Shown here in pieces: positions 1 through 64,000 of a stretch of 64,000 bases of DNA. The notes beneath the pieces were generated by a model, which did no database searches, was not told the DNA's origin, and worked only from the letters and a program-made list of their open reading frames with translations. How positions within the stretch are numbered: the stretch's first letter is position 1; each line of letters opens with the position of its first letter. Made by a program: the position numbers and the translations under genes. The stretch covers positions 8,868,001 to 8,932,000 of the forward strand of contig OZ076409.1 in assembly GCA_964187785.1 (NCBI GenBank), in the 5' to 3' direction. This stretch comes from Amphiscolops sp. MND2022. Taxonomy: Eukaryota.

Positions 1-2746
1 ATCGCTCTAACGACAGACTCGAGCTTGGCTGCTACTGGGTATGCAGTTCTCATCGAACACGATCCTAACCAGAAATTTACCTCACTTCGGAATTCGTACG
101 TACCGGTAGCCTATGGTTCAACACCTTCACCCCAACCCAGATAGAGATGTCTCTTTATGCAAAAGAATTTCTTGCTATTTGCTTCGCATTGAAAGAACTT
201 GGGCATATTATCTGGGGAGTCCAACAATAAAGCCGTGACTCAATTTTTCCAAGCGAAAATCGTACCCCCAGCTCTGTGAAATGCTTGTGACTACGTCATA
301 CAGTTTAACTTTGTCATAGCGCACATACATCCCAAGTGCACAAAACACGACAGTGGAATCAATTTCGGGTCAAGTTCTAGTCGGGATAAGTAAGTTACTT
401 ATCCCGACTAGAACTTGACCCGAAGGACAAACTAGTTATGAAAATCCGCGAGGACGTACAAACCCTACCAATGAAGATCAATGTCCAAAAAGCAGGAGTC
501 TCACAGGAAGAACAAATCTTATACACGAATGATGACTATGAGACGGAAGAGCAATTCTGGGCGAGAAAAGAAGCAATTCGACGGAATCCCGCCATAAAAG
601 AAACAACCATTATAATTCAAACTGTTTATAATCTACGAACTTGATCAGGCAACAACCTGATTCACAAGTCCGACTACGCAAGACGAATCAAATAACCATC
701 GTGCAATCCAAAGTTGCAGCATTACAGCAATTGAAGGCAAACACCTTCATGAGAAATACTCAGAAAGCATACTGCAACAGGATGCCTGATATAGACATTA
801 TGCAAACAACTTGGAACGAATTGTAGTCAAGAAAGATTTCCTGACAAAGCAATATTTTAATAAAACAGGGAACGTCAAATACCATCTTCTCCCGCAACAC
901 CTACTTCAGGAACAGCTTCAGTCCCTTCATGGGATGGCACCCTGGCATATCAAAGATGTTACAGGAGATCAGAGAGAGGTATTACTGCCCTAAAATGGCA
1001 AAACACGCTAAATAGTGGGTAGAAGGTTACGAACAATGCGCAAAGGACAAAAGCGTTCCCAACGCAACGATCAGCCTGAACTACGGAATGGGACCTTGGA
1101 CCCGAAAACGCTTTTCAGATTGACTTGACAAGTGGAGGATATGAAAATGTTCTAACTGCAATTGGTGTCTTCTCTCGATATCTGTTCGCTTATCCTCTTA
1201 CCGACGCTTAAGCAATCAATGTAGCGAAAGTTATCATTTTAAATATGACCAATAATGCGTAACTAACAACGACGCTCATTACTGATAAAAAAACTACATT
1301 GACTTCCACAATTATTGCTGAGATCACGCAAATTTTGGGAATTACACTCAAATGTGCAACAACAAAACACCCGCAAACGATTGGGAAATTGGAGCGAACT
1401 CATGCTTCAATCAAAACGAATCTCAAAATGGAATGTGTGGAATATCGCCGGCAATGGCACAAATATTTGCCATTAGCAGTTCTGAATAAAATACAAGCTA
1501 TCACGCCAGTATCGGTTGTGAACCAACAAGAGTATTCCATTGATGAGTTCCATACCATACCTTGGATCACAAGCTTGGAAATAATCCAAACAAACAAATC
1601 ACTCCGGCGACCGAATTTGTTGAAGAAATCCAGAATCGGAAAAAACTCCTAACTGACAAAACGAAGCAAAATATAATGCAGTCATACATAAAATACAAGG
1701 AGTTTTATGACCGCAAAGCAAAAGCTGCTTCGATCAAAGAAAATGACTTCTGTTTTGTATTACAGCCGAAAACAGATCACCAAGGATCAAAAACTCCATT
1801 TAGAGATTACCGTTGGGTTGGACCATTTATAGTCCAAAAAGTACAACAAAACGAGAATCACATAGTACGCTGGCTCAATACAAATAAATCTCAAATATTG
1901 CATCGCATTCGTCTTGAAAAGTTTGTTCCCAATCATTCGCTTGAGGACCAATTCCGAAAAGAGCGCTTGCAGCCGGATGAAGAAACTGTCGTTCCGCAAG
2001 ATGTTGATATATAATAACGTGGGAAAAAACTTCGGTAAACAGCTAGCTACGCAATGCAACGAGCCAATTCCGACTAGCTTGTCGAATGGTGAACAGCCGG
2101 TTACGTCAAACGCCGATTCAAATGAGGCAGACGAGAATGAAGTCGATTACATAATAACGAACGACAGTCCGAATGACGTCAATGACGCCGCGCAACAGCG
2201 GAATGAAAGATTAAATGATGACGTCAACAAAAGAATGAAAACTCTGATTGGCCCGAATTGGCCATTTGCCCCAAAAATCAGGAAAAGCCTTTGCCGAATC
2301 TGTCAGAAAGACAGGAAAACGATGCCAATTTCTAGAAGGAAAATTTTCTTATGAAAACGATGCACATAAGTCTCCGAAAAGGGGGGATGATATTATCGTG
2401 CCAGAAGTAACCTAAACTGACGCTAGAAATGAACTCTTTGCTTTCTACATAATTGGCCCTATTGAGGCCTGGCATAAGTGGCAATTAGTTGGCCCCATTA
2501 ACTTGCTAAGACACAAAAATGCGGAAAGTAAGATTTCAACTTCAAAGGAAGCTAAGGCAGTCGACATCAAAGGGGAATGAATTGAGTGCACGCGTCTCCG
2601 TTTCCGAGATTTCGTGTCTTGATTTCCGCAAAACGCTGAGAAAAAGCTTGCAGATGCACTGTAATATCTGAACCCTAGAGGAGGAAATACAACCAACCTC
2701 AGGCCTAACCCTAACCCAAACTAATCAGAAGATTTCAGTTACTAAG
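1..2746 (+). pseudogene. pol: Gypsy pol relic (RNase H and integrase)
   Basis: Fragments such as CATTKHPQTIGKLERTHAS, YRRQWHKYLPLAVLN, YKEFYDRKAKAA, WVGPF and the terminal PRGG...NLRPNPNPN match Pol at 27652-32829. Multiple frameshifts. Confidence 0.92.
364..424. repeat. Perfect 30-bp inverted repeat with 1-nt spacer
   Basis: 364-393 TTCGGGTCAAGTTCTAGTCGGGATAAGTAA is the exact reverse complement of 395-424. Confidence 0.95.
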
Positions 2747-2985
2747 AATTGAATTATTCCCGAAAATGAGGGTTCTTTTCTTTTTATCTTTCTTTTCCCC
2801 TTCCTTCAGCCCCTTCGTGAGCATTTTTTAAAAAAACAAAGGTGCGTTTCAATAAAAATCACTTTCAAGCAAATAAATACGGGTTCAGGATGTAGGAGCA
2901 AATGGTAAAGAATAAATACAAACAGAAAAAAACGAATCAACAAAAGTTTACAGTTTGAGAATGTACATAAATATATATGTACAAT

Positions 2986-5900
2986 CTAGTCTTTTAGAAG
3001 ACCCCTGAATAAGCTTCTTAGAGGACGATGAAACGCTTGAACTGGTACTGCCCGATCTTTTCCTCTGAGTTTTAGAATGAACCCGCACAGCGGATTCATC
3101 TGAATGGACAGAGCTCCTTCTTTCTCCAAACGAACCGAACGCGTAGAAGGAACAGCTACGACTTCCTTGTACAAAGCAAGTAGACCTTTGTAAATTTTGG
3201 ATCGATCAAAAGTATCGACGTGGGCCCAAGGATCGTACTCGGCAGAGAAAGCGGACCGTTCAAAAGAAGCACTAAGGAGCAGGAACTTCTCCAAGTCGAC
3301 TTCGGTAATACAGCTGGAGACGGAGTCAGGGACACAGGAGAGATAACTCTGACAAGGCATAAGCACATTAGTGAAGCGACTGCAAAACTCAGCCGTGTCG
3401 ACGCTCCCGAACAACACCGAAGGATACTGGCGACTAGGGCTGGTTAGGCACAGACAACAAAACCTGAAGAGGTAAAGGAGATGTTCATGGGTTTGGAATA
3501 ACTCAAGTCCCATCAGAAAATCTACAAGGTCGCTGGAGGTTTCAGATAAGTTGAAGTCAGGGGAATAATTCACCCGCAAATAGTCTAATAAGGCTATATA
3601 CTCCTCACGACAGACATTTTTGTTGGCGCTGGTCACCCAGGATCGAAGCTGGAAGGTTGAATAGAGTACATCGACGTGGCGGAGGCCTACCTCTGTACGG
3701 GTCTCTTAAAGAGACTGAAGGGGTCAAAGGCCGCTAATCCTTTGACTATCTCAGAGCTTAATGCCGGCTTGGTTGAGAACTTCTTTCAACAAATATTGAA
3801 TGAAATGCAGACCGTGTTTGGCGAAGCTAGAAGTTGCCTTTGCAGCAGTTTTGTCTATGGCGGCCGTCTCATTCAGGTGTACGACCTCTGCATTCTGCTT
3901 ACTGGCCGTTGCTACCTTGTTGACAAGGCGGAGCCGGACAAGGAAGTCGTCCTCTGTCATGAATTTGCCTTAACTGACTTTGAAATCGAGCAAAAGAAAC
4001 CATGAAGTCTCAAGCGGAATCGCCTCTGGCAGGTAACATCGGGAGCACAATTTGGAGACAAAGCGGCAAACTTCACCACAAAGGAAAAATGTTGCATCTC
4101 GTGTGCCCTGAAGGTTGACGGCGAAACGGGACACGTCCAGAAACACAAAGTGGATCGTATTGAGAGAACTACTAGGGTTAACCTAGTGCAATCTTAATGC
4201 AACATTTTGAAGCCTTATGCTATCATAACACCAAACTAGGGTCTTAGTATGAAACATCCCGTATACTCACAATCAGTGATGATTCGTATAAAAAACTCCA
4301 ATTTCACAACGAAGAAGGTGTCAAAAATAAGGGACCACTCGAAACTCTGGATCTGCAACAAAAGAATGAGTAAAGATGCACTCGACACGTGCAAAACTCA
4401 TGAGTACCCTGAACCCCCAGTCAATTATCGAAGCATGAATATCAGAAGGAGCCGAACTTGATTGTGGATCCTTTGCATCCCTTGATGTGGAGTGTGAGCA
4501 GTCAAGTAATGGCGGATTGCCTTCCAACGCTTCACCAATTCACGGTACAGATTGGGCAAATTAGGCAGATCTACTTTGCAAGAGGCAATAGCCTAAACAA
4601 ATCTTTATGAACAGCCTGACGTACCTACCTTTTAATATTTTTACCTTTAAAGATAAACAAAATTAACTAACTTGAGCCAATTCAGGCGATTGCAACAACC
4701 AGTCCTCAGAGGTAGCTGCTTCCAGTGAAACCATCAGGCACTGCAAGACCGAGAAAAAATCGATTCAGCCAAACACGTTAAAAGCTGGCTTGTGCATAAT
4801 CCTTTGGAGTCGTATGTACTCAAAGCGGAAGCTACGCTGCACTGCTTGTGAGAAGAAGCCACAACGGTCAATAGTATGAATCAGGTCGACTGGACATCCG
4901 GAACAAGCGATGATATCCGCTTTAGTGGACACAACAGAGAGGAGCCTGGATAAAGACCGTAACTCTCCAGTCAGATCTGAGGAAGGAAGCCATTCCGGCA
5001 AATTAAGATTGGTCATAGCGAATCACCCTTCCAGAACTTCCAGGACATGAGCCTGTTGGTGCCATTGGTCTCATACTTGCGCGCAAAGCACTGTGTGGTA
5101 GTCATTTGCTCAGCTACGTCCTCTATAGCGCAGTTGAAGATATGTTGGAAAATGGCCTTAAAAGGGAACATAAATACGTTGAATCTATTCCACCTTTACA
5201 CAGTTCGTTGATTTCAAAACGTTATTTGTCGAGACCCTGTCATCATCCCAATCAAAGTCACAATAGCAGGATTGGTAGCTCGTCAATGACCCAACATGGG
5301 GCCACAGTTTGCGAACAGAGAGATTTCCTTGTTGCTGGATGAAATCCCCGATGAGATGGAGCTGAATTTTTGCTCGGGATTCGGGGGCCACAAGTGTGGT
5401 GAGGTGCCCTTGACAAAATCATCGTAAAAGAGGAAACGTTCCCCTATGTCGACTAACTCAGCATGTATGAAATTCGGCTCCTCCTCCGCCAGCTCTATTT
5501 TGCTCAGGATTTTACCGTTGCGTCCTCTCACCCTGTGTTGCACTTTACTAGTGATTGGATGGACCCCTTAAAATGTTCATAGCGCCGTCGTTGGTCCCTC
5601 CTGAGGTGCTTCTCTGTCCGGTGGTGTCGCAGGAGTTCAAGGGTGCCCTTTGTTTTGACAGAAATGTTTTACTTACACATATGGCACCACGCCATATGAG
5701 GATTATGCAGAGGTCCGCCGGACCAGAAATGAAGGATCAGGTCCACCGAATCTTAGAGAAGAATTCCACCTTCATGGGAACGCCTCGAGTTGGGACTCGT
5801 CGCTTCGTTTTGGGCATCTTGCAAGAAACTGACGAATGGGGCTCGTCTGGCGTCGCCTGATGCGCAACTCTGAGAGTGTAGCATCAAGACTGGATCGCCC

Positions 5901-7230
5901 AGTGGATTCAAAACCTTCAGTACATGGATCTGTCATAATTCCTTCTTGGGCTCCAGAGCTGGACATTGTCCTGGCAGTTTCTTCGAAGGCTCTAGAAATC
6001 AGGGCCATTTCACTAAGACTATCGCCCTCATTGAAGGAGTCTGAAGCTTCCCCCACTCTGCCCGCGTTTAGTTCTCCTGTCGTGTCAGATGCTGGTCCAG
6101 AGTCACTCCCCTCATGAGCGCTATCACTGGGCCCACTAAGCTGCCTTGGTCTTGGTGTTTGGGCTCTAGACCGAGTCTTGAAATGGTCAGCCTAGACCAA
6201 GAGAAGACTGGTGTTCCCTTGACAGCTCCATTTACCATCTGCTCCATGGCGGTATAGGACGTTCTCAAGGTCTCGTCGGTTAAGACCCGAAGGAGATGAT
6301 ACACCTGAGGTTCTGTGAAGCTACCGTTCGATAGCCTAAAGGGAAGGTTATAGCATCAGCATCCTCATCAAAGTACTGCTTCAAAATTGCTTCACTGCGT
6401 CCATGCCATACCCGTAAACCTGTATCTTGCGGCGCGGAAGTGGTTGGCTCTGTCTGGTGGTTCAAGCAGCTGGAAGATACCGGCAAGGCTTCTACCCCCC
6501 CTGACAGGAGGCTCACTCTCTACCGGGCTATATCCATGTAGGACTGGGCCACTGTCTTGCTCGATGTGTCCCCAGTTTACTCAGCCCCAGTGCAGTCATC
6601 GAGGGACCTCACTTTGTTTTCTCCTTGGGGAAGAGTGGGTGCATCGCAAAAGGATGAACTGTCATCAGTTTCAGTTTGCCGGAAAGAGGCCGGAGACGTT
6701 TCACTAACCTGATCTACAGCGGGTAATAGTTCAGGCAGTGCAGTTCTTGAGGAAGTGGCAACTCTGAGTCTCCAATTGAGTCAGGTTCAGCTCCACATCA
6801 GTTTCAGTTGTACCAGGTGAAGGGGTACTAGTGCGAACGCAAAGGGAGTTGTTTCAGTGCTGGTTTGGGCGAAAGACAACTTTTCTGATTCATTCTTTTG
6901 GCCTTCTTTTTCTTCTCCTTCTTCTTCTCCTTCTTCTTCTAATTCTTCAGAATCGTCCGCAATTTACCCGCTATTCTGTTGGCCTGCTAGCCTTTGCGCC
7001 TCCTCGTGGATTCGGACCCTTTCTTCGGCGTATCCTGTGCCATTTACATTACTGTCAGTACTGCTGGGTGATCTGGGTGCTCTAATGGGAGGAAAAGGTG
7101 GGAAACAAACTATTGCTGGAGCAGGGGTGGTGTTCGAACCAGAGTCTCGTATCTGTGCTCTCTCAGTATTCTGATTACTGAAGCAGAAGGAGATGAAATT
7201 AGGTGGCGTGCTTCATTAGAAAAAATCCAT
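2986..7230 (-). pseudogene. Decayed copy of the spliced antisense zinc-finger/hAT-like accessory gene
   Basis: Homologous peptides: MDFF..STPPNFISF vs MDSYSGSEPRLFISF; HRVRGRNGKILSKIELAEEEPNFIHAELVDIGERFLFYDDF vs HHVRGRDGRRLTPYELQLELPKFIEEELVDIGEKLPFYDEY; EEYIALLDYLR vs EEYLSFLDELR. Splice sites sit at equivalent positions. Confidence 0.88.
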
Positions 7231-8992
7231 TTTGCTGCATTAGAAAACTTCTAGAGGTATCTTTTGACTTGATAAAGAGGTCACAAAATATGAATTTTAA
7301 CGGAAACAGCGTTTGTGAAAAAAATTTAGCCCTGCTCAAGTTGAATTAATTCAAGTTACGAAAATCCAGACCAACCGGAATTTGAAGACACGCGAACGTT
7401 TCTTTGTTAGCGGGGCGATAGTCCTGGGAAAAGGTCTGGATAAATTGAAAATTAGCAGGGGTTGACTGCCGTTGGGAGAAGAAGATAGACTGGTCCAGAC
7501 GAGAAGGAAGGAAAGCTGCGATGAGAAATGTAGTCGATGGAGAATAAATATATGCAATCACAGATACGAATTATAAATGATAACGGTCTTAGAAGAAAAG
7601 GAGATGCAATTGAAGAATAAAAGTTCTGCCAGTACAAGGAGTCTGTCAGCGAAATGTACAAGATTTTCGTCGTTATTTACAACTTAGCTATCTAGTAGCC
7701 GATTATGGCGTTTTACACCGTTCTGTTTTGCCGTTTTGATTCATTGTCCTTATTATCTTTTGGTTAGATTTTTCACCATTTTAGATAATTTTGGATTAAT
7801 ATTTTTTGCCATTTTCATTATTTCTTTTTCATTTTATCAAAGAACGCTTCCGATTGGTTAGAACATTTTTGGAAGAAGTTAACTGACGCGTGCCGTTAAT
7901 TGCCTTCAAGCAACCCGTTAATTACCTACTTGAGACGAGTGTATTGGATATTAACAACTTAAGAACCGTTCACACCTCTTCTGATGATGTTGATGATGAG
8001 GGGTAAACACCTGAATTTCAAAGGCAGCCGACAGTCGGAGGAATTCCATTCAGAAAATTTACGCCACTTTAGGACGAATAACCGAAGTTTAGCTGTTGAT
8101 TTCAGAAATCCCGGGAAAAGGCCTGACTCGGTTTACTACAGGGAGATCAGCAGCCTCATTCTGCATAAAATTCTCGTCTAATCCGGTTGCTTCCTGAATC
8201 TTCAAACTTGCAAAAAAAGCTAATAATGCAGAGATACAGCTCGTCCAAAAGGCTCTCTGAAACAGATGACCTGGAGTCTGATCAGCCTAATGAATCAGTA
8301 CTGTACATCTCAAGCGATGAGATCAGCGCATTACAATACATATGCCGCAAAAGTGGAATTTATCATCAAGTGTAAAGTGTATTTTCTGTAAAACGAGAGC
8401 GAACCGTATTCTTGTCAAAAAGTGCATCAAGTTCATCGCGAATTGTGAAGCACAGTGTAATCAGAAATTGCGGATTGTGATCATTGAGCGTACTTAGAGA
8501 GAAAAGTGGAAACTAGTAAAGAATTTTGGTCTACGCCGTGAGTAAGAATGACTCTAAACGATTCTTCCATTCGTGTGTAGTGGAAACCAGTCAAAGTACG
8601 TAATTGTAGATAGTGTAATGCAGTCATTTACCGCATTTTGATAATTACGCGAAACGCAAAATCACACAGTGTAACGAGCAAAACACGTAACGCGTATTTG
8701 AAATAAAAACGCGTTTTTATTGGCTGTTAATCGAACAAACAAGATCTTGCTAGTTCGTGGCGGCATATGTATCGTAATGCGAAGTGTCTGATGGCTGGGA
8801 CACCGATTGTTCGACAGATACTGAACAACTAATTGAAATAATTGAAAGAGAAGTTCAAGCAAGTCCAGTATTGATCGGTGGGCGCATAATGACTGTCGAA
8901 GGCGGAGAAGAGGAGATGATTTGCAGGCCCAAGTAAAAGACTGCCCAAAAGGGATCCCACTCCCAAATAGGGCAGTAATAATTTGACGGAAA

Positions 8993-9472
8993 TTGTGTTA
9001 TGCCCCCAAGAAGGAAAACGCCCTGCAAAGAATTCAGCTATGCAGAATCATTATCCTAGTCGCCGGTTCACCAATGTCGCCACCCCCTCACGAGAGAGGC
9101 CGGTTGGTGGATGCCCCCATCAATTCAGCCAGGAATTCTAGCTTCAGAGCTAGCTGTCATATACAAAACACCAAGCCCTACCAGAACGTAAGCGAAACCT
9201 TTTATACAGGATGTATGGTTCGTGGCCGTTCAGTAGAAGTGATCAAAAGGGAAAAGGTGGACTGGTACATGCGACAATCTACCCCGCAAAACAGGCCAGA
9301 GCAGATAACGAGACTTAGAAGGAACGCGTTGGAGAACGGTCTTGACGCTGGTTGCTTTCTTTTCATAACACCCGCAGTGTCGCAGGCTGCCGCCTGTGAT
9401 GGCAGAAGAGTGTTTACTACATCAAATGACCAGGAAATAGCGCCCGGAACTCTTTTATCAATTGAAATATAA
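8993..9472 (+). pseudogene. 3' part of the ORF3 homolog in the decayed element
   Basis: GCMVRGRS...RRNALENGLDAGCFLFITPAVSQAAACDG aligns with GCVVCGKS...RRRAFEAGMKAGSFIVIPRGVSQAAACDG of 38773-39576. Confidence 0.8.
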
Positions 9473-12400
9473 ACTAGCAAATTCTCCTAATCAAACATTT
9501 TTACCTGTTATTTTATTTTTAAAACGTTGCAATTTTAATTGTTTTATTCCATTAGTGTGTTAACAGTTTTTGAATGATAGTTGTGATTCTAACGATTTAC
9601 AAATTCAAGTAAAGGCAAGTTAAAGAAACAAGCTAAACAGTAGAATGGAAACGTGCTCGAGTGCGGAAACGTCCTTTCTCGGCAGCGTTACTTGCCAGCT
9701 ACATTCTAGCCAATCACAGAGCAGTACAAATAGTATTAGTCTGAGGGGTTGTTTTAATGGGCCGAATACGGCCAATTGACTAGAAAAAAGCAGTAAATAG
9801 TAGTATTCTAGTCAAGTAACCGGTTAGAGCCAATTACTTCTGATCACGCAATTTGTGCTACTATGTTAATTGATTTGTCATGGTAATACCCGGAACGTTC
9901 CTGTTGTTTGTTTTGCTTAGAGATGCTAGCTATGGTGTATAAACCTTTAGATCAATTGCGATGAAAGCCACATTCATTTTAGACTCAGTTTTTCCCAGAA
10001 TAACATGAATCTTGAAACATGAAAACTGGTGTCGTATTTAACCGAGCATGCACTTGTTTTACGTTCGAAAATATAGTTAAAATTGTTGATACTTGTTTGT
10101 AATACCATTGTGATAGTAAAGGCATTGGAATTTGTTGATTTCAATACTTAGATGTTGTTTTCCTTAGCCCCGATCTGGTCGAATCCTTAAAAGTGCTTTG
10201 ATGGAGCTGACGCGGCTATTAAAGAGTTGTGTTAAAGGTGGTCAATCACCTTGATCATGTGCTCCTTGAGGATTTTGTTTTTTGGAAAATATGTAGTTCG
10301 AGCTGATGAAATGCAATTGGAATGCTATTTTGCTTAATCAGTACTGTAAAAATGTGACTGGACTTTTTCAGGAGTAAATTTACCCCGGTTTATCCTAAGA
10401 GGGACAAAATCCAATTTTCCTTGCTTCGACTTAGTTTGATATCTAAAACTGTTCATAGTTTAACACTCTCATTTGATTTTCAACAGTAATAATATAAATA
10501 TTCTCGCTCGGATTTTCTTCAATGCCTACCACTAGAAAACAAAAGAAGGCTAGAAAATCGAGAGGACTAGAAATGTTCTCAGATATAGAAAACTTAGACA
10601 TAATGTTAGGTGAGTTGTTAGGTAGGGATACACAGAGAGAGGAAAGTGTGAACAGCAATCTCGCTAGAAGACCTGAAAGTGCCAATAGCAACATCTTTGA
10701 AAACAAGGAAGGAAATCAATACATAAGTCCTAGAATGATCGAATCTAGTAACGATGCCGGTCTCGGCCAAATGTCTACAAGCGCTAACTCTAGTGCTGAG
10801 ATCAACAAACTGTCATTTGAATTGAACTCAATGATATCTAGGGAGATGGATGAGGTGATCAATAGTGTCCGCGTTCAGATTCAGAGGGCAATTAATGATG
10901 CTATTAGTAATCAGGTATTACCCCAAATCGAGAATACCATCATGGCCAGATCGGGACATATGACACAGAGAGGATGGAACGTTCCTCCGTTATTTTATTT
11001 AAGAAACGTTGCTATTTTAATTGTTTCATTCCATTAGTCTGTTAACAGTTGTTGAATGATATTTGTGATTCTGAAGATTTACAAACTCAAGTGAAGGCAA
11101 GTTAAAGTAACAAGCTAAGCAGTAGACTTGAAACATGTTCGAGTGCGGAAACGTCCTTTCGCGGCAGCGTTACTTGCCAGCTACCTTATAGCCAATCACA
11201 GAGCGGTACAATTAGTATTATTTGAAGTGTTGTTAGAATGGGCCGAATACGGCCAATTGACTAGATAAAAGCAGTAAAAAGTAGTATTCTAGTCAAGTAG
11301 CCGGTTAGAGCCAGTTACTTCTGATCACTCAATATGTGCTACTATGTTGATTGATTTGTCATTGTAATACCCGGAACGTTTTTTTTGTTTGTTACATTAA
11401 ATAAAGGCTACTCAGCAATGATTTGTTGCTTAGAGATGCTAGCTTTTGTGTATAAATCTTTAGCTCAAGTGCCATGAAAGCCACATTCACTTTAGACTCA
11501 GCTTCTCCCAGATTAAATTCAGAACTCTGAAACATGAAAACTGGCGTAGTATTTAACCAAGCATGCACTTGTTTTGCGTTTGAAAATGTAGTTAAAAGTG
11601 TTGATACTTATTTCTAATACCATTGTGATAGTAGAGGTACTGGAATTTGTTGATGTCAAAACTTAGATGATGTTTTCCTTACCCCCGATCAGGCCAAATT
11701 CCTAAAGGTGCTTTGATGGTGCTGACGCCGCTATTAAAGAGTTGTGTTAATGGTAGTCAACCACCTTGGTACACCTTGATAATGTGCTACTTGAGGAATA
11801 ATTTGTTGGTTGGAAAATATGTAGTTCGGGCTGATGAAATGCAATTGGAATGCTATTTTGCTTACTCAGTAATGTAAAAATGTGACTGTCATCTTCTCAG
11901 GAGTATATAAACCCCTGTTTTGCCTGAAAGTGTCACAATCCAGTTTTCCTTGCTTCGACTTAGTTTGATATCTAAAACTGTTCATAGTTTAACACTCTCA
12001 TTTAATTTTCAACAGTATAAAAACAAATATTCTCGCTCGGATTCTCTTCAAAGCCTACCACTAGAAAACAAAAGAAGGCTACAAAATCGAGAGGACTAGA
12101 AATGTTCTCAGATATAGAAAATTTAGACATAATGTTAGGTAAGGTGTTAGGTACGGAGACACAGAGAGAGAGGAAATTGTGAATAGCAATCTCGCTAGAA
12201 GACCTGAAAGTGCCAATAGCAATATCTTTGAAAACAATGAAGGAAATATTTACATAAATCCTAGAGGTATCGAATCTAGTAACGATGCCGGTCTCGGCCA
12301 AAATTCTACAAGCGCTAACTCTAGTGCTGAGATCAACAAACTGTCATGTGAATTGAACTCTAGGATTTCTAGGAAGATGGATGAGATGATGAACGGTGTC

Positions 12401-14165
12401 CGCGTTTAGATTCAGAGGGCATTTAATGATGCTATTAGTAATCAGGTATTACCCTAAATCCAGAATGCCATCAAGGCCAGATCGGGACATAAGACACAGA
12501 AAGGATGGAACGTTCCTCCGTTATTTTATTTTAGAAACGTTGCTATTTTAATTGTTTCATTCCATTAGTCTGTTAACAGTTGTTGAATGATATTTGTGAT
12601 TCTGAAGATTTACAAACTCAAGTGAAGGCAAGTTAAAGTAACAAGCTAAGCAGTAGACTTGAACATGTTCGAGTGCGGAAACGTCCTTTCGCGGCAGCGT
12701 TACTTGCCAGCTACCTTATAGCCAATCACAGAGCGGTACAATCAGTATTATTTGAAGTGTTGTTAGAATGGGCCGAATACGGCCAATTGACTAGATAAAA
12801 GCAGTAAAAAGTAGTATTCTAGTCAAGTAGCCGGTTAGAGCCAGTTACTTCTGATCACTCAATATGTGCTACTATGTTGATTGATTTGTCATTGTAATAC
12901 CCGGAACGTTTTTTTTGTTTGTTACATTAAATAAAGGCTACTCAGCAATGATTTGTTGCTTAGAGATGCTAGCTTTTGTGTATAAATCTTTAGCTCAAGT
13001 GCCATGAAAGCCACATTCACTTTAGACTCAGCTTCTCCCAGATTAAATTCAGAACTCTGAAACATGAAAACTGGCGTAGTATTTAACCAAGCATGCACTT
13101 GTTTTGCGTTTGAAAATGTAGTTAAAAGTGTTTATACTTATTTCTAATACCATTGTGATAGTAGAGGTACTGGAATTTGTTGATGTCAAAACTTAGATGA
13201 TGTTTTCCTTACCCCCGATCAGGCCAAATTCCTAAAAGTGCTTTGATGGTGCTGACGCCGCTATTAAAGAGTTGTGTTAATGGTAGTCAACCACCTTGGT
13301 ACACCTTGATAATGTGCTACTTGAGGAATAATTTGTTGGTTGGAAAATATGTAGTTCGGGCTGATGAAATGCAATTGGAATGCTATTTTGCTTACTCAGT
13401 AATGTAAAAATGTGACTGTCATCTTCTCAGGAGTATACAAACCCCTGTTTTGCCTGAAAGTGTCACAATCCAGTTTTCCTTGCTTCGACTTAGTTTGATA
13501 TCTAAAACTGTTCATAGTTTAACACTCTCATTTAATTTTCAACAGTATAAAAACAAATATTCTCGCTCGGATTCTCTTCAAAGCCTACCACTAGAAAACA
13601 AAAGAAGGCTACAAAATCGAGAGGACTAGAAATGTTCTCAGATATAGAAAATTTAGACATAATGTTAGGTAAGGTGTTAGGTACGGAGACACAGAGAGAG
13701 AGGAAAGTGTGAATAGCAATCTCGCTAGAAGACCTGAAAGTGCCAATAGCAATATCTTTGAAAACAATGAAGAAAATATTTACATAAACCCTAGAGGTAT
13801 CGAATCTAGTAACGATGCCGGTCTCGGCCAAAATTCTACAAGCGCTAACTCTAGTGCTGAGATCAACAAACTGTCATGTGAATTGAACTCCAGGAATTCT
13901 AGGAAGATGGATGAGATGATGAACGGTGTCCGCGTTTAGATTCAGAGGGCATTTAATGATGCTATTAGTAATCAGGTATTACCCTAAATCCAGAATGCCA
14001 TCAAGGCCGGATCGGGACATAAGACACAGAAAGGATGGAACGTTCCGGCCGAGGGACCGTAAACAAATGGTGAAGTTCTGCGGTATGAAAAGGCCAGAAA
14101 TAATTCGCAAAGTGAGCTTGTCCAAAATCGCCTTAATGACGGACCCATAGACAATGCTTCTGACA
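9378..14165 (+). repeat. 3' LTR of the decayed element with an internal ~1.53-kb unit in three tandem copies (~9505-10985, ~10986-12515, ~12516-14045)
   Basis: Equivalent ORFs recur 1,530 bp apart (12002/13532, 12179/13709). Copies 2 and 3 are nearly identical; copy 1 is more diverged. Confidence 0.85.
10522..11037 (+). pseudogene. gag: LTR-borne Gag N-terminus (decayed family member); broken copies near 12052 and 13582
   Basis: MPTTRKQKKARKSR...SDIENLDIMLG matches MPSTRRQKAKEKRSR...SDIENLDVMLG of the intact Gag. Confidence 0.85.
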
Positions 14166-17100
14166 GTTTTTGAAGGTGATTAGAGCGAACAAAGTTGGCA
14201 TGCTTACTGCAGTGGAACAATTTGTCAACTTCAATCACCCAGATATTGCTTGAAATTAACAATACTGAGTTGCAAACAAAACACCGTGATCGTAATTTTG
14301 AATACTGTACGGACAAAGATGTCGCCCATAAGACCTCAGAAGCAATGACGTTTCCGTGAAGAGATCAAATCTAACGTTTCTTGAAGACAGATCTGTTTAT
14401 TTTGGATTCCAAATTCAAATATAGCAAGCATGTTGGCGTGTAGAAAACTTAGATTGCAAGGGCGGAGAGAATTTCCCAAGAATCTAACTCTATCAAAAAG
14501 AAAAGATTTTTGGTCAGTAAGTTCGGCTTTTTCTATCGTATGAAATCTCTCCAGTATCTCAAGTTATTCGGTTCTTTTGAAAAAACTAAGACCGTTGCAG
14601 AATTTTCGGATTACGATTTACAAATAAAATTATATCTGTTTTTTTAACGATAATCACTAGTTAACGATTATCCGCGATTCAATCACTAGCGTTGAAATGA
14701 AACACAACAGTCATCTCTTGTAGCAACTCAATCGTTAGCTTACTGCGAGCGACGAATCAGTTCTTTTCGCTAAACCAAGCTTTTGGTCCCTCGTATCGAC
14801 TCAAAATGCTTGTAGCTTTCCAATTCGGTTGTGTCTAATCCATTATTTCCAATTCCACCTCAATTAGGCAATCAGGCTTGTTCATCGCCCGTGTTTGTGG
14901 TGATCTGAGCTTCAGTTCTCTCATACTTGACGTTTACAATACTGGGCGTCGGCGTCTTCAATTTGCATGTGGTCACTCTAATGTGTATCTAATTATCTAT
15001 GACATAGTAAGTGCCTCTAGTTTTACTTCGACAAAACATTCTTTGCCGCCCATGACAAACTTTTCAACAAATTGTCCGCAGTTCACTTTCCTTGATTATT
15101 GAAACCTTTCAAAGCTACTTCTAATGTCTCGAAAACCGCTCCATGACCTTCATTTGCGTGAAAAACATGTTTGCTACCCGTATGAGGTACTCATCCGTCA
15201 TTCTCGGGTCAACTGTTCCCGAGTTACATGATAGGCGTATCGATTGTTTGCTTCAGGCGGTTACCCCCGGATGGGTTGCAGTTGCAGTTGAATTCATGCT
15301 AGCAGTCGACTACATTCGTTATCCGGTTCGTTTGAAACATTACAAGCCAAGGTCAAATGCTTCTTTTCAGCCGGCCCTGGGCGTTCGGTCTCGTGTAGCT
15401 CAGATAAACCTTACTCCTCGCACAATGGACCGTGTGAGATACTTCCCATGTATTTCAATTAGGGTTGGTAGGTGAACATCTTGGTGAAAGTAATCGGATC
15501 ATCTCGTGACGGGTTGCATAACTTTCGGGGTCAGTTGTTTACATAAGGACGCGTGACGTTGGGTTCCCAAATTATCTGTGAATGGCTTAAAATTTCTATG
15601 GGCTATCAAATCTATATAAAATATGACTTATTTCGAGCTCGGCCGACATGCCTGTAGTGATGTCGGCAAAGTGCATTTCTGGTGCTAATTGCCCTGGACA
15701 GAGGGGTCTTGGCGCGGTTCCGTTAGTATAAACAAAGGGCATAACAGCTCATGTATTCGTGTTCCAAGTTTCAGGTCTCTACAACTATTAATTGTTGAGA
15801 AAAACCGTTGGCAGGGGGTTTTGAAGAGTTTTGACGATTGGTTTTTCATAGTGAATCTTAGAATATTTCTGCTAAAAAGAGAAACTTGCACAATGTCACC
15901 GCCGACTTCATTTCTAATTCATATTTAACTGATGAAAAATATGGTCTGCTAAGCAAACACCGAGCGTGCCAAATTTTAAAAACGCATTCTGTCTGTTGTC
16001 TGTTCATCGCACAATAACAATGTGAGTTTATTAAAAACGCCAAATCTACAAATTCTACACTCTGCAAATTTGGACGTTCGTTCTCCCGAATAAAATTAAC
16101 GTCGTTGGTTGAACCGTGCAACGTGTCTTAAACAAAACGTTATGATGAGCGGGTGGGTTGGGCAAGGGTCAAACGATTTCAAAATCAAGTCATTATCGTT
16201 AACAGTATCTACAGTAATATTAAACAAATAGCATGACATCAACGTCAGAAAAACAATAGAAAAGGTATTTTCCATAACCTTGAAAGTAGTTCCAAAGGAT
16301 CAATTGGGGGTCAAGCAAAACGTCACTAAAAAGAAACAGTGCAAACAGTGGTTCGAAAATCTTGAAAAACATTGTTGTTTTTGTTTCACAATCCCAACAA
16401 AATGGAATTTTTATACTTCGAACCTACTTTCCGTTCAGCCGAACATCAAAGGAGGACGGATAAAATCGCTCAAACAAACGACCAAGCGGAGAACATCCTC
16501 ATTCTCCTTGTCTCCTCGGTGAGTCCTTGTTTCCACACTGTCCCAACGAAATACAATCAAATCGTTACACAAGAGTGTCCTAGGAGGCACCGTAAGTACC
16601 TCCTCCTAAGGCACAACGATAGGAGCCTCGACAAAAGTAATCGGTAAAATTGGGTTTCCCATCGAAGAAGCAAAAACGTCTAACAACTTGAACTTAACCG
16701 TCCCAACTCGGAAAGTACCAGTTGTTAATTTGAAGTCCCATGAAGGCCATAAGAACAGAAGAGTTAACGATCGAGTGTTGTCCAATGTTTCAAAAACGGT
16801 TTTGAGAGCAACCGAGATTTCCACCATCGAGCCTTTGTTTGCCTCAAATACTGCTATTTTTTTCATACGAATCAAGAATACTGCCTATCAAGTGTTCACT
16901 GCATAAACGTGCTTCTTGCTTTACGCCTACAGAGAAATCGACAAAAATCCACTCTCGCTATTTAAGTCACGCTGCCTAACTGCGAAAGAAAGTATTAAAA
17001 AATTAAACACGAACCATTATGATGGGTTCAAACGAATATGCCGAAAGAAGTGGTAGCACCAGGTTTTACGGAAAGGTCGCTACAATACAACCAAAACAAT

Positions 17101-18858
17101 AACGTTAATCGAGGAGAAATCTGCAATCACTGAGGAACATGGACGTGGGTCATATTGGTTAATAAATCAGTTTGTGTCACGGTTGGGATGATAGGCTTTA
17201 CACTAACAGTTTATCAGGCTAAACGCAGAAAACCTGCTTTTGGCAGTCCAGTCTTGTCCCTGGAAAACAAGTTGGATAAAGTTTCATCATCTTAATAAAA
17301 TTGAATTTGTGGCCGGCTAAGATTCGGTTCGCCCGACAACAAAGTTTCCTAAGACTAATAAGAAGAGATGAGTATCAGTTCTGTCCAAAAAAGATACCGT
17401 GATAGTCAGCGTTATGAAGTTTGAGATGCATAGCAGTGTCGTCTGATGGGCACGCATTGCCTCCATTTTATTTCCATTTTCTCCTACTTAACTCTTCTCC
17501 TGCGACTGCACAGGCGCCTTGCCTCAATTTGTCTCAGTCCCAGCCACAGCCAGTGTTCATACTTTTCGTCGGTCTTCCACCTGCCAGATCGGCTAGCACG
17601 GTCGTCGAAATCCTATTTGCTTCCATATCTCTTCCATATTAGCTCTTTCATATCTCTCAACCTTTCATCTAGCATTGTATCGTCTACGTCTTCCACAGCG
17701 GCTGTCGCTGGGTTCCAACGCATGTTCACCTGGATTTGGTTTTTAGGTTTGACCATCAGTTCTGTCAACTGCACTTGACGTTCCGGAAATGTATCCCTAT
17801 AAAATATTCCCTGGCTGCGAACAAGCACGTCAAAGTTGTTCATCATCGCGGTACACGTCATCACATCTGGGTGGGGCGCTCAGGAAGCTTCTGCATTGAC
17901 TCCACAGTGCTTGTCCTGAGAAACACCGTTTGATTTTTGAGCCTCGAAACAAGCATTCCATCGTTCCTTGTATTTGCAGGCGTTCTATCGTCACTTGTAT
18001 TGGCAGGAAACAATATTTCGCAAGAACAACCGTTCGGATTCGATTCAACATCCAAATTTCGCTCACGTTCATGCCTCTTGTCTTTCTCATATCCCACAGT
18101 GAAGAACTGATTGACATGCGACCCACGTGGGTTCGTTTGATGAGTAGTTCAGGAGCATCTCCTAACCCTTCCACGTTTTTCAGTTTGTCTGTGATCTGCT
18201 CACTGGTGAAAGTAAGGAACACAATCGCTTTTCTGAATGAATGAACGGAGGTTTTGAAAGAATAAAACCCCGAATTGTGACCAAAATTGACAAAAAAAAC
18301 GAAACTTTCAATTTTTTTTGGTATTTACATTTTTGTCAAACTTTCGAAAGACTTCGTGGATTTAAAACTGAAAACTTTGGGCTGGAAAAAATTTTTGTCC
18401 AGTAGACTTTTGTGAAGAGAAAAAAGCATTTGTTCGAACGAAAAATTCCTGAAACTGTCCCAAAAAACCCACAAACCCTTTTTTGCCAGTTTTTGTTGTT
18501 TTTCATACAAGTTGTGCACAATTTCCCCGATTGTTCATAGGTTAGAGGGTTCAAAAAGTTTATAGATGAAAAAACAAAAAAAACCTAGCTATGCACTACA
18601 CCTCTTTGAAGAGAAAGTTTCAGTGATTTTCGTTTTCAAATCCATGTTCCTGGAGAAGTTCAATTACTTTTTATCGGTTTTGATCAAATTCTTGCAGAAC
18701 TTGTGAAATTTTTTGTATTCCGAAATATCGAAGGTATTCTCAAGCAAGTTTTTCCAACAGGTTTACACAATCGTTCATATTGAGAAAAATCAAACGACAT
18801 TTTTGTCGATTTCTTGTCCGCTTTCGATATAGTTTCGTAAATTGAAAGGCTAATCAAA

Positions 18859-19610
18859 TGTAACGACCGGCTAGCGACGCACATCTAGGAAGAGGGACAA
18901 TGCCTAGGATGCTTAAACAGGAGACCGTTGTCTTACTACATACCTAGACACTAGTTTTTGATCCCAAAATGGTCTCCAAGGGGGACTTTTCTAACGTCTA
19001 AGGAGGCTTCTCTAGTTAGAGCTCCGAAGCGACGTGCCGGCACTCTCAAAGTCCGGACACGCCCCACAAGCCTGTAAAAACGTATCCTAGGTTCCTAATG
19101 CGTTCCTGCTATCTCCTACATACTTCCGAGGTCCAAAAAGGTGTCTAACTGAAATACATTATATGAGTGAATAAGGACTAAAATGAGGACCTAGTAGGTC
19201 AAACATTATCAAAATACGCTATAAACAGTCAAAACAGGTGGGGATAGGCCCCAATAAAGTATACAGTTACATTTCGGTGGCGATCATCGGCTTCCTGCCT
19301 CTGGCATCATTCCTCATCTTCGGGGCACAATGGTCTCATTTGGCACTTTTCTGCCAAAACCCTGTCTTTTTGCTGTCAGATGGCAGAATTCCTGATTCTC
19401 ACGCCTTCTGGGTGATGACATCTCGGACATTCTCGTTCCTGGGTGGTGGGGTGGGTCTTCTGGTGGTCGTTTTGCTTTCATTTTGCTTCCTCTACGGTTT
19501 TCGTACCTGCCGGGTCGGCCATCTTGAATGTGCTTGTTTGATACCGCACATTTCGAATTTTTGATCGAAATTTTCAAAAATTTCTGCAACGCCGACTGCC
19601 GGACGTTACA
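18859..19610 (-). repeat. 3' LTR of the non-autonomous element
   Basis: TG...CA ends; matches 23492-24243 with one difference seen (ATCAAAAT vs ATCCAAAT). Confidence 0.93.
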
Positions 19611-19620
19611 TCCTCCCCGG
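19611..19620 (-). promoter_or_regulatory. Polypurine tract (CCGGGGAGGA on the minus strand)
   Basis: Purine-rich tract directly abutting the LTR. Confidence 0.7.
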
Positions 19621-20439
19621 GCCGTAGTTTGTCGTCCTCGACAAACGAGAGAGGACGTTCACATCTTGGTTGCCACCATCCAGTGATCCAGTGATACTGT
19701 TGCAACATGGTACGTCAGGAATCTAAATGGAAGTCATTGCCCAAAAACAAGTTATTGCCCAAAAACAAGAGTTTTTGCCAGCCTAGCAGGCTTCCTTGGA
19801 CTCCACACCAACAACAGGTTCTTGCACTGGAAAAATATTAGCAACTTTAGACACTTAGCCTTATATTCAAAACAATTTCAAACTTTTAATTTCGCACCAA
19901 AATTTCAAAATTTCTAGCACCTTATTGCATCTGCATAAAAGGCACTCAATACAATATGTTTGGCACTGACCAGGAGCCCACCTGATAGGTTAGGTTTTAC
20001 AAAATGCACGATAGCACTTGAAATGCACTGGTGAAACAGGCCTCAAAAAATCAAAAATATCACCAAAAATGAGGAACTATTCAATCTATTGTGTCAGCAG
20101 TGTACGCTCAGTTAAAGTTATTGTCTAGGTAGTACAAGCACCAGCGTATATGCAAGAGATGGAAACAAACTACTTTTCAAGAGGATGACAATGTCAAAAG
20201 CGATGATAGAGCAGGACCAATAAAAGTCAAAAATCAGGCACGATAGATCATGAAAACAGTCTTCGGCATTAAAAACAAGTTCCAGAGCAATCATTCGAGT
20301 TCTAAAAGCACGGCCGCAGGCCAAGCAGTTCTCAGAGCTTCGAAGCTCTAGGTGTTTCATCATGCTTGGTGTTGACTTCTCTCGGGAGAGTATGGGTACT
20401 CCCCGGGCCAATCTCTTGTCCGGTGTTTTCACATCGACA

Positions 20440-20700
20440 TGGTTCACGCAACTGTGGTATCGAGCACCAAGGTACACCTTAGGCATGAATTGAGCAGCGA
20501 ACACTGATTTTTCGAGAAGCCTGCTTGGCTACAGATGTTAGATTGTCTGAAATGTCCGCTTGTCACTCATGTTGCCATGTTTCTGGAGGGCACAAGTAAT
20601 AACAAAAATGTGATTAGAGGCTACCGGTAGTCCTTGGGGGTAAGTAGGAGGAGAGACACTGAGTTTGAAGCGGTTTCTTGCCTTACGATCGTAGTACGAT
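20440..20700 (-). pseudogene. Trace of a Gypsy integrase C-terminus
   Basis: Minus-strand peptides YYDRKARNRF and AAQFMPKVYLG resemble the YYDRK and GPY/F-region motifs. Confidence 0.45.
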
Positions 20701-23460
20701 CAGAAAAAGCGTTCTTTTTCAACTATGGTAGTCACTTGTGTACTTGTTGTTCTGTTTCGAGACGCACTGCGTTCAAAGTCTGAACCTCTAAAAGTGCCTA
20801 TAAACGTGCTCCAGCAACCACGGGGCTCAAAAACCATTGCGCATGCATGTTCACAATGGATAGATTGCACTTGGGTGACTTTGATAGCAGTCAGGAGGCG
20901 AATTTCCATTTTCGGTTTTTCACCTCTATGTCTCGCAGACCGGTTTTCTCAGAGACCCGAGATCTTAGGGTCAGCTTAGCACTAATCAAAGTGATTCAAG
21001 AAGACGTCCTGAGGGCGCTTGGTATGCTAATTGGGTCGTCTTGGCCCTCACTGGCACGTACACTGAGAAAAACTATGTGATTTTTTGCAAAAATGCCAAA
21101 ATTCAACAATTTTTTCGTCAACATGCACCTCCGGGGAAGGTGAAAATCACTTGTAGCGCTGCTAGCGACCTGAAAATTTCACACCGTCTAATACACTGGT
21201 TGAATCGTGGGGAATGAACCTCCGATTGCGTCAAAATTGACCCTGTGGGTGTCACGGCCACTTAACAATGTTCACTGAAAAATTGACTATGTCGTGGAAT
21301 TCACAAAAAGTGGTCAAACTCGCCTTCGAGGCGTCCCAGCCACCTGAAATTTTGCATGCGAGCGTAACTTTTGCCTACGTAACAGAAAAACAGAGCGGCG
21401 AGGTGCCTTGATTAACATCTGGCGATATGAAGTGACAAAACCTTGATGTACCAGAGGTACCACTTTTTCGGGTCAAAAATCACAAAAATGTCAATTTCTC
21501 AGCTTTGGCTAGTAGCCGGCTGCTCAAATTGCACAAATCGTCGTAATCCAGTGCCGTGCGCACGAAAATGCAAGAATTTTAGTGTTGGGATACCTGCGAA
21601 GTATTGCACTATGCTCAACTAAAATTCAAATTTTTCGACATTTCCACACGATTTTTGAGCAAAACTGCGGCTAAGATTTCTCAATCAGTAGTAGTGCTAG
21701 CGCTACGAAAATTACACCACTAACGTAACTTTTTATGGTCTACACGATGATGCAATCCGTTTGAGGCTGCTCTTATTAGGAGAGATTTCGACCTGTGCTG
21801 GAAGCACTACTACATGGTTCCCAAAATGTCGCAAAGATAACGCGTTTTCAGCTATTTCTCAACAACCACTGGTTGGAATCACTCGCGGTTTTCTGCGTTT
21901 GTGACGTTGCACTCTATAATAACAGAAAAAGGCAAGCGAAACCTGGTAGGTTCCAATTAAGGTCTCTCAAAAATTTCCCAAGTTACACCTTTTACATTCT
22001 GGGAACAATGTGAAAAATACGTATTTTCCCTAGCAACTTTTCATTTCTCGGTTCCCAGATGTTCGGGATAGTTCTAAACGTAACGTAAAAAAGGTGTAAT
22101 AACTTTATTCACGGGACTGGGGTTGTTTCAATTATTAGTTTTGATGTTATAACTCTCAGGTCTATGGGGTCCTCTACTCATGTCTATGTATAACAATAGA
22201 AAGTCAAGGGTTAAACTATCAATTTATATTGGGGAAGGGTAAAAAACGTCTTGGCAGTAGTGTTTTGTACCACCAAGCTCGGGAACAATGTTTTTGAGCA
22301 GCTCTGAAAGCTTTGGAACAAACGCTCAAGGCTTCGCCCTCACCACATTTGGTCTGTTAGGCCAATTTTGGGTCTTCACAAACAAAAATCGCTATTTTTT
22401 TTGTTTTCAAGTAAATTAGCGGGTTAAAAAGTTTTGTTCCTAGCCAGATAGGTCTAGTGGAACATTTTTATTGTATTGCCACTGGCCGTACCCTCTTCTG
22501 AAAAATTTTGGCTTTTGTAACTAATGATGACCGATAAATGGCTATTGTATTAAAATGAAAATTGGCTGGTAACTTATTCAATATTTCGTTGGAGGGCCTC
22601 AAAAAACTGCTTGACGATAACGTTTTCTGATATCTGGCTCGGGAAAAAGAATTTTAGGTGGCTCGCAATGCTCTGAGAAAAACGAACAGGGCTTCGCCCT
22701 CACCATTTTTCGTCTCAAAGTCCAAAGTTGACGTTTTCAAACAAAAATCGCTAACGTTTTCGGTGTTTTTCACAATTTAGCTAAACAAATTTTTCTGTTC
22801 CTGACTTGATACGTCTAATGGAACGTTTTTATTGTATTCCCATTGGTCGTATTATCTTCTGAAAAATTTCGACTTTTAAAAGTAACTAAATCGAAATTAG
22901 AGCTATATAGGGTGTTATGGCTAGCTCGCTATATTTTTTCAGAAAACAATCGGAATACCCAGTGGGTATTTTTCTCAGTTCTTACTAATAGGAGTACGCT
23001 TGGGAATAGGCTTTTAAAGCCACAAAAACAAAAAAGGAGATTGTAACCCAGCCGATTCGTAGTGGTCCACCAGTGAGTCAAGAGGGTGTTGTCGTGAAGG
23101 ACGTCGCACCATCGTCACAGCTAGTGGAGGCGCTCACATCACGTCCCTGCAGTCCCAATACATTACAACTAAGCTGAAATGAGACTACAAAACCCTTTAA
23201 AACAGAATCCGGTTAAGCCGGATGATTAATCTCGGTAAGCAGAAACGGTGTCAAAACGGTACTTTGCCGTAAATCAGTTATTTCTCTTTCCAGACCCTGG
23301 AAACATGCAGGAAACGCAGGAATTCAGCTAGAAGAAAGCCTAAAAGGCTTGATTAAGGCAATAAAAATAATCTAGGACTCTCCAAAATGTTTTCCTAGAT
23401 CTGGACCCTTCGGGGCCGGAAAGCAGAAGTTGCTCCTACCTGTACGCAATATGAAAAATA

Positions 23461-23475
23461 TCCCTGTGGTCGCCA
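23461..23475 (-). promoter_or_regulatory. Primer-binding site, probably tRNA-Arg (TGGCGACCACAGGGA)
   Basis: The plus strand TCCCTGTGGTCGCCA resembles the 3' end of metazoan tRNA-Arg(TCG), recalled as ...GTGGTCG-CCA. It lies 16 nt inside the LTR. Confidence 0.6.
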
Positions 23476-23491
23476 TAAAAACTATTCCAGA

Positions 23492-24243
23492 TGTAACGAC
23501 CGGCTAGCGACGCACATCTAGGAAGAGGGACAATGCCTAGGATGCTTAAACAGGAGACCGTTGTCTTACTACATACCTAGACACTAGTTTTTGATCCCAA
23601 AATGGTCTCCAAGGGGGACTTTTCTAACGTCTAAGGAGGCTTCTCTAGTTAGAGCTCCGAAGCGACGTGCCGGCACTCTCAAAGTCCGGACACGCCCCAC
23701 AAGCCTGTAAAAACGTATCCTAGGTTCCTAATGCGTTCCTGCTATCTCCTACATACTTCCGAGGTCCAAAAAGGTGTCTAACTGAAATACATTATATGAG
23801 TGAATAAGGACTAAAATGAGGACCTAGTAGGTCAAACATTATCCAAATACGCTATAAACAGTCAAAACAGGTGGGGATAGGCCCCAATAAAGTATACAGT
23901 TACATTTCGGTGGCGATCATCGGCTTCCTGCCTCTGGCATCATTCCTCATCTTCGGGGCACAATGGTCTCATTTGGCACTTTTCTGCCAAAACCCTGTCT
24001 TTTTGCTGTCAGATGGCAGAATTCCTGATTCTCACGCCTTCTGGGTGATGACATCTCGGACATTCTCGTTCCTGGGTGGTGGGGTGGGTCTTCTGGTGGT
24101 CGTTTTGCTTTCATTTTGCTTCCTCTACGGTTTTCGTACCTGCCGGGTCGGCCATCTTGAATGTGCTTGTTTGATACCGCACATTTCGAATTTTTGATCG
24201 AAATTTTCAAAAATTTCTGCAACGCCGACTGCCGGACGTTACA
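23492..24243 (-). repeat. 5' LTR of the non-autonomous element
   Basis: 752-bp direct repeat of 18859-19610. Confidence 0.93.
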
Positions 24244-25002
24244 AAACTCCAAAAGATTTATACAGCCAAGAAGTACGCCCCAAATATGAAATTAGAAGTT
24301 TCCAATGAAGACCAATACCACAGATTGAACAAACAGTCGATAAGTTTTCATGCGTCAGATTAATCAAAATATTCAACAAAAAAGCAGTATCAAAATTGCG
24401 CTCTCTGGGAAAAGGGTCTCTTGTAAGTTGAGAGTCTCAAAAGAGCCCAAATTAGTCGGGAAAATCATAGCTTGCCATATTTTTTACAACTTCAATGTTT
24501 CTTTTTCAGAGTTATGCAGTTTCGTGGACAAACAACACCTCAGAATAACCCAAAAGTTTCGAAACGCTTTTGACGTTTTTATGCAGCTTTTCCATAAACT
24601 TGTTTAGCAATTTACTGGCGTGCAAGATTTTAGAAACACAAAAATAACTAAGTGTGGTATCCAGCAGTCGGTTTTGATAGAAATAATCACGAACTTTTGT
24701 TAGAATTGGTCTCGAAGAAAGCACCAAACCAAAAAAAATATATATACTTTTTGTGACACAATATTTCCAGTTTTCGTTCACGACTTGCTCGTAGAACAAA
24801 ACATCCATTGGCAGTTCATTGAAACAATGGCAGTTCAAATCGATGGAAAGAAAAATGGGATTAAGTCACTCGAATTTGAGAACAACGTGTCAAAGCATCC
24901 GAGGTTTCTCAGTTATCCGAAAGTCTTCCCTCGTTAGAAAATACACGAGCAAGCTCGAAACATAAATAAGTACCTATACGGGTTACGAAAAAATAATTAT
25001 AC

Positions 25003-26501
25003 TGTCGCAGGCGGCCGCCTGTGACGGAATATTATATCAAGTTGGACCCGAAGACGATGACACTAATCCCAGACCGGGTGTTTTGCCTATTTAAGAGAAA
25101 AACTCCGCAATACGTTAATTATTTAGTTAACAATCCCCTCATGCATTTTAGTTCATTCATTCTTATTCATCTCTACATGTAAATATGAAGTCTTATTAAT
25201 GTGACTCAAGGTCATTTTGACGGCATGAATAATTATATTTTGGTGCAATCTTATGTAAATTAGTTGTTACATCGCATTAATAACAATAATGTGAACTAGT
25301 ACCAAAAGGTGCAAAACGCTGTACAAGCAGTTAATTTGATTGACGTTAATAATAACAATAGAAAGCAAGATGACTATCCAAGTGAAAGGAAACGCGTTCA
25401 ACTGGTACGCTGCTGCCGTCTAGTTGACGCGTAGTCACTTCGCTTCTAACCAATCACGGCGCTACATTTAGTTATAGTTCAATGCCGTCATGCGGACGTT
25501 AGGTCCAATTAGTTAACGCATGTAGTGTTAAATCTGTAGTTGCATGAAAATCACCGTTAGCATGTACCTGTTATTAACCAGTATGTTGCTTCTATTTATA
25601 GAACCTATGACGTGTAGTCATATGTCACCTCCGTTGCTATATTTAGAATTGTGACGTAATAGTTATTTTTAATAATGATGTCATTACTATTTTTACCCAA
25701 TGACACCCTAAATATTGAGTGTCATGCTGTAGTTGCTATATATATGCAAATTTCCAGTAAGGGATTCATTCAATACGATAATCTCAATACAAACCGTTCT
25801 GTCATACACTTTCGATTCAACAATCTACTATTGAACAAAACCTTCTTTTGATATGCCTTCAACTAGAAGACAAAAGGCGAAAGAGAAACGTTCAAGGCAA
25901 TCCGACATAATGTCTGATATTGAAAATCTAGATGTGATGCTCGGAAATTATTCAAACACTGAATTTAGGGACCAAAACGCAGTAGATGAAATAGAGATTG
26001 ACCCTGAGTCAAATAGACGGCATCAAGGTTTTAGCCATGAGGAAAGTAACTATAGGTCTCTTTTGAATGCAAATTTGAGTGAGAATAGTGAAGTTACAGT
26101 AGAAACCAGTAGAGCAATCAGTTCGGAAATTTCTTCACAAATGTCAAGGAAATTGGAAGAAATGAAATCTGACCTAAATTCCCATATTATGGAGGTAATA
26201 AACTCCGCTATTGATGAGAAAATACTACCTAGCATCGAAAACGTCATAGTAAATCATGGGGAGCGCAAAAACGCTAAGTTGGACCTTCGGTCAGATGGAC
26301 GGCATCCGAGTAGAAATGTCCCTATGGACCAAACTTTGGACCTTGGGTCATATGGACGGCATAAAAATAAGTTCAGCCAACAGGTCCAGGACTCAGGAGA
26401 GAATTTTCCTAGACTAAACACAACAGTAAATAACCTTCCAAGTCATCAAATGGAATGTTTAGGAGATTCTGAACAAAGTGAAAATGAAGAAGGTTATGAC
26501 A
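25003..26501 (+). repeat. 5' LTR (1,499 bp)
   Basis: Direct repeat of 39485-40983, no differences seen. Starts TGTCGCAGG, ends TTATGACA. Confidence 0.96.
25736..25746 (+). promoter_or_regulatory. Candidate LTR TATA box (CTATATATATG), with a CCAAT box at ~25450
   Basis: TATA-like run ~110 bp upstream of the gag ATG. Position only, no transcript evidence. Confidence 0.35.
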
Positions 26502-27649
26502 TGGTGACAGGAGCCAACCTTACTCCACATGTAGTCCCTGAATTTCTGACCGGACGTCCCACGCAGTCCAGGAACAAAATTCCCCATCAACACTGCGTCA
26601 ACGATGACACATTAGATACCACTCTCCCGGCACAAATTCCCTCAAACCATATCAATGACCGGGAAATGCAGCCCCAAACACCTTTAGACCCCATAAACAG
26701 ACTTGCCGATGTCATTATGGGAATGAACAACAAATCATCAGCACAAACACTGATGGTACGACCAGTCAATACTGCCACACTCACATTTGACGGCAAATCT
26801 GAAAAATTTGAACTGTTTGAAGACCTTTTTCACACGGTGATAAAGATGCAACCCGAGATGACGGAAGCAATGAAAATTAATCACTTTCATTCACTGTTGC
26901 GCAAAAATGCCCTGCAAACCTTCCGCAACATCAGTTCAGCAAATAGACAAACCTTAGAAGACGTACTAGCTGTGTTTCGTAGGAAATATGTCAAACCTGA
27001 ATCCCAGGCAACTGCCAAACATAAATGGCACAAATTGGTATTTGACCCAAACACAATGAAATTGCCCGATTTTCTCGAGGAACTCAATCAGGGCGCCGAA
27101 AAAGCCTTTGGCGAGCACGCACAAGCCATGATTGACAGCCTGCTATACGCAAAACTCCCACCGAAACTCAAACGTTCAGTCAACATGGCGCGATTAGAGA
27201 ATGCCACCTATGAAGAAATTGTCACTCATCTCGAACGAGAACTGGAGTTGAATGGACTTGAGGAAGGCGACGACATTCCCGTTCCCACAATGTCAACAGC
27301 CCCGACAGCCACACGACCGGGTCAAGGACTCCTTTCATCAGGCATTGACCCAGGAATAACTTGCAACTACTGCAAAAAACCTGGACATGTCAAAGACGAT
27401 TGCCGAAAACTAAAACGAAAGGAAGAGCAAAAACGCAATGAAGGCTCGAGTACCAAAAAAGAGTACCCAAAGTGCCCGACTTGTGACAAAACCAATCACC
27501 CGGCGGAGAGATGTTGGAAAGGCGCTGGAGCCCACCTCAAGCCCAAAAACCTCAAATTGGATAGTCCAAAGGATGACGACACGACCAGTAGCCGTGATGA
27601 CCCTACCAATAAACCCACAACTTCTATTCTTAAAAACTCAAAAAACTAG
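25853..27649 (+). CDS. gag: Gag polyprotein (598 aa) with two CCHC zinc knuckles
   Basis: CNYCKKPGHVKDDC and CPTCDKTNHPAERC; capsid-like region FDGKSEKFELFEDLF; lies directly upstream of pol. Confidence 0.93.
   Translation: MPSTRRQKAKEKRSRQSDIMSDIENLDVMLGNYSNTEFRDQNAVDEIEIDPESNRRHQGFSHEESNYRSLLNANLSENSEVTVETSRAISSEISSQMSRKLEEMKSDLNSHIMEVINSAIDEKILPSIENVIVNHGERKNAKLDLRSDGRHPSRNVPMDQTLDLGSYGRHKNKFSQQVQDSGENFPRLNTTVNNLPSHQMECLGDSEQSENEEGYDMVTGANLTPHVVPEFLTGRPTQSRNKIPHQHCVNDDTLDTTLPAQIPSNHINDREMQPQTPLDPINRLADVIMGMNNKSSAQTLMVRPVNTATLTFDGKSEKFELFEDLFHTVIKMQPEMTEAMKINHFHSLLRKNALQTFRNISSANRQTLEDVLAVFRRKYVKPESQATAKHKWHKLVFDPNTMKLPDFLEELNQGAEKAFGEHAQAMIDSLLYAKLPPKLKRSVNMARLENATYEEIVTHLERELELNGLEEGDDIPVPTMSTAPTATRPGQGLLSSGIDPGITCNYCKKPGHVKDDCRKLKRKEEQKRNEGSSTKKEYPKCPTCDKTNHPAERCWKGAGAHLKPKNLKLDSPKDDDTTSSRDDPTNKPTTSILKNSKN
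26502..26513 (+). promoter_or_regulatory. Primer-binding site TGGTGACAGGAG (possibly tRNA-Leu), inside the gag ORF
   Basis: TGG immediately follows the LTR's terminal CA. One mismatch to the recalled tRNA-Leu(CAG) complement TGGTGTCAGGAG. Confidence 0.7.
27640..27646 (+). promoter_or_regulatory. -1 programmed ribosomal frameshift heptamer A AAA AAC
   Basis: In the gag frame directly before TAG; the pol frame is -1 and opens only at 27634. Confidence 0.85.
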
Positions 27650-27651
27650 AT

Positions 27652-30600
27652 TTGCCACGACTCCATATTAATGAAAAATTACGTGTCAGACAATATATAA
27701 TATCTGATCCTCCTACAATATATTATACTGAATATTACTCTTCAATTAAAGAAACTTCATCAGCTGACTGGCAGCAGCAGGTGAAGCATTTGCCTACTCA
27801 CTTACACAAACCGGACCTTCAGTCCGACAGACAGCACTCTAATACTACGACCATTCGCCCCCTTCACCTAATTGATAACTACAACCCATATTATCCTGAC
27901 CCGGACTTCGGATTCGACCCCTATTGGGACATTCAAATCTACAACCAACATCAGCTACATTTCTACAAAAACTTTACCAAAAACATTGCAGATATCGAAC
28001 ATGATCAACCCCATATTGATCAGATGCTGAACACAAAACTATCCTCAGCCTCTGTTGACCCCTGGCAAAATGTGTGGATTAACACCAATTCACCAATCCA
28101 GGAGGAAACAACCGAACAACTTCCACACAATGGACCTTTGGTCACATTGACGGCAACAGTGGAAGAACGCTTTGTGAATAAGCTGATCTCACGAAACGGT
28201 GAACCTGACTACGTCCCGTTGACGACCAACTTGGGACTCAAATACAAACGACGGATGCTCTACTTCCCCATGGATTTTGGCGAACTAACTTTAGATGGCC
28301 TTGTAGACACGGGAGCCCTATCTAGCGCTATCCCAGAAGCTGATCTACGTAAAATCCGATTGTTAGCCCCTCAGTCAATAATTAAAGAGGGCCCGGCACC
28401 CAACTTCCAGATTATGGTAGCCAATGGACAGCTGGAGACTCCAAAGAGCACTGTTGAACTCAAATTCGAAGTCGGGGACATCGATTTCCACGAGATCTTC
28501 ATTGTTATGGAAAAACTCACAAGTCCGTTAATTGGTCTCTCGTTCCTGCAACGGAACAATACCATACTGGACATGCGTCAAGGAGTTTTGAACTTCCCTT
28601 TCTTCTCCATGCAACTGAAAACCGCTGACCACAAGTACACTAACGTCATGGAACCTATCTGTGCGCGGGAGGATATAACTATCCCCCCCAACGACAGACA
28701 TATGGTTTCCATGTTCTCACAACTCTATGACGACACAAACGTCACTGGAATTCTTCAACCGAGCAATGACCTTGCAGAAGATGGTGATATAACCTTCTGC
28801 GCTGCTCTAGTCACACTGACCCAAGGTCAGGTATCAATTCATGTCAACAACTTCACTGACCAACCGTTCACCCTCAAAAGAGGTGCTCACATTGCCAATT
28901 TCTCTGTCCTCACACCAGAGCAGATGAAATACGTCAAACCCATTGATCCTGTGACCACTTGGCACCTTTTGAAGGATAACCCGGAAAATGCTGCCTATTA
29001 TGCCAGTAGCCTGATCAAATCCCCGAAAACTAACGATGATAGTGAGAACTACTGGTTCCCTACTCCAGAAGAACCAGGAGATCCTCAAACTCATACACCC
29101 ATACAACAAAGAATCCTTAGGGAACTACGAAATCTCCAAGATTTAGAGAAACTCAACCCTCAGGATGACCCTGAATCGCGGAAACAATTTCTTGCTAACT
29201 TTGACTGGACAGACTCTACGCTGAATCCAGCCGAAATTGCCCAAATTGAAGAATTACTTGTTGAATTTCACGACATTTTTGCACGACACCGCTTTGACAT
29301 AGGTATGAACGAAGACTTCAAGGTCACTTTGACCCCTAAAGATGATTCCCCTGCCTATAGTCAAAGCTTACCTACTCCTATCAACCTCAAAGAAGATATC
29401 CTTGTAGAACTAGCACTACTACATCGATATGGGATTATAACAACTCTCCCATTTTCCAAATATGCAAGTACCATCTTTGCCCAGAAAAAACCTAACGGCA
29501 AACTTCGACTCCTGGTTGACCTCCGAAAGATCAACAACCTGATTTCTGACGATTACATCAACAACAACCATCCTGTCAGCACACTAACGGATGCTGCGCA
29601 GCACATGGCAGGTAAACGATTATTTTGCAAACTTGATTGTTCTCAAGCATACCACTGCCTTCAGATGGCTGACCAGAGGTCAATCGAGATGCTGGCATTC
29701 AATTTTGCCAGCAGAACATTTGCCTATCGCCGACTTGCCCAAGGTCTAAGCAGAGCGCTGTCCGCATTTTCGAGCTTTATGCGCGAATACCTGGATAAAG
29801 TGATAAAAGCTGACCAATGTGCTCAGTACGTAGATGATATTGGGATAGCTGCAAATGACGCTACCCAGCTCATCAACAACCTTCGAGCAACGTTCCAGTG
29901 CATCAGGACCGCTGGCCTCAAACTAACGATGCACAAATGCCATTTTGGCGCCAAGGAAATCGACTTCCTGGGACGTACCATCACTCCTGATGGGGTGCGG
30001 CCACAACGACCCAGGGTCCAGAATTTCTTGGAAAAGACCAAATTCCCTAAATCCAAGAAAGCTCTTCAACGATACTTGGGATTCCTGAACTACTACCGCA
30101 ACTACATTCCTAGACTCTCAGAAAAACTCACACCGTTCTTCAAGCTATTGAAAAGTGATGCCAAAGTCATGGTGACACCCGATCTGTTAGAAAAATTCAC
30201 CGAGATCAACAAAGCTCTTGACCGATGTTGTGAACTGGCGCTCAAACAACCTCTACCCGACAAACAGATAGCCCTGATGACAGACGCTAGTTTTTCGGCA
30301 GCAGGTTATGCAGTTCTCATCGAGGACGATCCGATGGAAAAATATACTTCGACGCGAAAAGCCTTCGCACCTGTAGCATATGGATCCAAGACCTTTAGTC
30401 CAGCCCAACTGAAGATGTCCATTTATGCCAAAGAATTCTTAGCAATATTCTTTGCATTTAAAGAATTTGGCCATATCTTCTGGGGGACCCCGAAACCGGT
30501 GATAATACTAACAGACAACAAGTCAGTCACTCGCTTTTTTCAAACAAAAATCATTCCACCCACATTGTGGAACGCGTGTGACTACGTTATGCAATTCAGT

Positions 30601-32829
30601 TTCACAATAGCCCATATACCTGGCAAAAACAATACTGCCGCTGACTACTTGTCACGTCTAGAAATCTGTCCCAAAGAAAAACTTATACTCCGGATACGAG
30701 AAGATATTTCCACCACACCAATCGAACTCAACGTCCAATCAGCGGGAGTTACTGAAGAGGAACAGATCTTCTATACGGACGATGATGAAGAAACAGAAGA
30801 ACAAATCTGGAAACGCAAACAAGACGCCAGGTCAAACCCAACGAATCAACCTCCTGATATTTTGTTAGATCATCTTAGCACTCATAACAATACACAATTC
30901 CAAACTCAAAATATACAAAAACTGGCAAAACCAACCGCCATGGCTATAGAACAACAGAACGACCTTATCCTGCATCAATTACGACTCAAACTGCAAAAAG
31001 AAGAATACTCTGAAACTATCTTACAGCAAGATTCGCGCTACCGACATTACTGCCGTCAAATTGACCGTCTGTCCGTACATGATGACATCATTTTCAGAGA
31101 CTACTACGATGAAACAGGCAGTGTCCAATTCCGCCAAGCATTATTACCAAAACATCTAGTCACAGAATTACTTCAATCACTACATGGTTCCGCGAACAAA
31201 CACCCGGGAATCTCAAAAATGCTGCATGAAATTCGACAAAAATATTACTATCCTGGAATCGCAAAAATTGTCAAAAAGTGGGTCCAAGGATGTGAAATTT
31301 GTATAAAAGACAAAAGAATCAACAATGCATACATAACACCTGAATTACTCAATTTACCTGAATGGGATCTTGGTCCAGAAGATGCCTTACAAATTGACAT
31401 TTTGCCCAACTTACCCCCAAGTGGAGGATACGAAAATGTCATAACTGCTCTGGACGTGTTTTCGAGATATCTTTTTGCCTACCCAGTAACGGACGCTTCG
31501 GCCGTCAATACGGCAAAGGTCATTATTGATATCATGACAAAACATTCCTATTTGCCGACTACGCTAATCACCGACAAAGGCACTGCCTTTACGTCCAAAC
31601 TACTAGAAGAAATTACCAAAATCTTGGGGATTCACCTTCGGTGCGCGACCACAAAGCATCCTCAGACGATAGGCAAACTAGAACGCACTCATGCCAGCCT
31701 TAAGGGCAACCTTAAAATGGCATCAGGCGAATACAGGCGTCAATGGCACAAATATCTCCCATTGGCCGTCCTTAATTATAACACAACCTATCATTCAAGT
31801 CTTGGATGCGAACCCACCCGAATTTTTCACGGAAGAGTACCCTATAATATCCTAGACCATCGGTTAGGATTAAACCCTAACCCAAAGATCACTCCAACGA
31901 CTGATTTTGCTGAAGAATTTCAAAGACGCACGCAAATATTAATCGATCAAACAAAGAAAAATATCATGCAATCATATTTAAAGTACAAGGAATATTATGA
32001 CCGAAAGGCTAAAGCAGCTCCTCTACAACAAGGAGATTTTTGCTTCATTTTACAACCTCTAGCAGACCATCAAGGCTCTAAAATTCCTTTTCGTGAATTT
32101 CGTTGGATCGGACCGTACGTCATTGAAAAAGTTTTACCTAACGACAACTATATTGTTCGCAAACTTAGTACTAACAAAACGCAGATATTACACCGAATAC
32201 GCCTTAGAAAATACACTCCAACTACTACCCCACAAGACATTCGTCCCGAAGGAAATTTACAAGCAGACGATGAAATTATTATTCCACAAGATGATCTGTA
32301 CATCATTTCATGGGAAACCAATTTCGACGATTTCCCTCCTAATTCTGAAAATCGGACTGTTACTAATGAACTCCCTACCAATTCCGATGAACAGGATGCC
32401 ATAATCACAGATTTGGACCTACGGTCCACGCGACAGCAAACAAATACTGACGCCGCTCACGCTGATGATACTGATAGTGACTCACGTTCAAACGAAATAA
32501 ACGAAGCGGACCTTCGGTCCGCGCGACGGCAATCAAATACTGAGGCTGATAATACGGAACAGTACTCAAGAAATGCAAACAATGAAGACCGTCAGTCCGC
32601 TAGACGGCAACAAAGTACCGAATTTGAAAACGATGAATTGACAAATCAGGACCTACCTAGAGATGAAAATTCAGAATTTTCAACTTCTGGGGGGAACGAT
32701 ACAACCGTGCCCGATGTATTAACTGAAGAAACTGATGATTGTGTTGTAGAAAATGAAAGTCCTAGGGGAGGGAGATATAACTTACGCCCCAATCCTACCC
32801 CCAACTTTACTGACGAATACAGATACTAG
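27652..32829 (+). CDS. pol: Pol polyprotein: aspartic protease, dUTPase-like insert, RT, RNase H, integrase with GPY/F (probably made as Gag-Pol by -1 frameshift)
   Basis: LVDTGA (PR); LRLLVDLRKIN and QYVDDI (RT); LMTDAS (RH); H..H..CEIC plus QIDIL/TDKG/KLER (IN); WIGPY. Confidence 0.96.
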   Translation: MPRLHINEKLRVRQYIISDPPTIYYTEYYSSIKETSSADWQQQVKHLPTHLHKPDLQSDRQHSNTTTIRPLHLIDNYNPYYPDPDFGFDPYWDIQIYNQHQLHFYKNFTKNIADIEHDQPHIDQMLNTKLSSASVDPWQNVWINTNSPIQEETTEQLPHNGPLVTLTATVEERFVNKLISRNGEPDYVPLTTNLGLKYKRRMLYFPMDFGELTLDGLVDTGALSSAIPEADLRKIRLLAPQSIIKEGPAPNFQIMVANGQLETPKSTVELKFEVGDIDFHEIFIVMEKLTSPLIGLSFLQRNNTILDMRQGVLNFPFFSMQLKTADHKYTNVMEPICAREDITIPPNDRHMVSMFSQLYDDTNVTGILQPSNDLAEDGDITFCAALVTLTQGQVSIHVNNFTDQPFTLKRGAHIANFSVLTPEQMKYVKPIDPVTTWHLLKDNPENAAYYASSLIKSPKTNDDSENYWFPTPEEPGDPQTHTPIQQRILRELRNLQDLEKLNPQDDPESRKQFLANFDWTDSTLNPAEIAQIEELLVEFHDIFARHRFDIGMNEDFKVTLTPKDDSPAYSQSLPTPINLKEDILVELALLHRYGIITTLPFSKYASTIFAQKKPNGKLRLLVDLRKINNLISDDYINNNHPVSTLTDAAQHMAGKRLFCKLDCSQAYHCLQMADQRSIEMLAFNFASRTFAYRRLAQGLSRALSAFSSFMREYLDKVIKADQCAQYVDDIGIAANDATQLINNLRATFQCIRTAGLKLTMHKCHFGAKEIDFLGRTITPDGVRPQRPRVQNFLEKTKFPKSKKALQRYLGFLNYYRNYIPRLSEKLTPFFKLLKSDAKVMVTPDLLEKFTEINKALDRCCELALKQPLPDKQIALMTDASFSAAGYAVLIEDDPMEKYTSTRKAFAPVAYGSKTFSPAQLKMSIYAKEFLAIFFAFKEFGHIFWGTPKPVIILTDNKSVTRFFQTKIIPPTLWNACDYVMQFSFTIAHIPGKNNTAADYLSRLEICPKEKLILRIREDISTTPIELNVQSAGVTEEEQIFYTDDDEETEEQIWKRKQDARSNPTNQPPDILLDHLSTHNNTQFQTQNIQKLAKPTAMAIEQQNDLILHQLRLKLQKEEYSETILQQDSRYRHYCRQIDRLSVHDDIIFRDYYDETGSVQFRQALLPKHLVTELLQSLHGSANKHPGISKMLHEIRQKYYYPGIAKIVKKWVQGCEICIKDKRINNAYITPELLNLPEWDLGPEDALQIDILPNLPPSGGYENVITALDVFSRYLFAYPVTDASAVNTAKVIIDIMTKHSYLPTTLITDKGTAFTSKLLEEITKILGIHLRCATTKHPQTIGKLERTHASLKGNLKMASGEYRRQWHKYLPLAVLNYNTTYHSSLGCEPTRIFHGRVPYNILDHRLGLNPNPKITPTTDFAEEFQRRTQILIDQTKKNIMQSYLKYKEYYDRKAKAAPLQQGDFCFILQPLADHQGSKIPFREFRWIGPYVIEKVLPNDNYIVRKLSTNKTQILHRIRLRKYTPTTTPQDIRPEGNLQADDEIIIPQDDLYIISWETNFDDFPPNSENRTVTNELPTNSDEQDAIITDLDLRSTRQQTNTDAAHADDTDSDSRSNEINEADLRSARRQSNTEADNTEQYSRNANNEDRQSARRQQSTEFENDELTNQDLPRDENSEFSTSGGNDTTVPDVLTEETDDCVVENESPRGGRYNLRPNPTPNFTDEYRY

Positions 32830-33047
32830 TTAGAATATGTAAATTCACTGGCCCGACTCAACATCTTTTGACCCTACAATTATCTTTTTATGGGCCTCGA
32901 CTGACTTGTAGTCCACAATAACAGATCAAACACAGGCATCATAATGACACAACTGTACAAACAAAGAACTAAAATAAACAAACCCAAAACTGACAACAAA
33001 TGAAAGATACATAAATACAACTAAAAACAAATGTACATATAGTACAA

Positions 33048-36000
33048 TTAGGAGTCTTTAGCAAACGAAGGGGATGGCAATTCGCTATCAGACTGCCGTT
33101 TCACTGGCGAGTTCTTAGCACTAGGGGGAGGGAGACTTTTCGAACCTTTGTCGCCTTTCAGTCCTTTGAATCTCAACTTTCGGGTATCTCCCTTCTTCTT
33201 CATTGAAACAGGTTTCAGAGTAGAAAGAATCTTAGCACGATCGAACAGATCCATCCCGTCCCAAGGACTATAAGTATCCGAAAATGCTGAATCTCCAAAT
33301 GTAGGCTCGAACGCCAAGAACTCGGCAATAGAAGAATCCGTGGTGAGGGCATCAATGCTCCGCCCAACATTAATAAAATAAGACTGAACAGGAAGGATGG
33401 TGTCTATCAACTTGCTCTTAGGGTCATCAGTCCGAACAGAGCCAAATTTCACTGCAGGCATGGCATTAAAATTCTGATCCAAACATAAGCAGCATAGCCT
33501 GAAAATCCGAGCTAGGTGCGGGCGCGATTGCAGGGTGACATGGCCTGAAATGAAGGAAACTGCATCAGTGATGATGATTCTAGGCTGGTCCAAATCAGGG
33601 AACTCTTTGCGCAGTTCGTCAAGAAAGGATAAATATTCTTCGGTGCAGATTGACTCATCATCGGCCTGGTAATATCCGCGCAGTTGGAAGCTGCGAAACA
33701 GCTGCTTGAAACAATACAGAGCCTGACTGAGCGGAGATCGGAACATGATGTCAAGGTCGAAAGCTCCCATCCCTTTCACAATATCTGATGTTAACTGTAG
33801 GTTGCTCTGGACCGCGTGAAACAAGTAGGCAACATAGCTTCGGCCAAGTCGCCCAAACTCCTCCTTACTCTCCTTCACAAGCTTGGGCAAATTAGCACGA
33901 TTGATCTTTTTATCACTAAGCTCCTTTTCAGCCTTGATTTTGCAAGCGGTGTTGAGGCGTTGGTCTAATTTGGAGCGAGCAATGAAGTCTGGGACAGCTA
34001 GAGCCCTGGCGTCAGAAACCGATATACCCAGGATCCCAGAGAGATCTGTCTCTTGCGGCAAGCTCTTTGCCTTGATACAACGCCTCCCAAGTTTGAACAA
34101 GTATTGGCACAGTTGTCTATAGATATGGAAGCCATGATCCCGTCTTTCCACTAGATGCGGCACGAAACTAGTGGTGTCTAAACAAAGCAGCCTAAGACAT
34201 GCAAGAAAAACCACACCACAAAGGGTCCTATAGACGTTGTGTTTCATACTAACAATCTCTAACAAGGCGGTAGAAGAGTTCAAGACGACAGAGAAATAGC
34301 TCATCCTGGATCATCGCACGTTCTAGGTTCTGGGGCTGTAACAACAATTCAATATCAAAATAATGTAAGGTGGACTGAAGGTCATCGTGACGGCATCAAC
34401 TCACCTGCTTTCTGACGCCCATCATCTCATGTGGAGGGGCATGTGCATTCAGGTACTCTGTCACTTTGGTCCAGTTTGTGAGCAGTTCCTGACATAAGGT
34501 TGGGAGTGTAGCCAACTCTATTCGGCAAGTTCGTACTGCCTGAAAACATTCGACCAGTTGTACCGTATAAAAGATTTCCACCATGAAGTGAAAAGATAGA
34601 ACCCTACCTCCGCAAGTACAGGAGTCATCAATGTCCAGTCACAGTCCAGACATCCACCCAGGAAGACTACCAGATATTTGAGGACTGAGTGGAAGTCAAT
34701 GCGACCGAAAACACTATAGCTCTCCTTGTGCATGAGACGCGCAATTGAGAAGTCCTCGAATCTGAGGGGACGTTGAAGCCCATATTCAAAGTACGGAGAG
34801 TTGTCGACTAATTGAATTGTCTCCAAGGAACACCCAGAACAACTGACAATGTTTGGGCTGGTAGATAAAGCGGCCATGACGTCAGCAATCAAGCACAACT
34901 CTGCCGATGATTGTCCCAAGACTCTTCCAGTTCGCTTCAAGAAGACTCGGCACAGCTCATCTTTCCTCCAAAAACGGATGAAGACGAGCAGAAAGACACC
35001 CTGTTTTACAAACTCCAGGGAGTATTCACCAGCAGCCACAACGTGTTCAGCAACGTCGTGGATAACACGGACGAATAAGTGATGGAAGAGAGCCTAGAAC
35101 AACAACATTAGGGTCATACCTAGCCAAATAGAAGACTACACTCTTAACATGGTCTTAGGGTCAATTTGACCAGAGGGAATTACGTACCGATAGCCGTTCT
35201 TTGCTCCAGTTGAAGTCGGTGAAGAGAGATTGGTGATTCACTACGACGCCCACGTCACGCCAGAAATTCCTCAACATGCCAATGTCACCGTAGCTTCTCA
35301 GGTAATTTCCAAGCACTGAAACTTGGACTCTCGCGCGGTTTTCGGACGATGACGCCATGTAGTCAGTCCCTTGGAGGTATTCATCGTAGAAGGGCAATTT
35401 CTCGCCGATATCAACTAGCTCTTCTTCAATGAATTTAGGCAGCTCTAGCTGAAGTTCATAAGGAGTAAGCCGTCTACCATCTCTTCCACGAACGTGATGT
35501 TTTATGGTTTTCGTCACTGGATCTTCTACTGCCAAGTGTTCATACCGCCACCTTTGATCCTTCCGGAGGTGACGCTCAGTGGCATGATGACGAAGGATCT
35601 CACGCGCCCCGCGACCATAAATGGAGATATTGCCCTTGCAGATCTGGCAATAAAACTTGTATGGATTCCAACGAGGATCAACCGGACCTGATACGAAGGT
35701 TTTGGTCCACTCCATTCCTTTGAAGTACGCCTCCTTCATGATTTTGCATCCACGAGGTACCCGATGTCTGCTCTCCCCAGTTGTGCGTACAGTAGGCTTA
35801 CGCTGTTTTTTACGACTTCCAGATTTTGACTTCTCAGCAATTGCCTCAGCTTTGAGTCCAGCTAAAGTTTGTGCTCCTGGGCTATCCACCTGATTAATGG
35901 CCTCATGTGACATAGGGTCAACCCGACTGCAACCTGGAGGTCCGACTGGAGGGGGAGTAAAAGGGTGACTCTCCAGATCAGAATGCTCGTAAACGTATCC

Positions 36001-37260
36001 GATACTGGCAAAGTCATCTCCGCTCCTGAGTGCGCCACTGGTGTCGCTCTCATTCCCGGTCAAGAATCCGGATTGGGAACCAAGACTGCTACTTTGCTCC
36101 AATGGTCTTTGCGCTTTTGGAATCTCGCGGGGAGTGCTGCCAGGAGTTCCAAGACTAAGTTTACTAGCCTGTTGTATCAGGTTCTCCATAGCCTTGAGTG
36201 ACGACTTAACAGCTTCGTCAGCAACTACTTTCAAGACTTGGCAAACTTGGCCTTCGTTTAGGGCCAAGGTCGAATGCCCAGCCGGCAGGGTCACTGGGGT
36301 AGCTTCTTCGAAAAATTCTTTTATCAAGGCTCGACTGCTTGCAGACAATTGAGCAACTCGGGGTGCCACCTCAGGAAAGTCTACTGAAGTATTGCTAGCC
36401 GTTTCACAAACTCTAAACGTGTGTGAATTAGCAGGAGCGAACAAAGCGTCAGCTACCGTGGACCCTACTGCGCCCTCAGAATCTTGGCAGGTGTCGCTGG
36501 ACTTTTGATTTGATGGACCTTGTCGCGCTTTGTTTTTGAAATTGGAAACTCCAAAATCGTCAGACGACGGATCATCATCTTCAGACAATGAGGGAAGCCC
36601 GGTCTCATCTGCTGCAACAGATAATTCTTCTCTTCCACTACCCACCTTTCCACACAGTTTCTGGATTTTTGCTTCCGGGGGGCCGTATCTCGACTTCAGA
36701 CTGCTCTTCAAGGGAAACTTTGGAGGATCGAGGAATGCAACCTCAGAGACAGAGTCAGTGTCCATTTCATCCTGACTTTGGAGACCTTGGGTTGGGGCCA
36801 ATTCCATAGCGAAGCTCTCACTGGTTTTCACAATTTTGCCGCCGTCTTGACTACCGGTCCCAGTTTCTGGGACGCACCCCAGTTGCTCCCATTTTCGAGC
36901 GATGTAGGCTCCGCAGCTTTCGTCAGTGCTACTGCTTTCAACAAGTAGAGTTTCAGTCGTGGTAGGTGGGGTGACGGCGGTAGTGGACAAGACCACAGGA
37001 ACTTCAGGTAACGAACCCAGACCAGAACGAGGTTCACTCTCCCGATGCGCATCCTCAGAAACAACTTCCATCGCACCTTGAGCTGGAACACTTATAGTCG
37101 TTTGTGCAGAACTGTCAGTGTTTGACGCAGCCGTCACGAAAGAATCAGGACTCTCCGGTTTCTCTTCATCAGCACCACGTTTGGGTGGTTGGCCATTTGA
37201 CTCATTTCCTAAACGGAATGAAATAAATAATCGCGGTTCACTTCCTGAATATGAATCCAT
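33048..37260 (-). CDS. Spliced antisense accessory gene, exons 37260-35188, 35093-34608, 34539-34405, 34335-34254, 34177-33048 (~1,301 aa): long disordered N-terminus, C2H2/BED-like zinc finger, hAT-transposase-like C-terminal half
   Basis: Four GT-AG introns (94, 68, 69, 76 nt) join the ORFs in frame; total 3,906 nt. Zinc finger FYCQICKGNISIYGRGAREILRHHATERH. Intron positions are conserved in the 2986-7230 copy. Confidence 0.8.
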
Positions 37261-38040
37261 CTAGCCGCGCTTCATAAATATTTCCGGAAATACTTTTGAC
37301 ACAATGTTCATGCTGACAGCAAACATTTCACGATGGAGGAAGTAACTTAGTTAGAATTATGAGCCCTGATCAAGCCTAATTTTAACACATTCAAAAGAAC
37401 CAACCTGATGTTGAATCCATATTCGATCAACAGAATTGATGTGACCAATTGTTGTACGCTGTTGAAGATGAATTTTGTTTGACTTCGCAATGTAATCCCA
37501 GATGTTTATTAGTAAAATAGACGAACAGGAATTTGCCAAATTCTTTCACACGGAATTTGTGTCTGGAGAGCCGTGTAGTGAAGTAAGATCCTCTGGATGA
37601 CAAATAATGAAGAAAACTGGAATTTGAGGAAATCAATTCAAATTAAAGCAAGCAAAATTTGTGAATTTATGTTGGGGAAAGGTTAGGAAAAGGCGAAATT
37701 AAGACTGAATCAATTTGTTGCTCAAGGTCAGAGAGACTATCCTGATTACTAGGTAATACAGTCTAGCTCAAGTGATACTACAAGAGGAAACAATTGATGA
37801 AGGCAATGGTCTTTAACGCAAAAGCACAGAGCTGTGGACGTAATGTCAACCTGACGGCAATGTATTACTAGTTCACAGTCAAATAATATTCAACCAGTAC
37901 TAACGAATTGGACGATGAGTCATCTTGACGGCACAACGTTACTTGTTACCAAACGTACTTTATTTCACTCCCTCTACTCAACGACTACTCTTTTGACTAA
38001 TTACTACCTCCTACCAATAATTTAGAGTCTCGGACTTCTT

Positions 38041-38099
38041 ATCATTATTATTATTGATATTATTATTATTATTAATATTATTATTACTATCATTATTAC
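38041..38099. repeat. Imperfect (ATT)n microsatellite in the intergenic region between the divergent antisense gene and ORF3
   Basis: atcattattattattgatattattattattattaatattattattactatcattattac. Confidence 0.8.
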
Positions 38100-38772
38100 T
38101 TGGATGTCGTGGCTACATGTAAGACTTTCCTTTATGTTTCCATCTTCTCCTTTCCTTTAGTCATGCTCTTTATTCACAGTACATGGTATGGAACCTGCCA
38201 GTGAAATATTCATGGACTTATCTATTTGTTTCATTTCATCTCATTATCTCCCATGAAGAGATATCAAATTACTTATTTCATTTCACCCCATCATTATTTG
38301 GAAAATGCATCAAATTGCTTATTTTATTCTCCATCCATGAAAATTTTCGATAAATTTTACCAACTACTCTTATATCATCTGATTGGCTCTCATCTTTGCT
38401 GCCGTCAGAAGGACCGCCAGTCTTTCAAGTTGTTTGTTGACAGAGAATTAAGAAGAACAACACTTGAATTAGTAGGCAACTCCTTTGAAGGAGTAAGCAA
38501 ATCCTCTACAAGTGGCAATTAAAATTTTGATATTATAACAACAAAACAGGCTTTGGCGGTCTCAATGAAAGCAAGAAACCTAAATATGGAAAGTTTGGGA
38601 GAATATAGCGGGAATGGTCCCTTACAATTACCCCCGCCAAATACGAAGGCTGACCTAAGGTCAACTGGACGGCATAATTTCATTCATCGCCCTACAATTT
38701 CAAAACCAGTAGACTGCTTCTGAACTGCTCAAAATTGCACGAAAACTGTTTCTATCACGTTATTCACGGGAA

Positions 38773-39576
38773 ATGTCTTTGCAGTTTAACACTGAGGGTA
38801 TAAATGGACCATTAGTGAGTCTTTCCTATCGATCATCTGACGAAGAAATGGAAGTAGATTCAGTCTACTCAGTACACGATAGCGACGATGACGACATTCA
38901 AGTGATAGCCTGTTACTCCGAAAATCAGGAATTTCCACCACAGCTGACGGCAGGTAGAGCTATGACTACGGACTTGTCTGACTGCCTCGGTTATTTAAGC
39001 TTACCGGAAACCACTTCGGAAAGCTACTTTACCGAACCGACGGAAGAGCTCATCGATTGGTTCGTCGGAAGTCCACCGTCAACCTACTCCGGGGTACAGC
39101 CGCAACAACATCCTATAGCTCAATGTAGTCAAATTGACCCATTGCCTTACTCGCCATTGTCGCCGCCACTGATCGATCAATTCCCCAACTACGCACCAAT
39201 GGTCGACGATCATGAGGTCCAAGCAGAGCCGCAATGGGCTAGGAACCAACACATCACTGGCCTGGGCATCAGCGCAAGCGGACTATGCGGACAGCCCAAT
39301 GACGTACTCTACGGTGGTTGTGTTGTCTGCGGGAAATCGTTCCAGGCAATAAAGGAAGAGGTGACACTCGGCTTTCTAGAGAGTACTCATGTTCCTGGAG
39401 AGACGTACGAACAACGACAAGCGAGACGGCGAGCTTTCGAAGCTGGAATGAAAGCCGGATCTTTCATTGTCATCCCCCGGGGAGTGTCGCAGGCGGCCGC
39501 CTGTGACGGAATATTATATCAAGTTGGACCCGAAGACGATGACACTAATCCCAGACCGGGTGTTTTGCCTATTTAA
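38773..39576 (+). CDS. Accessory ORF3 (267 aa; acidic N-terminus, CxxC motif), unknown function; overlaps the PPT and the first 92 bp of the 3' LTR
   Basis: Open frame whose C-terminal ~90 aa are conserved in the diverged relative (8993-9472). Confidence 0.75.
   Translation: MSLQFNTEGINGPLVSLSYRSSDEEMEVDSVYSVHDSDDDDIQVIACYSENQEFPPQLTAGRAMTTDLSDCLGYLSLPETTSESYFTEPTEELIDWFVGSPPSTYSGVQPQQHPIAQCSQIDPLPYSPLSPPLIDQFPNYAPMVDDHEVQAEPQWARNQHITGLGISASGLCGQPNDVLYGGCVVCGKSFQAIKEEVTLGFLESTHVPGETYEQRQARRRAFEAGMKAGSFIVIPRGVSQAAACDGILYQVGPEDDDTNPRPGVLPI
39474..39484 (+). promoter_or_regulatory. Short PPT-like plus-strand primer site CCCCCGGGGAG
   Basis: Abuts the TG of the 3' LTR; only six purines. Confidence 0.55.
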
Positions 39577-40983
39577 GAGAAAAACTCCGCAATACGTTAA
39601 TTATTTAGTTAACAATCCCCTCATGCATTTTAGTTCATTCATTCTTATTCATCTCTACATGTAAATATGAAGTCTTATTAATGTGACTCAAGGTCATTTT
39701 GACGGCATGAATAATTATATTTTGGTGCAATCTTATGTAAATTAGTTGTTACATCGCATTAATAACAATAATGTGAACTAGTACCAAAAGGTGCAAAACG
39801 CTGTACAAGCAGTTAATTTGATTGACGTTAATAATAACAATAGAAAGCAAGATGACTATCCAAGTGAAAGGAAACGCGTTCAACTGGTACGCTGCTGCCG
39901 TCTAGTTGACGCGTAGTCACTTCGCTTCTAACCAATCACGGCGCTACATTTAGTTATAGTTCAATGCCGTCATGCGGACGTTAGGTCCAATTAGTTAACG
40001 CATGTAGTGTTAAATCTGTAGTTGCATGAAAATCACCGTTAGCATGTACCTGTTATTAACCAGTATGTTGCTTCTATTTATAGAACCTATGACGTGTAGT
40101 CATATGTCACCTCCGTTGCTATATTTAGAATTGTGACGTAATAGTTATTTTTAATAATGATGTCATTACTATTTTTACCCAATGACACCCTAAATATTGA
40201 GTGTCATGCTGTAGTTGCTATATATATGCAAATTTCCAGTAAGGGATTCATTCAATACGATAATCTCAATACAAACCGTTCTGTCATACACTTTCGATTC
40301 AACAATCTACTATTGAACAAAACCTTCTTTTGATATGCCTTCAACTAGAAGACAAAAGGCGAAAGAGAAACGTTCAAGGCAATCCGACATAATGTCTGAT
40401 ATTGAAAATCTAGATGTGATGCTCGGAAATTATTCAAACACTGAATTTAGGGACCAAAACGCAGTAGATGAAATAGAGATTGACCCTGAGTCAAATAGAC
40501 GGCATCAAGGTTTTAGCCATGAGGAAAGTAACTATAGGTCTCTTTTGAATGCAAATTTGAGTGAGAATAGTGAAGTTACAGTAGAAACCAGTAGAGCAAT
40601 CAGTTCGGAAATTTCTTCACAAATGTCAAGGAAATTGGAAGAAATGAAATCTGACCTAAATTCCCATATTATGGAGGTAATAAACTCCGCTATTGATGAG
40701 AAAATACTACCTAGCATCGAAAACGTCATAGTAAATCATGGGGAGCGCAAAAACGCTAAGTTGGACCTTCGGTCAGATGGACGGCATCCGAGTAGAAATG
40801 TCCCTATGGACCAAACTTTGGACCTTGGGTCATATGGACGGCATAAAAATAAGTTCAGCCAACAGGTCCAGGACTCAGGAGAGAATTTTCCTAGACTAAA
40901 CACAACAGTAAATAACCTTCCAAGTCATCAAATGGAATGTTTAGGAGATTCTGAACAAAGTGAAAATGAAGAAGGTTATGACA
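39485..40983 (+). repeat. 3' LTR (1,499 bp)
   Basis: Direct repeat of 25003-26501, followed by the TSD TATAC. Confidence 0.96.
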
Positions 40984-41042
40984 TATACTACAGCGAAAAA
41001 CGTTACAAAATTTTTCGAGAAGAAAATTTCTCGAAAACGTAA
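40335..41042 (+). CDS. Truncated Gag N-terminus encoded by the 3' LTR, reading into flanking DNA (235 aa)
   Basis: First 216 aa identical to Gag, then diverges at the LTR end (EEGYD-MVTG vs EEGYD-IYYS). Confidence 0.6.
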   Translation: MPSTRRQKAKEKRSRQSDIMSDIENLDVMLGNYSNTEFRDQNAVDEIEIDPESNRRHQGFSHEESNYRSLLNANLSENSEVTVETSRAISSEISSQMSRKLEEMKSDLNSHIMEVINSAIDEKILPSIENVIVNHGERKNAKLDLRSDGRHPSRNVPMDQTLDLGSYGRHKNKFSQQVQDSGENFPRLNTTVNNLPSHQMECLGDSEQSENEEGYDIYYSEKRYKIFREENFSKT

Positions 41043-41072
41043 AAACCTTTTTTCCGACAGTTTGATCTATTA

Positions 41073-42356
41073 TTAGTCGGCGCCTTTTCCCTTAAGAAAA
41101 AAAGCCCGACTATTACAGTGGGTAGTTTTTTAGTCGGCGCCTTTTCCCTTAAGGAAAAAAGCCCGAATCTTACAGTGAGTAGTTTTTTTTGTTTTTTTTC
41201 AGTTGACAATCTCACTCTGAGTGGTTCACTTTTCTTACAATTTTTGTTCATCTTTCATATTTGTTCATCTTCCATCTTCGACCCAGCCGGAGAGCGTGGG
41301 TTCGATTCTCGCACTAAACCATAAATTTTTTAATGCTTCCAAAAGTACAGGTGAGACCAAAGGGTCCCCCCTTTGGGTTTTTTTTCGGCACTATGCGACT
41401 TTTTTCGAAAGTTTTCGAAATTTATCAAAGGGTACCCCCTTGAATTTTTTTGAAGTTTTCGGTTTGTAGAAAACGTTGAATGAGCCTGAATGGCCTCTTT
41501 TTGAGTTTTTCGGCATTGTGCGACCTAAAAAATACTTTTTTTCGAAAAAAAATCAAAAATATTTTTTTGAAAAAAAAAATTTCCAAATTTTTCCAATAGT
41601 TGTTCCTTGAATATTTTTGAGCCTAAGATATGGCGCCGACTTGGGACGTTCCCGTCTTGTTTTCTTTTTCAGCTTACAATCTCACTCTGAATGGTCCACT
41701 TTTTACAATTTGTTCATTTGTTCTGTTGTTTATCTTCGACTAAATTTCTGAAGCCGGAGAGCGGGGGTTCGATTCTCGCACTAAACCATAATATTTTTAT
41801 GCTTCCAAAAGTACAGCAGGTGAGACCAAAGGGTCCCCCCTTTGGTTTTTTTTCGGCACTCTGCGACTTTTTTCGAAAATTTTCGAATATCATCAAAGGG
41901 TACCCCTTGCATTTTTTTGAAGTTTTCGGTTTGTAAAAAACGTTTAATGGGCCTAAATGCCCTCTTTTTGGGTTTTTCGGCACTGTGCGACTTTAACCGA
42001 ATACTTTTTAAAAATATATATTTTTTTTCAAATGCTTCCAATATTTGTTTTCGGCTTAGTGAGACTTTTTTTCGCATTTTTTCAAATGTCTCCAAAGGCC
42101 CCCCCCCCTTCATTTTTTCCTATTTTCCAAAGAATGGATGTTCAAAAACTCCCAAATGCCCCCTTTTACATTTGTCGGCACTATGCGACTTACCGAGGAC
42201 CAGAAAAAATTCAAAAAAAAATCAAAAAAATAATTATTTTTTTTTCTATTTTTTCCTCACGTGGGTTTTGTAGAAGAGAATACCTGACACATTGAAGTCC
42301 TTTTGCTATTTTTGAGCCTTAGATATGGCGCCGACTTGGGCCGTTCCCGGCTTGTT
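41073..42356 (+). mobile_element. Two adjacent copies (41073-41661 and ~41662-42356) of a Helentron/DINE-1-like non-autonomous repeat
   Basis: 5' TTAGTCGGCGC...GCCCGACTA stem, internal GGGTCCCC/T-rich repeats, 3' GCGCCGACT plus GGG...CCC hairpin plus CTTGTT. Confidence 0.65.
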
Positions 42357-42850
42357 CATCTTTTGTCTGACAGTTAGTCATGACAGTTTTGGTCTATATT
42401 ATTTCATTTCATCTGCAAATGAAATAACTACCCATGCAGTACGCCTTTCAAAGAAAATTCCGTAGTTTTCACTTATGGAAAAAGTTGAAATACCCCTAAA
42501 AATCATGTGTCAGTAGAACAGTTCAAGGCGGAAAATACACCGCCATGTTTTTTATGATGCAAACCCATAACCCCCCAAGTACATGTTGTTTTGAATTAAA
42601 GCTTCCACTCAACAGGAAAGAAGATTCTATTCTTGAAGAAAAATATTCCACTAATGAGAGAGTATAATAGGAACGTAAATACTTAGAGGATTGTCTCTAC
42701 AGCTGTTTTGAAACTTCCAGCAAAAAAGCTAGTTTTTCGAAAACAAAAATGCTTGGATAAATCTAAAATTGTATAGAAAGGTTCCTATTTTAACGCAAAT
42801 TGTCTCCGCCATAAAGTCTAATGAGCAACTTTTAACTGGCAGTCAATGTA

Positions 42851-43345
42851 AACAAGACGGGAACGTCTAAAGTCGGCGCTATATCTAAAGCTCAAAAAGC
42901 GTAAAACATTTTTTTTTGCGAAAAACTTGAAATTTTCGAAAATTTCTTTCTTTTGCAAAATGTCGCACAGTGCCAAAAATGTAAAATAGGGGACCCTTTT
43001 TGATTTATAAACATGCATTCTGTTGCAAAATAACAAAAAACTCAAAGGGGGACCCTTTGGGGACATTTAAAAATTTTAGAAAAAAAGTCGCACAGTTCCG
43101 AAAAAAATCAAAAGGGGGACCCTTTAGTCTCGGCCGGTTTTGTAGGTTACGTTAAAAAAGTAAAAATGAAAGGGGGACCCTTTGCACTAAGTTTGCCTTG
43201 GGCCCTTAGCCGGACTGGGCGCCTTAGGTGGTTTCAGGATTGTTTCTAAAAAGTGGACCGATCAGTGTGAGGATTGTAGTCTGAAAAAAACAGTCACTGC
43301 TATAGTCGGGCATTTTTCCCTTAAAGGAAAAGCGCCGACTAAAAA
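42851..43345 (-). mobile_element. Helentron/DINE-1-like repeat copy
   Basis: Same termini in reverse orientation (AACAAGACGGGAACG...AGTCGGCGC and GCGCCGACTAAAA). Confidence 0.65.
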
Positions 43346-44410
43346 TAGGATTAAGTCGACATACCCCCAACCGCGGCCGCTTGGGGGATAAGAAACATGG
43401 TCCGAGCACCCATCTAAAACCTTTCCGTGATTAGAAAAGAAAGTATGTTCAACATTAAATGAAAACACCAAATGTGCTTTACTTGACAGAAATCTTGCGT
43501 TTGCAAGTAATTCATCTTGGTACTCAAAACTCTTTGAAAATTAATCATCAATTAGGAAAATAAATGAAAGCAAATTTGAGAGAAATTGCAGGAAGGAACA
43601 AAATAAACTCCAAATAAATCATGATTCTATTTCTGAAACTGAAAGTTTTTTGCACTAAGCTTGTTTATTATGAACTCAATATGTCAGTTCCGCTGCAATA
43701 ATATTTACCAAGTTTGAAAACCAAATCCACTTGAAATATTTTTGTTTGACACTTGTGCAAGGAGGGATATTTGGTCATGCGCAATTCATGAGAGGGATAG
43801 AATTTTTCACCTGCTTTTATATTTATTGTCAAAAACCTCAATTTGTTGATTGCGGAGTTTTTGTTTGGATCGTAAATGGCTTCATTTCTGCTGCTCCGTG
43901 CTTTTATTCTCATCGCGCAATATTTATTCCAGTGTAATGGTGAGTTTCATTCTTAACAAGTGTTTTTTTCGTGTAGAAGCAAAAAATTTCTGACCTATTT
44001 TCGATCACAGCACCTTTCAACAACGGTAATATATTTAGTTTTTTTGAGCCAATTTTAATCAATCATTCGTGCTCAGCGTTTCTGATAAAAAAAACAAGCA
44101 ATCAAAAACCCAGTTTTCGACATTATCCATTATCAAATGCAATAATTTTGTAATTGGCCAATATAACGAATCTTTTTCCCAAATTTCACAGTATATTCGT
44201 CGAGTACATTTGTCGATCCATATTGCAGAAAGCAATTTTGGCTTTACATAATAATCTTTCTATTGTCATATAGAAGAAACAGTTTTTGCAGAATTAAGTC
44301 TATTCTTTGAGACTCCTAAAAGGAATTTTAAGAAGGCCAAATTTGTTTTTTTTTACTTTATGTATCAACCATTAATGTTCATTTAATTTCTATCTTTCCA
44401 TGTGTGAAAG

Positions 44411-44530
44411 GATTTCTATGCTCCGATGGGATAATCGTGGATTCCAATTTCCGCTGTGACGGGGAGATTGATTGCATGGCCGGGGAAGATGAAAAAGACT
44501 GCGGAAACTCTACAAACAGAACATTCACAG
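44411..44530 (+). CDS. Host gene exon: LDL-receptor class A domain
   Basis: FLCSDGIIVDSNFRCDGEIDCMAGEDEKDC; AG/GT boundaries; 120 nt; phase 1-1. Confidence 0.8.
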
Positions 44531-44650
44531 GTTAATAATACCAGAAAGCATGTACCAGAAAGAAGTGCTCTAGTTTACGAAGTCATCTTACTACTCTATC
44601 GATTGACGGAATTGGAAAATTGATCGAGACAACAATTCTTTGAAGCTTCA

Positions 44651-45243
44651 TTTTTAGTCGGCGCATTTTATCAAAATGAGCCCGACTATTACAGTGGCAA
44701 GTTTTTTTTTCTTTTTTTTCGTCAGACCACAGAATGTATGCGTAGTGGACACTTTTTACAGAACTACCAAAGTACTGGACCGGCAAGCGGAATCGCATCT
44801 AAGTTAGTGCAAAGGGTCCCCCTTTCGTGTACTCAATTTTTAACGTAAGATACAAAACCGGACAAAACTACAGGTCTCCCTTTGAATTTTTTCGGAACTG
44901 TGCGACTTTTTTTCGAATTTTTTTTGTCGCCAAAGGGTCCCCCTTCAAGTTTTTTTGCAACAAACTGAAGTTTCAAAAAGCCCAAAAGGTCTCCCTTTTC
45001 TAGTTTTTTGGCACTATGAGATTGTTTCAAAAATCTCATTTTTCGTTTTTTATAAGAAATTTTTTTTCAAAAAACTTTAAATATTTTTTAAATGTCTCCA
45101 AAGGGTCCCCCCTCAACTTTTTTGATGATTTGCAACAAACTGGATATGAAAAAGACTAAAAGGTGCCCCCTTTTACAATTTTAAAACCTTTGCGCCTTTT
45201 GAGCCTTAGATATAGCGCCGACTTTAGACGTTCCCGTCTTGTT
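44651..45243 (+). mobile_element. Helentron/DINE-1-like repeat copy
   Basis: TTTTTAGTCGGCGC...GCCCGACTATTACAGTG start; GCGCCGACTTTAGACGTTCCCGTCTTGTT end. Confidence 0.65.
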
Positions 45244-45476
45244 TTACATTACCTTTTAGAGTACATTTTTTCAATTACCCTAGTTGAATGTGCTCGGAAG
45301 TTTTTCATGCACACACAGCTATTTTTTACAAAAGCGGATCAAATACAAATTCAAAACAGAAGATAACAATGTAGTGAACATGGAACCCCGGGTTTCCTGA
45401 CCAGGCCGACATAATCTGACCATATTATGGCACAATACAAATCATACAAATTTCCTTACTATGATCTTGCCATGAT

Positions 45477-45605
45477 TGGTCCAGAGTATGATCGGCCTGG
45501 AATCATATATGGTCCAGAGTATGATCGGCCTGGAATCATATATGGTCCAGAGTATGATCAGCCTGGAATTATATATGGTCCAAAGTATGATCAGCCTGGA
45601 ATCAT
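45477..45605. repeat. 33-bp minisatellite, about four units; related direct and inverted units at 46030-46163
   Basis: Unit TGGTCCAGAGTATGATC(G/A)GCCTGGAATCATATA. Confidence 0.9.
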
Positions 45606-45622
45606 TTTTGTACATTTGGTAC

Positions 45623-45707
45623 ATATGTACCTTCGCAGACGTCTCCCACAGCAACAAACCCAACGTTGCATATGCAGCTGTATGATCCCTGAGAATCCAC
45701 ACAAGTT
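45623..45707 (-). repeat. Inverted 85-bp copy of the 3' end and splice donor of the host EGF exon (60579-60663)
   Basis: Reverse complement matches with three substitutions. Confidence 0.9.
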
Positions 45708-46199
45708 CCAAACGCGGGTTGACGTGACATGCAACCCAAACAAAAATGTTAAAATATTGAGAACAACCAGCTTTAAAGGCTGAGGCAACTTCAACTTTTT
45801 GTATCTGCGAACGATACATTGCAGGTCAGAACTCCATTAAGCTCTAAGCGGAGTTAAAGACAAACTATAGTCACTCAATTTGTTCTCAGCCACTCCTAGT
45901 TAATAACTAACACTTTTGTTATAGCAGTACCCACTTTGCAGTGTGATTTTCGATTATTTCGATAAAAAATACCAATAAATTCATCAGTGCATGCGTTAAT
46001 TGACTACATTATCCTATTTTTTAGGGCTGCAGGCTGACCATACTCTGGGCCACAAAGATTTATGGTTCCAGGCCAATCATAGACTGAACCATATATGTCC
46101 AGAGTATGGTCAGCCTGGAACCATAAACCTTTATGGTCCAGAGTATGATCAGCCTGGAATCATACTGTGAGTATAATGACAGAGTATTATTGACCTATT

Positions 46200-47110
46200 T
46201 AGTCGGTCTGAAATGCTGCCGTATGGTTTTTGAATGGTTTCTTGATCATTCGAATGCCAAATGTTTTGAACTTTTCCTTTTAAATTGAGCTACAAAACTG
46301 TCCGTTCCGGAAGATTTCTAACGAAAGCACAAACTTTCTGATAATCAAATCAGGACTGTAGTTTGGCCAACCGAGTCTTTTTCGCTCATTTTCGAAGGAA
46401 ACGTAATTATATTTGATGTACTGTCCTGTTGTACTGTCCTGTTGGAACATCAATCCTGGAAAATGTTTTATCGTGATGTTTCAAAAAATTGTGATACTGA
46501 TATTGGTTATCCGGACACTGTACATGCATGTTTTGGGCCATCTGATCTAATTGCGCCTTAAAACGTGAACGATCGTCGGTAAGTTGATACATTCTTCACA
46601 ACTTTTCAGACATCCCTAGGTTTTGCTTCAACTAAGAATCTATTCCGTCACTATTGAGCTTTACCTGAGTTTCAGCAGTAAAAACCACGGAATACCAAAT
46701 CTTGTCGGCTTTCTTCATCGTTTTTGCCACCATTTTTTTGAAAAGGTACAGTGCTTTTTTATTGATACTCTCATCTGAAACTTTGCTGAAAAGCTTTTTT
46801 CGAACTTTTTTCCTAAGTGTTTTTGATATCAATTTTTTTTCGTGGAAAAGCATGTATTTAACCCTAATCTTTTTAAGACTTCTCTTGGGATCTTTCATTA
46901 CACCTTCTTTTGTGGTTTTCTCGAATTATTTTGCTAATCGACCAATTGACTGTTTCGGGGAACAGTTGTCGTTTTCAATGATAACGAATATAAATTGTTT
47001 GAGCTGTCGATTTGGCTTTAAAACCTAGCTGATCAACATTTTGTGATAAGAAAAGCCTACCTTTCTCAATGCAACAACTTGACAAGCTACTAAAGAAAAA
47101 TTATCGATGC
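46200..47110 (-). pseudogene. Tc1/mariner transposase relic
   Basis: Minus-strand peptides in the correct order: DPKRSLKKIR, WYSVVFTAETQVKLNSDG, MFQQDS, WPNYSPDL. A second fragment LNPFENLWNEM is on the plus strand at ~47290. Confidence 0.75.
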
Positions 47111-49444
47111 AAGCATTTCCAAAATCCGGTTTGTTCAAACTTTGAAACAAGTGAAACAATTTCACAATCTTTATGACTAGCTAGCAAACAAAAGAAAGCT
47201 AGCAAAGAAATTGGTACTCAATTTTTTGGACCTATTCTGTATACAAATATAAATACAATACAACACCACTGGAATAACATCTAAAAACATTAAACCCATT
47301 TGAAAATCTGTGGAATGAGATGTAAAAGCACTGGAGAACTATAAAACTCTACAAAAAGACAGTCAACATAATCTCTTGTCAACGTCAAATCTCTTGTCAA
47401 CGTGATAAAGACCACATACTAAAAACACCTGAAAAGGTCCATAAAAACCTTGTAACTCTGTTTCCATTTGACTCGGATAAGATCCTGTATCACTGGAAGA
47501 GAGTAACTAAAACAACTGACAAAAAACCTAAAACCACTTGAAGGAAGGCAAAACCCTGGTACGACGACGATTTATTCCAACTGTTGTAAGCAGCTGGTCG
47601 AGTTAAATTTGAGGAGTTATCCACGTCAAAAGCATTTTCTTACGTGGTACTGTCTTGAACTGTTCCCCTAGAGTTTGATCCAAAAGAATCCGTATTCGAT
47701 CTTGATAAACTGTCTACTTAACAGGATAAGTTTTCATTTATTACCTTTAAGTTTTCCCACTAGCCCACATTCGTATAATTGAGCCGTTTGGAGACACGAC
47801 TTTCAACCTTGTTGGTTATCTCTTCGGAATCTCGCCCAGATAGTCCTGTAATTTTGTCTCCAGAGTGGTTTACTAACTTGACATCGTTGCCACTCACTAC
47901 TGGAGGATTCCTGGTTAAATTAATCCTTCGACACCTCTGTGGAATGATTTAGGGGAAGTAATGAGACGGCAATAGAAGAATTGCGATGTTGTTTTGAACG
48001 GTCGTTTTCGCAGCGTTTCTTAAATTTGGAAGTTGAATAGTTGAATAAAAAATCAAAAACACTGACGAAACTAATCAAAGGTAAAAGTATTGAGTTGTCC
48101 AAACGCGATAACTTTACAGAAATTTCACAGTCTCTCGTCAGGTATAAACACTGTACACTAGACGAGCCCAGAAAAATTTCACTGGTGTACTTAACACTTT
48201 CTTCAAATCGGCGTGCTTCCGAAGCAGGAAAATCCAAATGAGAAAAGCTTCCTTGTAACTGAGGGTTTCAGTTTCATCACATTTTAAAGAAAACTGGGAA
48301 TCAACCTCTTGACTGAATCCCAACTCTGCGTCTTTTCCTCTTCAGTTGCCGCCATTTCAAGACGCCGAACAGAATTCGGCCTTGACGTGCATTGACCTAG
48401 GTGACTGACGCGGGAAATAGTTTCAATCAAAAAATTAAAACAAATTCAACTGCTCTATCAGTTTTATGTTGAGTAAAACTATAACAGAATTGTGATTTAG
48501 CACTCATAATATATTAAACGATGACAAATTCCTATGGAAAAATGAGGAAAAAACTACAAAGAACAAAAGAACTTCCAGGTCAAATTTCCGGTGCCCAATT
48601 GCAGATAATGGTTTCTGCGACAATCTTCCGAGTATATGCTTCAATCAGACAGAACAGTGAAAAAACTGCAAATGGGCAAATAATACTAAAACAAGTAGTC
48701 TTTGGTTCAACCTAAAGAAACAGTATCCATTATCCTTCAACGCTTTAACCCTTTCTTATATATGGTCTCTGACAGTCCCAGTGTATTGTTGTATTCCTCG
48801 CAACGCAACTCTGTGAGGGTTGCGACACCGGAGATGTTGAATTCTTAAAGGAAATCAAATGGGCAATCAAAAATGGGTAATCCAAAATATTTTCCATCTT
48901 AGTAAGATTCAATGTGGGGATTTTTATACACCGTAAAACGATCTTTGTGAAACCCTTGCTATGGGGTCCAGGGTTGTCAAGATGAAGGAAGAACTTGGCA
49001 AGATCATGTCATCATGGCAGCTAAGATGCTAGTGAGAGGGTCAACTTGGGTTCGAATCGAAACGGAATATAATTCTAGGTTTTCATCGTCTCGATCACGT
49101 TATTTTAAAACTTCAGTTTCTCAAGTACCCAACTTGTGTAATCACCAATAATCCAATTGAACGCTGAAATTGACGTTAGTGTCAAGCTTATAACGTGACC
49201 GAAGTTGATTTGCATTAAAGGAAAAATGATAAGGAAAATATTAGTGCATGGACGTTTCAGAAAGAATTATATAAAATATTGATAAATTTGCATCGGAACA
49301 TACAAAAACTTGTAAAAAGTTCGAGCAGTTTCAACTAGTGTAAATTCACTAGGTGACTGAAAGCACAGCTGTCTAACTGAAAATAATCATAACTGAAAGC
49401 TTTTCAATCTACTTATTTCAAGGACGACGGGAAATGAATGACTG

Positions 49445-49800
49445 TTTTTAGTCGGCGCTTTTCGTAGAAAAACGCAGACTATAGTAGTGACTTTTTTAAG
49501 ACCAACGAAGTGACAGATTTTATAAGCTCTATAAGCTAACTTGAACTAACACTAAATGCCACAGTACTTCTACTGGCACTTGAGATAGAGGTTAATTAGG
49601 CTTTTTTGAGGTCGCCTTTTACCTTTTTCGGCACTGTGCGACTTACCGGGGACCAAAAAAATTGGAAAAAAAATCAGAAATTTTTCTTTCAATTTTTTCC
49701 TCATGCGGGTACTGTAGAAGAGAATACTTGATACTTTGAATTCCTTTTGCTATTTTTGATCCTTAGATATGGCGCCGACTTGGGCCGTTCCCGGCTTGTT
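49445..49800 (+). mobile_element. Helentron/DINE-1-like repeat copy (internally deleted)
   Basis: Both diagnostic termini present. Confidence 0.6.
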
Positions 49801-50148
49801 ATTGAATTTTAGCAAGTTTGTTAATAATCAGTTATTTCAGACAATAATCAGGTTGTTTTTGTATCAGAGAAGAAACCCGGAATAAAAAATTTCCAATTCC
49901 TTGTTCATAGTTTTCGAAGTGTAAAAAAACACGCTTTTATCCTGCCGTCTATTTGTTTCAGATGGGTTTTCCCAAAGTTCCCATCTTTCTCCAATTAGAT
50001 GACACAAATTATCACAAAAACATGCATTTTTCACGTTCTCAAAGGTTTCATTTCGAACGTTTTTTGAAAGAAAGTTCCAGTTTCAAATAAAACTCAGATT
50101 TGACTGAAAGTACTCAATGTTGAAGTTAAGATTCAAATATCCATTTAG

Positions 50149-50373
50149 CTTCTGCCGTGCCAATTGCCGAAAAAGTCAGAATATTTTCGGCTGAAGCAGA
50201 TGAGCCGAAGAAAGGACTTCCGATGACAGTGATTGAAGAAACGTTTGACGGCGATTTTCTCACTGGGATCGACAATTGTTATGTTTCAAAGTCAAGAACT
50301 GGAGGCTCAGCAAAATTCCGCATCAATTATGCGCAAGTTCAAACAGTCGCTCTGCTAGATCGCAACGAATCAA
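50149..50373 (+). CDS. Host gene exon: N-terminal half of a fucolectin (FTP)/F5-8C-like domain
   Basis: TTTAG|...ETFDGDFLTGIDNCYVS...VQTVALLDRNES|GTTAGT; 225 nt; phase 1-1. Confidence 0.65.
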
Positions 50374-51711
50374 GTTAGTACTCTATTCACTGACAATTAG
50401 ACCTGAAACAGCTAGTTCCTTGAAGGTTTAACATCATTCACAAGATCTGTCACTTTTGTAAGACTCTTGAATGGGGCACCTAAAAAATGCAACATATGAA
50501 CAGAAAAGACGACCTTCAACGGTAAATAGAGACCTTTTGCAAGATTCTTTCAATCGTTTGAAAGAAAATGCAATCAACGAAAAACGAACTAGTCTAATGT
50601 TGATTCGTGAAGCGAAATAATCAAAATGAAAGTTGCTTGAGCGCGTGGAAACGAGTTCTGACATATAATTGGAATGGCCTTGAACTGGAATGTGCTTTTT
50701 GGGTTTCCAAGAGCTCTATCAAGCCATCAACAAATATGGTACGACTACGTCGTAAATTACTTAAAATTCAGATGCGTTTCAAGGAATCCTCCCTCAGGAA
50801 ACAGGCGATATTAGTGTTTTTGAAAAAAGGCGTTTTTAGCTACGTTGTATTGTGTGATCATATATTCAGTATACTATTGGTGAAACAATCCTTTGCCATT
50901 TCAACTTTGCTCATAAACCCGAATAGATTATGAGCTCATCACAACTGTTTACTGACGTCTACGACTTCAGGAAGGTGTACCTCATGTAAGTTTGGGTATG
51001 TGGAAGATGAAAGTTTGGGTCAATCAAGACTTTCAATTTTGCTCACTTCATTGAAAGCGTAGTACTTCCAAGCTTAAAGTTTGTGGCGCCCATGCAATTG
51101 GAGAGATCATCAAACGCTTTAATGGGCCAAGACGAGACTCCATATGACCTGGAACCACTGGTTGATAGAACAAGGGCAGGACAAGTGCAGGAAACCAAAG
51201 TAAAAGGAGAAGATATCGGAGCAGATCATGTATCAAAAACGAACTCTGCAAACTGGTTCTGGTACTAGATAACCAGATAACACCACTCTGGTGTGCTTTA
51301 GCAGTAATTACCTAAGCCAGAAGCCTCGTTACGGAGGTGAGACACTGGCATGCAAAATGCTTCGGGATCGTTTGAAATCTTGCGAGACGCGGTTATTAGT
51401 CAATCTCGTCAGAAAGTTGGTCAAAGTTCGCCTGGCCAACTGAAAAGGTAGACGACTACTTTAAAAACCCGAAGCTGATGACAAGTTTTGGTGATTTTCA
51501 AGACCTTTTGAGTTGCCAAGTCATCCCTGAGCCCATTATGAGCTCAAGTTCAGCGATGACTGACATTCAGAGTCGAAATGCAGAGAATAAAGTAATGGTA
51601 CGCAAAAGTGACACTATCGAATTTTTCAAATAGTATGCAGTTTGTTACTGAGCATCAACAGAGCTTAAACTTCCATTTGAGAAAGAAGGAGAATTGAAGA
51701 ACTATTGTGGA

Positions 51712-52300
51712 TGTAAAGACTATGGTCCTCTGTGTCTCTTAGGTCACATTCCGACTTAGAGTCCTTCTTTGCAATTTTAGTTTTCAACCCAGTTGTTCTT
51801 TCTCTATTCTCCTGACTATTAGGGGACGAACTGGCCTCAGTCTCCCTATTTCATGATGAAGACATTGAACTGACAATGTTACGTATTTCCGGAATCACTC
51901 TATCAGATATGGCAGAGCTTATTGCTCTGTTAATCTGGGAGTGTATCATCGACATCATGAAATCCTTTTCTTGAGAACGTCTCAAGGTAACTTCATTTGT
52001 AAAAGTCTCTATCGATCCCAAAATTCCTTCATGTCTAGACACATTGTTTTCATAATTTTGGTTTCTGAATTCGTTTCCTAGAGAAAACCTTCCCTTGGAG
52101 GTAATTTAGACTCAGCGTCGTATTGAACAGATGATTCCGCAATTGCACTAGCTAGTTCTCTCTCAATTGGATTGATATTGTCACTTCCTACCATTATGTC
52201 TAGGTTATCAGTCAAACATCATGTCCATTTCTCTAGATCTCCTAACTTTTGCTTTTTTTTCTCCTCGTAGAAGGCATAAGAAATGGTAACAAGGGAAGAA
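51712..52300 (-). mobile_element. Solo-LTR fragment of a third family member carrying a decayed Gag N-terminus
   Basis: ATG at 52277: MPSTRRKK...DNLDIMVG...SQINRAISSAISDRVIPEIRN, ending ...CTTTACA at 51712. The 5' boundary is uncertain. Confidence 0.7.
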
Positions 52301-52583
52301 TCAATTTGAGTCTTTATCTTGTAAAACAAAATTGGTATCGGTTGTATAACTGAACAATGTATAGTTTCAACGAATTGTGTCGGGACCCAAGGTCGCGGGT
52401 ATTTATATATACATATTTGCATAGGACCGGTACCATAGCTTGCTATGGTGAGATTGTATCCGAAAGAGCGCCGACATAGAAAAGTAGAACTGCTTATTCG
52501 GTGTCCACCCCGCGGTAGTGGGAAAATTAATTTTCTTCTGTCGTCTTTTAAATTGATTTGTGGCATCTATTCTTTTTGTGTAG

Positions 52584-52802
52584 GTTTCCTTTCAAAAACT
52601 CTGACAGGAACAGTAATCGAAGTCTGCTTGAACTCCTATTCATGTTCTGTGTGTGGTGAAGTTCTCGGAGCCCAGAGAGGCCAGTGGGTTTTTGTCGCCT
52701 GTCGAAAGGAGACTCAAGCTATGATCGCCAATGAAGTTTCTGTACACAACGATAGAGTTTCGCTGGGATTCTGCGAAGTTGAAGTTTATGGAAAAGCGAA
52801 TC
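52584..52802 (+). CDS. Host gene exon: C-terminal half of the fucolectin (FTP)-like domain
   Basis: LTGTVIEV...CG...C...LGFCEVEVYG (hallmark LxxCEVEVYG); 219 nt; phase 1-1; GTTAGT donor. Confidence 0.75.
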
Positions 52803-55800
52803 GTTAGTTAAATTGGATTGTTTATTTTAACTGAAAATGCTTTCATCAGCAATAAATGCAGCGAGATTTTTGGAGATGAGTAAATTTGACAGTGAGATAC
52901 GGTAGTTTTTTACAAGCAGACAATTGTGAGACAATTTCAGCCAAATGCTAACACTCTGTTTGCTCTGAATTTGCAAAAATAGGCTGATACGTGAACGAAA
53001 CTCGTTTGTGATTGTTTTTTTTCGTGCTTTTCTTTGAAACAATTCTCGAGACCATTTTTATCGTCCCTCCAAGCCCCCGTGGGGAGAAATTAAATTTCAA
53101 ATACCTTTTTGTCGACATCGTTAGCGCAAATATCAAAATATTCGGGTCAAGAAAGTATTTTGTGTCGACATTATTTTTTCAATTTGCATCATTACAATGA
53201 TTGATAATTGAGAAAAGATTCAGAGAAAAAATGCTTGGAGAAAAGATGTTTTTCAACAATTTTTGAAATTTTCCACGTGTTAAAGAAGGATATTCCAGAC
53301 AAAATAACAAATAGACACGAGAGTTTTCTATTGAAAGTGCCAAAACAGGCGTAGAAAATATGTATAACTCACAGTAAATGTACTGTGAAACTTCCCATCA
53401 TCTAGAGAGCGTTATAAAAAATTGCAACTCTTTGGAAGGCCTGTTGAGCGCAATTTTTGTCTCAGCATACTTGACCTCTAAGATTACATGGTTTAAACTT
53501 TGTATCGAAAATTTGAAATACGTTCATGTTGGAAGCACTATTCGGTTACTACGTTTTTCATTTTGGTTCTAAAGTTTTTTGACTTGAAGTCTTTTCGGAA
53601 AACGTTTCCATGGATACAAACAACGCTCGCAAAAGAGCAAGAAAAATCACCCGGTCCACGATTCCTCGGCTAAGACTCTTCGACATAAATAATTTTTATG
53701 GAACACTTTTTTAACTCCACAAATGTTTCTAAAGTATTGTTGAGAGTTTAGATCTTCGCCCCTTTTAAAGTAGGATATGATGGGGTATGAGCTCTAAAGA
53801 AATTGTTAGCACCAGTAAAGATTGTTAACTGGTTGGTCAACAACCCTTATTGAGTTTAATTCTCGCTTCGAGACTTTCCACCAGATGATCTCATCAGGAA
53901 TCAGTTGAATTGTTCTCGGTCTATTCTTTTAGATTAAGCTCAACAGCAGGCTACAACACAGGAACAATTCAATATTTGCGATCAATCAGGATTCTGAATG
54001 CACTCATTCCAAAAGATTTTTCGCTTTAAAGGACTTCAATGCACCTCTGACTTGACTTTTGCATATATTTCAACTACATTCGAAAAGGTTTGTTTTCGAA
54101 AACGAAAAACGCTGGTTTTCCTGAAAACACTGATTTTCCAATAAAGTATCTTCTTAAACAAAACAAGTGGGTTCTTTACAGGTGTTGGAGTCAAAAGTTT
54201 TTTTTCGAAATCTTTCAATTAACTTTTTTCTTCTTCGAAAATGTGCCATACCTATTGACGCTCCAGGAAGCTTGAAAGAGCTTGAAAAAATTGATTTTTG
54301 TTCAATGCACTCTTGTACTTGTTCATTCACTTAAAAGTTCAAACTTGTATTTTTTAGTCTCAGGTAGTCTTGTGGTGAGGATGCGAGGCTCCCTTATCCA
54401 AAGACCGGGATCACAATTTTGGCGAATGCTGAATGTTCTAATTTTGGGGCGATGTGAAGTATTAGTGTGCCTAATGTTTTTTCGAAGTCTGTTGCGCGAC
54501 CATCATGAATTTTGTCTATTTCAGAAAGCAGGTTTTCTAGATGCATATTATTTTATAAAATGCAACATTGATCTCCGAAGTTGACACTTTTCGGCAACGA
54601 AGATGCATTCTTTCAAAACGTACTGTAAATACTGTGCTCTCCTAAACATGCGGGTATTCACAATTCATTACAACTCAAAGGCCTTTGTCTAACTGTATCG
54701 CATGGATTTTGGAGGGAAATTTTTCCCATCGAAACATTTTCCGTGTTGAAAGAGGTCACTGTTTTAATTGTCCAAAGGTTCGAAGAAGATAAAGCAATCA
54801 AAAACTACCAAAAGAGTTCACGATTTCAAATGTACAAGATAAAACAGCTTGGTGAACTCCGAATCCTTGATCCTGAAAGTTTATTGGGCAAATTTGTTCT
54901 GCTCCCTACCGAGAGACTAATTGATTTCTTCGCCAGCTTCGTAACAGAGAAATGTGAGCATAACTGGCGTAACTGGTTCCATATAAACAAAAACTGATAG
55001 ATTCAAGAAGATAATCAGCCCTAAAAATATTATTTTGTCTTCAACCTTTCTTCCTTCATTTGGAGAATGCCATTTTTTTTATTTAAGATGTTTTCCCTCT
55101 TCGTTAGTTCGATCTGCCTCAGACAATCCCCAAAACAATTTGACCTGTTTCATCACAATTACTTTCGTTAAATTCAGATCTTAGTACTTCTTACCATGTT
55201 CCTAAATCGCAATACAGCATCAGCGATAGCGGAGGTTTGCCTGATGGAATCTCCGAGCATCTTCGAACCAAAGAATTTTGCAAGATAGTTTCAATAAGGC
55301 AATAATCTTGAAAGTTGGCATAAATCTTGTAAGAATCGTGCGAGAAACCTAACGTATCAATGCACTGACTTGCAAGATCTTGCAAGAATGCCTGCAAGTT
55401 CTCGCAAGATGTGTATTTTTCCTAAACCAGGGGATAGATGATTTGCATGTAGTTTAATGTTTGCTAACTGTTTAATGTGACCCGTATTTAAAATAATAAC
55501 GCGTTTTTATTGGCTGATAATCGAACTAGCTTAACTTGTAGTTCGTTGCGGCATATGTATTGTAATGACGGGAGGCTATTCATTGAGTCGAAATTAAACA
55601 AAAGTATTCAGAGCGTCGAAATTAAAGTTAGCTATTGATCGCGTCGAAATAATCCATATCAGCGATGTTTTTCAGATTATTATTTGAAGAGGTTAGCATA
55701 TTTGTTGTATGGCTCGGTCGCTTCGCTCCCTTCGCCAAGTAGTAACATTGAGGCATGGCCACATGGCACGTCGCTCCGCTTCGCTTCGCTCCTGCATTTA

Positions 55801-56053
55801 GGGCACTAGTAGTATGTGAACATAGCTGAATACGTTATCGTAATTAGTTCGATGCTGTGTAGCACATAAATTCAACAATTTTAATTCTTTCCTATTCCAA
55901 TTTTCAACCAATCAGAAGCGTTCAATAATTATTTTTCGGCGCGATGAATACTTTTGTTTAATTTCGACGCTTTGAATATTCGACGCTTTGGGAATCCGCC
56001 GTAATGACGCTTAGTCAAAATTGTGTGATTCATTTCTGGTATTTGTTTCAAAG

Positions 56054-56179
56054 ATAACGAACTATGCTCTTCAAACGGGACTACCTGCTCAGAGCTTGCA
56101 ACTTGTAACAAACGCAGCGATTCAACATACCATTGTGTTTGCATCGATGGATTTGGAGGCGATGGCTATTCGTGCTCAG
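56054..56179 (+). CDS. Host gene exon: EGF-like domain
   Basis: CSSNGTTCSELATCNKRSDSTYHCVCIDGFGGDGYSC; 126 nt; phase 1-1. Confidence 0.85.
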
Positions 56180-56255
56180 GTTAAACCTTTAAGTACGAAA
56201 ATACAGTTCAATTTGAAGTCATGCAGTCGAATCCTGCAAAAGCTTGAGGTTGCTC

Positions 56256-59200
56256 TCATGTGCCTCAACTGAACTGCTAATGATTCATGAGGTGAAGAGA
56301 CCTGAAACCTGTCGAAAAACCGTGCATCTGTTGCTAAGTTGATCTGATTTACACTAGGTACCAAAAAACTAAAGACTCTTGATTTCAAATCTCAAACCGC
56401 AATAATATTGCACAATAGACACGAAAGCTTTTGAAGCTTTTGAAGCAAAGCGTTTCAAGTTTCCATCAGGATTACACGGGTGTTTTTAGTCGGCGCTTTT
56501 ATTAATAAAGGAGCCCGACTATTACAGTCACTCGTTTTTTAGTCGGCGCTTTTATTAATGAAAGTGCCCGATTATTACAGTCATTCGTTTTTTCTTCAAG
56601 ACAGACTCAAAGCGACGAAATTTTTGTTCATTTTGCTCAACTAAACAGATACCTCCGAAACCTCATCTTATACCTCGGAAACGCATCTAAGTTATTGCAA
56701 AGAGTCCCCCCGTTAATACTTCTTTTTCTGACGTTACATACAAAACCGGACGGGTCTAAAAGGCTCCCCTTTCAATTTTTTTTCGGCACTGATCGACTTT
56801 TTTTCGAAAATATTTTTTGTCTCCAAAGGGTGTTCCTTCAAGTTTTTTGATATTTTGCAGCAAACTGAAGTTCCAAGAAACCCAAAGGGTCTCCCCTTTT
56901 ACAATTTTAAAAACTTTGCACAGTTTGAGCCTTAGATATGGCGCCGACCTTAGACGTTCCCGTCTTGTTTGTTTTGCTCTCGCAGAAAAACGACAAAGTT
57001 CGTAGCTTACAAAAGTCTTTCAAAATTGATCATACAATGTCTCGAGAACCGCTGATCCTAAAAATAGTGTCTGGGAGTCTCGGATAAACTTTGATTCATA
57101 TATCTAGCTTTTAATTCAACACTTTTCCTGGAAACACCTATAACTGCTAAGTATAACTGCTGGGAAGAATAACTGCTTAATATGGAAGGTAAAGAACGGT
57201 GTCTCGGCTACAAAAATTGATGCCAAAACAAACAAGCCGAGAACGGCCGAAGTCGGCGCTTTATCTAAGACTCAAAATTGTAGAAGGGGGGACCAATTGG
57301 GCTTTTTGAAACTCCAGTTTGTTGCAAATAATGAAAAAAAATTGAAGGGGGACCCTCTGGAGACTAAAAAATTTCGAGAAAAAAATCAAAAATTGAGATT
57401 TTTCAACAGTGTCAGAGTGCCTAAAAATACACTAAATACAGCTGCTGATCATCAAAACGTGGATGACTTTTGCTTCTGAGACTTTCTTGTAAAACGAATG
57501 TATTAAAAGATTTCGACGGAAGTTTTTCTTTGTTTCGACGGAAGAACAGCAGTTTTAGGTTGTTCGTTTTTGAAGAAAGCATTTCCTCAAGCAAAAACAG
57601 TATGAATTAAAAGGTAAAGGACTGTGCTGTGTTCAGGTTACCATATTGGCATAGAGAGTCTTCTCGTTTGACCAGTAGTTTTTCAGGTATTACATAAAAA
57701 AGTTCGAAAAACTCCAAAACTTTTCAAAAGACAACGTGATATTCTTTATGTAATTTTCATTCTATTTCAGAACAAAAAATATTATTTCAATACTCAATCA
57801 AATATGAGAAATCAAAATCCCAGTTTTGTGAAGAATGCATGTCTAGAGAATTAATGCGCTCTCAAAGTTCTCGCTTGCGATATTAGCCGGCCTTTGCTTT
57901 ATGGTACCATAGTGAAAGTTCGAAAAACAAGTCTCTAATGAATAACAAAAATTGCTAATGACCAAGAGCAGTTTAGGGCGCATCTGCTTCGAAGTCCAGT
58001 TTTTTAATCAGATGTCAGGCCCCGCAAGGATTGGTTCAACAGATTTATACCATCATTTTTGATAAGTACTGAAACGAAACTTTTTTCGAATATTTGAGCA
58101 AATTCTCGTTTTATTTGTCTGAGAACTTTAGCCTTGAGCTAGAAGAGACAAATAATCACTCTATTCGTTCACTCAGAATTTTTTCTAAATTTTTTGTTCC
58201 GGCTCTTCACAGTTCGTTTTCGAATTGCTAATTTTTGACTCGTCAATTAAAGTATAATGTTCATGTGCCTCAACTGAACTGCTAATGATTCATGAGGTGT
58301 AGAGACCTGAAACCTGTCGAAAAACCGTGCATCTGTTGCTAAGTTGATCTGATTTACACTAGGTACCAAAAAACTAAAGACTCTTGATTTCAAATCTCAA
58401 ACCGCAATAATATTGCACAATAGACACGAAAGCTTTTGAAGCTTTTGAAGCAAAGCGTTTCAAGTTTCCATCAGGATTACACGGGTGTTTTTAGTCGGCG
58501 CTTTTATTAATAAAGGAGCCCGACTATTACAGTCACTCGTTTTTTAGTCGGCGCTTTTATTAATGAAAGTGCCCGATTATTACAGTCATTCGTTTTTTCT
58601 TCAAGACAGACTCAAAGCGACGAAATTTTTGTTCATTTTGTTCAACTAAACAGATACCTCCGAAACCTCATCTTATACCTCGGAAACGCATCTAAGTTAT
58701 TGCAAAGAGTCCCCCCGTTAATACTTCTTTTTCTGACGTTACATACAAAACCGGACGGGTCTAAAAGGCTCCCCTTTCAATTTTTTTTCGGCACTGATCG
58801 ACTTTTTTTCGAAAATATTTTTTGTCTCCAAAGGGTGTTCCTTCAAGTTTTTTGATATTTTGCAGCAAACTGAAGTTCCAAGAAACCCAAAGGGTCTCCC
58901 CTTTTACAATTTTAAAAACTTTGCACAGTTTGAGCCTTAGATATGGCGCCGACCTTAGACGTTCCCGTCTTGTTTGTTTTGCTCTCGCAGAAAAACGACA
59001 AAGTTCGTAGCTTACAAAAGTCTTTCAAAATTGATCATACAATGTCTCGAGAACCGCTGATCCTAAAAATAGTGTCTGGGAGTCTCGGATAAACTTTGAT
59101 TCATATATCTAGCTTTTAATTCAACACTTTTCCTGGAAACACCTATAACTGCTAAGTATAACTGCTGGGAAGAATAACTGCTTAATATGGAAGGTAAAGA

Positions 59201-60264
59201 ACGGTGTCTCGGCTACAAAAATTGATGCCAAAACAAACAAGCCGAGAACGGCCGAAGTCGGCGCTTTATCTAAGACTCAAAATTGTAGAAGGGGGGACCA
59301 ATTGGGCTTTTTGAAACTCCAGTTTGTTGCAAATAATGAAAAAAAATTGAAGGGGGACCCTCTGGAGACTAAAAAATTTCGAGAAAAAAATCAAAAATTG
59401 AGATTTTTCAACAGTGTCAGAGTGCCTAAAAATACACTAAATACACCTGCTGATCATCAAAACGTGGATGACTTTTGCTTCTGAGACTTTCTTGTAAAAC
59501 GAATGTATTAAAAGATTTCGACGGAAGTTTTTCTTTGTTTCGACGGAAGAACAGCAGTTTTAGGTTGTTCGTTTTTGAAGAAAGCATTTCCTCAAGCAAA
59601 AACAGTATGAATTAAAAGGTAAAGGACTGTGCTGTGTTCAGGTTACCATATTGGCATAGAGAGTCTTCTCGTTTGACCAGTAGTTTTTCAGGTATTACAT
59701 AAAAAAGTTCGAAAAACTCCAAAACTTTTCAAAAGACAACGTGATATTCTTTATGTAATTTTCATTCTATTTCAGAACAAAAAATATTATTTCAATACTC
59801 AATCAAATATGAGAAATCAAAATCCCAGTTTTGTGAAGAATGCATGTCTAGAGAATTAATGCGCTCTCAAAGTTCTCGCTTGCGATATTAGCCGGCCTTA
59901 GCTTTATGGTACCATAGTGAAAGTTCGAAAAACAAGTCTCTAATGAATAACAAAAATTGCTAATGACCAAGAGCAGTTTAGGGCGCATCTGCTTCGAAGT
60001 CCAGTTTTTTAATCAGATGTCAGGCCCCGCAAGGATTGGTTCAACAGATTTATACCATCATTTTTGATAAGTACTGAAACGAAACTTTTTTCGAATATTT
60101 GAGCAAATTCTCGTTTTATTTGTCTGAGAACTTTAGCCTTGAGCTAGAAGAGACAAATAATCACTCTATTCGTTCACTCAGAATTTTTTCTAAATTTTTT
60201 GTTCCGGCTCTTCACAGTTCGTTTTCGAATTGCTAATTTTTGACTCGTCAATTAAAGTATAATG
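56256..60264. repeat. Near-identical tandem duplication of a 2,005-bp intronic unit (56256-58260, 58261-60264), each with two Helentron-like repeat copies (56483-56969 +, 57231-~57420 -; 58488-58974 +, 59236-~59425 -)
   Basis: Identical ORFs 2,005 bp apart; only a handful of substitutions. Confidence 0.93.
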
Positions 60265-60391
60265 ATACGACTTTAAAGTAAGGTAACCTAGACCACAATT
60301 CCTCAAAAAATATATTTCTAATCTCTGTTGTAGGCCATCAATCGCAAAAAAAAACAAAAAATGTTTCATTTTCGACATTTTGGGTTTGCAG

Positions 60392-60655
60392 ACATTGATG
60401 AATGTAGCAGTGCCACTGGAGGACACAGCTGCGATGCAACGACTGAGAACTGCTTTAACGTTGTAGGCTCGTTTGAATGCGAATGTCGTGAAGGTTACAC
60501 TCGACTAGCCAATGAAAATGATCTGGAATGTTCAAATATCAACGAATGTGAGCAACAACACATTTGCCAAGACGACGCAACTTGCGTGGATTCTCAAGGA
60601 TCATACAGCTGCATATGCAACGTTGGGTTTGTTGCTATGGGAGACGTCTGCGAAG
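60392..60655 (+). CDS. Host gene exon: two calcium-binding EGF domains
   Basis: DIDECSS...CFNVVGSFECECREGY and NINECEQ...CVDSQGSYSCICNVGF; 264 nt; phase 1-1. Confidence 0.92.
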
Positions 60656-61212
60656 GTACATATTCAAACCAGAGCCGCATGTGCGGTAAAGGAGTCGGAA
60701 ACGGATTGAAAAATTGAAAAAAAAATCACCTACTTTTTTGTCATTTGGTCATTTTTGGCTTTGTTTCTCAGATTCTAGACGTACGATTTTGATGTGATTG
60801 CGCACACAGAAGCACCTTTGGATTTAAAATGACTAGGCTAAGTTTCATAAAAAATCGTATGGACAGTTGAGAAATTTGAAATTTTCATTGAACGGTCGGG
60901 AGAAAAAAGGTACGATTAATTAAGTAGTCAATTTTTCCGATTCCTAAAAACTGATTTTTAATTCCTAAAAATTGATAATAACAGAAAGTATTCAGAAACG
61001 GTGAACTATATTAACACAAATCACTTAAAGAAGAAACCAAATATCAATTTGTTTTTCCTTTTTCATATGATTTGTAATAATGATGTTCATCTTTAAAAAT
61101 ATTAAGGAATTAAAACTTGGACATTCACAACAGAACAAACTAAATCTTCAGTGGGTTTGTGTTTTTTCCTAGACTCTTTTTCCTCGACTCCTAGTTTCGA
61201 CATTTTTTCCAG

Positions 61213-61461
61213 ATCTTGACGAATGCCAAACGGATGCTTGTGATAAGACTAATGAGAAATGTCTGAACACAGTTGGATCTTTCGAGTGCCACTGTGCCGC
61301 AGGGTTCAGACGAAACTCCGCCCAGAGTAGGTGCACTGATGTAGACGAGTGTTCTTTGGGAACTTTCTGTCTGGGCAGCCATGAACGATGTGTTGATACC
61401 GAAGGAAGTTACTATTGCAGTTGCGTCACTGGGTTCAAGTTTAGTAATGGAGCTTGCAGAG
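61213..61461 (+). CDS. Host gene exon: two calcium-binding EGF domains
   Basis: DLDECQ...CLNTVGSFECHCAAGF and DVDECS...CVDTEGSYYCSCVTGF; 249 nt; phase 1-1. Confidence 0.92.
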
Positions 61462-61857
61462 GTCAGGCGATAAGCATAAATAATCAGTAAAATCCACATG
61501 AGAAAGGAACATTTGTAAATGAGCCGCGTTTTTTCCTAAAATATTACAAAAACAACCAAACGTACTTTCGTGCGATATGTATTTGTGAAGATGACATCAA
61601 AACCAGTCGAAGATTCTAAAATTTTGCTAAATTCCAAGTTTTTAATCCTGTTTTTGAACGTTTTTAAAAAAACGTTCTGAAACATTTGTAGAAAAAAGTC
61701 TCAACATCACCCCAAAATCAAAAAATTCAAAAAAGATTCCGATTAATTTTGCGGCATAGAATATCCAAATGCGTCACGACGAAGGAATCAATATTGAAGT
61801 TTGCTTTTTTGAAGAAATACGAAAAGGTTGGATGAAGAGTGTCGCGATGTTAGCCCA

Positions 61858-62330
61858 AACAAGCCGGGAACGGCCCAAGTCGGCGCCATATCTAAAACTC
61901 AATAAGTTTCGAAAACCACTTTTTCTACAACTGGAGACAACAACAGCTCTCAAAACACTGAAAATTGATGAAAAAAATTTCCCAGATTCTTTTCGAAATT
62001 TTTTTGAAGTCTCCAGTAAGTCGCATAGTGTCGAAAAATGTAAAAGGGGGGACCCTTTGGGATTTTTTGAACATCCATTCTGTTGCAAAACATCAAAAAA
62101 CTGATGGGGGACCCTTTGGAGCAATAAAAAAATTTCGGAAAAAATGAGAAATTTGAACATCTCACAGTGCCGAAAAAAGGGGGAAGTCTCAGTGTCGAAA
62201 AAAAGCTTTGGAATGGCTTTTTATCTCATGTTAGAGGCTTTGGATGCGTTCAAAATGAAGTACTAAGTACATATGGTAAAAGTGCTTAATGCGCAAAAAG
62301 TGGACACATCGAGTTGAACTGACGAAAAGA
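61858..62330 (-). mobile_element. Helentron/DINE-1-like repeat copy (5'-truncated)
   Basis: AACAAGCCGGGAACGGCCCAAGTCGGCGCC terminus plus internal GGGGGACCC repeats. Confidence 0.6.
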
Positions 62331-62344
62331 ACTAAGCCACTAGA

Positions 62345-64000
62345 ACTCCAAATAATTGCTTCTGATTCTGTATTCAAAAACAGCAAAAATCATTTATGGA
62401 CTTGCTATCATGTAACTTTCCTGCCCAATCTGCATCACTGAAACCTCTGGGGTCGAGTTTTTTTGAATTTTCTGTACATCAGTTTCCTAAATTTCGTTGC
62501 CTTGGAAGACCTCAAATTGTGTTTTCCTTGTAACCAATGTCTACAGCTGGATTTTGAACGTATCGAGTTACGTCTCTCACAGCGAAAGCAGTATCAGGTC
62601 ATGTTTGGTTCGCTAAGTAATTCAAACAACCAATCATTCCACGAAAACTACAGCTTTTCGTCTTTTGCTCTTGGCTGCCTTTGTCAGGACAGTCTGACTT
62701 ACTGATGTGTTGCTTTTCAGCAAGAGGTGTGAAAAATCCTTTCGAATTCCTTCATTGCAAAGTCTTCGATGTAGTTTTCTTGAAAAACTACTGACCGCTA
62801 TGGTATGCGATCTTTTCAAGTTCATCGAACTTAGACGAACCTAAAATGTCAGACAAGCTGCTTGTACTTGGGGTAGGTATACTTAAAAGGCGGCTTCACA
62901 TTTGGTCCATATCTAGTCGTATTAAGCACAGTCGAACTAAGCGGTTGATTTTAATATACTCTCGCTGATCCTTCGGTAACCAGAGATTCTGTATTATCGC
63001 CTAAATCACCGTTTTGCAACTCAATCTGCTTAACATACTTTGCTCATCAAGTTTTGTGTATCGGCGACTGATTATGTATTTGCAACTCCATTTCACTCCC
63101 CCTTCCTTTAGTAAGAAAATTTACTGTCACTTTCATTGTTCGCGAAGTTTGTTTTTCCTGGAAACTGGTCATTTAACTAGTTAGTGAAATTGACATTGTG
63201 GCTAATTTTTGTGATGAGCTCTGCGCCATCAAAAAATCCAATCAAATACGATTTGGAACTGTTTTAGCCAAGTAAAAAACGTTCCAAAGCTCTACTTCAA
63301 ACTTTTTTCGCTTTGGTTTCTCTAAGTACAAGAAAACTTGAAACCTAACAACTCGAGAATGAGACACATCTCGTGTCTTGTCAAATAGTTTCTCGAACTG
63401 TGTTGTGTCATGAGCAGAGCGAAGATCAGTTTTCAATGTGGAAGGCTGCTCGGTATGCATAAGACCAAAACGATTCAGGTAAGCATGCTGTTTTCAACAG
63501 ACACCGCGCCGAAGATTCTCCAAACTCGTTCTCTTTTACCGTTTTGTTCTTGAGTGTACTCAGAAGAAAACTCCTGATGGATTCCTACCTGTAAACAAAT
63601 GTTCGCAAAATTTCCTGTTTAAAACTCTTTAGCATTATCAGTGACAAATTTGAGGTTTTCCAAGTTCAGCTATAAACCTCATTCGAAAGCTTCATTCTGA
63701 CTTCGGCTCTTGTTCTTAGCAGATAAACAGCACCGAGTCTGCTGAAGCAATCAGCGAAACCTAGAGCGAATTTGAAATCATCTATCGACGTCATCTATTA
63801 CTGGCAATATATCTGCCTGGACAAGGTCTTAAGTTTTTTCTAGCAGTAGTTGCTACTTGACAGCTAATAGGTAACCGCATGGTTTTTGTCTTGTGTTACA
63901 CATATCGCAAGGTTCGTTTCCTTCATCTACTAACTTCATATCGAACAACAGTTTTGTTTTTGGGACCAAGTCTTTGTTGTCATGGTTGAAGACTCGCAGT
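62345..64000 (-). pseudogene. Ty1/Copia pol relic (integrase, RT C-terminus, RNase H start)
   Basis: Minus strand, IN-RT-RH order: TDNAKEF...GIHQEFSSEYTQEQNG..ER, CLLKTACLPESFW, FRGMIGCLNYLA, GFSDADWAG. Confidence 0.8.

Follow-up and report, generated by a model that had tools for sequence, protein, structure and literature searches.

Intron positions of a decayed antisense accessory gene in Ty3/gypsy-like LTR retrotransposons of Amphiscolops sp.

The locus described here raises the question of how long a gene with several introns can stay inside a retrotransposon, and how its introns are kept. The window, a stretch of 64,000 nucleotides from Amphiscolops sp. MND2022, contains an intact LTR retrotransposon and the remains of a diverged second one, each with a large gene on the strand opposite to gag-pol. 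A sequence-only reading had claimed that all four introns of the intact gene recur at the same positions in the decayed copy, and took this as support for the gene model and for long vertical inheritance rather than recent capture. In our analysis, positions 4137-5229 very probably comprise, from a defunct copy of this accessory gene, exons 2 to 4 and the four spliceosomal introns. The gene itself would be a constant component of a large family of Ty3/gypsy-like LTR retrotransposons.

The intact element and its antisense gene

The intact element consists of the following features (window positions).

24998-25002 and 40984-40988: target-site duplication TATAC (5 bp) flanking the element
25003-40983, plus strand: intact LTR retrotransposon with LTR pair, gag-pol, antisense gene, and orfx
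25003..26501, plus strand: 5' LTR, 1499 bp, TG..CA ends
25835..32829, plus strand: gag (DUF1759) and pol (protease, dUTPase, RT, RNase H, integrase)
33048..37260, minus strand: accessory gene, intact, five exons, 1301 aa, antisense to gag-pol
37260-35188, 35093-34608, 34539-34405, 34335-34254, and 34177-33048, minus strand: its exons 1 to 5
38713..39576, plus strand: orfx, a sense frame of 287 codons that overlaps the 3' LTR by 92 nt
39485..40983, plus strand: 3' LTR, 1499 bp

The two LTRs are identical over 1499 bp (0 mismatches). Where a primer-binding site and a polypurine tract would be expected, TGGTGACAGGAGCCAACC is found downstream of the 5' LTR, and GGGGAG alone directly upstream of the 3' LTR. 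The pol frame (1731 aa) matches the Pfam models for protease (220-307), dUTPase (342-423), RVT_1 (618-783), RT_RNaseH (875-985), Integrase_H2C2 (1172-1227), and rve (1248-1343). The element is Ty3/gypsy-like in that it has LTRs with TG..CA ends and a short target-site duplication, and in that protease, RT, RNase H, and integrase follow each other in this order.

The five-exon model of 1,301 aa proposed earlier could be rebuilt. All four introns have GT..AG ends and phases of 0, 0, 0, and 1, and exons 2, 3, and 4 measure 486, 135, and 82 nt. When the predicted introns are removed, the frame is open to its natural stop in the intact copy as well as in copies L025, L026, L027, and L034, and this open frame depends on the removal of the four segments; ends and restored frame are those of spliceosomal introns. 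The ATG lies 2.2 kb inward of the 3' LTR with all four introns in the coding part, and no AATAAA was found downstream of the stop.

The orientation of the gene suggests how its introns could be kept. It occupies the region from pol to the 3' LTR and runs opposite to gag-pol, so that in the genomic RNA its introns would be present as reverse complements. As the spliceosome does not recognize reverse complements, they would escape it, survive reverse transcription, and reach every new copy. For the mRNA of the gene itself, an internal antisense promoter would have to lie upstream of 37260, and the host would carry out the splicing. As all copies would derive from one ancestral gene, they share intron sites, phases, and exon lengths, while the introns themselves and roughly two thirds of the residues have diverged in sequence. 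A multi-exon gene may thus stay in a retrotransposon for a long time with its introns kept, provided that it faces backward.

The decayed copy and its splice junctions

When the intact 1301-aa protein was compared with the window (tblastn), a decayed copy was found from ~7230 to 3193, distributed over three frames, with stops present and an identity of 24-54% per stretch. The junctions were located with a script that tested all donor/acceptor combinations near each junction, rating every resulting spliced peptide by its match to the corresponding peptide of the intact gene. The decayed element is laid out as follows (a slash marks a splice site).

1..2002, plus strand: pol remnant (RNase H to integrase); tblastn match to pol aa 879-1553, 41-73% identity, cut by the window edge
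2986..4136, minus strand: exon 5; 31% identity over 320 aa to intact exon 5
4137..4270, minus strand: intron 4, 134 nt, phase 1; donor T/GTGAGT intact, acceptor mutated (TCTGG)
4271..4352, minus strand: exon 4, 82 nt, same length as intact
4353..4457, minus strand: intron 3, 105 nt, phase 0, GTTCGG..TTGCAG
4458..4592, minus strand: exon 3, 135 nt, same length as intact
4593..4671, minus strand: intron 2, 79 nt, phase 0, GTTAGT..TTTAG
4672..5156, minus strand: exon 2, 485 nt, a 1-nt deletion against 486
5157..5229, minus strand: intron 1, 73 nt, phase 0; donor mutated (TCG/ACAAAT), acceptor TTTTAAG intact
5230..7230, minus strand: exon 1 remnant, starting with MDFF followed by two stops; CCHH finger region at ~5728-5570
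9032..9454, plus strand: orfx homologue, 31% identity over 152 aa

The order of the parts is that of the intact element (pol, antisense gene, orfx, LTR with gag start), and the aligned part of exon 5 contains four in-frame stops. In protein position and in phase (0, 0, 0, 1), all four introns agree with those of the intact gene, which bears out the central claim of the sequence-only reading. Its description of intron 1 (acceptor kept, donor mutated), intron 3 (placed here at 4457-4353), and the phase-1 donor of intron 4 at 4270 was also correct. Three details required amendment. The given range of 4178-5240 stops short of the intron 4 acceptor at 4137. The splice signals, described as kept, remain canonical in six of eight dinucleotides, the intron 1 donor and the intron 4 acceptor being mutated. 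Intron 2 does begin at 4671, but the CAG at 4616 is not its acceptor, as its use adds 23 nt and leads to a stop after 14 codons, whereas the acceptor TTTAG/GCT at 4593 yields AIASCKVDLPNLPNL, matching the intact AVRTCRIELATLPTL; TTTAG or TTCAG is kept at this acceptor in 7/7 aligned sequences. In relatives, the donor of intron 1 reads GTAAGT or GTAGGA (L010, L013, L015, L016, L018; L012 keeps GTG only) and the acceptor of intron 4 reads TTTCTAG/AC (L010 and L012) or TTTCCAG/AT (L018).

As a control, the script was run on 96 decoy junctions within exons, of which 79 could be scored. It returned 'no intron' for 71 of these, and at none of the 79 did a canonical intron come within 6 score units of the best solution. 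Furthermore, between the two clades compared, the introns show no sequence relationship, as the earlier reading had noted: their identity (intact copy and L026 against L034) is 0.41-0.58, versus 0.55 (maximum 0.63) for shuffled introns.

The copies of the gene fall into four clades (A to D). In a multiple alignment of the spliced products of seven copies, the junction columns are identical in clades A, B, and C (141, 305, 356, and 386), and the exon lengths of 486, 135, and 82 nt are repeated in all three. In the more decayed clade-B copies, the script called only 14 of 22 scorable junctions canonical, including intron 2 of L031, which we distrust. Clade D, which is 26% identical, has exons of 621 nt (= 486 + 135) and 82 nt with phases 0, 0, and 1; its junctions are 1, 7, and 3 columns off those of clades A to C, and strict positional identity there thus rests on exon lengths and phases. 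Among relatives in databases, a GTN codon (V) immediately follows the end of exon 1 in all 26 aligned sequences, 25 of which stop within 40 residues past exon 1, while P0100 continues through intron 1 and exon 2.

These observations bear on the possibility that the four segments are tolerated spacers instead of spliced introns, with the exons being separate ORFs or the gene being non-functional everywhere. It is consistent with this that the family is represented in public protein sets by ORFs of exon size alone, full-length predicted proteins of 1211-3455 aa not being found there, which is weak evidence; since these sets contain nothing but such fragments, the accessory protein is missed by annotation pipelines. 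Against it, canonical GT..AG ends with pyrimidine tracts are found at 31/32 clade-A junctions, the frame opens solely once the segments are taken out, the phase-1 split codon is preserved in all clades, and exon lengths are invariant while intron lengths range from 66 to 156 nt. Moreover, the gene is under strong purifying selection across all its exons. Between clade-A sublineages, residue identity is 0.75-0.83 at a third-position identity of 0.40-0.50, with dS saturated, and dN/dS is 0.04 and 0.09 in the two pairs for which it could be estimated. Finally, two introns are precisely absent in separate lineages: intron 3 is missing to the nucleotide (CAA/GTGCAG) in 33 of the 40 scored places in the clade of the decayed copy, and intron 2 is missing in clade D. 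We therefore regard the spacer explanation as very improbable. Open frames, canonical junctions, and precise absences together uphold the spliced gene model, as had been argued from the conserved junctions.

The two precise absences are indirect evidence of splicing followed by reverse transcription, and such intron-less variants would provide evidence from within the genome for splicing and reverse-transcriptase-mediated intron loss. One may go further and suppose that the family needs a third, large, spliced minus-strand gene (1301 aa, a single finger, at least four clades, down to 26% identity), and that the absences arose when spliced antisense mRNA entered reverse transcription and recombined with the genomic copy. 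We consider this extended proposal rather unlikely as it stands; if true, the genome would hold a natural record of template exchange between the sense genome of a retroelement and its own antisense message.

Inheritance within the element family

In all 24 copies examined, from all four clades, the accessory gene is element-borne and lies tail-to-tail with pol at a constant spacing. With pol on one side and the 3' LTR on the other, it has the location and the antisense orientation of an aORF-3R in these 24 copies and in full elements too, two full clade-B elements reading LTR-gag-pol-antisense gene-orfx-LTR. In the clade C and D loci, pol is covered at its 3' end only, and the layout beyond (orfx, LTRs) is known from clades A and B. 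The gene is common in the lineage: it was present in 40/40 and again 40/40 scored places, with at least 110 and at least 100 further matches among those listed, from 7804 and 7276 first-look candidates. The gene model checked here may thus serve a family of maybe thousands of copies in a 1.07-Gb genome.

Shared intron positions alone would fit equally well with a recent and separate capture of a host gene by each element clade, in which case the common intron sites would be those of the host gene. The accessory module also does move between sublineages. The intact element and L026 are 96-100% identical through gag-pol and only ~70% identical from ~33100 onward, and the trees of pol and of the accessory gene disagree within clade A. 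The whole module was thus swapped by recombination at the spacer between pol and the accessory gene, and between sublineages of one family instead of from the host. The sharp breakpoint shows that the accessory gene can be exchanged as a module.

Several observations argue against captures from the host. Place, orientation, and neighbors (pol, orfx) are the same in clades A and B, the tail-to-tail arrangement is also found in C and D, and every copy examined is carried by an element. The integrase tree and the accessory-gene tree both recover each of the four clades, with D most distant in either, and the clade splits of the two trees are compatible. The divergence of the accessory gene scales with that of pol, although it proceeds several times faster. 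Separate recent capture is thus very unlikely, and the gene is better read as an old component of the family. The sequence-only reading had named incongruent RT and accessory-gene trees as a refutation; the pol and accessory-gene trees are indeed incongruent inside clade A, and agree on the four clades. The inheritance it had proposed is long, but owing to the module swap within clade A it is not strictly vertical.

The encoded protein and known antisense genes

The accessory protein is composed of five parts: a variable acidic N-terminal region, a basic stretch, a finger, a conserved middle region, and an all-helical C-terminal domain. The motif MDxFxGSxPxxFISF at its N-terminus is common to the decayed gene and the database relatives. 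In the finger (C-x2-C-x16-H-x5-H), residues C44, C47, H64, and H70 are invariant across 28 sequences, and the aromatic residues W24 and F28 are conserved upstream. This spacing with upstream aromatics is typical of BED fingers and resembles zf-BED and zf-C2H2_12 fingers, but neither profile (PF02892, PF18658) matched any of the 28 members (Pfam, E ≤1), and no transposase core is found here. Another C2H2 model, PF25420, gave sub-threshold matches in 16 of the 28 members, the best being that of the piece from the window itself (E 0.00014; 19.2 bits, with the cut-off at 27).

The C-terminal domain (exon 5) has a predicted all-helical fold with a mean pLDDT of 80.8. Foldseek returned nothing from the PDB at E ≤0.001 (best E 1.6), and the best Z in a wide VIA-align search (6.1) lies within the stated noise for helical models. 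The predicted fold of the finger region (mean pLDDT 58) was too poor for searching. Profile searches with both alignments against PDB sequences gave 0 matches at E ≤1. When metagenome contigs were scanned with the finger-region alignment, 402 pattern matches were obtained, of which none was confirmed. The accessory protein is thus without a Pfam family or solved fold.

A finger of a kind common in transposase-derived proteins could indicate that the gene is an independent mobile element, or a host gene family that tends to adjoin or insert into retrotransposons. An Atlas search, which gives leads only, points in the same direction with rows for zf-C2H2_12 and zf-BED at 0.88-0.89 and for MULE at 0.80-0.82. 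The MULE transposase was rejected as noise, since its rows are below 0.9, no Pfam or fold match accompanies them, and the domain is all-helical. The accessory protein gave no match to a transposase family or fold, terminal repeats of the gene's own were not seen, its spacing to pol is constant, and the gene is enclosed by the two LTRs of an element whose target-site duplication is perfect. This explanation is accordingly the least probable of those considered here.

As a component of the retrotransposon, the protein may be a putative nuclear factor that binds nucleic acids and works in trans on behalf of the element, in transcription regulation or a replication step. With no Pfam family, no solved fold, and one CCHH finger, this function is inferred only, and we offer it tentatively. 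As it lacks a known family or fold, the protein is a candidate for an element-encoded regulator of a new type.

Antisense extra genes are already known in plant and fungal Ty3/gypsy elements. In plants, they lie between pol and the 3' LTR, as in maize Grande (gene23), rice RIRE2, and Silene Retand, include TRP28 (PF04195), occur in most if not all copies of a lineage, and are thought to bind nucleic acids and regulate the element; an own promoter and a nuclear product were reported for the Grande gene (PMC7264820, PMC11963269). The accessory gene resembles them in place, antisense orientation, and presence in most copies of its lineage. In contrast, PMC7264820 and PMC11963269 describe the plant genes as single ORFs and contain the word 'intron' 0 times, whereas the gene described here has five exons and encodes 1301 aa. 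The protein families also differ: PF04195 was absent at E ≤10 in the protein pieces of the window and at E ≤1 in 74 family members, and no other Pfam family matched. Set against the plant Ty3/gypsy elements, the carrier element here has a gag with DUF1759.

In fungi, the Boty-like (BcGypsy1) elements of Botrytis cinerea carry the antisense gene brtn, according to PMC8365987. Going by that description, brtn is likewise an additional antisense gene in a Ty3/gypsy family, but the protein described here is a large one with a single CCHH finger, and is not related to it in sequence. The source for brtn of these elements is reportedly Zhao et al. 2011 (Virology 417:248).

HBZ of the deltaretrovirus HTLV-1 is an antisense, spliced regulatory gene. 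Its start lies in the 3' LTR, and it codes, with a single intron, for a small bZIP protein. It is thus a host-spliced minus-strand regulator of a retroelement, as is proposed for the accessory gene, which differs from it by its four introns in the coding part, its ATG inward of the 3' LTR, and the absence of a bZIP. Antisense retroviral genes are also mentioned in PMC11963269. Outside plants, fungi, and retroviruses, a keyword search of open-access text brought up no account of an LTR retrotransposon with an intron-bearing antisense gene, with PMC12477816 and PMC8220671 making only general statements.

One database relative, P0268, lacks a close match in this genome, its best being at 29% identity; judging from this sequence, the accessory gene family may also be present in another genome.

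The intact element and its antisense gene

The 1.07-Gb eukaryotic genome harbors a complete LTR retrotransposon in the window, in which a five-exon accessory gene lies antisense between pol and the 3' LTR. The parts of the element are as follows:

25003-40983 (+), complete LTR retrotransposon with a 5-bp target-site duplication (TATAC)
25003-26501 and 39485-40983, 5' LTR and 3' LTR, each 1499 bp with TG..CA ends and no difference seen between the two
gag, carrying DUF1759
pol, 1731 codons with protease, dUTPase, RT, RNase H, and integrase in Ty3/gypsy order
28657-28902 (pol aa 342-423), dUTPase domain between protease and RT (E 1.1e-06, 28.9 bits versus a cut-off of 22)
37260-35188, 35093-34608, 34539-34405, 34335-34254, and 34177-33048 (-), exons of the accessory gene, tail-to-tail with pol
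38713-39576 (+), orfx, a further sense frame of 287 codons that lies past the antisense gene and extends 92 nt into the 3' LTR

The gag frame starts inside the LTR (25835-26501, repeated at 40317-40983), with approximately 216 codons in the 5' LTR, and crosses a candidate primer-binding site. Because this LTR-borne part is conserved between clades at the protein level (34-35% identity over 121-196 aa to the loci L037+L033+L038 and L039+L036+L040), it is suggested to be really coding. orfx has no Pfam match and is conserved in a decayed element of the same window (31%) and in two further elements (28-38%); it may represent a second accessory gene, in divergent orientation to the antisense gene with a spacer of about 1.45 kb between the two.

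All introns of the accessory gene are bounded by GT..AG in phases 0, 0, 0, and 1, and the five-exon model yields the same 1301-aa product that had been reconstructed in the sequence-only reading. The intact copy and four further genomic copies (L025, L026, L027, and L034) each have, once spliced, a frame that stays open to its natural stop. The protein is under selection: sublineages of clade A, to which the intact copy belongs, share 0.75-0.83 of their residues versus 0.40-0.50 of their third codon positions, with dS saturated, and dN/dS amounts to 0.04 and 0.09 in the two sublineage pairs where it can be estimated. The value of 0.5 in very young pairs is expected from decay after insertion.

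For the product, Pfam gave no family at cut-off in the window's protein pieces or in 74 relatives, with only a C2H2 model below threshold. Three features are conserved: the motif MDxFxGSxPxxFISF at the N terminus, a stretch of basic residues, and a C-x2-C-x16-H-x5-H finger. All four finger ligands are unchanged across 28 sequences, and the finger region gave a poor fold prediction. The C-terminal exon (375 aa) is confidently predicted as an all-helical domain (pLDDT 80.8), for which structure and sequence comparisons returned no convincing solved relative. Atlas rows naming zf-C2H2_12 and zf-BED at 0.88-0.89 are leads only. In the database relatives, a GTN codon (V) directly follows the end of exon 1 in 26/26 aligned sequences, and 25 of these stop within at most 40 residues, while one (P0100) reads through intron 1 and exon 2. 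Such a pattern is what intron 1 leaves behind when ORFs are called in prokaryote style. The protein collection was also searched for family proteins of 1211-3455 aa and none was found; the spliced product therefore seems, on this weak evidence, to be unannotated in that collection.

Intron positions from the decayed copy to the whole family

A tblastn search with the 1301-aa protein recovered a second, broken copy at 7230-2986 (-), with 24-54% identity per stretch, in three frames and with stops. It had been claimed from the sequence alone that all four intron positions are conserved in this copy, with unrelated intron sequences. We placed the introns with a script that considers every donor/acceptor pair around each junction and scores the spliced peptide against the intact junction peptide; it was run once with any pair, a placement without assumed splice signals, and once with GT or GC donors and AG acceptors only. 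The introns were placed as follows (slash, exon boundary):

5229-5157 (-), intron 1, donor mutated to ACAAAT, acceptor TTTTAAG intact
4671-4593 (-), intron 2, GTTAGT..TTTAG
4457-4353 (-), intron 3, GTTCGG..TTGCAG
4270-4137 (-), intron 4, donor T/GTGAGT intact, acceptor mutated to GG

The phases equal those of the intact gene, and exons 2-4 measure 485, 135, and 82 nt versus 486, 135, and 82 nt, exon 2 having lost one base. The four-intron observation is thus confirmed by the same junctions and phases, and the junction peptides, the loss of donor 1, and the intact acceptor 1 and donor 4 had all been read correctly. One coordinate required correction: the donor of intron 2 at 4671 stands, whereas its proposed acceptor, the CAG at 4616, is rejected because a stop would then follow after 14 codons. 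The true acceptor, TTTAG at 4593, restores AIASCKVDLPNL, matching AVRTCRIELATL, and is kept in 7/7 aligned sequences. As a control, 96 decoy junctions were set inside the exons of six copies; among the 79 that could be scored, 71 gave no intron, and none had a canonical intron scoring within 6 units of the top placement. The introns of the two clades are 0.41-0.58 identical; shuffled introns average 0.55 and reach 0.63 at most, so the likeness is no greater than chance, as had been claimed.

The same arrangement recurs across the family. In clade A (the intact copy and seven others), 31/32 junctions keep their place and phase with canonical signals; only intron 1 of L021 is broken. Clades C and D were found via database proteins that map to the same genome or near it; clade C shows 8/8 junctions in the two copies analysed of three fetched, with exons of 486, 135, and 82 nt. 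The six more heavily decayed copies of clade B, the clade of the decayed copy, gave canonical placements under the script's rule at 14 of 22 scorable junctions (L031 intron 2 among them being doubtful), two others having been left out of scoring for weak anchors; the DNA alignment has their introns at the same sites. When the spliced products of seven copies from clades A, B, and C were aligned, the junctions fell in identical columns.

Two lineages lack an intron precisely. Four clade-B copies (L033-L036) retain introns 1, 2, and 4, all canonical (12/12), and read CAA/GTGCAG exactly where relatives have CAA/GTTAGG...TTGCAG/GTCCAG at intron 3. This form occupies 33/40 scored places of a genome search and marks an abundant subfamily. 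As clades A and C and all other B lines keep intron 3, the simplest reading of the trees is that it was lost once. In clade D (L044-L046), introns 1, 3, and 4 are present in phases 0, 0, and 1 and canonical at their ends, save for ATTAGT at donor 3 in one of three copies. Intron 2 is missing: exons 2 and 3 form a single stretch of 621 nt (486+135), followed by an exon 4 of 82 nt. Intron 2 may have been lost in clade D or gained in A-C. In alignments at 26% identity, the clade-D junctions lie 1, 7, and 3 columns off those of the other clades, which we take as probable gap noise, strict positional identity in D being likely rather than certain.

Inheritance with the element and exchange of the gene

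The broken copy is likewise part of an element, with the parts ordered as in the intact one (pol, antisense gene, orfx homologue, LTR-like units):

1-2002 (+), pol, 41-73% identical to intact pol
9032-9454 (+), orfx homologue
about 9507-14050, three tandem LTR-like units of about 1530 bp, 89-100% alike, each with a gag-start homologue

The three units look like an LTR of the decayed element that was amplified in tandem. A 3' LTR is also duplicated in tandem in one clade-B element elsewhere.

Gag-pol lies on the opposite strand beside the 3' end of the accessory gene in 16/16 further copies from the genome, and two full clade-B elements, those compared for orfx, are arranged as LTR-gag-pol-antisense gene-orfx-LTR, their two LTRs being 97-99% identical. 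Pol is again tail-to-tail in clades C (47-67% identity per stretch to the intact protein) and D (21-26%). In total, 24/24 accessory-gene copies examined are element-borne. Searches of the genome with exon-5 protein gave 7804 and 7276 first-look candidates, 109 and 100 of which were scored; among the matches listed all were significant, most with open frames of about 360-440 aa, and the family may account for a considerable part of the genome.

DNA trees were built for pol (RT, RNase H, and integrase; 16 rows) and for the accessory gene (18 rows), and clades A and B split with full support in both. Protein trees of integrase and exon 5 (13 rows each, 10 copies with short or broken stretches dropped) both recovered clades A, B, C, and D, with D most distant. 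The two trees do not conflict over A, B, and C, because pol leaves their order unresolved and the accessory gene, which evolves several times faster than pol, groups A with C. The tree comparison thus supports the long vertical inheritance proposed in the sequence-only reading at the level of clades A-D, but not inside clade A, where the trees conflict. Compared with L026, the intact element shows 96-100% identity over 26311-32710, 90% over 32711-33110, and about 70% from 33111 on. The recombination breakpoint is therefore placed in or near the 218-bp spacer between the stop codons of pol and the accessory gene, which the bin 32711-33110 holds. The accessory gene acts as an exchangeable module.

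Comparison with known systems and other repeats

Among retroviruses, HBZ of HTLV-1 is the antisense comparison case. It is established that the plant Ty3/gypsy elements Grande, RIRE2, and Retand (TRP28 domain) carry additional antisense ORFs between pol and the 3' LTR (PMC7264820, PMC11963269), and brtn of Boty is a fungal case cited in PMC8365987; the layout is therefore already known. The word "intron" does not occur in PMC7264820 or PMC11963269. The gene described here stands apart from these systems in its size (four introns and 1301 aa), its unrelated, unclassified protein, how deeply its exon structure is conserved, the documented intron losses and module swap, and probably its host group. 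Keyword searches of the open-access literature returned no matching description of such a gene.

Being antisense in the genomic RNA, the introns would pass through retrotransposition intact. Transcription would start from an internal antisense promoter upstream of 37260, the mRNA would be spliced by the host, and the product might act on nucleic acid in the nucleus to the element's benefit. The intron losses would have arisen when spliced antisense mRNA was reverse transcribed and then recombined with an element copy.

The window holds further repeats. A 763-bp direct repeat (18852-19614 and 23485-24247, at least 90% identical, the first 300 bp identical, spacing 4633 bp) may represent the two LTRs of a small, unrelated element. 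A 2005-bp unit is duplicated in tandem at 56253-60269. Dispersed repeats of 80-130 nt (families D6, D10, D13, and D14), found at 41567-41662, 42262-42357, 45093-45244, 56818-56970, 58823-58975, 62064-62144, and other places, are possibly a short non-autonomous element.

Follow-up and report, generated by a model that had tools for sequence, protein, structure and literature searches.

Protein-coding sequence within the long terminal repeat of an animal Ty3/gypsy element

Long terminal repeats (LTRs) are usually viewed as non-coding control units. The locus described here, in which a gag reading frame begins deep inside such a repeat, raises the question of whether an LTR can also carry a conserved part of a structural protein, and whether the LTR end and the adjoining primer-binding site can be read as codons in addition to their roles in replication. 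The analysis covered a window of 64 kb (the whole stretch of DNA under study), together with related proteins drawn from sequence databases.

Limits of the element and its reading frames

The window contains a young, Ty3/gypsy-type insertion of approximately 16 kb (25003-40983), with the following features:

24998-25002, plus strand: target-site duplication TATAC, left
25003-26501, plus strand: 5' LTR, 1,499 bp, TG...CA ends
25853-27649, plus strand: gag ORF, 598 aa, with a DUF1759 capsid-like region at 312-442 and zinc knuckles near the C-terminus
25853-26500, plus strand: LTR-encoded Gag codons 1-216 (basic block 1-33, linker, predicted long helix 68-141, linker)
26501-26503, plus strand: in-frame ATG, Met217, formed by the last A of the LTR and the TG of the primer site
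26502-26513, plus strand: primer-binding site, translated M-V-T-G
27634-32829, plus strand: pol frame (protease, dUTPase, reverse transcriptase, RNase H, integrase)
27640-27646, plus strand: A-AAA-AAC heptamer directly ahead of the gag stop, a candidate site for a -1 shift to pol
33048-34304, minus strand: antisense ORF, 418 aa, no Pfam match, homologue in family 2
35161-37260, minus strand: antisense ORF, 699 aa, with a zinc-finger-like stretch, homologue in family 2
38773-39576, plus strand: ORF C, 267 aa, which spans the purine tract and takes in the first 92 nt of the 3' LTR (30 codons)
39485-40983, plus strand: 3' LTR, with a 6-base purine run just before it
40335-41042, plus strand: 3' LTR copy of Gag 1-216 extended into the flank, 235 aa
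40984-40988, plus strand: target-site duplication TATAC, right

The two LTRs are each 1,499 bp in length, carry TG...CA ends and are 100% identical, and the TATAC duplication abuts both ends of the element; from that identity, and from the presence of TATAC on either side, it follows that the insertion is recent and that the limits of the repeats are certain. The initial annotation had placed the gag ATG 850 bp into a 1,499-bp LTR and had assigned 216 codons to that repeat, and the identical LTRs and their TATAC borders bear out both statements: translation from the ATG at 25853 would leave codons 1-216 of 598 (approximately one-third of Gag, an overlap of 649 nt) wholly inside the LTR. Its further claim, that the LTR end and primer site are read in frame as Y-D-M-V-T-G and thereby create an ATG at 26501-26503, was likewise confirmed, as the TGG-start primer-binding site directly adjoins the 5' LTR with no spacer and the frame across the two reads ...EGYDMVTGA. 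The LTR-borne gag frame contains no stop codon, the remaining five frames contain 7-31 stops, and base shuffles of the same stretch were never stop-free (0 of 20,000). The presence of coding sequence within the LTR, and of dual-use sequence held in a fixed frame at the LTR end and primer site, is supported. The primer tRNA may be a leucine tRNA; a search of the 64-kb window found no tRNA gene.

In Pfam searches of Gag, DUF1759 scored above the cut-off and zf-CCHC below it, and weak matches to Retrotrans_gag and Ty3_capsid were found in Gag relatives. A single-sequence model of the capsid fold was poor (pLDDT 45), a fold search with the full Gag model returned no match at E <= 0.001, and a Gag profile compared against the PDB matched nucleocapsid knuckles only.

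The pol frame sits in the -1 frame relative to gag, and the heptamer listed above is a candidate site for the corresponding -1 shift, its function being predicted from sequence. From the gag stop to the first pol ATG there are approximately 130 pol-frame codons (27650-28023), a long stretch ahead of the protease to which no domain is assigned. The reverse transcriptase and RNase H region matched Ty3-G Gag-Pol as the best of 22 solved-structure matches (E 1.6e-44), and a dUTPase was found between protease and reverse transcriptase (28657-28902, plus strand; pol residues 212-293, counting from 28024; E 1e-6, above the cut-off), a domain that to our knowledge is uncommon in retrotransposons. The direct LTRs with TG...CA ends and a target-site duplication, as well as the order of protease, reverse transcriptase, RNase H, then integrase, are those of Ty3/gypsy elements; the integrase does not precede the reverse transcriptase, as it would in a member of Ty1/copia.

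At the opposite end of the element, the purine tract before the 3' LTR comprises only 6 purines and is located inside ORF C, and the peptide VSQAAACDG, which spans the LTR start within that frame, recurs in the corresponding frame (9032-9472, plus strand) of family 2, a decayed relative in the same window. Open frames thus extend over the primer site, the purine tract and the two ends of the LTR.

Antisense frames are found between pol and ORF C at 33048-34304, 34518-35093 and 35161-37260 (minus strand), with family-2 homologues at 3181-4164 and 5403-5811; they may be exons of a single gene. For the zinc-finger-like stretch, the Atlas offered only weak leads, at 0.87-0.88, towards GTF2IRD2-like and BED-finger clusters, hinting that it may represent a captured transposase-like gene.

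Elsewhere, the window contains a 2,005-bp tandem duplication (56256-60264, 99.8%); a 756-bp direct repeat (18855-19610 and 23488-24243, 4.6 kb apart, 99.7%) that possibly represents the LTRs of another young element; dispersed short, MITE-like repeats in both orientations (41070-45250, 49615-49800, 56480-59430 and 61856-62180); and a frame with two calcium-binding EGF repeats (60361-60714, plus strand), probably a host exon, which suggests that the host is an animal.

The junction and the LTR-borne protein among relatives

A search with full Gag identified 3,036 relatives among 8,000 candidates scored, and the sequence DMVTGA is present in 109 of the 120 that were listed. A similar search with the N-terminus beginning at 10522, which belongs to family 2, identified 240 longer relatives, with the junction present in 114 of 120 listed and its D located at residue 195 in 94 of those 114; in the two subfamilies the junction is placed after about 190-217 residues. 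These family tests employ database proteins that are gene calls, among which frameshifted copies cannot give full-length matches, and such searches favour open frames because those copies drop out.

An additional test was conducted with protein sequence only, in which the frames of 3' and solo LTRs should follow Gag to the D of the junction and then enter unrelated sequence, and in which the residue after D should come from an A-first codon, that A being the last of the LTR. A search with residues 1-216 returned 533 matches, and the 120 listed comprise 76 short relatives that diverge at the junction, 16 that enter the primer site and 28 that stop earlier. The 76 junction-ending relatives display D in all cases but one (H); the next residue is I, M, T, K, N, S or R in every one of them, against a background of 43% (~2e-28); and their tails are unrelated to one another, one similar pair excepted. 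Among cluster representatives, five of six further junction-ending cases fit the same description and one does not. A stop in similarity at the junction, followed by a residue from an A-first codon, is what 3' and solo LTRs that are read into flanking DNA should give, and an LTR ending at the gag junction is a family-wide trait.

Fourteen chosen proteins, with capsid identity that falls from 96% to 48%, carry D/H/N/Y-M-V-T-G at 115-224, behind a K/R-rich tip; for the distant members among them, the motif alone points to a probable LTR origin of the N-terminus. Searches for related DNA loci found none in viral contigs or metagenome contigs, and a search of genome contigs returned one 32-residue match, to a Rhizobium contig, which was at chance level and was disregarded.

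Several relatives display unusual junctions. In P0329, the residues past MVTG are like those that the complement of a tRNA T-arm would specify, as if extra primer-tRNA sequence beyond the primer site had been copied into DNA, and this tail is consistent with a tRNA primer and approximately 12 paired bases. Three others (P0365, P0387 and P0445) contain several tandem junction-like motifs (x-M-V-x-G), which suggests that the LTR end, together with the primer site, was duplicated repeatedly within gag.

Further remnants of the Gag N-terminus are found within the window itself:

9378-14165, plus strand: 3' LTR of the decayed family 2, internally triplicated (unit ~1,530 bp, single LTR ~1,730 bp), with a gag start at 10522
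51711-52277, minus strand: decayed Gag N-terminus of family 3, probably a solo LTR

The claim that the N-terminus is LTR-borne in both of these copies holds for the one at 10522, which lies in a 3' LTR, and is presumptive for the one at 52277 (minus strand), the limits of which are not fixed. The 10522 start is located 1,144 bp past an LTR start (9378) that is near-identical to the main LTR start; a decayed pol and counterparts of each of the three extra ORFs lie upstream of it. The corresponding LTR end (14165) reads ...CTGACA, shares its four terminal bases with the main LTR and is not followed by a primer site; judged by length, about 195 codons are LTR-borne, a value that fits the database relatives of family 2. 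The 10522 ORF is broken off at approximately codon 155 by a tandem junction, and the later two tandem units have no start codon and carry stops and shifts. Three tandem units of approximately 1,530 bp from this 3' LTR occupy 9507-14046, the later ones matching the first at 87-93%, and each bears a remnant of the Gag N-terminus.

In the 52277 copy, the motif is visible only across frameshifts and stops; the copy matches residues 7-176 of P0363 with 49% identity and ends near the junction of that protein (189), with no primer site after it. A fourth and more distant remnant (47676-47873, minus strand), which the initial annotation did not include, matches the N-terminal part of the Gag P0412 and is not followed by capsid sequence. 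A search for a clean target duplication around the remnants at 52277 and 47.8 kb gave unconvincing candidates only.

The pattern of conservation across the LTR-borne region was examined by comparing the two subfamilies, for which 167 of 240 proteins were kept (those with the start motif, the junction and at least 520 aa; 73 were dropped) and sampled 30 by 30. Identity between subfamilies is 60% over residues 1-33, 13% over 34-65, 32% over 66-135 and 14% over 136-215, and past the junction it is 68% (216-240) and reaches 81% in the capsid; the junction Met is located at 190-218 in the 167 kept proteins. In the conserved blocks of the main copy and the 10522 copy, identity at the three codon positions is 0.53, 0.63 and 0.38, and different codons are used for 24 of 42 shared residues. 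The initial annotation had regarded this N-terminus as conserved coding sequence, and that view is upheld by third positions that are the least conserved and by a frame that is open across relatives; the dN/dS check that it had proposed gave 0.18 (31 codons) and 0.32 (45 codons), values that come from one pair of copies within the window, 76 codons in all, with dS near saturation. The non-coding 850 bases upstream in the LTR align between the same two copies only in short pieces. Among the decayed family-2 tandem units, dN/dS is 0.89-1.01, as would be anticipated for dead copies, and they lend the case for constraint no support. Collectively, codon usage and sequence divergence support protein-type constraint upon two conserved blocks of the LTR-borne part of Gag.

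Structure prediction with AlphaFold (62 sequences) produced a basic helix (residues 5-29, pLDDT 62-69), disordered linkers and a long helix (68-141, pLDDT 78-95 over 81-130) within a whole model that was poor (pTM 0.19); a prediction of a three-copy complex of residues 64-142 scored 0.19 versus a mark of 0.32. A search of the ESM Atlas with residues 1-216 gave no usable match (best 0.75). The helix of P0447, a distant relative, gave a below-cut-off match to a dimerisation domain (E 2e-4), which serves as a lead only.

Promoter, translation start and alternative readings

The LTR contains the following candidate signals:

25737-25745, plus strand: candidate TATA box from a motif scan, unique in the LTR, with the gag ATG 116 nt further downstream
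25766-25771, plus strand: initiator-like TCATTC, ~30 nt past the TATA box, one of five TCAKTY matches in the LTR
26197-26202, plus strand: AATAAA, the sole one in the LTR, inside gag codons, a putative poly(A) signal

The TCAKTY consensus was taken from the available portion of a survey of LTR structure (PMC3601003). No ATG is found between the initiator match and 25853, such that the gag ATG is the first after the TATA box; the single TATA box, the initiator match and the lack of an earlier ATG together point to 25853 as the first AUG of an RNA that would begin at approximately 25768. TATA-like sites are found in the other families at -149 (unit 2 of family 2) and at -134 to -130 (family 3), the family-2 site at the matching place is degenerate in two of three units, and the nearest upstream ATG in those families is 137-173 nt away. 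The AATAAA at 26197-26202, which had been put forward as an RNA-processing signal, is the only canonical hexamer in this LTR, yet the LTR-borne parts of the two other families in the window lack a counterpart, and it was rejected as a conserved signal.

These features would fit a promoter that lies mid-way in a long LTR, the downstream ~730 nt of which (R and U5) would serve as both mRNA leader and coding sequence. Starting near 25768, the RNA would possess an AUG-free leader of 85 nt; translation from 25853 would then yield the 598-residue Gag, and a -1 shift would yield Gag-Pol. Residues 1-216 (basic tip, long helix and flexible linkers) would occupy a matrix-like position ahead of the capsid. 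The same RNA would be primed by tRNA at 26502, approximately 735 nt from its presumed start, and minus-strand strong-stop DNA of approximately 730 nt, 649 of them coding, would be copied before the first jump; since strong-stop DNA would copy the gag codons, both LTRs would keep them.

The suggestion of a second translation start at 26501 leads to an alternative in which Gag is made in two forms: initiation at 25853 would give the long form and initiation at 26501 a short form with capsid only, the latter by way of a second RNA (through an internal start or splicing). Met217 has G at both -3 and +4 and is nearly invariant, the M-V-T-G frame is used in 14 of 14 examined proteins (capsid identity to 48%) even though a second frame is also stop-free, the junction Met is the first residue in 8 of the 27 representatives that carry the motif, and the available text on Ty1 describes p22 as made from an internal RNA (PMC13709905). 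However, the Met is forced wherever a CA end meets the TGG of a primer site in that frame, and a single frame can persist by descent; its conservation was consequently rejected as evidence of a start. Moreover, 20 ATGs (8 in frame) precede 26501 on the presumed RNA and rule out simple scanning, and the LTR contains no second TATA box. Gene callers choose the junction ATG when upstream sequence is broken, as illustrated by P0433, which comes from a long-form family, so that the eight representatives fit either broken upstream parts or genuine short forms. The second start was not borne out, and production of two forms is considered unlikely.

Far less probable is that the LTR-borne frame is untranslated and kept for reasons of DNA or RNA, with Gag beginning at the junction. 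While the linkers are merely 13-14% identical, as such a reading would allow, third codon positions are the least conserved, dN/dS is 0.18-0.32, the frame is open despite saturated linkers and length changes, and the presumed 5' 793 nt of the RNA folds no better than its shuffles (z -1.35). An accidental duplication of the gag start in one copy, beside a short true LTR, has nothing but the unusual layout in its favour and can be regarded as already refuted, since TG...CA ends and the target duplication enclose the full 1,499 bp, the primer site adjoins that repeat, and its junction is also where 76 independent relatives stop. A mid-LTR promoter and an LTR-encoded Gag start in an animal Ty3/gypsy lineage, as read from motifs and sequence comparison, are considered probable.

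Implications and comparison with known systems

If the promoter and Gag start are located as proposed, then promoter, leader and 190-217 codons would travel with every LTR, 3' and solo copies included, and the lineage would leave likely promoter-plus-ORF cassettes across its host genome. Annotation tools that seek gag past the primer site would lose one-third of Gag and call solo LTRs inert. A more speculative and rather doubtful extension is that LTR-only copies represent ready-made genes for a Gag N-terminal module that lacks a capsid and is fused to flanking sequence, which might act on assembly or seed host genes, in an element where all four replication signals (both LTR ends, primer site and purine tract) would be protein-coding. 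Ty1 p22 is a model for control by a Gag fragment in the accessible part of one account (PMC13709905), and LTR-only copies would, were this extension true, exert copy-number control as its N-terminal mirror. The element would offer a clean natural example of integrase ends and priming sites that double as codons, as well as a testable path towards control by truncated Gag or towards new chimeric genes.

Among yeast elements, Ty1 presumably has about 13 LTR-borne codons, few in comparison with the 216 of the present element, which form conserved protein blocks. The two are alike in that the Saccharomyces cerevisiae Ty1 primer site is also within the GAG frame (RNA nt 94-104, in the available text of PMC4974528). 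A closer counterpart is Candida albicans Tca5, a Ty5-like member of Ty1/copia, whose gag frame also begins deep in the 5' LTR with the primer site after that repeat: according to the accessible portion of a review, its ORF starts 382 bp into a 685-bp LTR, an overlap of ~300 nt described there as unusually deep, with the real start undetermined (PMC4139406). Tca5 is a low-copy fungal element with one ORF and an initiator-Met primer, and the portion of the review available holds no test of conservation (PMC4139406), whereas the present element displays Ty3/gypsy order, an animal host, 649 nt of overlap and thousands of relatives that share its layout. The description of an overlap of ~650 nt as exceptional is accordingly to be qualified: it is about twice that of Tca5, but an inset of ~300 nt was already on record (PMC4139406, available portion).

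With respect to other Ty3/gypsy elements, the bdelloid Juno, Vesta and TelKA also carry a dUTPase between protease and reverse transcriptase and extra ORFs after pol, and the available part of their description mentions no gag start in the LTR (PMC5408684); the likeness is one of features, and the extra ORFs of the present element differ in matching no Pfam family and in that two are antisense. Caenorhabditis elegans Cer1 is likewise a Ty3/gypsy element, its Gag has a long N-terminus and an accessory frame precedes its 3' LTR, but in the accessible text its LTRs of 491-492 bp are followed by a 5' UTR, and it was rejected as a precedent because coding starts outside the LTR (PMC10309623). The available portion of the LTR-structure survey mentions neither 'ORF' nor 'open reading frame' (PMC3601003), and a literature search, in which subscription journals and repeat libraries were mostly not covered, found no Ty3/gypsy gag that starts 600 nt inside an LTR.

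The gag frame that runs from inside the 5' LTR through the primer site is the layout of Ty1 and Tca5, and the element described here is a Ty3/gypsy one from outside their family that works like them in possessing a coding LTR. Yeasts already provide the principle; in the literature searched, the novelty lies in its scale, its animal Ty3/gypsy setting and the family-wide evidence for it.
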